Program-made: the position numbers and the translations under genes
NCBI GenBank assembly: GCA_004431415.1
Contig: QPMI01000138.1
Coordinates: 124,001 to 188,000, forward strand
Source of the DNA: Cyanophora paradoxa CCMP329
Taxonomy: Eukaryota; Plantae; Glaucophyta
Direction: 5' to 3'
Length of the DNA: 64,000 nt
Notes under the pieces: generated by a model
What the model saw: the letters and a program-made list of their open reading frames with translations, nothing else
Told to the model about the DNA's origin: nothing
Databases searched by the model: none
In this document: positions 1-64,000 of the stretch, in pieces
Position numbering within the stretch: position 1 is the first letter of the stretch
How the letters are laid out: every line of letters starts with the position of its first letter

Positions 1-1530
1 CAGTAGGCCTGACGGCTCTTTCGCGAGCAATTGGACGCTCTGCAACATACGAATGATGACGCCCCCCGGTGCGCCACAGTCTGTGCTCCAAAGTTTAATC
101 ACTTCAGCTCCCGAAGTGCTTTTCCTCACTGCAATTGGCGAAGTTTACGCTATTATTGCCGGAGAGTTCCTCAAGCTTGTACCGTACGATCGCACGTTCA
201 CCTACGACGGCTCTCCGTGCGTGTCGCTTCACGCCCAGACTTTTCACATAAAACTAAACAAAGTCGAGATGTGGATTGAGGATATATATAGACAAATGGG
301 CACCAAGATCTGCGTTTGCGAACAAGAACTAATCCACTTAATAAACTGAGTAGTAGCAAGCGCACGAAGAGGGCAGTATTAACTATTTGATAACAATTCA
401 AGCGTTATTGGATATTTGGTAATCACGAGGTTGAAAGCATTCTGCAGCTGAATGCGACCATCCCTTTAGGTCGTATGATTCGGCCTACCCGACGACGGCA
501 AACCTCACCTACACGTGGAGCCTGTATCCGCTGGATAAGCCCTACGGCGATCCGAGCCTCATCACCCGCGTCGGGCCGCTGGCGGGGCCCCTCGTGCCCC
601 TCACCCCTGCCACGGCTGCAGCTGGCGGAGGTATCGGTGCGCATAGCCAGCTCATATAACAATTGCAAAATGCATATGACCGGGGTCGCGGTATAACGTG
701 ACATCTTGCAATTGGATTCGCTCATGGATTTGCAGATGGCTTCTCTCCGGGGCAATTGTACACCCTTTACCTGGTAATAAACAGCAGCAGACCTGACGGC
801 TCTTTCGCGAACAATTGGACGCGGTGTGACATACGAATGATGACGCCCCCAGGTAAGTTGCCGTGAATGATCCACGCATTGGTCGCTGCGGTGCTCCTCG
901 CTGAATCTGGCGCAGTGTACGCCATCATCGCGGGGCCGTATCTCAAGCGCGTGCCATACGACCAGACGTTCACCTACGACGGCTCCCCGTGCGCTTCGCG
1001 CCGAAACTTAAGCGACCCTAATTACAACATTAAACAATATATAGTTCCGATTATCAAATACGCTTCTCAAACTCGCTGTCAATGACAGCGGTTTGACGCA
1101 TAAGCAGAGCACCTAAGCATATCTTATTCAAAGCTCTCATATCAGCAGCCTGCTGTTGATTCTGATCCTCTTCTCCAGGTCGTATGATTCGGCCTACCCG
1201 AAGACGGCAAACCTCACCTACACGTGGAGCCTGTATCCGCTGGATAAGCCCTACGGCGATCCGAGCCTCATCACCCGCGTCGGGCCGCTGGCGGGGCCCC
1301 TCGTACCCCTCACCCCTGCCGGAGCTGGCGGAGGTATCGGTGCGCACTAGCCCAACACACACGCGCGCGCGATTGCGATTAACTGTGTGCCTCTGGCGCT
1401 GTGCTTCTCGCCCAACCAATTGCAGACAAATTCTTTGCGGGGCCAGTGTACACGCTTTACCTCGTTATCAACAGCAGCAGACCGGACGGCACGTTTGCGA
1501 GCAATTGGACACGCTGCGACATCGACCTGA
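1..1530 (+). repeat. Tandemly duplicated exon sets encoding Ig/PKD-like repeats (about 700-780 bp period)
   Basis: Exon 470-636 is nearly identical to 1179-1340 (SYDSAYP.TANLTYTWSLYPLDKPYGDPSLITRVGP). SSRPDG.FA.NWT.C.I recurs at about 1-60, 780-850 and 1470-1525. The introns between them have diverged. Confidence 0.8.
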
Positions 1531-4500
1531 CCAGCGATCTTCCTGTCCGCGCCATCATCGCAGGAGGTGTTATTTTGCGTTCTCAACGCTCCTGTAATTC
1601 AAGCACTGATAGCGGGTACATCATCCGCAGGCAATCGCGTCGTGGGAAGCAAAGCCACTTTCTTCGTGGACGGTTCTCCGTCGAACGACCCCTCATGCCC
1701 TTCTACGGCCACCAAGCTTTACCACTGGCGCCTCGTGGCATTCCGAGCTCCTTTCAGCAGGCCGTTCCTTCACGAAGTCGGACCGAGCGCCCAGGCTCGC
1801 ATCCCGTTGACGCCCAGCTCTGCGGCAGCATCGGCCACCGAAAAACCGATCGGTACGTACCGGATCATGAATTCATCGATATCGATGTTGTGCGAATATT
1901 GAACCCACTAAACTCATGAATGTCGATCCGCATGCTCAGACGGATTTGAGCCCAACAAGAACTACACGATCCACCTCCGTGTTATTTCGACGTGCCCCAA
2001 TGGCGCCATGAGCGAAGATAATACCACAGCGACTATTGAAGTTCTCCCGAAGGCCCTTCCTGTCGTTGCGATTGACGTGAGATCTTTAGCTTTTGCGTTC
2101 GAGCTCGAGCACCATCCAAAAGAACGATTTGCAGGAAACACTCTCGCCAACAAAGAACATCACGAGGATTCCGATTGACGAGACGCTTTACCTGCGTTGT
2201 CGCTCGCGCGTCGCGGAAGATCCCGGGTACGACGCAATTGCGGTGTCCCAGTGGGTCGCTCCCAACGATCCGGAGCTACAGAACATTTCCATGTGTGTAT
2301 TTCTTTCTTGTTTTATGCACTTTAGCCCGCATGATCAGACAATTTGCTGTCAGGTACATGATCCCCGGGATGGTAGCGGCGGAGCATTTCCTTACTTTCT
2401 CCCCGCGTAACCGCCCTCCAATCGTTCCCGGAAAACTGTACACAATTCGCTGCACGGCGAGCTATCCAAATGCACCTCCGAATGAAGTTGGTGCGTGATT
2501 CTGCCAAGCGTGAAATTTCGATTCGAATTCATTCTTCTTGTCGTCCCATTCAGTGTTCGACGAGAAGCTCGTGCGTTTTATCGCACCGCCTGAGCCCGGC
2601 GTTTGCAAGATCGAGCCTCCCGAGGGCATAGTCTTCCGCGATCGGTTTACGGTCAGCTGCTGGGACTGGAAACCAGCAAGCAATCACACTTCTGGCTACC
2701 CTCTTCAGTACGCCCTTAAGGTGCATACGCTTGTGAATGTTTGGTGGATATTTCTGCCACCCTCGGGTGTATTCAATTCCCGTACGTCTCATTTGGCCGT
2801 GGGATGACAGCGGCCGACTCCGGAAGGCGCGAGAGAAATGCTCGTTCCCTCTCAGCCTTCCACAACCATGTCAAACTTGGCGCTTCCAGTAGGAAACCCC
2901 GTTCCTCTCGCAGCCACGGTGTGCGACTCAGGACCTCGCGCGTAATTATATAAGCGCGGACGCCGTTTGTGGGGTCTGAACTTTCGCTTGCAAATGGCAG
3001 ATCACTGATGCGAATGGGGCCTGGACGGGTATGCACACAAAGCGCAAGCTCGAAATTGCAAATTTGTCAGCCGATCTTTTGTCTCGCAGACTATCCGCTC
3101 AGCGCCATCGTCCGAGCCCCTGATGACATATGCGAGGCATACATGGGGCACCACAAAGAGCTGACTGAGGACAGCACGTTATCCACTCGACAGAGAGATA
3201 TCTCGATTCTATCGGCAGTGAAAGCAGCATCTACTGTTCTTGCGTTGAATAGCACCACAGGTACGTATACGCATGCGCCAACCCGTTTTCTGCAGCGAAG
3301 GGATACTTACTCGTGTTCTACACTTGCTTCAGACCCCTGCCCACGCTTGAGTAAGACGTCGACACTGGAGGCGATGGTGGGGCACGCTTGCGGCGCAATC
3401 CAGTCGGCGACGTCGATTCCAGACAAGCTTCAGGGCGCCTACGCGTTGACAGCGCTATCAACTCCCGTTTCAAAGTAATGGCCATCAATCCTGCTTGACT
3501 CGCATGCGGATACGAATGATAATACTGATTCCCGCATGCTGTTGCTGCTATTCGCAGAAATTTGAACACCGCTTGGCAAGAGAAGCTCCTGAGCTGCTTC
3601 CCGGAGTTCGACCCGTGTGACCTCCCCCCCGACATGACCGACGCGATGCTCGATGCGGTGCACCTCTTCGCATCGATGTCTTCGTCTCTGAGCTCACCGC
3701 CCGCGACGGCGTTTCCGCAGACAATCCAAGCCCTTGCCGCGGCTATTAGGTTAATAATCACCTCCGCGCCCTCATTTTACAGACTTATGAATGCATAATC
3801 TTAACCGTAATCGCCAGCGGGGAGAGCTGGACGCCCGCAGCGAAGGCGAACCAGAGCGCGGCCGCGTCGATTACGGGCGGCCTCGCGGATCAGCTGCTGG
3901 CCTTCGTAAAGAACCCCCAGGCGGCCCTGGCGCGCTGCAGGCCCTGCGGACAAGGGCTCAAGAACCGCAAGAAGGAAGTCGTCAGCCTGACGTCCGGGAA
4001 GAGTGCGCCAGTTTCGCTCGAAGAAAAGTTTCTAAGCTTGAGCTCAATGTCTTCGAATTCGGTCTGACTTCTTCATCTGGCGCGCAGTCTGCTTCACTGG
4101 TAAACACATCAATACTTTAGCTTTGCAATGCATATTCATGCGCACAATGACTTCGCGGCCGGTGGCCTTTGCACAGACAAACGAGAGTACTATCCAATCT
4201 TGCAGGACGCAACCTCGAGCATGGGACCATCAAGAGTGCTGCTGCCGAAAGGAATCAAGCTTTTCGTGCCGACAGAAAATACGGACGGTTTCGCGGTTTC
4301 CTGCATGACGATCGCGAAGAATCCGGTGCTTATATTTTGCTATAATCGAACCTATGTGAGCGTCAGCGTAGCATAGGGCAGTGTATGGCTGCCAAATAAA
4401 GGCAGCCTTGCTTACGCACATATGTACAAGGGGCGCACTTACAAGTTATAAGTGCGCCCCTGGGGTACAAGCCTCAGTCTTGCTTCGCAGCCAAGGCCTC

Positions 4501-7500
4501 TAAGCTGAGGTCATGGCTCGCTCGCGGAGGAGCCCATCGTGGGCCCCTCTGTTCGTAGTCGTCTTGACCATCATTCTGCTCGTCGCCTGTGCCGAGGCGG
4601 CGCAGAAACGCAAGTCAACGGCCACTGGTGCGCGCAAGTCGGCCAAACCCAAGACGGCGACGACCCCCGCGCCCCAGGCCCGGAGGTCGTCATCTCGTCT
4701 TCAAGCTCCGGCCAACGACAGTGCGGAGGAGGAGCAGCCTGCACCTCCGCCGACGCGATCTCGCAAAGGCAAGGAGAAAGCCGTGTCGCCGGATCCGGAC
4801 CAGCAGCAGTCCGACCCAGAAGATGAACCTGAGGACGACGTTGCCGTTAGACTGGCACAGCGTGAGCAGTTCGGTGGCGCCTACGACGAGGAAGAGCAAG
4901 TGGCTGCGCGCAACTTTCCGAACTTGGCGCAAGTGGATCCGGGCGCGGCTGGCCCGTCAACCGGCTTCACCCGTCACCTTCAAGGCCCTTATGCTGTACC
5001 CGCTGGCAACTCGACTGCCCCAACGTCGACCAAACCGGCAGCGGGTGCGCTTCCGCCAGCGTGGGCTGAGCTACTTCAGCGTGGGATAGATAGCGCGGTC
5101 ATCAAGCTTCAAGAGCAGCAGCAGCAGCAGCTCGGCGAGCAGCAGAAAGACAACCATGAGGCTATGCAGCTCAAAAACCCGTGGCTTCGTGAGCTTGCCC
5201 TGCAGCTATCGCAGCTTAAGTTTCAGCTCAAGAGATGCTCTTCGTGCACTGCGTGCTACGATCACGTAAAGCAGAGCCTCAAAATCCTCGACGAGCTCCG
5301 GAAGCGGATCGACATTCGCGACAAGGGCGGCGACAAGCTTGCCGAGCGGCTGGCAGGTGTGCCAGAGGAGTATCGGGGCACGGCTGCGGCGCTGGCGCAC
5401 GCGCTCAACATTGCTGGCCCGGAGGCCGCCGGCGGGCGCCCGTATGTGCAGCACGCCAACCCGCGGCCCCAGCACCAGGGCCGCGATCGCCCGCCGTCGC
5501 AGCGCAACAGCGGGATGTGTTTCCGCTGCAACAAGCCCGGGCATGTCGTGAAGGATTGCCCGAACGAGCCGCGCCCCGGCTGGCGCGACCCCCCAAGTAG
5601 ACGTGCGCGCCCTTGTGTGGACGCGCAGTTTTCGTTTCGCATTTCGCTAGATACTAGTGTTTCGGTGTGTTCTTGCAAGCATAAGTATTGCTAGCATATG
5701 CAAGTGCAGTCTTCAGAAGATCTAGAGTGTGCGTGTATGCTTCCCTAAACATGCAATACATGTATTATGCTTCCATTTCATGTGATGGTGTACATGTGGC
5801 CGGGTGCGGCATTGTGGCCGGGTGCGGCATAGTCATTACCAGCCGTGGTGGCGCCGGCGTGCTGTGGCTTTATGCATTGGTCCTGTGTGCATTTGCATGT
5901 GTTAACACTGTGAAGTGTGACTGTGATTGTAGTCTACTTTTCTTTTCAATGCTAGTGGCATATATTGCCGTCTGGATGACTCCAACCTGGCAGAGCCCCA
6001 GCTGACTCCCGGCAACTGACCTGTTTCCAGCACAGGTCAGGAGTGCTGCTGGCTGTCGAGCTCCTGGCCCCTCCGGCCTTCCCGTGTGTCGCTATCGCAT
6101 ACTGGGCGCTCTGAAATTAACCTAGTGCATTTTGCAGGTGAGGAGTACACAAGGGTACGAAGATTCCATGATGCCAACTGTTCCCGCTGATATCGCAGGT
6201 TGGCGCATTCATCCAGAAAGTCCATGCCTGTGCAAATGTGTTGTGGCACTGTGGGTGCATTGTGGCACTGTGTGTGCATGTGAGCTCAAGACTTGAACCA
6301 ACAAGCACATTGACACGCTCACTCTTATATTCTTCATGACAAGACATGTTGTGCTTAGCTTGCTGTAAGCAAGGCTGCCGTGGCAGCCATACTCGAACCT
6401 ATGTGAGCGTCAGCGTAGCATAGGGCAGTGTATGGCTGCCAAATAAAGGCAGCCTTGCTTACGCACATATGTACAAGGGGCGCACTTACAAGTTATAAGT
6501 GCGCCCCTGGGGTACAAGCCTCAGTCTTGCTTCGCAGCCAAGGCCTCTAAGCTTCTTCCCGTTCGCGTGTCACCATCTTCAAGCCAGCGGCTGCATGGAC
6601 CATCAGCTGTAGCAGTGCTAGATGGGCACCGCGATAATTGGGCATGTCTGCCAATGCAAGGCCTCACCTCACTTTGCAGGAGGCTTTGTTGCATCCTGCA
6701 TTCAAGCTGCAGTCCAACAGTGGAGAGCGATTGGAGCCAATGATGTCGTGCTCAACTGGATCTTGCGTGGTTTCCCTTTGTCAGGAGCGAGGCGGCTGCC
6801 AGCAGAGCGCCGGGCCAACCACAAGTCTGCGGCTGTGGACCATCAGGACTTTGTGAGAACCGAAATTCAGAAGCTTTTGCGCACGGGAGCGATCAGAGAA
6901 GTTGAAGAAGCTCAAGTGAACATTGTCTGCTCACTGTCCGTGGTGCCCAAGAAGACTGGATCCAAGTTGCGGCTCATCTGGGATGGCCGGCCTACCAATA
7001 AAGGCCTTCCGGACATCCCCTTCAAGTATGAGACTCTTGAGCATGTTGCAGCCATGCTGCGCCAAGGCTGGTACATGTTCACTATTGACCTTGAATCTGG
7101 ATACCACCACGTGCCAGTCTCACCGCAAGACTGGCGGAACATGGGCTTTGAGTTTGACAGCAAATTCTATGTGTACACAGTTTTGCCCTTCGGCCTCAAG
7201 CACTCACCGTTTGCATTCGTCAAGATCATGCGACAAGTGGTCAACTACTTCCGCCGCTTTGGCATCTTCGTGGTGAACTATGTTGACGACTGGTGGTTTG
7301 CTGCTCCAACCTACGAGAAGGCCTGTGAATTGCGGGATTTCGTCCTCAAAACATTTGCTGCCCTCAAGCTTGTGGTCAACAGCAAATCTGAGCTCACCCC
7401 AGCACAGTCGGTGGCTTTCTTGGGCTTCATAGTGGACTCCGCCCGCATGTTGTTTGAAGTACCCCAAGACAAGCTTGGTCGTCTGCTTGCTTTGATCAAA

Positions 7501-10500
7501 GGGCTTCTGAAGAAAAAGAAATCAGCATCTGCACGTGAAATGGCCAAGGTCGCCGGCACCCTTGTGTCCATGGCACGGGGCTTGGCTCCAGCTCGCATCA
7601 AGACCAGGTCCCTCTTTCGATACATCAATGTCGTGGCAAGAGAATGGCATTGGAATCATCCAGTGGAGCTCACCAATGAGACTCGTCGGGAACTTGAGTG
7701 GTGGCTGGCCAACATCCACCGATACAATGGCCGCTGCCCTATTCGGCCTGAAAGGCTCCTTGTGTTGACTACGGATGCAAGCCATGTTGGTGCAGGAGCC
7801 TGGATCACTACCCGAATTGGTGATGCTCAACCTGTGGCTTGGGAGCTTGAGCCTGCCCCATTCCAGTGCCTGTGGAACCAAGAAGAAGCTCAGCAAATTT
7901 CGTCGTGGCGCGAGTTAATGGCAGTGCTTCGCGCTATGCAGCACTATCAAGGTTTATTGCGCAATCAGAACATCTTAGTTCGCTCGGACAACACAGTGAC
8001 TGTGGCCTACATCAACAATGGTGGCGGAAGACATGAATACCTTTGCCGAGTTGCAGCAGCAATTTGGGATATTGCTCTGCTCAATTGCATCAGCATTGAA
8101 GCAGAACACATTCCTGGTGTTGACAATGAGTGGTCCGATGCTTTGAGTCGCTACTTTTACCCCGCCGACTACTCTTTGAAACCTGGGTATTTTGCCATGG
8201 TCAGTCGGACATTTGGACCTTTTGATATTGATCGTATGGCCTCATCAGCCAACACTCACCTAAATCGATACTTTTCCATTGATTTGAATGATCGACATGC
8301 TGAAGGATATGATTGCTTTACAGCAACCTGGCGTGGTGCTCGTAATTACGTCTTTCCGGACCCAAATGTCCTCTTGCACCTTGTGTCACATGTCCGCCAG
8401 TGTAGGGCCTCGGCAGTTTTTATTGTCCCTCAGTGGCCCTCAGCTCCATGGTGGCCACAGTTGCAGCTTGCCTTGCGTGCACCTGCAATGGTGCTTGGCC
8501 CAGCATATGACGTGTGCTATCGCGGGCCTCGCTCGGCACAGTTACCTTCCTGGATTCTTGTTGCTCTTTATGTGTCGTGGGAGTAGATTGAAGGCTCTTG
8601 CTGCAGAATTCAACTCCTGCTCATCTCTGCTCAGCTTACTTTGTCCAGCAACAGGGATAGAAAGCTTGAGTGGGGGCTTTAAAAAGAAGAAGAAGAAATG
8701 TAGTCTGACATACCCTTGACTCTGGTGATGCAGGTGCTCGTATGGCTGATCTGCTCAACCGGGTCACTTTCTACAGAACAAACTCTGTGAGCGAGCGAAC
8801 CCAAAGCCTCTACGCCCGCTGGGTCGTCCTCTATGAAGGCCATTGCGCGGTTCACTGCATTCCAGCCTGGCCACCAACAGCTTCTGGCGTCGCAACACTG
8901 CTGGTGGCTCTTGCTGATGAAGAGTACGGTCTCTCAGCAATTGACCAGTGTCACTCTGCTCTGCTACATCAGACAAGGCAGAGGATGTTGCCTACTACTG
9001 CATTTGCTCACCCCCTTGTGCTGCAAACATTGCAAGGAATCGCCCGACTTTGTGGAAAACCAGCAAAGCAATCTGCATTGGTCACGTCCGTCCACCTGGA
9101 GGCGATTGCTCGTACCTACGCTCGTTCCCCTCAAACAAGCTCCTTCGCGCCCTTGTGATGTTGCTTACCGGTTTCTTTGGCCTGTTGCGGCGTGGCGAAA
9201 TCGTGGCACTCCGGCGGCAAGATGTGTCCATCCGCGCGGATCGCGTCGTGCTCTTCATTGCCGGTTCCAAGACCGATCGTCGTCGCCAAGGCGCGCAAGT
9301 TGTCTTGGGCGCCGTCCCAGAGTCGGTCATCTGTCCGGTGTTCTGGTTTCGAACCTACTTGCGGACTCTAGCGCTCGCGGATCCGGGCGCACCTCTTTTT
9401 GGGCAGCTTCGGGACGCAGCTCGTTCTCTGTCAGCTCAGACCGTGGCCTATGTTCTCCGGTTCGCATTTGACGCGGCGGGCTTGGACGCCACTGGTATCA
9501 CACCTCATGGCTTGCGTCGCGGTGGAGCTACTGCTCTGGCTGCTGCGGGCGTGCCTGAAGAGCTTGTTCAAGCGGTTGGTCGCTGGTCTTTGTTGTCAGC
9601 GGTCTACCGACGCTATATCGATTCTGCTGAGCGCCCGCCCTTGGCTGCGCTCATGGCTAGGCCTGGTGCTCGTTACGCTGGCCCGTCAGCTTCGCCTGCA
9701 TGACGATCGCGAAGAATCCGGTGCTTATATTTTGCTATAACACGCCTTCAAACCTTTTCGAAGTTCTCTTGGCAGTTTTCGATCGAGAATAAACCGTTTG
9801 ACGGAGGGCCCTCGCTTCGCGCGGAGCTCGTGGGCGGTTTTGTCGATGTCACCGTCCTCGGGTGATATGCTTTCTGCGATCTATATATCAATCACTTATA
9901 CAGCGCTCAACTTACGTGAACGCAGGTCGCTCATCTACGGGCTTGATCCAAATCTACCGATCATTATAGAAATTCCCTTCCCGCCTACGCAGACGGCGCA
10001 GCCGACGAAACCCGTGGTACTCCTGTTCTGGAACGCGACGCGAGCCAGCTGGGATCGCTGCGGACCTGATATGAACATGGAGCTGGGAGACGCGGACAAC
10101 GTCGACAGTCCTGGAGACATTTTCATTCGGAACGTGCGCTTCTTTCGTGGTTCGTTTCCTGCAAGACCGGATGGCTGAGGCGTCGGGGCGATCGAACAGG
10201 GGACGTGGTATGCTAGGGGGCGGTGTACACATCTGGTCAGCTCGGAATATATATTTGATATTCGACTTCATTTGCAAACTTGCGAATGATCCTGACGGCA
10301 GACTACTTTCACTGTCGGGCGGCTGATTCCTGATGTTGCAACTTCGGCCGCAAATCCTATCGCGCCCTGGCTTGCACCCAAGGATTCTACAAACGAGCAG
10401 GTGTCATTCCATTCTTAAAAGCTTCACAACTATAACCTGCCATGTCTGACTCCTTCTTTGCAATAATGCGTTTTAGGAGTCAAACGATTCGAAGACGAAA

Positions 10501-13500
10501 TCATTGATCGCCGGAATAACGGCGGGCGTCGGCGCGGCCGCAGTACTTGCGGCTGCTGCTTACGTCTACACCTCCCGGGAGAAATTCGTTTCCAGCGCCT
10601 TGAACGCAGGAAAGTCCGCGTCGACGTCGCCAGCGTCGTCTCCAAGCTTAAGCTCGACGCCGCCTTCAACATCGACATCGCCCGCCCCCAATGCCCCGGG
10701 AAGTCTGCAGCTCACCAGCGTCTCCGCTGGCGTCCTGGGCGGCACGGGCGCGACGCTCTCGTGGAGCCCGCCCGCATCCGGCGCGCCGGCGAGCTACCTC
10801 GTGCTGCAGGACGGCAAGCCGGTGGCCGCCGTTCCGGGCGGGCAGACGTCGACCGACATCTCGGGCCTGTCCAGCAGCAGCCCCTCGACGCTGCAGGTCG
10901 TGCCCCTCGACGCGAACGGCGCCGCGGGCCCGGCCTCGTACCCGCTCTCGGCGGGCGCGGCGCCGTCGCCCAACTCTGGCATCAACCTCACCGCTTCGCC
11001 CGCCTTGCCGAACAACTCGAGCGCCCAGCTGGCCTGGAACACGCCCGCCGGCATCCCGCCGTCGGCCCTCACCGGGTCAGCCCCGCCCCGCCCTCCGTCC
11101 CCTCTCGGCCTGGGGCTGGGGTCCCGGGCGGCACCCCTGACGCGGCTGCTTTCTCGGCGGCAGGTACGCTGTCACGCTCAACGGGCAGCAGGTTGGGGCC
11201 GTGCCGCCCTCGGGCTCGGGCTCGAACTCGTTCACGGCCAAGGGGCTGCCCCCGGGCGGCCCGGCAGTCTTCTCCGTCGTGCCCCTCACGAAGTCGGGCG
11301 ACGGCCCTGCCAGCAGCCCGGTACCCCTTGCGCCCTACACGGGGCCCGGCGCAAGCCCCGCGGGGCCTGCGGGCGGCAGCGGTGGCGGCGCGGGCGGCAG
11401 CACCCCCTCGGCCCCCTCGAACCTGCAGCTCACCAACGTCTCCTCCGGCCCCATGGGCGGCACCTCGGCCACCCTCTCGTGGAGCCCGCCAGCGACGGGC
11501 GCGCCGGCGAGCTACCAGATCATGAAGGACGGCGTCCCCGTGGGCACCGTCTCGGGCAGCAAGACCTCGATGAGCGTCTCGAACCTGCCGCGCGACGGCG
11601 TGACGTCTCTGAGCGTCGTGCCGCTGAACCCGCGCGGCGAGCCGGGCACGGCCTCGCCCCCGCTCGCGGCGGGCATCCCGGCGAACCCTGGCGCCGGCAT
11701 CACGCTGACGGCGGCGCCGGCCTCGGCCTCGAGCGCGCGCCTCTCGTGGAACCGGCCGCAGGGCGGCGCGGGCCCCACCGCGCAGTACGTCGAGTTGGGT
11801 CCCGAAACCGTTTTGTTTTCGCGGCAATGCTGACGGGCCGGCCCGCGCGCCCGCCTGCAGGTTCGCCGTCCTCAAGAACGGCCAGCCGATCGCGACGGTT
11901 CCTGCGACGGGCGCCGGCCCGAACACCTTCACGGCGACGGGCCTGCAGCCCGGCGCCCCCGCCGTCTTCTCGGTGCTGCCGCTCTCGCCGGAGGGCGGGG
12001 CGAGCGGCCCGGCCAGCCCGCAGGTCCCCGTCCCGCCGTCCTCCGGTGGCGGCGGCGCAGGGGCAGCCCCGAGCCCGCAGGCGCCCTCCAGCCTGCAGCT
12101 CACCAGCGTCTCCGCTGGCGTCCTGGGCGGCACGGGCGCGACGCTCTCGTGGAGCCCGCCCGCATCCGGCGCGCCGGCGAGCTACCTCGTGCTGCAGGAC
12201 GGCAAGCCGGTGGCCGCCGTTCCGGGCGGGCAGACGTCGACCGACATCTCGGGCCTGTCCAGCAGCAGCCCCTCGACGCTGCAGGTCGTGCCCCTCGACG
12301 CGAACGGCGCCGCGGGCCCGGCCTCGTACCCGCTCTCGGCGGGCGCGGCGCCGTCGCCCAACTCTGGCATCAACCTCACCGCTTCGCCCGCCTTGCCGAA
12401 CAACTCGAGCGCCCAGCTGGCCTGGAACACGCCCGCCGGCATCCCGCCGTCGGCCCTCACCGGGTCAGCCCCGCCCCGCCCTCCGTCCCCTCTCGGCCTG
12501 GGGCTGGGGTCCCGGGCGGCACCCCTGACGCGGCTGCTTTCTCGGCGGCAGGTACGCTGTCACGCTCAACGGGCAGCAGGTTGGGGCCTTGCCGCCCTCG
12601 GGCTCGGGCTCGAACTCGTTCACGGCCAAGGGGCTGCCCCCGGGCGGCCCGGCAGTCTTCTCCGTCGTGCCCCTCACGAAGTCGGGCGACGGCCCTGCCA
12701 GCAGCCCGGTACCCCTTGCGCCCTACACGGGGCCCGGCGCAAGCCCCGCGGGGCCTGCGGGCGGCAGCGGTGGCGGCGCGGGCGGCAGCACCCCCTCGGC
12801 CCCCTCGAACCTGCAGCTCACCAACGTCTCCTCCGGCCCCATGGGCGGCACCTCGGCCACCCTCTCGTGGAGCCCGCCAGCGACGGGCGCCCCGGCGAGC
12901 TACCAGATCATGAAGGACGGCGTCCCCGTGGGCACCGTCTCGGGCAGCAAGACCTCGATGAGCGTCTCGAACCTGCCGCGCGACGGCGTGACGTCTCTGA
13001 GCGTCGTGCCGCTGAACCCGCGCGGCGAGCCGGGCACGGCCTCGCCCCCGCTCGCGGCGGGCATCCCGGTGAACCCTGGCGCCGGCATCACGCTGACGGC
13101 GGCGCCGGCCTCGGCCTCGAGCGCGCGCCTCTCGTGGAACCGGCCGCAGGGCGGCGCGGGCCCCACCGCGCAGTACGTCGAGTTGGGTCCCCGAAACCGT
13201 TTTGTTTTCGCGGCAATGCTGACGGGCCGGCCCGCGCGCCCGCCTGCAGGTTCGCCGTCCTCAAGAACGGCCAGCCGATCGCGACGGTTCCTGCGACGGG
13301 CGCCGGCCCGAACACCTTCACGGCGACGGGCCTGCAGCCCGGCGCCCCCGCCGTCTTCTCGGTGCTGCCGCTCTCGCCGGAGGGCGGGGCGAGCGGCCCG
13401 GCCAGCCCGCAGGTCCCCGTCCCGCCGTCCTCCGGTGGCGGCGGCGCAGGGGCAGCCCCGAGCCCGCAGGCGCCCTCCAGCCTGCAGCTCACCAGCGTCT

Positions 13501-16500
13501 CCGCTGGCGTCCTCGGCGGCACGGGCGCGACGCTCTCGTGGAGCCCGCCCGCATCCGGCGCGCCGGCGAGCTACCTCGTGCTGCAGGACGGCAAGCCGGT
13601 GGCCGCCGTTCCGGGCGGGCAGACGTCGACCGACGTCTCGGGCCTGTCCAGCAGCAGCCCCTCGACGCTGCAGGTCGTGCCCCTCGACGCGAACGGCGCC
13701 GCGGGCCCGGCCTCGTACCCGCTCTCGGCGGGCGCGGCGCCGTCGCCCAACTCTGGCATCAACCTCACCGCTTCGCCCGCCTCGCCGAACAACTCGAGCG
13801 CCCAGCTGGCCTGGAACACGCCCGCCGGCATCCCGCCGTCGGCCCTCACCGGGTCCGCCCCGCCCCGCCCTCCGTCCCCTCTCGGCCTGGGGCTGGGGTC
13901 CCGGGCGGCACCCCTGACGCGGCTGCTTTCTCGGCGGCAGGTACGCTGTCACGCTCAACGGGCAGCAGGTTGGGGCCGTGCCGCCCTCGGGCTCGGGCTC
14001 GAACTCGTTCACGGCCAAGGGGCTGCCCCCGGGCGGCCCGGCAGTCTTCTCCGTCGTGCCCCTCACGAAGTCGGGCGACGGCCCTGCCAGCAGCCCGGTA
14101 CCCCTTGCGCCCTACACGGGACCCGGCGCAAGCCCCGCGGGACCTGCAGGCGGCAGCGGTGGCGGCGCGGGCGGCAGCGCCCCCTCGGCCCCCTCGAACC
14201 TGCAGCTCACCAACGTCTCCTCCGGCCTCATGGGCGGCACCTCGGCCACCCTCTCGTGGAGCCCGCCAGCGACGGGCGCCCCGGCGAGCTACCAGATCAT
14301 GAAGGACGGCGCCCCCGTCGGCACCGTCTCGGGCAGCAAGACCTCGATGAGCGTCTCGAACCTGCCGCGCGACGGCGTAACGTCTCTGAGCGTCGTGCCG
14401 CTGAACCCGCGCGGCGAGCCGGGCACGGCCTCGCCCCCGCTCGCGGCGGGCATCCCCGCGAACCCTGGCGCCGGCATCACGCTGACGGCGGCGCCGGCCT
14501 CGGCCTCGAGCGCGCGCCTCTCGTGGAACCGGCCGCAGGGCGGCGCTGGCCCCACCTCGCAGTGCGCAGAGCGGGCTCAGCGCAATGCTTTCGCTTCCAT
14601 TTTTGCGGCGGCTATGCTGATTGAGCGAGCTGCGTGCGCGCCTGCAGGTTTGCCGTCCTCAAGAACGGCCAGCAGATCGCGACCGTGCCTGCGACGGGCG
14701 CCGACACGAACACCTTCACTGCAACGGGCCTGCAGCCCAACGCCCCCGCGGCCTTTTCGGTGGTGCCGCTCTCGCCGTCGGGCGCGCCGAGCGGCCCGGC
14801 CAGTCCGCAAGTCCCCGTCACGCCGTACGCGGGGGCCGGCGGCGCGGGCTTTGGCCCCGGCGCCTCCTCGCCCTCCGCCCCCTCGAACCTGCAGCTCACA
14901 AGCGTGTCCCCCTCGGGCGGAAGCAGCGCCTCGGCCACCCTCTCGTGGAGCCCGCCGGCGACGGGCGCGCCGGCGAGCTACCAGGTCATGAAGGACGGCG
15001 CCCCGTGGGCACCGTCTCGGGCAGCAAGACCTCCGCAACTGTCTCCGACCTGCCGCGCGGCGGCGTCGCGAACCTCAGCGTCGTGCCCGTCAGCCCCGGC
15101 GGCGCTGCGGGCACGCCGTCGCCGTCCCTTGCCGCGGGCATCCCGTCGAACCCGGGCTCCGGGCTCGTGCTCACGGCGACGCCGACCTCGGCCTCCAGCG
15201 CGAAGCTCTCGTGGAACCGCCCGCAGGGCGGCGCCGGCGCCCCGTGCGTGCCCGACCCTGCCCGCCCGCCCGCCCCGGAGCATGGGCGGGCCGGGTGTTT
15301 CGCGGCGCGAGGCTGACGCGGAGGCGTGTTTCGCGCAGGGCGTCGTACTCCGTCCTCCAGAACGGCCAGCCGGTCGCGACGGTGCCGGCGGCCGGCGAGA
15401 CGAACTCGTTCGTGGCGACGGGCCTGCAGCCCAACACGCCGACCGTCTTCTCGGTTGTGCCTCTCTCGCCGTCGGGCTCCCCGTCCGGCCCCGCCAGCGT
15501 GCAGGTGCCAGTGACGCCGGCGAGCGGCCTCGGCGGCGCAGGCTCGCCGGGCGCGGGCGCCGTCTCTGCTCCGTCCAACGTGCAGCTCACGAACGTCTCG
15601 ACGGGCCTCCTGGGCGGCACCTCGGGCACCCTCTCGTGGAACCACCCGGCGACGGGCTCCCCGCAGAGCTACCAGATCATGAAGGACGGCGCCCCCGTCG
15701 GCACCGCTCCAGGCAGCAGCACCTCGACTAGCGTCTCGGACCTGCCGCGCGACGGCGTGGCGACGCTGAGCGTCGTGCCAATGGACCGGGCGGCGCGCCG
15801 GGCACGGCCTCGCCCCGCTCGCGGCGGGCATCCCCGCGAACCCTGGCGCCGGCATCACGCTGACGGCGGCGCCGGCCTCGGCCTCGAGCGCGCGCCTCTC
15901 GTGGAACCGGCCGCAGGGCGGCGCTGGCCCCACCTCGCAGTGCGCAGAGCGGGCTCAGCGCAATGCTTTCGCTTCCATTTTTGCGGCGGCTATGCTGATT
16001 GAGCGAGCTGCGTGCGCGCCTGCAGGTTTGCCGTCCTCAAGAACGGCCAGCAGATCGCGACCGTACGCGTGCCTGCGACGGGCGCCGACACGAACACCTT
16101 CACTGCAACGGGCCTGCAGCCCAACGCCCCCGCGGCCTTTTCGGTGGTGCCGCTCTCGCCGTCGGGCGCGCCGAGCGGCCCGGCCAGTCCGCAAGTCCCC
16201 GTCACGCCGTACGCGGGGGCCGGCGGCGCGGGCTTTGGCCCCGGCGCCTCCTCGCCCTCCGCCCCCTCGAACCTGCAGCTCACAAGCGTGTCCCCCTCGG
16301 GCGGAAGCAGCGCCTCGGCCACCCTCTCGTGGAGCCCGCCGGCGACGGGCGCGCCGGCGAGCTACCAGGTCATGAAGGACGGCGCCCCCGTGGGCACCGT
16401 CTCGGGCAGCAAGACCTCCGCAACTGTCTCCGACCTGCCGCGCGGCGGCGTCGCGAACCTCAGCGTCGTGCCCGTCAGCCCCGGCGGCGCTGCGGGCACG

Positions 16501-19500
16501 CCGTCGCCGTCCCTTGCCGCGGGCATCCCGTCGAACCCGGGCTCCGGGCTCGTGCTCACGGCGACGCCGACCTCGGCCTCCAGCGCGAAGCTCTCGTGGA
16601 ACCGCCCGCAGGGCGGCGCCGGCGCCCCGTGCGTGCCCGACCCTGCCCGCCCGCCCCGCCCCGGAGCATGGGCGGGCCGGGTGTTTCGCGGCGCGAGGCT
16701 GACGCGGAGGCGTGTTTCGCGCAGGGCGTCGTACTCCGTCCTCCAGAACGGCCAGCCGGTCGCGACGGTGCCGGCGGCCGGCGAGACGAACTCGTTCGTG
16801 GCGACGGGCCTGCAGCCCAACACGCCGACCGTCTTCTCGGTTGTGCCTCTCTCGCCGTCGGGCTCCCCGTCCGGCCCCGTCAGCGTGCAGGTGCCAGTGA
16901 CGCCGGCGAGCGGCCTCGGCGGCGCAGGCTCGCCGGGCGCGGGCGCCGTCTCTGCTCCGTCCAACGTGCAGCTCACGAACGTCTCGACGGGCCTCCTGGG
17001 CGGCACCTCGGGCACCCTCTCGTGGAACCACCCGGCGACGGGCTCCCCGCAGAGCTACCAGATCATGAAGGACGGCGCCCCCGTCGGCACCGCTCCAGGC
17101 AGCAGCACCTCGACTAGCGTCTCGGACCTGCCGCGCGACGGCGTGGCGACGCTGAGCGTCGTGCCAATGGGACCGGGCGGCGCGCCGGGCACGGCCTCGC
17201 CCCCGCTCGCGGCGGGCATCCCCGCGAACCCTGGCGCCGGCATCACGCTGACGGCGGCGCCGGCCTCGGCCTCGAGCGCGCGCCTCTCGTGGAACCGGCC
17301 GCAGGGCGGCGCTGGCCCCACCTCGCAGTGCGCAGAGCGGGCTCAGCGCAATGCTTTCACTTCCATTTTTGCGGCGGCTATGCTGATTGAGCGAGCTGCG
17401 TGCGCGCCTGCAGGTTTGCCGTCCTCAAGAACGGCCAGCAGATCGCGACCGTGCCTGCGACGGGCGCCGACACGAACACCTTCACTGCAACGGGCCTGCA
17501 GCCCAACGCCCCCGCGGCCTTTTCGGTGGTGCCGCTCTCGCCGTCGGGCGCGCCGAGCGGCCCGGCCAGTCCGCAAGTCCCCGTCACGCCGTACGCGGGG
17601 GCCGGCGGCGCGGGCTTTGGCCCCGGCGCCTCCTCGCCCTCCGCCCCCTCGAACCTGCAGCTCACAAGCGTGTCCCCCTCGGGCGGAAGCAGCGCCTCGG
17701 CCACCCTCTCGTGGAGCCGCCGGCGACGGGCGCGCCGGCGAGCTACCAGGTCATGAAGGACGGCGCCCCCGTGGGCACCGTCTCGGGCAGCAAGACCTCC
17801 GCAACTGTCTCCGACCTGCCGCGCGGCGGCGTCGCGAACCTCAGCGTCGTGCCCGTCAGCCCGGCGGCGCTGCGGGCACGCCGTCGCCGTCCCTTGCCGC
17901 GGGCATCCCGTCGAACCCGGGCTCCGGGCTCGTGCTCACGGCGACGCCGACCTCGGCCTCCAGCGCGAAGCTCTCGTGGAACCGCCCGCAGGGCGGCGCC
18001 GGCGCTCCGTGCGTGCCCGACCCTGCCCGCCCGCCCCGCCCCGGAGCATGGGCGGGCCGGGTGTTTCGCGGCGCGAGGCTGACGCGGAGGCGTGTTTCGC
18101 GCAGGGCGTCGTACTCCGTCCTCCAGAACGGCCAGCCGGTCGCGACGGTGCCGGCGGCCGGCGAGACGAACTCGTTCGTGGCGACGGGCCTGCAGCCCAA
18201 CACGCCGACCGTCTTCTCGGTTGTGCCGCTCTCGCCGTCGGGCTCCCCGTCCGGCCCCGCCAGCGTGCAGGTACCGGTGCCAGTGACGCCGGCGAGCGGC
18301 CTCGGCGGCGCGGGCTCGCCGGGCGCGGGCGCCCCCTCTGCTCCGTCCAACGTGCAGCTCACGAACGTCTCGACGGGCCTCCTGGGCGGCACCTCGGGCA
18401 CCCTCTCGTGGAACCACCCGGCGACGGGCTCCCCGCAGAGCTACCAGATCATGAAGGACGGCGCCCCCGTCGGCACTGCTCCAGGCAGCAGCACCTCGAC
18501 TAGCGTCTCGGACCTGCCGCGCGACGGCGTGGCGACGCTGAGCGTCGTGCCAATGGGACCGGGCGGCGCGCCGGGCACGGCCTCGCCCCCGCTCGCGGCG
18601 GGCATCCCCGCGAACCCTGGCGCCGGCATCACGCTGACGGCGGCGCCGGCCTCGGCCTCGAGTGCGCGCCTCTCGTGGAACCGGCCGCAGGGCGGCGCTG
18701 GCCCCACCTCGCAGTGCGCAGAGCGGGCTCAGCGCAATGCTTTCGCTTCCATTTTTGCGGCGGCTATGCTGATTGAGCGAGCTGCGTGCGCGCCTGCAGG
18801 TTTGCCGTCCTCAAGAACGGCCAGCAGATCGCGACCGTGCCTGCGACGGGCGCCGACACGAACACCTTCACTGCAACGGGCCTGCAGCCCAACGCCCCCG
18901 CGGCCTTTTCGGTGGTGCCGCTCTCGCCGTCGGGCGCGCCGAGCGGCCCGGCCAGTCCGCAAGTCCCCGTCACGCCGTACGCGGGGGCCGGCGGCGCGGG
19001 CTTTGGCCCCGGCGCCTCCTCGCCCTCCGCCCCCTCGAACCTGCAGCTCACAAGCGTGTCGCCCTCGGGCGGAAGCAGCGCCTCGGCCACCCTCTCGTGG
19101 AGCCCGCCGGCGACGGGCGCGCCGGCGAGCTACCAGGTCATGAAGGACGGCGCCCCCGTGGGCACCGTCTCGGGCAGCAAGACCTCCGCAACTGTCTCCG
19201 ACCTGCCGCGCGGCGGCGTCGCGAACCTCAGCGTCGTGCCGTCAGCCCCGGCGGCGCTGCGGGCACGCCGTCGCCGTCCCTTGCCGCGGGCATCCCGTCG
19301 AACCCGGGCTCCGGGCTCGTGCTCACGGCGACGCCGACCTCGGCCTCCAGCGCGAAGCTCTCGTGGAACCGCCCGCAGGGCGGCGCCGGCGCCCCGTGCG
19401 TGCCCGACCCTGCCCGCCCGCCCCGCCCCGGAGCATGGGCGGGCCGGGTGTTTCGCGGCGCGAGGCTGACGCGGAGGCGTGTTTCGCGCAGGGCGTCGTA

Positions 19501-22500
19501 CTCCGTCCTCCAGAACGGCCAGCCGGTCGCGACGGTGCCGGCGGCCGGCGAGACGAACTCGTTCGTGGCGACGGGCCTGCAGCCCAACACGCCGACCGTC
19601 TTCTCGGTTGTGCCTCTCTCGCCGTCGGGCTCCCCGTCCGGCCCCGCCAGCGTGCAGGTGCCAGTGACGCCGGCGAGCGGCCTCGGCGGCGCAGGCTCGC
19701 CGGGCGCGGGCGCCGTCTCTGCTCCGTCCAACGTGCAGCTCACGAACGTCTCGACGGGCCTCCTGGGCGGCACCTCGGGCACCCTCTCGTGGAACCACCC
19801 GGCGACGGGCTCCCCGCAGAGCTACCAGATCATGAAGGACGGCGCCCCCGTCGGCACCGCTCCAGGCAGCAGCACCTCGACTAGCGTCTCGGACCTGCCG
19901 CGCGACGGCGTGGCGACGCTGAGCGTCGTGCCAATGGGACCGGGCGGCGCGCCGGGCACGGCCTCGCCCCCGCTCGCGGCGGGCATCCCCGCGAACCCTG
20001 GCGCCGGCATCACGCTGACGGCGGCGCCGGCCTCGGCCTCGAGCGCGCGCCTCTCGTGGAACCGGCCGCAGGCGGCGCTGGCCCCACCTCGCAGTGCGCA
20101 GAGCGGGCTCAGCGCAATGCTTTCGCTTCCATTTTTGCGGCGGCTATGCTGATTGAGCGAGCTGCGTGCGCGCCTGCAGGTTTGCCGTCCTCAAGAACGG
20201 CCAGCAGATCGCGACCGTGCCTGCGACGGGCGCCGACACGAACACCTTCACTGCAACGGGCCTGCAGCCCAACGCCCCGCGGCCTTTTCGGTGGTGCCGC
20301 TCTCGCCGTCGGGCGCGCCGAGCGGCCCGGCCAGTCCGCAAGTCCCCGTCACGCCGTACGCGGGGGCCGGCGGCGCGGGCTTTGGCCCCGGCGCCTCCTC
20401 GCCCTCCGCCCCCTCGAACCTGCAGCTCACAAGCGTGTCGCCCTCGGGCGGAAGCAGCGCCTCGGCCACCCTCTCGTGGAGCCCGCCGGCGACGGGCGCG
20501 CCGGCGAGCTACCAGATCGTGAAGGACGGCGCCCCCGTGGGCACCGTCTCGGGCAGCAAGACCTCCGCAACTGTCTCCGACCTGCCGCGCGGCGGCGTCG
20601 CGAACCTCAGCGTCGTGCCCGTCAGCCCCGGCGGCGCTGCGGGCACGCCGTCGCCGTCCCTTGCCGCGGGCATCCCGTCGAACCCGGGCTCCGGGCTCGT
20701 GCTCACGGCCACGCCGACCTCGGCCTCGAGTGCGCGCCTCTCGTGGAACCGCCCGCAGGGCGGCGCCGGCGCTCCGTGCGTGCCCGACCCTGCCCGCCCG
20801 CCCCGCCCCGGAGCATGGGCGGGCCGGGTGTTTCGCGGCGCGAGGCTGACGCGGAGGCGTGTTTCGCGCAGGGCGTCGTACTCCGTCCTCCAGAACGGCC
20901 AGCCGGTCGCGACGGTGCCGGCGGCCGGCGAGACGAACTCGTTCGTGGCGACGGGCCTGCAGCCCAACACGCCGACCGTCTTCTCGGTTGTGCCGCTCTC
21001 GCCGTCGGGCTCCCCGTCCGGCCCCGCCAGCGTGCAGGTGCCAGTGACGCCGGCGAGCGGCCTCGGCGGCGCGGGCTCGCCGGGCGCGGGCGCCCTCTCT
21101 GCTCCGTCCAACGTGCAGCTCACGAACGTCTCGACGGGCCTCCTGGGCGGCACCTCGGGCACCCTCTCGTGGAACCACCCGGCGACGGGCTCCCCGCAGA
21201 GCTACCAGATCATGAAGGACGGCGCCCCCGTCGGCACCGTTCCAGGCAGCAGCACCTCGACTAGCGTCTCGGACCTGCCGCGCGACGGCGTGGCGACGCT
21301 GAGCGTCGTGCCAATGGGACCGGGCGGCGCGCCGGGCACGGCATCGGCCCCGCTCTCTGTTGGCGTCCCGTCGAGCCCTGGTGCGGGCATCACGCTGACG
21401 GCGACGCCGGCCTCGGCCTCGAGCGCGCGCCTCTCGTGGAACCGGCCGCAGGGCGGCGCTGGCCCCACCTCGCAGTGCGCAGAGCGGGCTCAGCGCAATG
21501 CTTTCGCTTCCATTTTTGCGGCGGCTATGCTGATTGAGCGAGCTGCGTGCGCGCCTGCAGGTTTGCCGTCCTCAAGAACGGGCAGCAGATCGCGACCGTG
21601 CCTGCGACGGGCGCCGACACGAACACCTTCACTGCAACGGGCCTGCAGCCCAACGCCCCCGCGGCCTTTTCGGTGGTGCCGCTCTCGCCGTCGGGCGCGC
21701 CGAGCGGCCCGGCCAGTCCGCAAGTCCCCGTCACGCCGTACGCGGGGGCCGGCGGCGCGGGCTTTGGCCCCGGCGCCTCCTCGCCCTCCGCCCCCTCGAA
21801 CCTGCAGCTCACAAGCGTGTCCCCCTCGGGCGGAAGCAGCGCCTCGGCCACCCTCTCGTGGAGCCCGCCGGCGACGGGCGCGCCGGCGAGCTACCAGGTC
21901 ATGAAGGACGGCGTCCCCGTGGGCACCGTCTCGGGCAGCAAGACCTCGATGAGCGTCTCGAACCTGCCGCGCGACGGCGTGACGTCTCTGAGCGTCGTGC
22001 CTCTGAACCCGCGCGGCGAGCCGGGCACGGCCTCGCCCCCGCTCGCGGCGGGCATCCCGGCGAACCCTGGCGCCGGCATCACGCTGACGGCGATGCCGGC
22101 CTCGGCCTCGAGCGCGCGCCTCTCGTGGAACCGCCCGCAGGGCGGCGCCGGCCCCACTGCGCAGTGCGTCGAGCCGATTCTGCGAAACCGTTTTGTTTTC
22201 GCGGCGATGCTGATGGGCTGGCCCGCCCGCGCGCCCGCGTGCAGGTTCGCTGTCCTCAAGAACGGCCAGCAGATCGCGACGGTTCCTGCGACGGGCGCCG
22301 GCCCGATCACCTTCACGGCGACGGGCCTGCAGCCCGGCGCCCCCGCCGTCTTCTCGGTGCTGCCGCTCTCGCCGGAGGGGGGGGCGAGCGGCCCGGCCAG
22401 CCCGCAGGTCCCCGCCCCGCCGTCCTCTGGTGGCGGCGGTGCGGGGGCAGCCCCGAGTCCGCAGGCGCCCTCGAATCTGCAGCTCTCAAGCGTCTCCGCT

Positions 22501-24250
22501 GGCGTCCTGGGCGGCACGGGCGCGACGCTCTCGTGGAGCCCGCCCGCATCCGGCGCGCCGGCGAGCTACCAGGTCGTGCAGGACGGTGCGGTCGTCGCCA
22601 CAGTGCCGGGAGTGCAGACTGTGGTGAACGTATCCGGTATTCCGACGGACGGGGTGTCAGCGACGACGTTCCAGGTCGTCCCCCTCAACGCACAGGGCGC
22701 AATGGGGCCGGCGTCCTTCCCCTTCTCGGCGGGCGCGGCGCCTTCACCCAACTCTGGCATCAACCTCACCGCCGCCCCGGCCTCAACCAATGGCACCAGC
22801 GCCGTGCTATCGTGGAGCACTCCGACCGGCCCGGCTGCCATCAACCTCTCTTCGTGCGTCATGAGAATAATATCGAAATTAATCCCGGGGCTCGAGTGGC
22901 GTTCTACTAAGCTAGCTTACGTTGGCGGTGCGCAGGTACGCCGTCATGCTTAACGGCCAGCGCATCGGGGCAGTGCCGGCAACGGGTGCCGTGTCCAATT
23001 CCTTTACGGCGACGGGTCTCCCGGTGGGCGCGCCGGCGGTCTTCTCGGTGGTTCCAATGTCGGCCGCGGGTGGCCCGACGGGCGCCGCCAGCAACTCTGT
23101 CCCGCTCTCGGGCTCCACTACCATGGCCAGCGCCAATGGAGCCAATCTCGCAGCTGTCAATGCCAATAGAGCTGGATCAGGGGCGGCTCCAGATGATCTG
23201 GCCCCCTCTGGCCTTCGTCTAACCTCCTCCCCCACGTCAACAACTGGTCGGGGAGCGTCCTCCGGAACGCTCTCATGGAAGCACCCGGCGGCCGGCCCCC
23301 CTGCAGTGTACGCCGTCATGCAGGACGGTAAAGTTCTGGGCACAATCCCCGGTAGCCAGACCTCGTTCAACGTCCCAGCGGGGCCCCGCACAGCGGCTGC
23401 AGCTGGAACTCCCCAAGCATCTGCGTCGAAGTACGTCATCGTCCCAATGTCCGCTCAAGGCGCAGCCGGCACACCTTCGTTCCCGCTCGTCGTCTCTTCG
23501 GCCCCGCCCCGGAGCGGCGGGCTCACCATGGCAGCAACTCCCATCGTTCCGGACGCATCGGCGGCAGAGCTCACATGGGATGCCCCTGTAAAGGCCCATC
23601 AGATTAGCGGGTGCGTCAGTTTTGAGGTTGACGTCTCCCTCTCTCTAGATCTATATCGCTCGTGTACATCGGATACAATTTTCTGATATTACTCGAACAG
23701 CTACGCCATCATGGTGAACGGGCAGCACACGGCGGTCGTGCCGCCGTCGACGTCGGGCACCGGGCAGAACTCGTACACGGCGACGGGCTTGCCGCCGGGC
23801 GCGGTCGTCGAGGTGGTGCCCCTGCAGTCCAGCTCGAGGGCGGCGGGCGCGCAGTCCGCCGCTGGCGGCGCCAGCCTCGCACTCCCGCTCCCGAGCACTG
23901 GGCGCGGGGATGCCACGTACTCGACATCGGCTGCCGCGACGGCCCCGGGAGCTCCGAGCCCTGGGGCGCCTGCGGACCTCCAGCTCACGGATTTGGATAG
24001 CCCGCCTTTCGGCGACACGACGGGCACCCTCACGTGGAAGCACCCAGCGACTGGAGCACCCGCCTCGTACACCGTCATGCAGGGGGGGATGCCTATTGCA
24101 TCCGTTCCAGGCACTCAGACCTCGTACAAGTGCCAGAACCTGCCATCGGGGGAGGCAGTGCAGTTGGCAGTTGTGCCAATGTCCGCGAGCGGCGCCCCGG
24201 GGCCCTCCTCGCATGCGCTGAACGCCGTATGCATCCCTTGCATGCTCGCG
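1..24250 (+). CDS. Giant polycystin-1/REJ-like type I membrane protein: Ig/REJ repeats - GAIN/GPS - 1 TM - about 39 FN3-like repeats (multi-exon, 5' end upstream of window, 3' end uncertain)
   Basis: Exon peptides resemble REJ modules (DGSPSNDP; CKIEPPEGIVFRDRFTVSCWDW..YPLQY). After the TE-bearing intron come NP|FSIE, LLFWNATRASWDRCG, and exons 10200-10235 plus 10302-10400, which splice to GTWYARGRCTHL|TTFTV (GPS consensus CxHL/TxF). The in-frame exon from 10477 encodes a TM segment LIAGITAGVGAAAVLAAAAYVY followed by TSREK, then the FN3-like array. Confidence 0.75.
4300..4345 (+). repeat. 46-bp host-derived duplication, left copy (right copy 9695-9740)
   Basis: cctgcatgacgatcgcgaagaatccggtgcttatattttgctataa is identical at both sites. 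It spans a host exon end (CMTIAKNP) and the GT donor. Confidence 0.95.
4346..4506 (+). repeat. 161-bp element repeat A1 (left terminus)
   Basis: Identical to 6393-6553. Contains ggctgcc-aaataaa-ggcagcc and the hairpin aggggcgcactta...taagtgcgcccct. Confidence 0.95.
4513..5694 (+). CDS. gag: Gag-like ORF1 with CCHC zinc knuckle and N-terminal hydrophobic/signal-like segment
   Basis: Zinc knuckle CFRCNKPGHVVKDC (CX2CX4HX4C), a coiled-coil region, and first-ORF position. The true 3' end may lie near 5600 (C6 homopolymer, and a GTGCGC donor just after it). Confidence 0.85.
   Translation: MARSRRSPSWAPLFVVVLTIILLVACAEAAQKRKSTATGARKSAKPKTATTPAPQARRSSSRLQAPANDSAEEEQPAPPPTRSRKGKEKAVSPDPDQQQSDPEDEPEDDVAVRLAQREQFGGAYDEEEQVAARNFPNLAQVDPGAAGPSTGFTRHLQGPYAVPAGNSTAPTSTKPAAGALPPAWAELLQRGIDSAVIKLQEQQQQQLGEQQKDNHEAMQLKNPWLRELALQLSQLKFQLKRCSSCTACYDHVKQSLKILDELRKRIDIRDKGGDKLAERLAGVPEEYRGTAAALAHALNIAGPEAAGGRPYVQHANPRPQHQGRDRPPSQRNSGMCFRCNKPGHVVKDCPNEPRPGWRDPPSRRARPCVDAQFSFRISLDTSVSVCSCKHKYC
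6393..6553 (+). repeat. 161-bp element repeat A2, internal between gag and pol
   Basis: Identical to A1. Preceded by gtaagcaaggctgcc-gt-ggcagccatac, which is complementary to part of A. Confidence 0.95.
6622..8586 (+). CDS. pol: DIRS-type reverse transcriptase - RNase H - adenine methyltransferase-like polyprotein
   Basis: RT motifs DLESGYHHV, LPFGLKHSP, YVDDW and FLG. RNase H motifs TDAS, WRELMAV, SDN and N..SDALSR. DIRS MT-like tail DRMASSAN..RYFS..DCF..W...NYVFP. Confidence 0.95.
   Translation: MGTAIIGHVCQCKASPHFAGGFVASCIQAAVQQWRAIGANDVVLNWILRGFPLSGARRLPAERRANHKSAAVDHQDFVRTEIQKLLRTGAIREVEEAQVNIVCSLSVVPKKTGSKLRLIWDGRPTNKGLPDIPFKYETLEHVAAMLRQGWYMFTIDLESGYHHVPVSPQDWRNMGFEFDSKFYVYTVLPFGLKHSPFAFVKIMRQVVNYFRRFGIFVVNYVDDWWFAAPTYEKACELRDFVLKTFAALKLVVNSKSELTPAQSVAFLGFIVDSARMLFEVPQDKLGRLLALIKGLLKKKKSASAREMAKVAGTLVSMARGLAPARIKTRSLFRYINVVAREWHWNHPVELTNETRRELEWWLANIHRYNGRCPIRPERLLVLTTDASHVGAGAWITTRIGDAQPVAWELEPAPFQCLWNQEEAQQISSWRELMAVLRAMQHYQGLLRNQNILVRSDNTVTVAYINNGGGRHEYLCRVAAAIWDIALLNCISIEAEHIPGVDNEWSDALSRYFYPADYSLKPGYFAMVSRTFGPFDIDRMASSANTHLNRYFSIDLNDRHAEGYDCFTATWRGARNYVFPDPNVLLHLVSHVRQCRASAVFIVPQWPSAPWWPQLQLALRAPAMVLGPAYDVCYRGPRSAQLPSWILVALYVSWE
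8742..9703 (+). CDS. Tyrosine recombinase with one frameshift near 9130
   Basis: The N-terminal domain is in 8742-9158. The catalytic domain is in the frame of 8948-9703: GLLRRGE, GSKTD, TPHGLRRGGAT, GRW, YRRY. Adding one C to ttcccctc joins the two frames. Confidence 0.9.
10690..24230 (+). repeat. Coding tandem array of FN3-like domains (about 690-bp two-domain unit, about 1385-bp higher-order unit)
   Basis: 20 copies of PSNLQL..ATLSW.PP..SY...DG..V alternate with 19 copies of LTA..A.LSWN.P..Y.V..NGQ..TNSF.ATGL.P..VFSV. Each unit has a phase-2 intron at the same position, and the introns are copied too. Confidence 0.9.
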
Positions 24251-25054
24251 GCCATGCTTCAGGGCAGATAAATACAATCGCAAGCAGACCCCCTCCCCCC
24301 CTTTCCCCCAGCCCCCCCCCCTCCCCCCCCCCCCCCCTCTTTCCCACCTGTTTACGTATGCTAGCTATATATATAGCGCTAATTGATACCATGAGCTACG
24401 TAAACGTGTACGCAAATCGAAGTCGAAGACGATGTAATCCGATGATCGGCGGGGCACGATGAATGTATACGTAGTCACATTTATATGCCATGATGTGTCC
24501 AATTGCAACGAAGCTCGAGCTCAAGCAATTGCAAACAAAGCAAGACTCAGAGCACATTAATATTGTATGGCTGATATCGATTATTTATATATAAGTTCTT
24601 TTCATTATTGCAAGGGGGGAAGGGGGCCCCCTTGCTTCCCGTTCCCTCGCTTCAGCCAAAAGTTTTCTATGAGGCCGTTTTCGAGGGCCAGCTTGCAACG
24701 AAATTGTCGGTTATTCGCGATCCGATTGGCTCGGTGAACCGGTCAGCTCTCGACTTTCGAGCGTCGAATTCGAGGGGAAAAAGTGGTTTTCGAGGGGAAA
24801 ACTAACTTCTCTCTAACTCCGGTCTTCGAATTCCTTGCGCGGTCACGGCGGTTCTGCATGGCCCAGTGGAACCAGTTCTCCCTAGCTGTCTCCTCTAGAT
24901 TTCGGCTTCCTCGCAGTGCGTCCCGTACGCCTTGCTCTTCGTTGCGCGGTTCTGCATGGAACCACTTCTCTCTACCTGTCAACGTCTCCTCTAGATTTCC
25001 GCTTCGTCGCACTGCGCAGCCTACGCCGCAGGGTACCCGTGCCGCGTGGACTAA

Positions 25055-25387
25055 TTGGAGCAGCCCCCCACGTCGACGTCGCCGGTCCTCCACATGTACA
25101 TGAGAGTCCTCAAGCGCCTCCGTGACGCCGGCCTCGCGGATATCGAAATTCAAGACCTTGTCTACCAGATGCGCAGCGGGAGCGAGCAGCGCGCCAGCCG
25201 CGTGGCTCTGCGGGCGCTCGAAGCGGCGGGCCGCCTCACCATGCTCTCGCAAGACGGCTCTCTTCAGGACCGCCGCCGCTGGCTGCCGCTCACCCCCATG
25301 GTCGACTTCCGCCTCGACCCCCTCCAGAAGGCCTGGATCGCCTATGTTTACGGCGAGCCCTCTGCAGACAACACCATCATCTTCTAG
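25055..25387 (+). CDS. Hypothetical small protein or terminal exon
   Basis: 110-aa ORF with GC3-biased codons like the host genes. No family recognised. Confidence 0.4.
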   Translation: MEQPPTSTSPVLHMYMRVLKRLRDAGLADIEIQDLVYQMRSGSEQRASRVALRALEAAGRLTMLSQDGSLQDRRRWLPLTPMVDFRLDPLQKAWIAYVYGEPSADNTIIF

Positions 25388-25579
25388 CCAGCTGTTCAGG
25401 GTTAGGGGTAGGCCGCGCGAACACAAATCATGCGCAGCGTTTTTCCGCTCCAGAACAATCTTTCATATACAGTGCGCTGAATCTGGCCTTTCATTCACGC
25501 TTTTCTTTATTCGGTTAGATCGCAGCGTCTGCATATCAGCCCTTTTCTATTCTTTTCAATCATATATAATCTGTGTCTA

Positions 25580-25716
25580 TCTTTACTACTTCAACCTGCC
25601 GCGCGCGCTGGGCCGGGGTCGTCTGCCCCGTGCATGTTCGTGCCACTACTACTCTTTCATTAGATCCCGATTCCCCCCTTGCACCCCCGGCGCGCCAAAC
25701 GCGGCCGGGCCCCTAG
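25580..25716 (+). mobile_element. Candidate non-autonomous mini-Helitron
   Basis: 5' end A|TCTTTACTAC. 3' GC hairpin cccggcgcg-ccaaa-cgcggccggg followed by CTAG|T. No TSD. Confidence 0.5.
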
Positions 25717-26113
25717 TAGAGTTATGCAAACAGAACAAATTCAAGTTCTAGAACTCGGAAACATTTGGCATTCACAAACAAAGCATTAATATATTGGTTG
25801 TTGCTATGCGCATGCAGACTCTGAGATTTCTTGAAGGCAATTGCAAAGCAGCTAATGATATAATTACAAATGAAACGCCCACGTGCACGTGCACGACATC
25901 GATGCACATGATCATCGATCGAAGCACCTTCCGGCACGGGGCCCGCGCTACCCCCCCCCCCCCCCCCCCCCCCCCCCCTTTGCGGCAGCCCTGATCTCCG
26001 CTCAGATTGACTTGACACCCGCGGCGGCCGTATACCAGCCTTGCGCACGGCGCCCATGCGCCCCTGGGGCCCTGCCGCAGCGCCCCCGGCCCTCCAGCGC
26101 TAGCGAGTAGCGA

Positions 26114-27890
26114 TCAGTCGAGGCGGAGGGCGGCGCGGGCGCGGATCGCCGCGTCGGGGGCCTCTGCTAGAACACCATCCAGCCCCGCCCCCACGTGCTC
26201 CTGCGCCGCCGGGCCCCAGGGGTGTCTGGATTTAAAGTCAACGGGGGGCTGAATGCAACGGGAGCGCACGCGCAGCTCCGCCTCCGGGTCTCCGGCGTAG
26301 GCCGCGTGGGCGGAGGCCGGCTCGGGGCGGTAGCTGTAGCCGTGCACGCGCAGGCCGGCGGCGCGGGCGGCGCGAAGGATCCAGCCGCCCTCGGGGCCGC
26401 CCCGCAGTCCCAGCGCCCGCAGCAGGCGCCAGAGGGGCGGCGCCCAGGCTGCCAGCGCCGGCGGCGGCCGCGTCAGCCAGTCCTGTACGGAAGAGCTCAG
26501 CGACGCGAACCGGATGGGCGGGGGGGCGGGACAGGTTTGGATGCCTTGCGGAGGCCGAGGGCGTGGGCGCAGGGGCGGAGGGCGGCGAGGGCGGCCGGGT
26601 CGGCGAGGCGCGCGGGGGCCGCCGGGTCCTCCTCTTTAAGGAAGAGCACCCCCGCGGGGCGCAGCGGCCAGCCCGCCCTGCGCGTGCGCGGCGGGGCTCA
26701 GAAGGAAGGGGGAGGAGGGGCGGAGGGGGGGGGCAGGAGGGGTACGTGGCGTTGTAGAAGCGGCAGAGCTGCGCGGGGTCGGTGCTCTGGAGGAGGACGG
26801 GTACGGATTCGCTGGGGAGGCCCAGCCGCCGAAGCTCCTGCGGGGGTACATCTACAGCTCAGAAGAGGAACCCAAAGTGGGCCGGGGGTAGGAGGGGTAC
26901 GCGCACGGAGAGGAGGGCGGCCTCGGCGGCGGGGAGGGCGGCGGGGTCCGGGACGGGCTTGAGCTCGGGGAAGAGGCCGACGGGGCGGCCGCGGCGCGCG
27001 GCGGCGGCGGCGGCGGCGGCGGCGACATCGTCGAGGGCGGCGAGGGGCAGGAGGCCGTCGAAACGCGCGGGGCGGCCCGCGACGGGCTGCCGCGCCCGCA
27101 GCGCGCGAAACTCTTCAAGCTTCAGGTCGCTCTGCGGCCCGGCGCGGCGTCGGCGACGGATCAGTACGAGGCGGCGGAGATCCAGGGCTCGAGGAAAGCG
27201 GATGAGAGGATCCGGAGCGCACCACGAACACGCCGGTCACGTTGCGGCGCCAGGGCGGGTGGTAGCGCGTGACCCGGCGCTCGGGAAAGCTGCGCACGCC
27301 CCGCGCGCGGCACCGGCCCCCGTGTCGGCTTCGCCAGGCGCGGCGCGGGGCGCGGCCGGGGGCGGGTCGCGGCGCACAGCGCGTCGGCGTTCGTTGACTC
27401 TGAGACGGTCGGCCGGTTCGTAGAGACAAATGCGCCGTCTGCGACCGGCCCGCGTCAGCGGCGCGGCGCGGCAGGCGGCGCGCGCGGCGGGCGGCGCGGT
27501 GCCCATCCGCGCCGGCGGTGATGAAGAGGTCGGGCTCGAGGAAGTCGGCCCCGAGCAGCGCCGCCAGCCTGCGCGCCGTGAGCGCCTCCGCAGAGCGCCG
27601 CCGCGCTCGCGCGTCGAACGGCGGGCGCGCGCACTCGAAGGCAGCGACGGTGTGCTCTGGAAGGTAGGCCGCGGCGCCGCTGCGACCGCTCGGCGAGATG
27701 ATCAGAGGCATTCGGATCGTGCGCTGATGACGCGCGCGCACCGGTGCGCGGAAACAGCAACGCGGCGGAGGCCGAGCGATGCCGGGAGGCCAGGGTCGAC
27801 CGGGGGCGGTCCGGGGCCCGCCAGCAGCGCGGCCGCGCACGCAGCAACGACGGCGACCGCTGTGGCGAGCCAGGCGGCGCCGGCCCGCAT
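26114..27890 (-). CDS. Secreted glycerophosphodiester phosphodiesterase-like protein (multi-exon)
   Basis: Signal peptide MRAGAAWLATAVAVVAACAAALLAG, then PLIISPSGRSGAAAYLPEHTVAAFE, LGADFLEPDLFIT and the C-terminal GLDGVLAEAPD. Confidence 0.75.
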
Positions 27891-28192
27891 AGGGAAGAAT
27901 GCGAACAGGTTTTCTTGCGTACCCCGCCCGTCTGAACTTCGTCGTAGGCAACTGATCGATATCTGAGAGCTCGAGCGCAGGGAGCGCGGGCCCGGGGCGC
28001 AGGCTGGATCGCTATCGTGGTCCGGTCCGATCACCCTACGTATACCTCCCGCAAATAATAATACTTGAGCTCGACCGTTGGACTGGCTCTCCGCTCTCTA
28101 AATATACAAATCCCCCTTTCCGAGATCCCCGCCCGGGCCAGGGGCCATGCGAATTCGAACGCTGCTTTCACTATACAGCTCTTGGGAGAGGG

Positions 28193-31100
28193 CTAGGACC
28201 GGTCCGCCCAGGCGAGGGCGGGGCTCGGGAGCCTCCCGAAGCTCTGCCCGTAGTACCCGTTGAAGTCCTGCGGGGTACGCGTCGGCGCAGGCGCCTACGC
28301 CCGCGCCCGGAGGGGGGTACAGGGGCGCACGAGGCGGGTGACGAGGGAGGCGAGGTGCGGGTCGGCGCCCTCGCTCGCGGCCGCCTCCGTGAGCGCCTCC
28401 ATCAGAGTCGCCAGCCCCGAGCCGAAGTCCGACTCGAACCTGGCCACCGAGGCCCCGTACTCGCGGCCGCCCGGGCCCGTGACCCGCTGCGGGGCTCGTC
28501 AGGGGGGGACGGCGTTTCTTGTTGGAGGGGGGTACGCGCCCGCGCGAGGTGCTCGGCGACGGCGCGGGCGCGCGCCTCGCGGAGGCGCGCGGGGGGGAGG
28601 AGGCCCGTCGGGTCGGCCGAGGCCCCGGAGCCGGCGCCTGCCCCCGAGCGGCTCGGACAGGGGTACGGATAAAAAGGGGGTACAGTCTCGGCGGACCGGA
28701 GGAGGCGATGGCGAGGCCGCGGGTGAACTCCTCAGTGAACTTGCCGAAGTTGACGCACGTCGCCAGGATCTTCGTCAGCGTCTGCGGGGCGAGGTGAGCT
28801 GGAGGGCCGGCCGGGTCGAGGCAGGGGAGGGGGGGTACCTGGTGGGTGGAGGGGGCGGTGAGCATGCACTGCTTCAGGCACACGTCCAGGAAGTCCTCGT
28901 GGAGCCGCAGGACCTGCCGGGTACGGGGTTCCTTCGGACCGGGGGGGGGGGGGGGGGGGGGGAAAAGGGGGGGGGGGGACCTCGTCGACGCTTCCGACCT
29001 GCGGCGGAACGGGTAAGGAAGGAAGGGGGAAAGGGATGGGAGGGGGTACCGCACCGTGCGGAACTTGGTCTCGAACTCGTGCGCATTCGGCTCGATGACC
29101 TGGGCGAAGAAGGTGTCGGTACCCCCGAGACCGACCGGCTCAGTACCCCCTGCACCTCGTACGTGACGTAGTGGAGGAGCTGGTGCAAGAAGTGGAGCAT
29201 CCGCTGCGGCGAAAGCGGGCGTGAGGGGGGTCCGGGGCGGGCGGCGCAGGCCGCGCCCCGGCGGACCTGGCGGAGGCAGAAGGCGCGGGCGAGCCCAGGG
29301 GTGGGCCCCAGCATCCCGACAATCTCCTGCAACGCCGAGGATTATCAGCGCGGGACAAGCAGGGAGAGGGGAGGGGAGGGGCCGGGTACGCGTGCCTTGG
29401 TGGAGTGGTGGGAGAGCCAGGCGGCGCAGAGGCGCCGCTCGACGTGCTTCGCGTAGAAGATGTGCCGGAAGAGCAGCTGGTACTTCGTCACCGCCTGGGG
29501 GGTACAGGAGAGTCAGAGGCGGGATGGAAGGAGGGAGGGCACAAGGATGCGCGCCTTGCGGGAGACGACGAGGGAGAGGGGCCAGCCGACGCGGTAGTCC
29601 AGCACGAAGCCCTCCACGCCTGTACCCGGGGCGGTTAGGGGGTACGGGGATGGAGAGGGGTATGGGAGGGGAAGCGGGGGTACCCTTGATCTTGGAGGAG
29701 CCGAGGATGGGCTCGGGCTCGGCCTCGAGGGGGGTGGGGCGGGCGGGGGTCGGGGGCATGCCGGGGGCGGCGGGGTGCATCTCGGCGGCCTTGCCGACGC
29801 GGACGAGCTGCTTGATGAGGGTGTAGGAGACGACGGAGCAGCGGAGGTCCTCCTTGAACGGGTCCCCCGCCGACGCCGACGTGTTCAGCGCGATCCCCAG
29901 CAGCGACTCCAGCTTCGAGACCGCCACCTGCGGGGCGCGCGCCTCAAAGAGAGAGGCGGCCGGACTGCAAGAAGCGGTGGCGGGACCTCGTGAGCGGGCT
30001 TGGCGAGCTCGTCCTCGGCGAGGTCCATGAAGTGGACGAGGAAGTCGCCGTGGCCGACGAGGAGGTACCGCCGCAGCGAGCGCAGCCGCGCCAGCAGCTG
30101 GTTCTCCTCCAGCAGCAGGCCCAGCAGCTTCGCGCTCGCGAACCCGTGCGCCCGCTCGATGCGCTCGCCGTACGCGTTCGCCTGCGCCGTGTACGCCAGG
30201 CCCTCCCCCGCGAACGGGCAGTCGATCCGCCGCCCACACTCCGCCACCACGTTCAGGTACTTGCCTGCGGGCGGGGGGGAGGGCTGAGCGGGGCGGGAGG
30301 GAAGGGTACGAGCGAAACGGCGGCGGGTACGTAGGCACCCGTGGTGAGGATCTTCTCGGCGTACTTCTTCAGGAACTCGGGTACGTGCGCCCACTCCAGC
30401 GTGTACCGCTGCTCCCAGTACCTGCGCCGCCCCGGGGCGTCAGAGGGGGGGGTACCGGATTGTTCGCGGGGTACGCGGACTTGTCGTTGAAGTCCTCGCC
30501 GACGTTCTCCTTGCGCAGGCGCTCGTTCTCCTCGATCATGAACTCGCCGTACGGGTCCCGGAACTTCCCCGTGTAGATCCAGCTCTGCGCACGCGTACGC
30601 GTACCCCCCCGCTGAGCTTCCGGGAGGAGCAGGGGCGGGGGTAGAGAAAGCACGCGACCTGCAGCATCTCGAAGTAGGGGGCGGAGGCGCGCTCGAGGAG
30701 GAACGCGAAGAGGTCGCGGGAGGCCTTGTCGCCGCCCGAGGTGGCCGAGAGGGCGTGCAGCGCGTTCAGGAGGGCGCCCCCGGAGACGCCCGGCCGCCGC
30801 GCCTCGCACGCCACCCGGTCAAGAACCTGCTCGCGCGGCGCCCGGTCAGAAGGGCGCAGGGGGAAGGAGCGGTAGGGGGGTACGGGCGGGCCTCCATGGA
30901 CTGCATGGCGGGCTGGACGAAGAACCAGAGCTTCTGGAGGGAGAGGCGCCCCAGGCGGTACTGGTGCTCCAGCTGGGCGACGAGCACGAGGAACTCTTTG
31001 CACAGCGACCGCAGGGCCGCCGAGAGCGCGTTCGCCACTGCGCCGGCCGCCGCCTCAGCTCGCGCGGCCGGGGATGGGGGCGGGGAGGGGGAGCGGGGCA

Positions 31101-31906
31101 CCGAGGCCGGCCTCGTAGCGGGCGCCGTGGTCGGCGTAGGAGGCGACGCGGACGTGCTGGGCGGCCAGGGGCAGCACGCGGCCCACCAGCTCCGCCAGCG
31201 ACACGTCTGACGCCGGCGCGTCAGCGAGGGCGGCCCGGCCGGCGCGGCCGGCGAGGGATGGGTGGGTCCCACCCAGCGTCTTGTCGACCTGCGCCGCGCG
31301 GCTTGAGCGGGGCTCGGGGGGGAAGGAGGTGTCGAGGGGGGTACGGCACCTTGAACGAGACGTCGCGGTGTCCCTCGCGCGTCGTCGTCGGCACGATCCC
31401 AATGTACTTCCCCTCGATGCCCTGGAGGGGGCGTCGGGAACGAAGCGGGGCGGGGTACCGAAAGGGAGGGGGGGTAGAGCACCATCATGACGTAGAGCAG
31501 GTCGTCCATGATGGCGAGCTCCTGCAGCTCAGATCAGGTGAGGCGCCCAGAAGCGTTCAGAGGCCCGGGGGCGAGGGCGCGCCTGCATGTGGTAGGGGAG
31601 GGCGTGAAGGGAGGGCCCCTGCTGCTTCCGGGGGGGCGAGGCGGCGGAGGGGCCGGCGGGGTACAGGCTGGGCGAGCTCATCGCGAGCTCCGCCGCGCTC
31701 TTGTCCGACTTGTCGACGACGGGGAAGGAGGAGAGGTAGGGGCGGGTGCGCGTCCACTCGGGGAACGCCGGCGTGTTCCCTGCGCGAGGGCCTCCCTTAG
31801 GGGGGTACGGGGCGGAGGGGGCGGGAAGGGGGCACCTCTCCGGCGGCCCTTCCCCGCGGGGCCGGAGGCGGCGCCCTGGGGCGTGCGGAGGCCGGCCTGG
31901 CCGGGC

Positions 31907-31940
<34 letters not shown>

Positions 31941-32954
31941 AGGGGCCGGAGGAGGCGACGGAGGCGGCGGCGGCGGCGGTCACCGCGTCCAGCTTCTTCT
32001 TGAAGTCCGGAGAGACGACCGCAGAGGAGGAGCCGCCGCCGTCGCCCGCCGCCGTCGCCGGCGCCGAGCGCGTGGACACCGGCGTGCGGAACATCTGCGG
32101 GGGCGGCGGCCGCCGCCTCAGCGGCGCGCAGCGCGCAGCGCGCAGGGAGCGGGCGCACGTCGCCGTCGTTGCCGTTGACGGCGGAGCCGACGACGGTGGC
32201 GGCGAAGGAGGTGTCTGCGGGGAGCGGGCGGGCGGCGGGGCGCTGCGGGGTGCCGGCGGCGGAGGGGGCGGCGGTGGAGGGGTAGGAAGGGGCGGCGGAG
32301 GCGGCTTCGGGGGATGCGGCTTCTAGGGAGAAGGCGCCGCGTGGGGGCATGACCGGCGTGGCGGCGGCTGAGGGCCGGCTGGGCGCCGGGGAGGCGGCGG
32401 GCGTGGCCGACGGGCGCGGCGGGCCCGTGCCGGGCGGGAGCGGCGCCGCGGACGAGCAGAGCAGGGACTGCAGCCCCGGGTCCTCCCGGACCTTCGCCAC
32501 GACCGCCAGGATGCGGTCCAGCTCCGGGAACCTGCGCCGCCGTCGGGAGCGCCGCAGGCGCGAGGCCGGAAGCGGCGCACTGCTGCGAGTTCTTGAGCTC
32601 CTCGTACTTCGCATTGAACAGCGAAGGGGCCTGCGCGAGGCTGAGCAGCTTCCGCTTCGTTTGTGCGGCGCTGGCCTACGGGCGACGTGCGTCAGCGGCC
32701 AGAGCGGGGCCGCAGGAAAGCGGCGCCACACCTTCGTCACCGCGAAGTCCGAGACCTGCGGAAAGCGCGGGCGGAGCGTCAGCGAGCTGCGGCTGCGAGA
32801 GAACGAGGTGGCGGGAGGAGCGCCATCCGCGCCGACTAGCTAAGCGCACGTTCTCGAGGAGCTGCCGTGCGTACTCCTCCGCCGGTGCGCCCTCCAGCTC
32901 CAGGTCGTGCAGGAGGCCGGCAACGACCGAGGAGATTTGAATCGCAGGGTCCAT
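28193..32954 (-). CDS. TUBGCP2: Gamma-tubulin complex component 2 (Spc97/GCP2), multi-exon
   Basis: QELAIMDDLLYVMM, LSLQKLWFFVQP, GGALLN, SAPYFEML, WIYTG.F.DPYGEFMI, LLARLRSLRRYLLVGHGDFLVHFMD, YQLLFRH, VIEPN, H.DFLD.CLK.CML, DFNGYY. Stop at 28193. Confidence 0.92.
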
Positions 32955-33060
32955 CGCGCGGTCCCCTGGCGCTCCCGACCGTCGACAGGCCCTCAGCGGG
33001 CGAACTCGGCCGACTGGCTGCTTCGCCTCGACAAGCTGGCTTGAACTGACGGGTACACAA

Positions 33061-34552
33061 ATGTCGGACCCGACGCCCCCGAAGTCGCTGAACGAGGTCA
33101 TCGCCGGCGTCGAGAAGCGGCTTTACACGCTGCTAATCAGCGTCGCGTCCGCATGCGCCGAGATCTCTGCCAAGCTGCACGGCGCCGGCGATGTGGGCGC
33201 CGTCGGCACGAGTAACAAGTTCGGCGACGCGCAGCTCGGTATAGACGTGCTTGCCGACAACGTCTTCTTCAAGCACCTCAAGCGCAGCTGCGTCGTGTCC
33301 TGCGCGTCGAGCGAGGAGAAGGCGGAGGAGCACAAGCTCGGCGGCCAAGGTTACAGCGTCGCCTTCGACCCGGTGCGCTCGCCCCAGTCGCGTACGCGCG
33401 CGGGGCGCGCCGCTCGGCAGGCGCGCTGACGCCCCCTCCGCGTGCTGGCAGCTCGACGGGAGCTCGGTGGTGGACGCGAGCTGGGCGGTCGGCACCATCT
33501 TCGGCATCTGGCCGGGCGACGGCCTCTTCGGGCGCCTCGCCGGCGACCAGGTCGCCGCGGGGTGCGCTCGAGCTCGCCCGGGCCCCGGGCCCTGCCGCGC
33601 GGCTCCGCTCTCTTCTGATCGCCCCGTTGCGCCTGGCCCGCCAGCTACGCCATCTACGGTCCGCGAAGACCGTCGAAGAAGCGAGACCGCGCGCCGCCGC
33701 CTCTGACGGGCGCGGCGGGCGCGGGCGTGCGCAGGGAGCAGGACGGTGCTCGTGCTGACGGCGGAGGGCCTGCCCGGCGTGGCGGAGTTCGTGATGGGCC
33801 CCGGAGGAGCCTGGACGCTCTCCCGCGAGAATATGCGCGTCGCGGAGGGCAAGGTCTTCGCCCCCGCCAACCTCCGGGCCTCCGCGGAGAACCCGGGGTA
33901 CAGGACACTCATCCAGCGCTTCCTCGACGAGCGGTGCGCCCTGTACCCCCCTTGCGCCAGTTTCCCCACCCCGCCTGAGACCCGAGCGCCGGCCAGGTAC
34001 ACCCTCCGCTACACCGGCGCCATGGTACCCCGCCCTGAATCGCGTATCCTCCCAACCGCCCCACCGGGATTCGACCCCGCGCCCTGCAGGTCCCCGACGT
34101 TCACCACATCCTCGTCAAGGGCAAGGGCGTCTTCACCTAGTGCGCGCACCCCCGCCCGCGTACCCCCCGGCCCCTCTTTTCATGAGGCGTACCCCCAGCG
34201 CGTGCTCGGCGAAGGATCCCCCGAAGCTGCGGCTGCTGTACGAGTGCGCCCCCCTCGCGAAGGTGATGTGTACCCCGGTCCTCCGCCGCTGCGGCCGCGG
34301 ATCATCGGATGCGAGACGGCGTTCCCCGCGCAGGTCATGGAGGCGGCGGGCGGGGCGAGCTCCGACGGCGCCGGCTCCCTGCTCCGGCTCCAGGCGAGCT
34401 AAGAACCGCCTTCCAACCTCGCGCGCCGACGCCTAAGCCGCGGCGGCCGCGGGCAGATCGCGGGGGCGGGGCACAAGGTGCCGGTCTGCCTGGGCTCGCG
34501 GGACGAGGTCCGCCGCTTTGAGGAGGCCGTCGGCGCCTTCCCCGCGCCCTAG
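33061..34552 (+). CDS. SBP: Sedoheptulose-1,7-bisphosphatase-like (FBPase class I family), no transit peptide
   Basis: [19 protein letters not shown]|[53 protein letters not shown]. The GTIFGxWPGD and YTLRYTG motifs are SBPase-type. Confidence 0.85.
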
Positions 34553-34731
34553 GCCCCGCCCGCCCCTCGACGGAACGCGTCCCTTGTTTCTGAAAGATAA
34601 TAATGCGCTTGGAGCGACCCCCTTGCCCGGGCCTCACCCAATCCCATGCGTTGGCCCATTCTACTTTGTCTTTGACGTTCTCAGAGCTTTGGGCGTTCTC
34701 TCAGAGCACATCGGAGGCACTGGAGGCCCCG

Positions 34732-35940
34732 TCAGCAGCGGTTCTCGAAGCCGGGGTATGGCTCGAACTTGACGCCTAGGGCCTCCTCCAGCTCCTGGTC
34801 GGGCCGCGGCGTCGGCGTCGGCGGGGGGAGGAACAAAGCGACGGTTTTTGAGAGACGAGGCGCGAATTCGAAGCGGGGCGCACGGCCTGGCGGGCGGGCG
34901 GGTCCAGCAGGGCCGCCCGCACGCGGCGCAGGCGCCCGCGCATGCGCAGGGCGGCGGCGGCGTCGTCGGGGAAGGGGAGGGGCAGCCGCCCGTACACCGC
35001 CAGCTCCCGCAGGCCCCGCATCTCCCCCGCGACTCGCTGCGCTCGGGTCAGCTGCAGTCGGCCCGAGGGCGGGCGCTGAGTCGCTCCGCACGGAGAGGAA
35101 GGGGGCGGGGCAGGAAAGGCCCAGCGCGGGTCGCCCTCGATTGGGGCGCGTAGGTCGAGCCTCCGCACGGCGCCCCAGCAGGCGAGGGACTTGCCCGCCA
35201 GCGCGCCGAAGCTCCTCGCGTCCAGCGCGAGCCTCACGTCCTGCGCCGAAAACTTTCGATCGCACGCGGAGTCGGAGGCGGAGGGGCGGGGCGGGCTCGG
35301 GCCTGGAGGGCGTCGAAGTGGGCGAGGGCCTCGGCGAGGGCGGCGGAGGCGGCGGGGCCCTCCTCGAGCTGGCAGGCCTCGAGTTCGAGGCAGCGGAGGC
35401 GGGGCCCGAGGCGGAGCAGGCGGAAGGGGTCGAGCACGGCCCCCACGGAGAGCTGGAGGCCTAGGGCCTTCAGGCGGGCGAGGGGCAGCGCTGCTGCCGG
35501 CGTAAGAGCCGATCGCGAGCGGGGAGGGCAGAGCGGAGGCGGGCGGACGGACATCGGAGGGAGGTGAGGGCGGCGAGGGGGCGCAGGTCGAGGGCGGGGC
35601 CGGCGATGCCGTCGAGGGCGAGGTGCTCGAGCCGTTCGAGGCCGGCGAGCGGCCCCAGGTCCGACAGGCTCGAGAAGCCGAGCTTCAGGCTCAGCGCTGC
35701 GTGCGCGAGTGAGAACGAAGGGGTGGGGGTGGGGGTGGGGGTGGGGGGTGGGGGTGGGCGGGCTTCCATCGGAGGGAAGAGAGATTGGCTAGGCGGCGGA
35801 GGGAGTCCGGGTGCAACGGCTCGCCCCCTATGCGGAACTCGAGGAGCAGCCGCTGGAGCCCCGGGCACGCCTCGAGCTCCGCGAGGACGGCCGGGGCGTC
35901 CCCGGCCCGTCGACAGTTGGGGTACGCATTCACTTGCAAG
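34732..35940 (-). CDS. Leucine-rich-repeat protein (multi-exon, 5' end uncertain)
   Basis: LxxLxLxx repeats: LSDLGPLAGLERLEHLALDG, LRPLAALTSLR, LRCLELEAC, VRRLDL, LRELAV. Confidence 0.6.
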
Positions 35941-36303
35941 ATTAAAACGATTACTCTCTGGCCAAATATTAATGCATATGCATGGACAGGCAGGTCCGGC
36001 CAGCTGCAGGCAGGAAACTTTTATAACTATATGAAGGGGAAGGCAAGCTTGCAATTGAAGGGAGGGACTCCGGGAGGGAGGGATCGGGCCCGGGTGCTGC
36101 GGGTGCCATGCTGCGCGCGGTCTGGCACCGTTTGAAACACTATCTTTGTACATGTACCTATAGCATTCTGGTTCGATTGCAATCAGCTAAAGTTCTGCGA
36201 CGCGACTATAGGCTCGAGCAATTGCAACTCTGCAAGGCGGACAGGGAAGTGGGAAGAGAGGGATCGATGGCTGCGGGTTTGCGGTGAGAGAGGTGCCGAG
36301 CGC

Positions 36304-38402
36304 TCAGCGCGGAGCGGCGGGCGCCTGCGCGCCGCTGAGGAGCACGGCCGCGGGGATCGCGGTGCCGCCGGAGTACACAGCGAAGGCGGGGGGGCCAGTG
36401 AAGACCGGGCCCGGCGGGAGGAACGTGGGGTACGCGAGCACGGAGAAGGGGGCGGAGGGGGCGGAGGGGTCCCCCGCAGGCGGCGGCGGGGGCATGGGCT
36501 GGAGCGGGGCGGCGGGGGCGGCGGCGGGTGCGCGTGGGGCGCGAGGAAGCTCGCCACCTCGCGCAGGACCGCCTCCCGCACCATGTTCCGGATCGCAGCG
36601 GTGTCCAGCCCAGGGGCCGACGGCGGCAGCGCCCGCGCCCCTGCGCCTGCCCCGCCCACGCCTCCGCCGCCGTCCGCTTGCGGTCCGGCGGGGCGGCGGG
36701 CGCCCCGTGGTGGGCCGGCGGACCGGCGGGGAGGGGGTGGGCGCCGGGGCGGGTGAGGGGGAGGCGGCCGGGGCGAGGAAGGCGCCGGGGTGGAAAGCGG
36801 GGGGGGCCGGGGGCGGGGGCGGGTGGTGGGAGCTCGAAGCGGGGGCAGGGGCCGGAACGGCGGGCGCGGCGGGGTTCGGAGGGCCGGAGGGGGGGCGGGT
36901 GTACCCCGGCGCCACGAAATCAACCTTGGACTGGGGAGCGGCTGCGTCCGGCGCGGCGCCCGTGACGCGCTTGTGCATCGCGGCCGAGTGCGCGTTCCAC
37001 CACCTGCGCCGAGGTTCAAGCAGGGTACAGGTAACTCCGGCGAAGCCCTTGAGGGGGGGCTGTACCGGTAGAAGCTGGCGGCCTGCTCCGGGGACACCGA
37101 TTTGATGGCCTGCGGGAGGTCGGACGGGGCGGCGAAGGGGGTACAGGGGTGCAGCGGGGGTACGCGGACCTCGGGGGCGAAGGACTGGAGGTACCAGGCG
37201 CCCTCGGGCTCGAGGCGCGACCAGAGGCGCTGCATCGCCGCCGTCAGCTCTCGCACTGTCCTCGCGCCCCTCCGCAGCTGCCCCGGCCCCGCGCTCAGCG
37301 CCGGCCAGGGGAGCCGGACGCGCCGGGGTACGCGAGCGCGAACCCGGTCGAGGCGCTCCGAGTTCCCTTCGACGAGGCGACAGATCGTCTGGCGGCGAGC
37401 CGGTCGGACCGGGGGAGAGCGGGGGGAGAACGAGGGGGGATGAGGGCAACACGCGGGCCGCGGGAGCTATGCTCGCTAGCACCCGAAAAGCTGAGCGCGC
37501 GGGCGTGACGTCGCGGACCTCCCGCTGGGGCATGGTCATGTTCTGGTGGTGCGGGCCGTCCGACTCGTCGATGGCGTGCAGCAGGGGGTCCGCCGGATCT
37601 GCGCCCCGCTGGTCGTCAGGCGGCGGCGCGGCGCGGAGCGGGGGGACACGCCCGGCAGGCGTGAATGCGCGCACTCGCGCCGGAACGCTTCATTTGGGCC
37701 CACGTTGATAGGAACCACGAGCGCACTTCCTGCGGGGCCGCGGGTCAACGACACGGCGAGCGGCGCGGGGACGGCGCGGGGGCCGCACCAGCTGCGCCAC
37801 AGCCGGGATGATGTTCGAGAGGTCGGAGATGACGCGGCCGACGCTCGCGTGCGCCTCCTGCCGCACTTGGAGGGACTGCGTCAGCATCTCGCAGATCTTG
37901 TTCGTCAGCCTCTGCTCGATAAGCAGCCGCGTCGCCTCGATAAGCTCGGCATCTGCACGCCGGCGGATTGGCGTCAGCAGGCGGCATCAGATCCGGAATC
38001 CTCATTGCGGGGTCCCAGTTGCTGCCGGGCACCGGACGATACTAGCCTGCAGCAGTGTGAGCGCGTGAACGCGGCTGCATTCAAAAGCGAGAATATCTAG
38101 CACCCAGAAACGTTGGTTCTCTGCAGCTGCTTACGCAGCTTATTGACTTCCTGAGGGGCGGTCGCGCAGGTGAGCTAGAGCAACCGTTTCACGCCCCGCC
38201 TCGCCGCATGCACGGCATTGCACGCAACTGATCGAAGCAGCTCGTTCTCCTGGGCCAAGGAATGAAAGTTATTCTTCTTCTTGAGCCTCGCCCGCCTGGC
38301 TGACTCCCGCCGCGCGAGCTTCCGCTCGTCCTCCGAAGCATCCGGACCGGCGTGGGCTGAGCCCTCGCCTTCGCCCGAAGCGAGCTCCGTTGTCGGTTCC
38401 AT
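36304..38402 (-). CDS. bZIP-domain protein (multi-exon)
   Basis: ERKLARRESARRARLKKK..LAQENELLR|EVNKLRKQL gives a basic region plus zipper. Downstream exons are followed by a Pro-rich tail. Confidence 0.7.
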
Positions 38403-38650
38403 CAATTGGGCCGCGGCGGAGCGGAGAAAGTCGCCGGACTTTCGATGAGGGCAGTTGCTTTCCGCGATCACCGCCTCCTGGAGTGAAGAAGGCTCAAAAA
38501 ACGTGAACTACATCGACGCCGGGACCACGGTCTCGCCGCGGCTCTGCTCGCTCGAAAGAGGTTGTACCCCCGAAAAGCAGGCACTGGGGCCGCGACGGCC
38601 TGCGGAAAACAGCTGCAGTCAGAACGAGGTAGAGGATCGAACACACGCGC

Positions 38651-41600
38651 ATGTCGGCCTTCGAGCCGGCTTTCGCCGGGGTCTCGACGGCCGCTCCGCT
38701 AAGAGACGGCCGCCGCCTGCCGGCCGCGAGCTGTAGTCTCGCGCAGCCTCAGGACACTCCGTCGTGCAGCACGTCCGCCTTGCCGCTGGCCGCGCCGCCG
38801 CCGCGGCCGCGCTCGTTCGACGTCGGGGTGCCGTCTCACGCGTTCAGCCCTGCAAGCTGTTCTTCCGCCAGCGCGCGGTATGGTGCAGTTCATGATGTCA
38901 ACAAGCGGAGGCATGCAGGACTTTCCCGGCCAGCGGGCGGCCGTCGCTTCCCGTCCCAATTCTGGGGCTGTCAGCGCGTGGATGCGGTCCGGAATCGCAG
39001 CCGTGGTATTCCCCAGCGACTTCCTGCGGCAGCCAGCTCGGCTGGCGAGGAAGGGACCAGCCCCGTGCGAGCGACGGCAGCTGGCCAACCAGACGCAGAA
39101 GACGCCACGGAGACCGCAGCCTCCACAGCGCCTGCGATGACGCCCAGTGCTCTTCTAATGAAGTCCTACGAGGTCGCCGCGGACGCCCACAAGCACCAAC
39201 GGCGCAAGACCGGAGAGCCGTATGTCGCTCTTTGCCCTTCATCGCCTCTCACGCCCACGTCCTCTTGACGCGTTTCTACGCAGTTACGTGACGCACTGCG
39301 TCGAAACATGCAACATCCTTGCTCGGTCTGAAAGCTTGCCGGCGGTTCGGCCCGTAGCTAACCGCTGGCGGGCAGGTTGATCAACAGCAAGGTCGGCGAC
39401 GAGAGCGTCATCGAGCGTGGATTCGAGGGCATGTTCGGCCCTAACGAGAGCAACCTCATCGCGGCAGCCATGCTGCATGACACCGTCGAGGCGAGCGCGA
39501 GCAAGCGCACGCCGCCTTTTCGGGAGCCCGAGCTCTGACGCGCTCGCCCGCAGGACACCGACCTCACGCTGGAGGACATCGAGAAGATCTTCGGCGCGGA
39601 GGTCGCGGAGATGGTTGACGGGGTGCGGGCCCCACCGCCGCCCCCGCCGCCCCGCCGTCCCGGCGAGCCGATGCGCGCGGGGGCAGGTCACTAAGCTGAA
39701 CAAGATCAACGCGCTGACGCGGACGCGGACGGCGGACCCCGAGAAAGAGCCGCCCGTGGCGGCGGCGACGTCGAGCCTGCCGCGCGGCAACGCGGACTAC
39801 CTGCGCAAGATCTTCCTCTCCATGGCCCGCGACGTCCGCGTCATCCTCATCAAGCTCGCCGACCGCCTCCACAACATGCGCACGCTCCAGGGTCCGCCCG
39901 CCCGCCCGCCCCGCACCGCAACCTCCCTCCCGCCCGCCCGAGTTGACGCGCCGGCCGCCCGCCTGCGCAGGCCTCTCGCGGCCGAAGCAGATCAAGATCG
40001 CGCAGGAGACGCTGGACATCTTCGCGCCGCTGGCCTCGCGCCTGGGCATCGGCCTGGTCGAGGCCGAGCTGGAGGGTGCGCGCCGCCCGCCGCCCGCCGC
40101 CCGCCGCCCCCGCCCTCCGGCGCTGACGCCGGCGCCGCGCAGACCTGTGCTTTCAGTACTTGCACCCGACGCTGCACGAGGAGCTTGCGGGGCAGGCGGC
40201 GGCCCGCGAGGCGGAGAGCGCCAGCTACCGCGAGCGGGTCGAGCGCACCCTCAAGGTGCCGCACGCCCCTCCGCCTCCGTCCCTCCTCGCCCCGCGCGCC
40301 GCGCCGCGCCGAGTTGACCCCGTGGACGGCGGCAGGCGCGGCTTCACGAGGAGCACGTGCTCTCGGACATCCAGGCGGTCCCCAAGCGGCTGCAGCGCAT
40401 CCACCAGGTCATGGCGGCCACCGGGAAGGACTTCGAGCAGGCGCGCCCCCTCCCTCCCGCTTCCCCCCCTTTCCTTTCCTTTTCTTTCCTTTTCTAACGG
40501 CGCGCGGCGGAACGGGGCAGGTGTACGACGTGGAGACGATCCGCATCCTGGTACCCACCGCCCGGGACTGCTACATCGCCCTGGGGGTCGTCCACGTGCG
40601 CCCGTCGGCCCCGCCCCGCCCTCCTCCGGCGTGGCCCGAGCCCCGGGCAGAACCTGTGGAAGCCGATCCCGGGGGAGCTCCACGACTACATCGCGAACGC
40701 CAAGAACAACCACTACCAGGTACCCCCCACGCCCCGCCCCGCCCCGCCCCGCCCCCCCTCGTCCCGCCGCCTCCCCGTGAGCCGCGCCGCGCGCGCGTGC
40801 GCGCGCAGGCGCTGCACTCGACGGTGTGCGGGCTGGACGGGAAGCTCATCTGCGTGCGGATCTGCACGCGCGAGATGTTTTACCTCGCGCAATACGGCAT
40901 CGCCGCCCACTGGCGCTACCAGTCCGAGCTCGCCGTCCTCTCCTCCGTCCGCCCCCGCCCCCCCGCCCCCCGCCGCCCCCGCCGGAGCTCACGCTGGCCC
41001 GCCGGCCTGCAGGGCGACTCGCGCGAGCTCCGCTGGCTCCGCTCCGTCCTCGACTGGAAGACCGGGGACGGCCTCTTCGACGCCGAGGAGTTCATGGCGC
41101 GCCCCGGGCCCCGGGCCCCGGGCGCCCGCCTCGTCCGCGGCCCCCCGCCTCGCTCACGCCGCCCCGCAGAAGTCGGTGCGGTCGGACATCCTGCCCGAGC
41201 GGGCGATCGTCTTCACGCCCTCGGGGGCCACCGTCGAGCTCCCCCTCGGCGCCACCCCCATCGACTACGCCTACGAGTGCGCCCCGCCCGAGGCGCGCGC
41301 GCTCTGCTCTGAGCGGGCGGGGCGGGCAGGGTCGGGGGCACGGGGCTGGGCCACCGGGCGCGGGGCGCGCGCGTGAACGGGCAGTTCGTGCCGCTCAACT
41401 ACTGCCTCAAGGACGGGGACCAGGTGGAGATCATGACGTCGAAGAGCGCGCTGCGGGGCCCGCGGCTCGCCTGGCTCAACCCCCACCTCAACTACGTGCA
41501 CACGCAGCGGGCCCGCGCCGGCATCCGCTCCTACTTCGCGCTCCAGGACGAGTCCCTGAATGTCGTCGAGGGCCTGAACGAGCTCGAGCGCGAGCTCACG

Positions 41601-43015
41601 ATGCTCGGCGTCCGCTACCGGCCGGCCCCCGTCACGCGCCTCCTGCGGGCCTGCCGGCCGCAGGCCCCCTCCCTCGGCGAGGAGGCCGAGGCCGCCGCCG
41701 AGGAGGAGGACGGGGAGGAGCAGGGCGTGCCGGACGTGCTGGGGCACATCGCGGCCGAGCACGGGTGCGCACGCCCGGGCCGGGCGCCCCGCGCGCCGTC
41801 CCGAGCGGAGGCGCCGGCAGGTTCGCGCGGGACATGCGGGGGAGGGTGGAGCTGCTGGCGGCGATCGGGCGGGGCGAGATCTCCGCCCAGACCGCCGGCG
41901 CCGGCGCCTTCGACCGGCAGTGGGCCACCGACGAGTTCCCCGCGTGCGCCCCCCGCCCCCCGCCGGCCGACCCCCGCTTCCCTTCGTGAGGCCGTGCGGG
42001 CGGGCGGGCAGGGCCGAGGAGGCGGCGGCGGCGGCCGAGGATCCCGCAGAGGAGCCGGCGCCGGGGGCCGCGGCGCTGAGCATCCGCGGCGTCGGCTCGT
42101 TCGCGCCGAAGCTCGCCAAGTGCTGCGACCCTTTCCCCGGTGCGCCAGCGCCGTACCCCCCGTCCTCCCCCTCCCCCCTCCCCCTCTCACGCCTCGGGCA
42201 GGGGACGACGTCGTGGGGCACCTGACGCGCGGGGGCCGCTTCGTCGCCATCCACCGCCGCGCCTGCAAGAACATCCTCGCCAAGGTACCCCCGCCCCCCC
42301 GCCCGCCCCCGCCCCCGCCCCCCGCCTCCCAACGCGGCCCTCAAATGCAGGAGAACACGGAGCACTTCATCAAGGTGGAGTGGGGCGCCGACCGCCAGCG
42401 CCACCGGCCCGTCCGCGTCCTCGTCAAGGCGCGCCTCCCTCCCTCCCTGAGAAGACGGGCCCCGGCCCGACTGACGAACGGCCCCCTCCTCCTCCGCCCC
42501 CGCCGCGCAGGCGTTCGACAGGGACGGCCTCCTCTCGGACGTCGTCTCCATCGTCGCCCAGGAGAAGGCCCGCCCGCCCCCTCTTTAGCTCTCGTCTGTT
42601 GCGTCCCGCCCCCCTCGCCTGAGCGGCCTCGTCTGCGCAGGTGAACATGAGCGAGTGCCAGTCGAGCTGCGCGGAGGGCGTCTGCTCCACCGCACAGATC
42701 CGCGCCGTCCTCGAGGCGAGCCTTCCCCCCTCCTCGCCGCCCGCCCTGCCCGCCCTGCCCGCTGCCTGCCTGCCCTGCCTTCCTGACTCGCCCCCTCGCC
42801 CCCGCGCGCAGGTGAAGAGCGGGCACCAGCTGGCCCGCATCCTTCACCTCATCTCCCACCTCCCCAACGTTCAGTACGCCTGCCGCCCCTACCGCAACGA
42901 CGGTCCGCCCCGCGCCCCCGGGCCCGGGTCCCTTCCCCCCTCCTCGCCCCCGCCGACCACGCCGCACCCCGCAGCGGCGAACATTCCGCTGAACGCGTGG
43001 AACAAGATCCAATGA
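38651..43015 (+). CDS. RSH: Long RelA/SpoT homologue (HD - degenerate SYNTH - TGS - CC - ACT), probably plastid-targeted; about 21 introns
   Basis: AHKHQRRKTGEPY, HDTVE|DT, VILIKLADRLHNMRTL, AQETLDIFAPLASRLG, YGIAAHWRY, TGS (FTPSG..LP.GATPIDYAY..VNG), LAKCC.P.PGD..GHLTRG...HRRAC, ACT (DRDGLLSDV). N-terminus MSAF. Confidence 0.95.
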
Positions 43016-44048
43016 GGCGCCGGCCCGGCCCTGCCTTCCCTCTTCCTCCTCGTCTTCCGTCCCCTTCTCCTCCGGCGGGACCGCCCCCCGCCCCCCTGTA
43101 CTTTACCCCTTAGGCTTTCAAGATGCATATGCGACATCGACATTCAGCCCCCTTTTCATACCATACCCCACGCGCCCAGCGTGTACAGAGCGCGCCCCTC
43201 TACCCCTCCTCTTCTCCCCCTTTCTCCTCCTCCCTTGCGGCCTCTTCCGCGTTGTACCCCTTGCCTGCCGAGCTCGCTTCACGCCTGCCCTCGTAGCATG
43301 GACATTCCAGATTTTCACCAACTCCGTGTGCTGTCTAAATATTTTGTGTTCGCAATTTCCTCTGGTTCACTGTACAGGCGCTCTGCGACCTGTCTTTTGC
43401 CTCGTTGTGTGAATAGATGTTGTGTGATGATTGTCAATGGCTTCGAATCATTCACGTGCCGAGGCGCCGACTCGAGGGCCGAGGATGTGCGGCGTCGGGG
43501 GAAACGGTTCTCGCATCCGTTGCAATTAGATCCTTGCCGCGCCGCTACTGCATACTGGGTCTAGACGCCAATCGCGACTTCTAGCAGTTCTACGGCCCGC
43601 GGCGGTGCTAGTCACGACTATAATAATTATAATTACATGTACATCCCGCGCGCGAGCTCAGTGTCGACGTCGAGTGCGTGCGCATGCATCGGTGAAATTC
43701 GAAGCCGGACAGCTGTACATGTCCAGGTGATATTACAACATTTGATTTCGAAGCAATTATACTGCAACAGTGTTCCGAGGCGCGTCCGGCCGCGTGGCGA
43801 ACTACCGCAGGTCGGAGCCGAGCGACCGCAGGCGGCCAGACAAAAAAGAGGGCATCCGCAGAAACACATGGGAAGCTAGTCGCTAAAGCTGCCGCTGGGG
43901 GATTCCTTTCAAGTTTCGACGTCTGCCGGCGACGGGATCGATCGAGTGCCGCCGGCAGGGCCCGAGGTGGACGTATGTGCACTTAGGGGTGGTTGACGAG
44001 CATCCTGCGCGGAGCGAGGGCGTCTGAATCAGCGAGGGAGATCAAATG

Positions 44049-45197
44049 TCACACCGAGACCGGATCGAAACGGACGCACTCCTTCGCGTGGTCCTCGTCA
44101 AGGATGACGAACTTCTTGAGGCGGCCGTCGAAGCAGTAGACGTCGCCCGTGCCTGCGCGCGCCGGTCTGCTCAGGCGGCGCGGGGCCCAGCGAGCGAGCG
44201 CAGCCGCTGGCGGGCGGGCGACGGCCGCACCGATGTCGAACCACCAGGCGTGGAGGTCGAGCTTGCCCTCCTTCATGCGCTGCGCCACGATCGGGTACGA
44301 GCGGATGTTCTGGAGCTGGTGGAGGGTGTTGAGCTGGGAGAGCTGCGCCGGGCGTCAGCGGCGGCGAGCGCGGTCCCGCGCGACCTGCGCGGCTGCGCGC
44401 ACCTGGTTGGCGACGCTCCAGGACGAGTCGAGGACCTCGCCGGCGATGAGGCGCTTCGCGGCCGGGAAGGCGTACTTAAGCCACAGGTCGAGGTGGGGCG
44501 GCAGCTTGGGCTTCTCCTGAATCTCCGGGTTCACCAGCGCGTTGGTCGCTGCCCCGCGCGCGCGTCCGGTCAGCCGCCAGCCGACGAGCGGGGGCGCCGA
44601 CGGAGCGCGCGCGCGAGCGGCAGGACGCACCAACCATGGCGCCGCACTCGGAGTGGCCGCAGACGACGATGTCGCGGACGTTGAGCATCTGGACCGAGAA
44701 CTCGACCGCTGCGCCCTCGGACAGCATGTCCTCGTCCTTCACGCCGGCCGCTGTGGCGCGCGGCGAAACATCAGCATAGGCCCGCGCGGTGCGGGACGAG
44801 GATGCGACGTACGCGGAACGATGTTGCCGACGTTACGCATGACGAAGACGTCGCCGGGGTTGGTGGACGAGAAGAGGTTCGGCACGACGCGCTGCGAACG
44901 CGCAATCGCCGCATAAGCCATCGCGATGCGCGTCCGGCGTGCTGCTGCGGTCGAAGGCGCACCGAGTCCGAGCAAGCAACGAAAAGACAGTCCGGCTTCT
45001 GGCCTGTAGCGGCGCTCAGACACGTCGCCGCGCGACGGCTAAGTTAGCAGGCGACCGCGTACCGTGCCGCAGGGAGGCGAAGTGCCCCCGCATGCTGCCG
45101 TACGCGTCGGCGGCGGCCGGACCGTGGAGGGGCGGCGCGCGCACCTCGGCAGCAGGCGCCGGCGGAAGTCGAGCACACCCTCTACGAGCCTACGCAT
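44049..45197 (-). CDS. Beta-class carbonic anhydrase (multi-exon)
   Basis: Spliced product MRRLVEGVLDF..GQKPDCLFVACSDS|RVVPN..PGDVFVMRNVGN..AAVEFSV..VVCGHSECGAM..LHAWWFDI. Zn ligands C, H and C are present. Confidence 0.93.
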
Positions 45198-45750
45198 CTT
45201 TCCTGCTGTCTAGAACTACGGGGAGCTCCTGTCGGCTGCTGTCTGTGCGACTGAAGTCGGCCCAACTATGAGCACCTAGATCAAGCCAAGTTGAACCTGT
45301 GCGGCGAAAACGGGGTACGGGACTCAAAACTTATGATAGTGCATCGCCCCTATAATTACTCACCGGTCACGCCCCCGCACGCCCCCGTACCGCCTTCCCC
45401 TCGCCACCCGAACCGAACCCGACCGAGCACACCTTCCCCGGGCTCTCCAGCGCGTTGCAGGGACTGGTGAGTGGGTCGCCTGGAGGGGGTACAAGGAACC
45501 CAGCGGACCGAGGGGTACGGAAGACTTGTGAATTCCCCCCTAGGCGTAATATACGCAACCGGATGGACCAGCCTGTAGGTGCGCGTGCGCGTGCAGGGCC
45601 ACTGCAGGCGTAGCTGCAGCAACGCACGTATGCAACGCAGCAGAAGCACACGCGCGCGGGAGTGAGATATAACAGCAACAGCAGCAAAGCAAACAAAAGG
45701 CGTGCACGCTCGGCTGCCCTGCAGCCGATATCCTGCAAGCGAGCTCTGCA

Positions 45751-48381
45751 ATGGGATCGATCATCAGCGGGTGCAGCCCTAAAGTGGGCGCGAGCGGCGA
45801 GCACGCGCCAGCCACATTAGCTAGCCCTACCGGTACCGCGGCCGCGGCCGCGTGCACGTGGCCGGAGGAATTCGATAGTCGCGGCTCGGAAGAGAGGAAA
45901 CCGCAGACGCGAGCGGCCGATCCCGATGCGCGCGCCGGCGCCGAGAAGGCGCGCGGCGGGTGGCCATGGACGTCGGAGCTCGGAATGGCCGCGGGGCTCG
46001 ACTTGACGCAGACGGACCGCAAGCTCAACGTGTACGCGAGCGTGCAGCCGCAGCCGCGAGGCTCCCTTTCGTCGCTGGAGGGATTTTTGCATCCCCCATC
46101 GACGTCGGAAATTCCCGAGCTGCATCTGCAGAGCCCGAGCGCCTCGGATGTCGAGGCCGGGCCCGAGGCTGCAGCTGGGGTGGACGTCGACGTCGACGAT
46201 GTCAATCGTGAGGGCCCTGATCATGATCGTGATGGGCACATGTGCACCTTCTTGGACGGTGCGCGTTCCTCTCTGTTCTCGCCGTCGCGGCCGCCGCATA
46301 GTTTAGATCTGAGCCTCCGCCGACCGCAGCCTACGCGCTCGGGACCTTCGGTCCAGATGAGGCGCGCGCGCCCTGCCCCGCGCTTGATGGGCGATCACAG
46401 CCTCTGATTCTATCCCGCGGCGTGCGCGCGCAGCCGCCGGCGCGGCCGCCGTGCTTCGCGGCGCCCTACCTCGTCGCCCCCAAGGTGCCGGCGCCCGCAG
46501 CCGCTCCTTATTTTGCCCCTCGGGTCTAGTTTCCGACGGGCTCGACGTCCGCGCGCGCAGGGCCCGGACGAGGCGGGGCGGCTGCGGCGGCTGCGGCGGC
46601 TGCAGCTCCTGGAGCGCGAGGGAAACGACGAGGAGGGCGCCCCCTTCGAGCGCCTCTCCAAGCTCGCCGCCGCCCTCCTCCGGGTGCAGTACCCCCCGCT
46701 CCCCCCCCCTCCCCGCCCGATGGGGCCGACGAGGCTGGACGTGTGCTTAGGGGCTCCGGCAGGTCCCGGTGGCCCTCGTCAGCATCGTGGACGCCGAAGA
46801 GTGCGCGTGCGCTGTAAATCGTCGACGGGCTCTGCCCTCCGCCCTGACTGCGTCTCCGTCTGATGGCAGGCAGCGGTTCGCGGGGCACGGGGGCGCGAAG
46901 CTGCCCCGGCGGGGCCGCTCGACGCGGGACCTCAGCTTCTGCGCCCACGCCATCCTCCGTGCCCGCTGCCCGCCCGCCCGCCCTCCTTCGATCCCGCCGC
47001 GCCCGTTTCGATCGGGCCGCCCCGCCCCGCCCCGGCCGGCAGGCAAGGAGGCGGACCCGATGGTGGTCGAGGACGCGCAGGCGGACTGGCGCTTCCGCGG
47101 GCACCCGATGGTCGCCGGGCCGCCCCACATCCGGCGCGCTTTTGCTCCCGTCCAAGTATCCGATCCCGGACTCGTGACTCGGCCGCGCGCGCAGGTTCTA
47201 CGCGGGGGCGCCCCTCGTCACGAGCGACGGGCACCGCCTCGGCACCCTCTGGTGCCCGCCCCGCCCCGCCCCGCCCCGCCCCGCCCCGCCCCGGCCCCCC
47301 GGGCTTCCCCCCTGAGATCTAGATGACGTGGGGCAGCTGCATGGACTTCGCGCCACGGAGAATGTCGTCGGAGGAGCGCGCCCACCTCGCCGAGCTGGCC
47401 GCCACCGTCGTCCACGCCGCCGAGGTCCGCCGTGCCGTACCCCGGGCTCCGCGCCGGGTCTTCCCCCCCACCCCCCTCCCCCCATGGCTTCGCGCTCACC
47501 GGGGATATCAATGCGCGCGCGCCCTGCGGCAGCACCACGCCACAAGTGAGTGTACATGCGCGCGGGGGCGGCGAGGGCGCGCGGGGGCCCCGCCCGAGGG
47601 CCCCAGCGGCTGAAGTGTACCCCCGCAGAGCGCGCGACGCATCGCCAGTCTCGCCTCTCGGAGGCCGCTGCCCGCTTCGCCCTCGAGGCGCGCGCGTACC
47701 CCCCTCCCGGCCCAAAGCTTCCCCTCACGGAAGCTGTACCCCCCCGGACCGGAGCTTCCCCTCACGGAAGCTGTAACCCCGCAGGCCATGACCCTGCCCG
47801 ACGAGGATGCGGTGTACGAGCTGGCGCGCAGTACCCCCTGCCCTCGACGCCTTTTCCTGATTCGCGGGGCGGCAGGCGGCGGAGTCGGCGCACGCTGCGC
47901 TGGGGCTGGGGGCTCGCGGGGGGGTGACCCTCGCGGCTGCCGCGCCGCCGCTTGGCGAGGGCGGGGGCGAGTGCGGGGGGGCCTGGCCCGTGCGGACGAT
48001 GCTTGTCGGGACGGAGCGGCGGGACCCCGCCGGCCGCGTCGTGGAGCGCGCCCCGGCTGCGCCGCCGCCGCCCTGGGGTGCGGCGGCTCGGCGCTCTGGG
48101 CGGGGGCGAGGGCGGGGCGGCGCCCGTGCCGGCGGTGGCGGCGGAGGCCGGGGCGGTGTCGGGGGTGCTGGCGGCGGCGGGGCGGACCGGCGGCTGCGTC
48201 GGGTGCTTCTCGGCCCGCGAGGACGAGGAGCTGCCCGACGAGGCGCGTACCCCCTCCCCCTCTTTCCCAACGTCCACCCCTCTGAAGCCGGCCGCCTCCG
48301 CAGGCGCTGGAGTTCGTGCGGCTGCTGGCGTCGGCGGCGACGGTCGTCGTCGAGCAGCAGCGCGCCCGCGCCGCCCTCCAG

Positions 48382-48416
<35 letters not shown>

Positions 48417-50053
48417 TTGAACTAAGCTTCCCGCTAGCGTTTCAGATTTGATCTGACGTTCCCCCTCAGGCGCGGGAGGCGGCGCTGCGGTGGCGGACGC
48501 GGCTGACGGAGCGGCTGCTGCGGGCGATCCTCCCCGAGGCCATCATTCCCCGCCTCCTCGCCCGCCCGGGGCCCGTCGCCTCCTACATCCCCTCCGCCAC
48601 CATCCTGTGCGCCCGCGCGCGCCCCCGCCCCGCCCTCGTACGCCCCGCTCTCCATCCGAGTCTGACCGGCGCCGCCCCCGGCCTCAGGTTCGCTGACATC
48701 GTGCGCCCCCGCGCCGCGCGGGGCTCCCGCCCCCGACCCCCGACCCCCGACCCCCGCCCCCCGCGCGCGCCAGGTCGGCTTCACGCGCCTCGCCGGCGAG
48801 GTCGAGGCCCCCGAGCTCGTCGAGGCGCGCGCGTAGCCCCGGCCTTCAGATCTCGGCTTCGGTCTCGAGTCCCGCGGCAGATGCTGGGCCTGCTCTTCGG
48901 GGTCTTCGACCGCCTCTGCGCCCACTTCCGCGTTGAAAAGATCAAGACGGCGCGCGCGCCCTCCCGCAGGCGGCAGCCCCAGGCCTCCTCCCTGATCACG
49001 AGAGGGGCGGGGCGGGGCGGGCAGATCGGGGACGCGTTTATGGCGGCGAGCGGGGTGCCGGAGCCCCGCGAGGACCACGCGGCGGCCGCCGTCGAGCTCG
49101 CGTGGTCCATGGCCGCCGCCCTCGACCACTTCAACGCCGTCCGCCCCGCCCGCCCCGCCCGCCCCCTTCGGCGCGGCCCGCTGAGGCCTGGGCCCAGGTG
49201 GGGCTCTGCGGGCGCCTGCCCCCCATCCGCATCCGCATCGGCCTCCACTCCGGCCCCGTCGTCGGCGGCGTCATCGTGCGCGCGCGTACCCCTAGCGCTA
49301 GCCCGCCCCAGGGCCGGGCCCTAGGCCTACGCCTCACCCTCCTGTGCCCCTGCCTCAGGGCGAGAGCAAGCTGCAGTACGACCTCTGGGGCGACACGGTA
49401 CCCCTCCCCGTCCCCCGTGCTCTCTCGCCTCTCAAACGTCGGTACCCCGCCCCGCTCAGGTGAACATCGCGAGCCGCATGGAGAGCCACGGCGTCGCCGG
49501 CCGCATCCAGGTGCGCCCCTTCCCCGCGCTCGTGCCCGTACCCCTCTCACTTCTCCCCCTCGAACTCAGGTCTCGGGGGCGACACGGGCGCTAGCCGGGG
49601 ACGGGTTCGAGTGGGAGGCCCGCCCCGAGCCCGTCGCCATCAAGGCGCGCGTACCCCTACCCTCTATATCCATCCCTGCTCGTACCCCGCCCCACTCCTG
49701 ATCGCTTGGGGACGGGGCAGGGGAAGGACGAGCCGGTGCAGACGTTCCTGCTGGCGGGGCGGCGGTCCGGGGCCGGGGTGGGGGGCCCCCCGCCCGCCCT
49801 CGATGTCGTCCCCTTCTTCGACACGTCCGCGCCCCCACCCGCTCCCCGCCCCGTCCCTGTACCCCTCGTACTAGCCTTGACTGGCGGGCGGGCGGGCGGG
49901 CGGGGCAGGGGGCGGTACCGGCCGGGGTCGATCGTGGAGATGTGCCGGGTGCCGCTGGACGGGGAGGGGCGGCCCCTCGGCATGCGCTACAGCGCCTCCT
50001 CCAGCTCCTTCCTCCCCCTCGAGCGCCCCGCCCCGCCCCCCGCCGGGCACTAG
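45751..50053 (+). CDS. Soluble GAF-domain class III adenylyl cyclase (multi-exon)
   Basis: GAF: SFCAHAIL, VVEDAQADWRF..PMV.GPPHIR|FYAGAPL..GHRLGTL. A second GAF-like segment follows. Cyclase: FADI|VGFT, EKIKT|IGDAFMA, RIGLHSGPV, QYDLWGDT|VNIASRMES. The K and D specificity residues indicate ATP. Confidence 0.9.
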
Positions 50054-50990
50054 CATCGGCACGTAGTCAATCGCGATCGGTAGTTAATGAACTAGTAATT
50101 AGAACGATCTCGGCACCCTGCATGGTCCCGGTACCTGTCTACCGATATCGATTATGATTGCTGCACTTCGAATTCAAACTCATGATCATATATAGAAATA
50201 TTAATATGCATATGATCATGATCAACACCTAAATGCATATGCATATGTACACAGACTCTCCGATTCTGACAGGCAGATCTAGCTATAGAGGCTCGAGCTC
50301 GGATCTAGAGCCTCGGAGATATATATGCAGCTGCCAATGTACATATGCATTGCTGCTTGAATAATTGAATTTGCCAACGATACTTACTCTACTAGGCTAC
50401 ACAGTACGAGCTCTAGATCTTACAGATACACGTACTGTCACGCTGCGAAATTTTACACTGCCACGCTGCGAAATTTTACACGTACGCTGAAATAAGCTTT
50501 AAGGATAATAACATATCATAATAAAGCTGGTACTTCATGCTGATTCATGAAGATAAGGTGTCACGGTGCAGCTGCTGCATGCGCAGCGTGCGCTGCATCG
50601 ATATCGCATATTTATACGTACGTATACGCGATGTTCATGAATCAAGGAATTGAAATCATGAATGAGAATCGACATGTACAGTCGATGATCAAGGATCGAC
50701 CTGCCCATGTGAAAACTAGTACTATTACTGTTTCCTGTCCATTAAAGGTTACTAAGAGTACTGCAGCGAACTAAAAGCGCTAGCGTTGCGAAAAGAAGAA
50801 ATTAAAGAAGAAAAGAAACGAATGAAGGAAAGAAGCTTTAAGGCAGACGCCGACAGATCATGAAATTGCTCTAGATCTACACCAAGCACTATCCAGAACC
50901 ATCGCAATGGTAATGCATATGGTATTGCCTCTGGATCTCCGGTCCGGGCGTTGGGCCGCGGTGCGGCTGGACATGTACACATGTACATCG

Positions 50991-53309
50991 CTACGCGCAC
51001 ATGTGCGCCTCCTCGTCGCCGGCGCTGAGGGCGCGGCGGATGCGGAGGAGGCGCCCCATGCGGTTGTTCAGCGCGAAGCGGCGCAGCGCCATGGGGCCCT
51101 CGCCGCCGCCGCCGCCCTCCGCCCCGCCCCGCGGCGCCTCGCGGTCGCCGGCCCCGGGCCCGCACCCGCACCCCGATGCTCCTTTGCGCCCCCGCGATTT
51201 CCGTTCGAGTCCGCCCTCCGGATCCTTCCCCTCGAGATCCGATCCCGAGTCTGCCATGCCCTCGCATCAGATCTAGAGAGGCCGGCGGAAGCTTAAGGGC
51301 GCGGGCGGGGCGGGGCGGACCGGAGGAGGCGGCGCGGCGGCGCTCGAGGGCCTCGGCGGCGAGGGCGCTGAGGAGCTGGAGCACCTCGTTGCCCTGCGAG
51401 CTGCAGCAGCCGACCTTGACGTCTGCCCGCCCCCCCGCCCAAGCCAGTCAGCTCGGGCTCGCGAATTTGGAGCCCTCGCCTCCGCAATCGCAGCCCAAAG
51501 AGTCCGGCGCGCACCGAACCAAGGCTTGATGGAGGCGGCCGGGCGGAAGCGCGCGGCCGGGCCTCCGGACGGGGCGGGCGACGCGTACGGCGAGGGGCGC
51601 GGGGCGGGGCGGACGACGAGGGCGGCGAGGCAGGCGAGGAAGACGGTCTCGAGGTCGTCGAGGAGGCCGGCCTCGGCGGCGAGCAGGCGCATCCCGACGG
51701 CGATCTTGCGCTCGGCGACGTCCAGCGCCCAGTTGCGGGCGACCTGCACCAGCGCACGCTCGAAGTCCGCCCGCGCCATGAACGGACGCCCCTGCGAGTC
51801 CGCCGCCTGCGACCCGTCGCCAACGTTAACGTTCACGCCGCCGCCTCAGGCCTCGAGATCGACTTTCGGGGAGGCGGGGTCGAAATCGACGTCGATTTCG
51901 GAGGGGCGCACCCAGTTCTGCTTCGCGAGGGCGCGGCCGCCGCCCAGATCCCACGGGGTGCCGTCGGGGCAGAGGGCCCGGTGGAGGCACCTGCCGGCGA
52001 TCGCGATGGGGAGTGAGGACGGGGCGGGCCACGGGGTCTACATCTTGCGCTCGGGATTCAAAAACAAAGAGCGAGCGCACAGGTGAAAGAGCTGCGGGGT
52101 GATCACGACGCCCGCGATGCGTTCGGGACGGTGAGCGGGGCCGACGGGCGGGGCGGGGGCGGCGCGGGCCGGGCCGCGGGGGTGGGCACCTCGTAGTTGG
52201 AGTAGTCGAGGCGGACCGGCGCGGCCTCGCGATCCGAGTCGGGACCGCAGCTCGAAGAGGAGGGGCTCGCCGACGCGGCCGCCGGCATCCCCGGCGGCCG
52301 GCCGCCCGCCCGAGGCGGGCAGAAGTAGGGGCCCGCGCCGCTCGGCTTGCAAAAATTGTGGTGGGAGCTCGAGGGCCCGGGGGGGAGGATCCGGAGGCTG
52401 CCCGACGAGGAGGAAGAGGAGGAGAAAGAAGCGGAGGAGGAATTGGAGGCGGCGTCGACGTCGTCGCCGTCGTCGACCACCGACGCGAGCATTGCGCATG
52501 CGTTCCACAGCTGCGCGCCGGCACTCCGCGTCAGATCCGAGTGCACTCCGCGGAACCAATTGCAATCCGCCATCCATCGAATCAGGTGGGGGACAGCGCG
52601 TTGCGAGGGCATGGAGCTCGAGAAGGGGCGGGCCCTCGGAGGTCAAGGCCTATAGCTATTTTGAGTGCAACTTTGGCAGGCCTAGGGCGCCCGTTTGATC
52701 TTCGTAAAAGTTCTAGTGCGGGGTGGCATGGCACGAGCGGGGGTCGTAGAGGCGAGCACCTTGCCGATGATGTCGGAGGCGGAGGGCGGCGCGTCGGCGG
52801 AGTCGGCCATGGAGCCCGTGCTGCCGCGGCGGTGCGCGAGGCGGTCGGGCCTCGGAGGCCCGCAGCCGTCCTTCTCCGCGCGCCGGTTCGAGGTGCCGGT
52901 GCTGGTCAGCTCCCTTAGATCCAGGCACGACCGCGCCCCGCGCACATGCGCGATTCGCGACAGCTGCGACGAGCTGGACGCCAACCGGGCGCGCGAGCCT
53001 TGAAATTCGCTGGAATTCTCCTTCTCCGCCTCCGCCTCAAAATCTCGGGGCGAGCTCCATTGGGTCGCAGCTGCAGCACGGCCGTTTGAATTCGCGCCGG
53101 CGCCGGCCGAAAGCGACTGCAGCTGCGCGACGGGGTCGGCCGCGGGAGCGACGCCAGCAACGGCGCCGGCCTTGGAATTGACGCCAGCGGCAGCCGTTGC
53201 CGCGTTGATGGGCGGGAGGGAGATTGCGCGCAGCCGCTGTAGCTGCGCCGTCGCCCGCGCGTGAAGCTCGCGGATCTCCACCGGTACCGCATCCACCAAC
53301 TCGACTTCC
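50991..53309 (-). CDS. Hypothetical multi-exon protein (5' exon(s) upstream not resolved)
   Basis: Consecutive GC3-rich open segments with host-like splice signals. No family recognised. Confidence 0.5.
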
Positions 53310-54766
53310 TGCGCCGCATGCCCGCGTCAAATTCAAGACGGGCCACAAAAGTTCAAGGGCCTGCTTTCGGAAGAGCCTCATGATCATAAATGTAAGTGAA
53401 CAAATTTAAAGCCCGCGGCCGCGCGGCCGCGGCCGTCGAAATAGGCATCGAGTCAGAAAAGAATTTGTCGTCGCAAGAAGCGAACTATTTCAAGAAAGGC
53501 GTGGAATGGCCGACGTCGCAGGCAGAAATCAGACGCGCGCACGATTTTGACGGGCCCGCGGGCTGCCATGGGTGACTCGCATGCGGGAATAACCGTCGAT
53601 GATGCCGCCGCGCTCGCCGATCGCGAGGCGCGTGGTTCGCAATCTCCAATGCGAGGAGCACGTGCACCCGCGGCGCCGGCCAGTCGATTGCTGAGTGCTC
53701 GAGCGATCAGCTGCAACAAACGCGCCGCCGGCGCAGTTTTTCAGCTTTCAGCTGCTCCGGAGCTAAGAAGGCGCGCCAGGCGGCCGCCGGCCGGCGACCG
53801 CGAGCGCCTCCAGGTCTAGATAACAAACTTTCAAAGCCCATGGCCCAGTGGCCAGCGCGGACCGTGCAATCCTCTAAATCAGCAAGACCAAAATGGCAGC
53901 CCTCACCGCCGTAACGCAGTCTGGATAATGAGCAGACGCTCGACTTTCGGCTCCGCCTGAATTCTGTAAGCTCCGCCTGCGGGCCGCACGGTGTCGTGTC
54001 TCGCCTGAATTCGGCGATATCCGATGAGCCGCGGCCGCGCGGTGTCGTCTCTTCCGCAACTTAGCAAGCCGCGGCCTGGCTAGCGCATGCGGGCAAGCCT
54101 TGACTCGGTGATGATACTTTGAAAATTCGCAAGCCTGAAGGCTCGCAGCTGCAGCCGCTGAGTCGCAGGCCTAGGCTACTAGTATGTAGCTAGCAAACTA
54201 GCATAGTGCTCTACAGATAGTCGAGGCGGCAACTGCGGCGGCCGGCCGCGGCTCCTTGCTCCAACTTGCCGCGGATTTGGTTTGTATGGCGCGAAGATCC
54301 GCCGGTCCTAAAAACTCGTAGCGGCAGGCTGCAGCGGCCTGCCAGGCCTGCAGGCTGCAGCCTGCAGCTGGGCCTGAGCTGGCAGCTGCAGCAGGGCCAG
54401 TGCGCATGCAGCACTGTGCAGGCTGCAGCGCTAGGCTACCGGTAGCGTCCTGCCCGGCCACTGGCTGCCAGGCTGCTCGAGGCTGCAGGCTGCAGCTGGC
54501 TGCTCCCTCGTTTGATTGCGGTACCCCATGACCGGGGGAACTGTTATTGGTAGAAGCGGATCGGAACCTGCAGCTGATCATGAAAACGCACTTACCAATG
54601 AATTACCACACTTGTGCGTCATACGTGCACGCGCCGCGTACGAGTAAGTACACGTCGACGTGCGTGAACGTTTCATACGCGTACGTAAAATTAAACTTGC
54701 ATGAAACCTATTACGGTAAAAGCTAGCTATTACGGTAAAGCGTTTTAACCGCGGCGCAAGTTCCTA

Positions 54767-55010
54767 CTGTAAAACATGAAATCTCCGGCGGCACTTAATA
54801 TTCGCCACTAATTCGACATGGCCTCGCGGCGCCGAATATTTGAAACTGCCAAAATTGTGAAGATGTATGGCAGAACAGGGATCAATGTACCCGCCACCTA
54901 GGCGGATTCGCTGTGTTGCCGAAAATGATGCCGACGAACCACAATTTCAGCGCATTTTTCTGGTTTTGACGAAATAAAGTCACGCTGGATATATATTGCA
55001 TGTTTTACAG
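54767..55010. mobile_element. Tc1/mariner-pogo-like MITE (244 bp)
   Basis: TA|ctgtaaaacatg ... catgttttacag|TA. The TIR extends imperfectly to about 28 bp. Confidence 0.7.
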
Positions 55011-55330
55011 TAGTATAATTTCGTACCGGCCGCACTGCGCCGCCGCGGGCGGCGGGCGGTTCGATTCATGATCAGCGCGCGCTGTCGCGATCGTGCAGCG
55101 ACGTGCACGTACGTGGCGCCTGATGATAAAGGCCCTTCAACACGATTGGCCCTCAAGTGTTTTTAGCATGCGCATGAAAACCAGTGAGAATCCACCGTTT
55201 GCCTTGAAGACGAGAGTGCTTCTCGTCGACGCGAACACACTTCAACATGTACACAGTCCCCGCCGAGTCGGCGCCGACGTCGAGTCGTCGACTCCCCGGA
55301 CTACACACGTGCAGCGTCGTGCACTTATAT

Positions 55331-55515
55331 TAGGGTTCAACGGTTGCCGAATTTCGGAAATTCGGATTTTCGGCACACGCGCGCGCCTGTTCTAGTCCGG
55401 CGGAAGCTTAAGTTCCCCTCCGCAACTTCGAGGAGTTCCGGAACTTGGGACCGGAAGTTCCGGAACTTCAAGGCTTTCGGCCGGGATCCGGAGTTTGGAG
55501 AACCGTTGAACTTTA
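55331..55515. mobile_element. hAT-like MITE remnant
   Basis: Imperfect TIR tagggttcaacggtt / aaccgttgaacttta, with many internal ttccgg/ccggaa subrepeats. No 8-bp TSD seen. Confidence 0.45.
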
Positions 55516-55707
55516 ATTTGGACGTCGACCCGGGGTCCCGGACTCGACGGTCTCGACCGTCCGTGATCATGACGGTCCGTCGAACTTTAATTATATAAGT
55601 TCAACTTGTTCAAGGCTAGCGCTACTACTGCTGCAGCAGTGCTGCTGCGCTAGCTAGTCACAGCGAACACTTAAGCTTTCGAATTTCGAATCCGAAGCTT
55701 TACTAAG

Positions 55708-55880
55708 TTTTTTTTTTTTTTTAGATCTACGGTGGGCGTGCCCACTCGTAGTACACAACGAGGATACAAGTCACGGTATCGGGAATCACAGGGATTCGAA
55801 GTACAACGTAGCGGAAACAGCAGGAACCGAACCCGGGAATCCGGGAGGTCGTAGCACGACCTTATACCACTGCGCTAAAA
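55708..55880 (-). mobile_element. tRNA-derived SINE, family B
   Basis: Minus strand: A box TAGCGCAGTGG, B box GGTTCGGTTCC, unique body, A15 tail. Confidence 0.65.
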
Positions 55881-55881
55881 G

Positions 55882-56082
55882 TTTTTTTTTTTTTGGTGAA
55901 TTACCGGCCACAGCCTCTAGTCTACTCCAGCACTGTGGGGGCGTGTACAGGCAAGGTGGGGCATGATCGATCGGAATTATGTGGAACGGGCGGGATTTGA
56001 AGGCGTGATTCTCATCGCAGGGCGATTCGAACACGGAAGGCATGCATCGGAAAGCGTGTATGATAACCACACCGCTATGAGC
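55882..56082 (-). mobile_element. tRNA-derived SINE, family A, copy 1
   Basis: A box TAGCGGTGTGG, B box GTTCGAATC, A13 tail. Flanked by the imperfect repeat gctaaaa(aa)gtt. Inverted near-copy of 56161-56357. Confidence 0.75.
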
Positions 56083-56160
56083 GGGGGCTAAAAAAGTTAA
56101 GAATTCGAATTCAAACTGAATATTAATATATTCATGGGGCCATCCTTCATGACTTCGGAA

Positions 56161-56357
56161 CTCATAGCGGTGTGGTTATCATACACGCTGTCTAATTCAT
56201 GCCTTCCGTGTTCGAATCGCCCTGCGATGAGAATCACGCCTTCGAATCCCGCCCGCTCCACATAATTCCGATCGATCATGTCCCACCTTGCCTGTATACG
56301 CCCCCGCAGTGCTGGAGTAGACTAGAGGCTGTGGCCGGTAATTCACCAAAAAAAAAA
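56161..56357 (+). mobile_element. tRNA-derived SINE, family A, copy 2, with TSD
   Basis: Same head and body as copy 1, A10 tail. TSD atgacttcggaa at 56149-56160 and again starting at 56357. Confidence 0.8.
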
Positions 56358-57713
56358 TGACTTCGGAACTTCGGAAGAACAGCCGTTTCTTAGTTCTAGA
56401 CTTCTAGTGAAAGAACAGCTATCGCTATACGGTTGCTACCGGTAGTTCTAGTGCACATGCTGCAGCTGTGTCCTTTAGCCTAGTTAGCTCTAGTACGTAT
56501 ATACATATATAGTGCTACTTCCGAGTTATTCTCGTGCTCGTTCTCCTTATCTCTTGAGTTCTCGCGATTGTGTCCCTCGTCGTGATCCCTAGCTCTTATG
56601 GATATGTTTTGCGATCTCGATTGCCTACGACTTCTTTGATTTGTGATTGCTTTAATTTGTCGATTTTCAATTTTTCTACCTACGGGGGGTTCGCCCTTAA
56701 GGCCTTCCGTAGTCTCTCAAAAAAATTCAAAAAGGCTTCAATTCTTGAATTGCTCAACCGAACAAACATGATTTTGAAACATGCCTTCATCGTGATGATC
56801 AAAAAAATACGATGATCGGCATTCCGAAGTTCGCAATCAATTGCAAATCCGGAAATTAAGCCCCCTTGCCTCAAACAAACAACTAGGCCCCCATCTGCAG
56901 TTCTAATTGCAAGCTTATAATTAAGTTATAATCCAAACAACTTCAAGCTTGCAAGTTGGCATCAATGTTGTTGGCAAGTGAGTCCCTTAACCCGCGGCCG
57001 GTCCCTGTCGACGTCGGACCCTGCAGAGAGACTTTGGGGAGAAAGGGGGCCCGGCGGCCTTCAACTTATGCCGCCTTGTGCCGCCTGCGGCCTTCAGCTT
57101 ACGCACGTGCGCATGCACGTGCTCAGGATCCGCCCGCCGGCGCGGCCGCAGCTCGACCGGGTACCGTCGGACCGCGGCCGAGTAAACGAGCGCTTCGCCT
57201 ATCTAGCTTCCTGCTGCGAGTCCTGCGCGATATATATACCGCCGGTCGGGCATCTCCATGCCTGTCCTCGGTATCTCAGACTCTTTCTTATTTTCTTATT
57301 GACTTTCTCTACGGTACGCAACGAAATCGATATCATAGTATCGCTCAGGGCGCTGCACGGCGCTCAGATCGCGAGTTTCCGGCTGGCAAATTTTCACGTG
57401 GGCGCGCACAGTTACTGCTCGAGGGCGTGCGTTATATCGGCACCGAGGCGTGCCGCCGTGATCCCCTTGCTCATATGCACCCGGGACCCGTGAAATATTT
57501 TGGATCACGGCTTTTTGGACTTCGGATCTGAAGTGCACCATATCCATCGCAAAGGCCCAGGCTAAGGGCCCTTCCTTACTCCGGCCCACCGGATCCAGGC
57601 CAACTTGCATTATCTGCCGCGCGACATCGAAGCCTCTTTTTGTTTTGAAACATCTGCTCACTGCCATTGCAAGCACACGAGCACGCAGCGCGAAAGCTGC
57701 ATCCAGAGAGGGG

Positions 57714-57757
57714 CCCGGGGCGCGGGGCGCGGGGCGCGGGGCGCGGGGCGCGGGGCG
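57714..57757. repeat. (GGGGCGC)n heptamer minisatellite in the SDA1 3' region
   Basis: About 6 tandem copies visible. Confidence 0.8.
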
Positions 57758-57785
57758 CCGGCGGGCGCTGCCGGGGCCGGGCCGG

Positions 57786-60700
57786 CTAGTGCTTGTACTT
57801 CTTGCGGCGGCGCATGGTGTCGATGTGCTTGCGCTTGGAGGCCTCCTTGTCGCGCATGGAGCGGACCTTCTTGTGCTTGACGGAGCGGGACTGCCGGATC
57901 ATCGCGTACGCCTTGGTCTTCTTCTTCTCCTCGTTCGACAGGCTCGCCCCCTCCGCCTTCTTCCGCCGCTTGCCACCAAACTTCTCCCGCCCCTCCCGCC
58001 CCGCCTGCCGCCCGCCGTGAGCGCCGGCGGCCCCGGGGCGCGGCGGGGCGGGGCGGGGGGTACGGGCGCACGTTGACGCTGGCCATGCGCTCCTCGAGCT
58101 CGCGGCGCTTGCGTTTCCTGTACCCCTCCAGGTCCCCGGCCTCGAGTACCTCCTCGTAGTCGACCCCGCGCGCCGCCGGCGCCTCCTCCGTGCTGCGGGG
58201 CGGTGGGAGGGTCGGCGGGGGTACACTGCACCCAAGGAGGGGGGTACGCCTCCTCCACGCACTCGGCGGAGGCGATGGCGTTGAGCTTCTTGCGGGAGTT
58301 GCCGGCGGCCTTCTCGAGCGCCGCCCGCGCCTTCAGCTGCCGCAGCCGCTCGAAGTCCTCTTGGTCCAGGATCTGGCCGGGGCGGGGGGGTCAGGCCGGG
58401 GGGCAGGGCATAGGAGGGTGGGGAGAAATCGGACCCGGACGGAGTCGAGACGGGGGCCGGAGGGCGTGGAGGAGGCGGAGGCGGGGGCGCCGGGGGCGGC
58501 CGCCCCCTTGGCCGCCGCCGCCGCCTCGCGCTTGGCCTTGAAGCGCGCCAGCCGCAGCGCTCGCTTCCGCTCCTGCCGCCTCTCCTTCTTGCTCCGCGCC
58601 GCCGCCCCGGCCGCCGGCCGCACGTCGTCGTCGTCGTCCTCCTCCTCCTCCTCTTCCTCCTCTTCCTCCTCCTCCTCCCCGCCGGACCCGCTGCCGCTGG
58701 CCTCCCCGCCGCTCTCGGCCCCCTCCTCCTCCTCCTCCTCCTCGTCCTCCTCCCCCCCCTGGCCCTCGCCTTCGCTGCTGCTGCTGCTCCCGTCGCTGCG
58801 CCCGCCCCGCGCGCGTCGGCACCCGGCCCTACCCTCCCCCTGGACACCGGTACCCCCGCACCTGACGCGGATGGCCTTCTTCCCCCCCACCTCCTCGTCG
58901 GAGACGTCTACCCAGCTGCCGCCCTCCTCCTCCCCCTCCTCCTCCTCCTCCTCCTTGTCCTCGCTGTCCAGGCTCGCGCTCTCCCACCTGCCGCCCGCCC
59001 GCGTCTGCCGGAGCCAGAGGCGCCCCCCTCGAGGCGCGCACCCGTCCTCCTCCCCGCCGCTGCCCTCCTCCTCGTCCTCCTCCTCCTCCTCGTCCTCGGT
59101 GGAGAGGCCCTGCTCCTTGCGGGCGGCGCGGCGGGCCTCCTTCTCCGCGCGGCGCTGCTCGCGGGCCTCCTCGCGCTGCCGGCGCGCCTCCTCCCGCTTC
59201 TTCAGGTCCTCCTCCAGCAGCTCCAGGCCCTCTACCGCCTCCGCCGCCCGCTGCTGCCCGAACTGCAGCGGCGCCTTGCTCATGTCCGCCGTCCGCCCCT
59301 GCCGGCCCGACACCCCCGCCCGCTCAGCCCCGCCCGAGGCTCCGCCCGACGGCGCGGCGGGGCGGGGCGCACGCGGTCGCGCTTGGCGAGGAGGTGCGGG
59401 TTGGCCTCACGGAAGGTCGCGATGAGCGAGCGCGCCGCCATCACCACGCCCTTGTCCCGCGCCGTCTTGTACTGCGACAGGTCCTGCCCGCCCCCGCGTG
59501 AGCCGCGGAGGGGGGTAGTGGGGGGTAAGGATGGCGGGGGGTACCTGGAGGAGGGTCTCGTTCATGACGAGGGGCATGCGGGCGCAGATCTCGCGGATCG
59601 TGTTCAGGCTGCCGGGGTACGTGGGCGAGGTGAGGGGTACGCAATCGAGACGCGGGGCGGGGTACGACCGCACCCGACGACGACCGCCTCGTCGGCGCAG
59701 CGGTCGGAGACAAAGTTGTCGACGATCGTCTGCGGGGTAAGGGCCGGCGTCAGGCGGGGTACAGAGCGGAGCAGGCGGCTGAGTACACTAGGAGGAAACT
59801 AGGAAACTGTCGGTGTATGATAAGTCACACGCTGCCCCACCGAACAGGGGCGCGTGCGTGCCATACGGCCGTTCCCTCTGCCCTCGTTGGAAATAAGAGG
59901 GGGGCGCCGCGCGGGCGACCCGCCCCTCCACAATTCGAGGGCGCAGCTAAGACCCAAGCCCGCTTAAGAGCCTATGAACGGAATGTCGGTGTATGATAAG
60001 TCACACGCTGCCCCACCGAGCAGGGGCGCGTGCGTGCCATACGGCCGTTCCCTCTGCCCTCGTTGGAAATAAGAGGGGGGCGCCGCGCGGGCGACCCGCC
60101 CCTCCACAATTCGAGGGCGCAGCTAAGACCTAAGCCCGCTTAAGAGCCTATGAACGGAATGTCGGTGTATGATAAGTCACACGCTGCCCCACCGAGCAGG
60201 GGCGCGTGCGTGCCATACGGCCGTTCCCTCTGCCCTCGTTGGAAATAAGAGGGGGGCGCCGCGCGGGCGACCCGCCCCTCCACAATTCGAGGGCGCAGCT
60301 AAGACCTAAGCCCGCTTAAGAGCCTATGAACGGAATGTCGGTGTATGATAAGTCACACGCTGCCCCACCGAGCAGGGGCGCGTGCGTGCCATACGGCCGT
60401 TCCCTCTGCCCTCGTTGGAAAAAAGAGGGGGGCGCCGCGCGGGCGACCCGCCCCTCCACAATTCGAGGGCGCAGCTAAGACCTAAGCCCGCTTAAGAGCC
60501 TATGAACGGAATGTCGGTGTATGATAAGTCACACGCTGCCCCACCGAGCAGGGGCGCGTGCGTGCCATACGGCCGTTCCCTCTGCCCTCGTTGGAAAAAA
60601 GAGGGGGGCGCCGCGGGGGCGACCCGCCCCTCCACAATTCGAGGGTGCGGAAAATGCTCTACCCCGGCTAGCTCACAGAGCCCCGGGCGGACCTTGACGA

Positions 60701-63180
60701 GAGGCTCGACGGCGTCGGGGGGTACGTGGTCGTGGCATGCCTGCGCGGCGCACGCCAGGATTGACGTCACCTCTGCGGCGCGCGCGCTCTTAGCCCCAGA
60801 CGAGCAAGGGGGGCGGGGCGGGGGTAGAACGGGAGGGGTACGGCGGGCGGACCGTTTTGGTGGGGCTGGAGGTAGCGCTGGACGTAGGGGTACAGGTTGA
60901 GGACGATGAGCTGGTGCGTGGCCACCATCCGCGACACCAGCTGCAGCATCATGAGCCGAACCTGCGGCCGGCGGGCCGGCCGGCGTCAGCCCCGTCCTCG
61001 ATCGGCGCAGAGAGCCGGGCGGGCCCCCGAGGGGTCCCAACCAGGGGCCACCGCACCTCGAACCGCTCGTTGCAGCCGCGCAGCTTTCCGAAGAGCTTCT
61101 CAGTGAAGCCTGCGGCGGGGCGGGGGGCTCAGGAGCCGGCTGGCGGGGCGGGCGGGGCGGGCGGGCGGACCCTGTGGGTCGTGGATGAGGTGGAGGGCGT
61201 GGAAGGTCGGCGCCGCCTTGGCCCGCTGGCCCTTCTTCACCTGCACGCGCCCCCGGCCCCGGGCGTCACGCCGGCGTCGTCGGCGCGCCGGGTCGGGCGG
61301 GCGAGCTCGCCGCGCCTGCTTCAGGGCGCGCTGGATCTTCTTCTGCTTCTTCTTCTTGTTGCGGCTCGCCACGTGCGTCGCGTGGAAGATGTCTCGCGCC
61401 GTGGGCGCCAGCTTTGCCTGCCGCCCGCCCCTGTGAGCGGCCAGGGCGCCCGCCCGCCGAGCGGCCGGCCCCCCGCGCACCGCGTCGTCGCTGTCGCTGC
61501 CGCTGCCGCTCCCGTCCGAGTCGTCGTCGCCCTTCTTCCGCTTGTTCGTGAGGAAGAACTGCGTGCGCCGGGAGGCTCGCTCAGCCGGCGGTCCGGCGCC
61601 GGCCGGCGGGCGGGGCGGGGCGGGAGAAGAGAGGGCCAAGCGCGCCTGCAGGGCGGCCACGAGGATCTTGGTCACGTTGGAAAAGCACGCCGTGCTGATC
61701 ACGTTCACCGTCTTCGCGTCGTCCCTGCGCGCGCAGGCCGGTCGGTCGCATGGATGCGAGCCGGGGCCGCGGAGGCGATGGGCTGGCTGGCTTAGAGTGA
61801 ATGTCGGTGTATGATAAGTCACACGCTGCCCCACCGAGCAGGGGCGCGTGCGTGCCATACGGCCGTTCCCTCTGCCCTCGTTGGAAATAAGAGGGGGGCG
61901 CCGCGCGGGCGACCCGCCCCTCCACAATTCGAGGGCGCAGCTAAGACCTAAGCCCGCTTAAGAGCCTATGAACGGAATGTCGGTGTATGATAAGTCACAC
62001 GCTGCCCCACCGAGCAGGGGCGCGTGCGTGCCATACGGCCGTTCCCTCTGCCCTCGTTGGAAATAAGAGGGGGGCGCCGCGGGGGCGACCCGCCCCTCCA
62101 CAATTCGAGGGCGCAGCTAAGACCTAAGCCCGCTTAAGAGCCTATGAACGGAATGTCGGTGTATGATAAGTCACACGCTGCCCCACCGAGCAGGGGCGCG
62201 TGCGTGCCATACGGCCGTTCCCTCTGCCCTCGTTGGAAATAAGAGGGGGGCGCCGCGGGGGCGACCCGCCCCTCCACAATTCGAGGGCGCAGCTAAGCCC
62301 CACCGCCCATGCCCCCACGCCCCGCCCGCGATCAAATCGCAGATCAAATCGCACCAGATCTTCTTGCGGTAGAGCTCAATCATGACGTCGAGGGACTTCT
62401 TGGCGGCCTGCTGGCACGGGTCCTGCAGCATCGTGTACATGAAGTTCTGCAGCGTCTTGTTCACTTTGTTCTCTGCGCGCGTGCGTGCGTCAGGCGCCGG
62501 CGGGCGGCGCGGCGCGGCGCGGCGCGGCGCGGAGCGGGGCCTAGGGGCGCGGGCGCCGCTGCGCGTGTGTGTGGCTGGCTCGCACCCTTGTGCTTCTGGT
62601 TCATCGTCTTTATGTCGTTGACGATGTGGAGGAAGAGCTGCTGCCGGAGGGCCTTGTCCTTGCAGCGGAAGAGCTTGAAGAAGAGGGAGAGGACGCTGCG
62701 GCGGCGGTCGCACGGCGCCGGCGGCGGCGGCGGCGCGGGCGGCGCGCGGGGCGCCCGCGCACTTGGCGACGGGGATGAGGTTGCGGTTGCGCATGAGGAT
62801 GAGTGCCTGGACGAGGGTGCGCCGCAGGTCCGGGTGCAGCACGGCGTAGTGCTCCTCAAGCAGCGCCATGATCTCGTTCGGGAAGCCCGCGAGCTCCTTC
62901 GGGTAGCATAGCGTGACCTGCGGCGCCCGGGCGGCGCGATCGGCGCGTACGTGAGCGCCCCGGCGCGAGCGGGAGCGCCGGCCGAGCGGGCGAGGGGGGC
63001 GAGCCGAACCTGAGACAGGAACGATACCAGCTCGCCGAAGCCTTTCGTCTCCTTGCTCGGCGCGAGCTTGAAGATCTGGAGCTGCGAGTCGAAGTGGCGG
63101 AGCTGGAGCTCGAACTCTTCCTTGTACGCCGGGGGGTCCCTCTTACACAGGTTCTGAAGCTGAAGCAGGTCCAGCGCCAT
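57786..63180 (-). CDS. SDA1: SDA1/SDAD1 60S ribosome biogenesis factor (multi-exon)
   Basis: [67 protein letters not shown]|[53 protein letters not shown]. Confidence 0.96.
59808..60648 (-). ncRNA. Intronic tandem array of 5 putative H/ACA snoRNA copies (176-bp period)
   Basis: Units start on + at 59808, 59984, 60160, 60336 and 60512. Minus strand reads hairpin GCCCUCG..CGAGGGC, hinge AGAGGGAA, hairpin CGGCCGUAUG..CAUACACCG, then ACA. The pocket UGGCAC/GACUU is complementary to 18S AAGUC-UG-GUGCCA. Confidence 0.8.
61802..62297 (-). ncRNA. Second intronic tandem array of 3 copies of the same putative H/ACA snoRNA
   Basis: Units start on + at 61802, 61978 and 62154. Near-identical to the 5-copy array and sense to SDA1. 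Confidence 0.8.
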
Positions 63181-63593
63181 GGCTGCTGCTGCCGCTCACG
63201 CGGGCCTTCGCCTCGCGGTCCGACAGTGGCCGCGATCAGACGGGATCGCGCTAATTGAACCGCTCCGCCGAATCGTTGAACAGGGCACGATCAGATTAGC
63301 AGCGCGAACGGGCTGGCAGGTCAGTGGCGGCGAGGGACGACGATGAGATTGTACCCCTCTCGAGCAGCGGATAAGCCTTTCTGCGCTCCGCTGGCTTGTG
63401 TACGTAGCTAATCAACATCCGTCACATTCCCTAGCGCTGCGCCGAGCGTCATCGACTCGTCACCGGTCGTAGCGAATAGCTAAGGGCCCGAGACGCGAGC
63501 ACCGAAGCCGTCGTTGACGCAAGATGCCGTAGAACGCCATCTGAAGCGAAACGACCGGAGCAGGCTCTTGATCAGAGCGTCAATGGCGATGCC

Positions 63594-64000
63594 TTAGCGC
63601 TTCACGTGTTCGCGAGTAGGCGCCCGCCGCCAGCTTCTGGAAGTGAAGCCGTCTTCTTTCATGGCTTCTATCGCTGCGGCGAACACCGCCTCTGAAGAGG
63701 AGGTGTCTTTGGTCCGCCGGCTGGTTCCAAGGTCGGCCCGCCCGCCCCGTGGCGCAGCGGCTGCCTTCTCAGTGATCCGGCCTGCAGAACGATAGTGGAT
63801 CATGTTCTGCGCTCCCGACGCCGGCCTGCGGCCCGCGCCGAGCCTGGCGCCCCGGCGGTGCCGCCGCCAGGCGGTGATGGTGCGGTGCCGGGGGAGGACG
63901 CGCCGGTCGTCGGCGTTCTCCTTCTCCTCGACATCTCCGGTGCGCGCCGGCGCCGGCCCGCACCGCACCGCACCGCCTCGTCCCACCCGCGCGCCTGGCG
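63594..64000 (-). CDS. 3' exons of an unidentified gene continuing beyond the window
   Basis: Open, GC3-rich segments with host-like introns. Stop at 63594. Confidence 0.45.
   Translation of the reverse strand, partial: PGARVGRGGAVRCGPAPARTGDVEEKENADDRRVLPRHRTITAWRRHRRGARLGAGRRPASGAQNMIHYRSAGRITEKAAAAPRGGRADLGTSRRTKDTSSSEAVFAAAIEAMKEDGFTSRSWRRAPTREHVKR

What the first reader, a model, noticed from the sequence alone, without database searches (positions are those of the whole stretch)
59808..62297. Tandemly amplified, homogenised H/ACA snoRNA arrays (5+3 copies) in two introns of SDA1
Seen: a 176-bp unit repeats almost perfectly 8 times in two different introns, sense to the host gene. Each unit folds as hairpin-hinge-hairpin-ACA plus a spacer of about 40 nt. 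In the 3' hairpin, the pocket strands UGGCAC and GACUU sit directly under the stem GCACGC/GCGUGU. They pair with the conserved 18S sequence AAGUC-UG-GUGCCA, leaving UG unpaired 16 nt from the ACA, which is classic guide geometry. Established: the equivalent human U (18S 609) is pseudouridylated via SNORA24, and ribosome-biogenesis genes are typical snoRNA hosts. The 5' pocket (AAUUG / CUUAUU) could weakly target 18S AAUGAG-UA-CAAUU. Inference: what looks like a minisatellite is a homopolymeric intronic snoRNA polycistron under concerted evolution, spread between introns. It would need endonucleolytic processing, or may be a snoRNA-derived mobile unit. The H box is non-canonical (AGAGGGA).
Basis: partly seen in the sequence, partly recalled or inferred. 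Interest (0 to 1): 0.85.

Follow-up and report, generated by a model that had tools for sequence, protein, structure and literature searches.

The report
Tandem intronic H/ACA snoRNA gene arrays
Two introns of the ribosome-assembly gene SDA1 carry 5 and 3 near-identical copies of a box H/ACA guide RNA predicted to pseudouridylate a universally conserved 18S rRNA uridine next to the decoding-site 530 loop, a gene layout already known from green algae and plants.

Summary
A 176-bp unit (137-nt core plus 39-nt spacer) occurs 5+3 times at 99% identity. Both arrays lie inside canonical GT..AG introns of a minus-strand SDA1 gene, in sense orientation. Spliced RNA contigs prove both introns.

K-mer depths in a DNA run fit about eight genomic copies, so this is not an assembly expansion.

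Each core folds as hairpin-hinge-hairpin-ACA. The 3' pocket pairs (4-6 + 5 bp, all Watson-Crick) with 18S AAGUC-UG-GUGCCA. That uridine is human U609 (SNORA24-guided) and yeast U560. It sits 16 nt from the ACA. Shuffled guides reach this match in 4 of 3000 trials.

The Chlamydomonas reinhardtii family CrACA04 (six isoforms) carries the same pocket.

No stable RNA, RNP or pseudouridine was shown, and the species' own 18S was not available.

The H box deviates from ANANNA at one position.

Tandem homologous snoRNA clusters in introns are documented for Chlamydomonas and plants, and other first-reader notes report further arrays in this genome.

Verdict: a real, probably functional H/ACA array. 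It is a new member of a known kind, of modest interest.

The parts
57786..63180 (-). Host gene: approximate span of the SDA1 coding region
   Evidence: Pfam SDA1_HEAT on three ORF pieces. Match to human SDA1 chain 8fl2_NT. Spliced RNA contigs. The N-terminal ORF starts at 63180 and the C-terminal ORF ends at 57786. The exons were not joined into one model.
61725..62354 (-). Intron A (630 nt, GT..AG), carrying 3 snoRNA copies
   Evidence: The RNA-contig loose end at 61725 continues with letters found at 62356 onward. Boundaries set by the GT/AG rule.
59730..60692 (-). Intron B (963 nt, GT..AG), carrying 5 snoRNA copies
   Evidence: The RNA-contig loose end at 60693 continues with the letters of 59700-59729. 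Boundaries.
62151..62287 (-). Copy A1, 137-nt H/ACA core (5' apical loop variant C)
61975..62111 (-). Copy A2 (5' apical loop variant C)
61799..61935 (-). Copy A3; ACA+3 ends 74 nt before the 3' splice site
60509..60645 (-). Copy B1 (loop variant C; 5' pocket A48U)
60333..60469 (-). Copy B2 (5' pocket A48U)
60157..60293 (-). Copy B3
59981..60117 (-). Copy B4, the reference copy used for folds and numbering
59805..59941 (-). Copy B5 (3' apical loop C>U; ACA followed by GUU); ends 75 nt before the 3' splice site
60118..60156 (-). 39-nt spacer, representative. The others are 62112-62150, 61936-61974, 60470-60508, 60294-60332 and 59942-59980.
   Evidence: Five spacers are identical and one has a single change. 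GC is 0.54 against 0.66 in the core.
60049..60055 (-). Hinge H-box-like motif AGAGGGA in copy B4
   Evidence: Hinge reads CAGAGGGAA. It deviates from ANANNA at one position. It aligns to the hinges of Rfam SNORA57 and the Telomerase-vert H/ACA domain, both sub-threshold.
59984..59986 (-). ACA box of copy B4
   Evidence: ACA at unit positions 132-134, at the foot of the 3' hairpin and followed by UUC.
60034..60039 (-). 5' guide strand UGGCAC of the 3' hairpin pocket (copy B4)
   Evidence: Pairs with 18S GUGCCA, duplex -8.5 kcal/mol. U79 and G80 are in the lower stem and C84 in the upper stem of the minimum-free-energy fold.
59998..60002 (-). 3' guide strand GACUU of the 3' hairpin pocket (copy B4)
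   Evidence: Pairs with 18S AAGUC. There are 16 nt from G116 to the ACA.
62355..62472 (-). SDA1 exon upstream of intron A (encodes [15 protein letters not shown]...KKIW)
   Evidence: junction
60693..60772 (-). SDA1 exon upstream of intron B
   Evidence: Spliced RNA contigs in X15, X17 and X19

Best explanation
Each 137-nt core is a box H/ACA small nucleolar RNA gene. The eight copies are transcribed by RNA polymerase II as part of the SDA1 pre-mRNA, three in one intron and five in another. The hairpins would assemble with the Cbf5/dyskerin, Nop10, Nhp2 and Gar1 proteins. After splicing, or independently of it, cuts in the 39-nt spacers and exonuclease trimming up to the protected RNP would release up to eight identical snoRNAs per host transcript.

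The pocket of the 3' hairpin pairs with 18S rRNA on both sides of a U-G dinucleotide (5'-AAGUC / UG / GUGCCA-3'), at the foot of helix 18, just 5' of the 530 loop. It presents that U to Cbf5 for conversion to pseudouridine. The site is yeast U560 and human U609.

The arrays arose by local tandem duplication and by copying between the two introns, recently or with continuing homogenisation.

Shown here: the repeat and its copy number, its intronic sense position, splicing of the host, the fold, the boxes, and the specificity of the guide complementarity. Inferred: a stable RNA, the RNP, the processing route and the pseudouridine itself.
For: - **Repeat and copies:**
- **Introns and host expression:** spliced RNA contigs from three runs and loose-end letters; GT..AG ends.
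- **Fold:** the minus-strand centroid is hairpin-hinge-hairpin-tail, -64.5 kcal/mol, z -2.55, against z -1.4 for the plus strand. Every copy keeps both hairpins when the whole 630-nt intron is folded.
- **Guide specificity:** the pairing is 5+6 Watson-Crick bp. It was the only strong hit of the 3' pocket in 109 eukaryotic rDNA loci; the hit at the target site itself is by construction, since the loci were fetched with that sequence. Shuffled guides reach 11 or more Watson-Crick pairs in 4 of 3000 trials.
- **Geometry:** 16 nt from the pocket top to the ACA.
- **Target site:** it lies in the most conserved 18S block (PMC3940700). It is a mapped pseudouridine guided by SNORA24 in human (PMC6776443).
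- **Counterpart in another alga:** C. reinhardtii CrACA04, with six isoforms, has the same pocket strands UGGCAC and GACU(G/U)A (PMC5122169 supplement).
- **Variant placement:** all three variable core sites fall in apical loops or the 5' pocket, none in stems, boxes or the 3' pocket.
- **Array ends:** at both ends of each array the end copies are whole; no copy is truncated.
- **Weak Rfam matches:** sub-threshold alignments to H/ACA models place the hinge and the ACA correctly.
Against: - No discrete RNA of about 135 nt was seen. Only one of three RNA runs holds a low-depth contig on the unit (2.9 against 36 for the mRNA), and it includes spacer, so it may be pre-mRNA.
- The H box is not ANANNA.
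- The minimum-free-energy fold closes part of the pocket, which leaves 4+5 bp freely available.
- No Rfam family reaches its threshold, SNORA24 included.
- The spacers are as conserved as the cores, so the identity reflects recent amplification and not selection.
- Arabidopsis has no pseudouridine listed at the equivalent site.
- The species' own 18S was not available.
- No orthologous locus was found for a covariation test.
Confidence: 0.85

Rival explanations
1. A recently amplified minisatellite that derives from a snoRNA but is now inert. The copies look like an H/ACA RNA but are not matured into a stable, active RNP, for instance because of the deviant H box. Another locus guides the modification, or it is not made.
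For: Spacers and cores are equally conserved, so nothing shows selection on the copies. The H box departs from ANANNA. Stable RNA is absent from the contigs laid. No Rfam family reaches threshold.
Against: All eight copies are complete, with intact stems, ACA and guide. Variants avoid the structural and guide positions. K-mer depth indicates no further copies elsewhere that could serve as the real gene. The same guide exists as a multi-isoform family in Chlamydomonas.
Confidence: 0.08
2. A mobile element derived from a snoRNA (a retroposed or transposed unit) that inserted into two introns and then expanded.
For: The same unit lies in two separate introns whose flanks are unrelated.
Against: There is no poly(A) tract and no convincing target-site duplication. 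Array A begins inside a spacer (10 nt of spacer retained), which points to DNA-level copying of an array segment. Both sites are in one gene only 1.1 kb apart. K-mer depth of about 8 leaves no room for dispersed copies.
Confidence: 0.03
3. A structured intronic element that acts on the host gene (splicing or expression control of SDA1) or serves as a precursor of small regulatory RNAs, rather than as a modification guide.
For: The introns fold into very stable modular structures. The last copy ends 74-75 nt from the 3' splice site in both introns.
Against: This does not explain the exact bipartite complementarity to a known pseudouridylation site at the correct distance from the ACA. Both introns are spliced out cleanly in all three RNA runs.
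Confidence: 0.04

Closest known systems
Chlamydomonas reinhardtii CrACA04 H/ACA snoRNA family (Chen et al. 2008; sequences in the PMC5122169 supplement)
   Same: It is a multi-copy family of six isoforms in a green alga. The 3' hairpin pocket strands are UGGCAC and GACU(G/U)A, so it has the same predicted 18S target. The distance from the pocket to the 3' box is similar, about 15 nt.
   Different: The stem sequences, apical loops and the whole 5' hairpin are unrelated to the unit here. The exact strings of this unit are absent from the supplement files that are held. The host gene and layout of CrACA04 could not be checked because the 2008 paper is not held.
Human SNORA24 (ACA24)
   Same: It guides pseudouridylation of the same 18S uridine, U609 in helix 18 beside the 530 loop. 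The site identity follows from the SCARLET oligonucleotides in PMC6776443.
   Different: There is no detectable sequence or covariance-model similarity. SNORA24's second target (U863) has no counterpart in the 5' pocket here. As far as I recall, it is a single gene copy per host intron in human rather than a tandem array.
Intronic clusters of homologous snoRNA genes in Chlamydomonas, rice and other plants
   Same: Several tandem copies of one snoRNA sit inside an intron of a protein-coding gene and are processed from a polycistronic precursor. The families arise by local duplication (the title of Chen et al. 2008; the abstract figures are from my memory). First-reader notes report other such arrays in this same genome.
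   Different: Here the same array occupies two introns of one host gene and the copies are almost identical, spacers included.

Membership tests
Box H/ACA snoRNA | Hairpin-hinge-hairpin-tail secondary structure | tested here: met
   Centroid fold of the minus strand. It is kept by all copies in the whole-intron fold. The plus strand lacks it.
Box H/ACA snoRNA | ACA box at the foot of the 3' hairpin, 3 nt from the mature 3' end | tested here: inconclusive
   ACA is present at positions 132-134, right after the 3' hairpin. The mature 3' end is not mapped, because contigs cannot show ends.
Box H/ACA snoRNA | H box ANANNA in the hinge | tested here: not met
   The hinge CAGAGGGAA holds AGAGGG / AGGGAA, each one position off ANANNA. 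A similar AgAggGAA hinge is the consensus of Rfam SNORA57, so the deviation may be tolerated.
Box H/ACA snoRNA | Pocket with bipartite complementarity flanking an unpaired U-N of rRNA, 14-16 nt from the box | tested here: met
In the 3' hairpin, 5 + 6 Watson-Crick bp surround UG of 18S (4 + 5 without fraying of stem ends), 16 nt from the ACA. 4 of 3000 shuffles do as well.
Box H/ACA snoRNA | Stable RNA bound by Cbf5/dyskerin, Nop10, Nhp2 and Gar1; target U converted to pseudouridine | not testable with these tools
   Only contig-level RNA data were available.
Rfam SNORA24 (RF00399) or any other Rfam H/ACA family | Covariance-model score at or above the gathering threshold | tested here: not met
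   No match at gathering. The best are SNORA57 at 15.4 bits (threshold 40) and the Telomerase-vert H/ACA domain at 14 bits (threshold 70).
CrACA04 family of C. reinhardtii | Same guide strands in the 3' hairpin, plus sequence homology of the rest | tested here: inconclusive
   The guide strands are shared. Stems and the 5' hairpin are not alignable by eye. This makes it a functional counterpart, with orthology unproven.
Intronic homologous snoRNA gene cluster (Chlamydomonas / plant type) | Two or more tandem copies of one snoRNA inside a spliced intron of a protein-coding gene, in sense orientation | tested here: met
snoRNA-derived retroposon (snoRT) | Poly(A) tail and target-site duplications at dispersed insertion sites | tested here: not met
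   The flanks show no A-tract and no clear duplication. Depth fits no copies beyond the eight.

The most novel reading that the evidence does not exclude
The arrays are more than a routine cluster. The identical 74-75-nt distance from the last copy to the 3' splice site in two introns with unrelated flanks would mark a splicing-coupled positional constraint on the maturation of H/ACA arrays. The 5' hairpin would also guide a second, so far unmapped pseudouridine 43 nt upstream in 18S (GGAAUGAG-UA-CAAUUU, yeast U517), using a non-canonical pocket with three unpaired guide nucleotides.
Probability: 0.1. Interest if true: 0.55.

Novelty: new member of a known kind. Interest (0 to 1): 0.3.

Why it matters
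This annotates eight unrecognised non-coding RNA genes. It explains what looks like an intronic minisatellite in a ribosome-biogenesis gene.

It predicts that the 18S pseudouridine beside the 530 loop, linked to decoding accuracy in human cells through SNORA24, also exists in this alga. A Chlamydomonas family carries the same guide.

It adds one case to the picture that some algae amplify snoRNA genes as homologous intronic arrays. It does not reveal a new mechanism.

Tried and rejected
- **Rfam:** the gathering scan of the whole window found nothing. Permissive scans gave only sub-threshold H/ACA-like matches.
- **Orthologous loci for a covariation test:** one SDA1 exon, given by reference, was searched against 1.84 billion representative proteins. 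Of the four hits looked up, one had no contig on record. One was an intronless transcript contig (L001). Two were genomic contigs of distant relatives with 46-47% GC and neither the guide motif nor unit similarity.
- **Protein search with a spurious ORF across the unit:** this was meant to catch arrays in relatives and found no candidates.
- **Viral contigs:** a scan for an 18S pattern found nothing.
- **Chen et al. 2008:** the paper (PMC2390600) is not held, so the host gene of CrACA04 stays unchecked.
rejected as canonical.
- **Mobile-element reading:** rejected.
- **Assembly-expansion reading:** rejected on depth ratios.
- **Identity of the organism:** it is coded in the tools. I did not try to unmask it beyond noting that it bears an RSH (RelA/SpoT) gene and is very GC-rich.
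- **Spliced model:** Exons were used one at a time by reference.
- **Metagenomic rDNA loci:** they were used only as an anonymous panel. I did not check their origin individually, and the search pattern also occurs in human 18S, so some could be human rDNA. The seven whose 18S context I printed do not read like the human sequence as I recall it.
Full report
**Observation**

Tandem Repeats Finder reports two arrays of period 176 with 99% matches and no indels. They lie at 59808-60645 (4.8 copies) and 61799-62297 (2.8 copies).

Anchoring on the ends of the unit gives eight complete 137-nt cores on the minus strand and six 39-nt spacers. A 41-nt probe from the 3' hairpin matches these eight places and nothing else in the window, with 0 expected by chance.

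The array ends keep whole copies. Array B starts at the first base of a core and ends just after an ACA. Array A starts 10 nt inside a spacer and ends 3 nt after an ACA. No copy is truncated.

**Host gene and introns**

ORF pieces on the minus strand match Pfam SDA1_HEAT in colinear order. They also match human SDA1 in pre-60S structures (8fl2_NT).

Contigs of three RNA runs from three studies were laid on 60470-61798. They give seven spliced exons between the arrays. Their loose ends join 60693 to the letters of 59700-59729, and 61725 to the letters from 62356 onward.

With the GT/AG rule, intron A is 61725-62354 (630 nt) and intron B is 59730-60692 (963 nt). Both are GT..AG on the minus strand. 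The arrays are therefore intronic, in sense orientation, and the host is expressed and spliced.

Exons were used singly, by reference.

**Copy number**

In DNA run X1 the unique flank has word depth 29.
- The contigs on the unit have depths of 142.8, 195, 213.7, and 154.4 plus 71.3.
- That is 4.9, 6.7, 7.4 and 7.8 times the flank.
- These values track the number of assembled copies that share each stretch.
- The two variants of the 5' apical loop split 5.3:2.5, where the assembly has 5:3.

The tool warns that such depths are not a formal copy number. X1 may also be the sample the assembly came from.

Still, the read-level data fit about eight copies in the genome and none elsewhere. This argues against both an assembly expansion and dispersed copies.

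**Anatomy**

The minus strand of a core folds, in the centroid structure, as follows (-64.5 kcal/mol, z -2.55).
- A 5' hairpin with an internal loop.
- A 9-nt hinge, CAGAGGGAA.
- A 3' hairpin with an internal loop.
- A tail, ACAUUC.

The plus strand gives z -1.4 and no such layout. When the whole 630-nt intron A is folded, each of its three copies keeps both hairpins.

The hinge motif AGAGGGA is one position off the ANANNA consensus. Rfam's SNORA57 consensus hinge reads much the same.

Rfam gives no family-level match. The weak alignments to SNORA57 and to the H/ACA domain of vertebrate telomerase RNA place the hinge and the terminal ACA where expected.

I see no UGAG (CAB-box-like) motif in either apical loop (UGCUCGGU and CCGC), read by eye.

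**Guide function of the 3' hairpin**

In the 3' hairpin, UGGCAC lies just 5' of the upper stem and GACUU just 3' of it. They pair with 18S GUGCCA and AAGUC, leaving U-G unpaired. There are 16 nt between the top of the pocket and the ACA.

The minimum-free-energy fold pairs U79 and G80 in the lower stem, and C84 with G116. The freely open guide is therefore 4+5 bp, and 6+5 bp if the stem ends fray.

The target lies in the most conserved block of eukaryotic 18S, yeast positions 547-589 (PMC3940700). This makes the target yeast U560.

The SCARLET oligonucleotides of McMahon et al. identify human U609 as the same uridine. They show that SNORA24 guides its pseudouridylation, with effects on tRNA selection and accuracy (PMC6776443). 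Arabidopsis lists no pseudouridine at the equivalent position.

I scanned 109 eukaryotic rDNA loci taken from metagenomes.
- The 3' pocket hit only this site with 5+6 Watson-Crick pairs.
- The hit at the site itself is by construction, because the loci were fetched with that sequence.
- The informative result is that nothing comparable occurs elsewhere in 18S-28S.
- Shuffled guides reach 11 or more Watson-Crick pairs on a full rDNA in 4 of 3000 trials.

The organism's own 18S could not be obtained.

**Counterpart in Chlamydomonas**

The supplement of Patra Bhattacharya et al. 2016 lists six isoforms of C. reinhardtii CrACA04. Their 3' hairpin reads ...CAUC-UGGCAC-stem...stem-GACU(G/U)A-GAUGG..., which is the same pocket.

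The stems and the 5' hairpin differ from the unit here, and the unit's own strings are absent from the supplement files held. This is a functional counterpart in another alga and not the same sequence.

**The 5' hairpin**
- In the canonical register (guide strands directly under the upper stem), no conserved rRNA target appears in the panel.
It is present in 22 of the 109 loci.
- That proposal leaves U12, G13 and G14 unpaired beside the upper stem and puts the target 18 nt from the H box. Copies B1 and B2 carry A48U, which breaks the longer helix.
- Shuffled guides do as well in 1.1% of trials.

I regard the 5' pocket as an orphan, or at best a non-canonical candidate.

**Evolution**

The cores differ at three sites only.
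- G/C in the 5' apical loop, with C in copies A1, A2 and B1.
- A/U in the 5' pocket, with U in copies B1 and B2.
- C/U in the 3' apical loop, with U in copy B5.

None touches a stem, a box or the 3' guide. The spacers are just as uniform, with one change in six. The identity therefore reflects recent amplification or homogenisation and is not evidence of selection.

The C variant is shared between the two arrays. This fits copying or gene conversion between introns.

The flanks show no poly(A) and no convincing target-site duplication. Array A begins within a spacer, as expected for DNA-level copying of an array segment.

**Expression of the snoRNA itself**

This remains unshown. One RNA run holds a 164-nt contig on spacer plus core at depth 2.9, against 36 for the mRNA. 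The two other runs hold none.

These are contigs of runs whose library type is not on record. They can show neither ends nor abundance of a 135-nt RNA.

**Comparison with what is known**

Clusters of snoRNA genes processed from polycistronic precursors, including intronic ones, are the rule in plants. C. reinhardtii snoRNAs are mostly multi-copy families in polycistronic clusters (PMC7671301; the title of Chen et al. 2008). From memory, that paper reports 76 clusters, most of them intronic and 77% made of tandem homologous copies.

Other first-reader notes on this same genome describe further intronic snoRNA arrays, including a six-copy H/ACA array. These notes are unchecked.

The finding is therefore a convincing new member of a known kind. 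The small twists are that two introns of one host carry the same array, and that the last copy ends 74-75 nt before the 3' splice site in both.

**Verdict**

The H/ACA reading is supported with confidence 0.85. The novelty class is a new member of a known kind, with interest 0.3.

Noticed in passing
window 59730-59805 and 61725-61799: In both introns the last snoRNA copy (ACA+3) ends 74-75 nt upstream of the 3' splice site, although the two downstream flanks are unrelated in sequence. This could be chance or a positional constraint on processing.
   Followed up: partly
window 61559-61645 (minus strand): One short SDA1 intron has GC..AG ends, seen as a CT..GC joint in three RNA runs. The neighbouring introns are only 61-95 nt long and GT..AG.
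   Followed up: no
window 4513-8586 (+): ORFs with a gag-like zinc knuckle (zf-CCHC) and with reverse transcriptase plus RNase H lie in a lower-GC stretch (53-58%). This is probably an LTR retrotransposon.
   Followed up: no
window 55786-56360: Nearly identical short ORF translations appear on both strands (MIDRNYVERAGFEGVILIAGRFEHGRH...), which indicates an inverted repeat of about 250 bp in a lower-GC intergenic stretch.
   Followed up: no
window 39417-41312 (+): A long ORF has HD_4 and RelA_SpoT domains, an RSH-type (p)ppGpp synthetase/hydrolase. This suggests a plastid-bearing alga.
   Followed up: no
window 10500-24000 (+): About 13 kb at roughly 75% GC is full of long overlapping ORFs. 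One of them has a fibronectin type III domain.
   Followed up: no
window 60598 (and 60422): The assembly has the UUUUUU variant of the 5' pocket in copies B1 and B2. DNA run X1 shows only the UUAUUU form, at full depth. This is a strain difference or a dropped variant.
   Followed up: partly
window 28098-30338 (-): An ORF matches the C-terminal domain of gamma-tubulin complex components.
   Followed up: no
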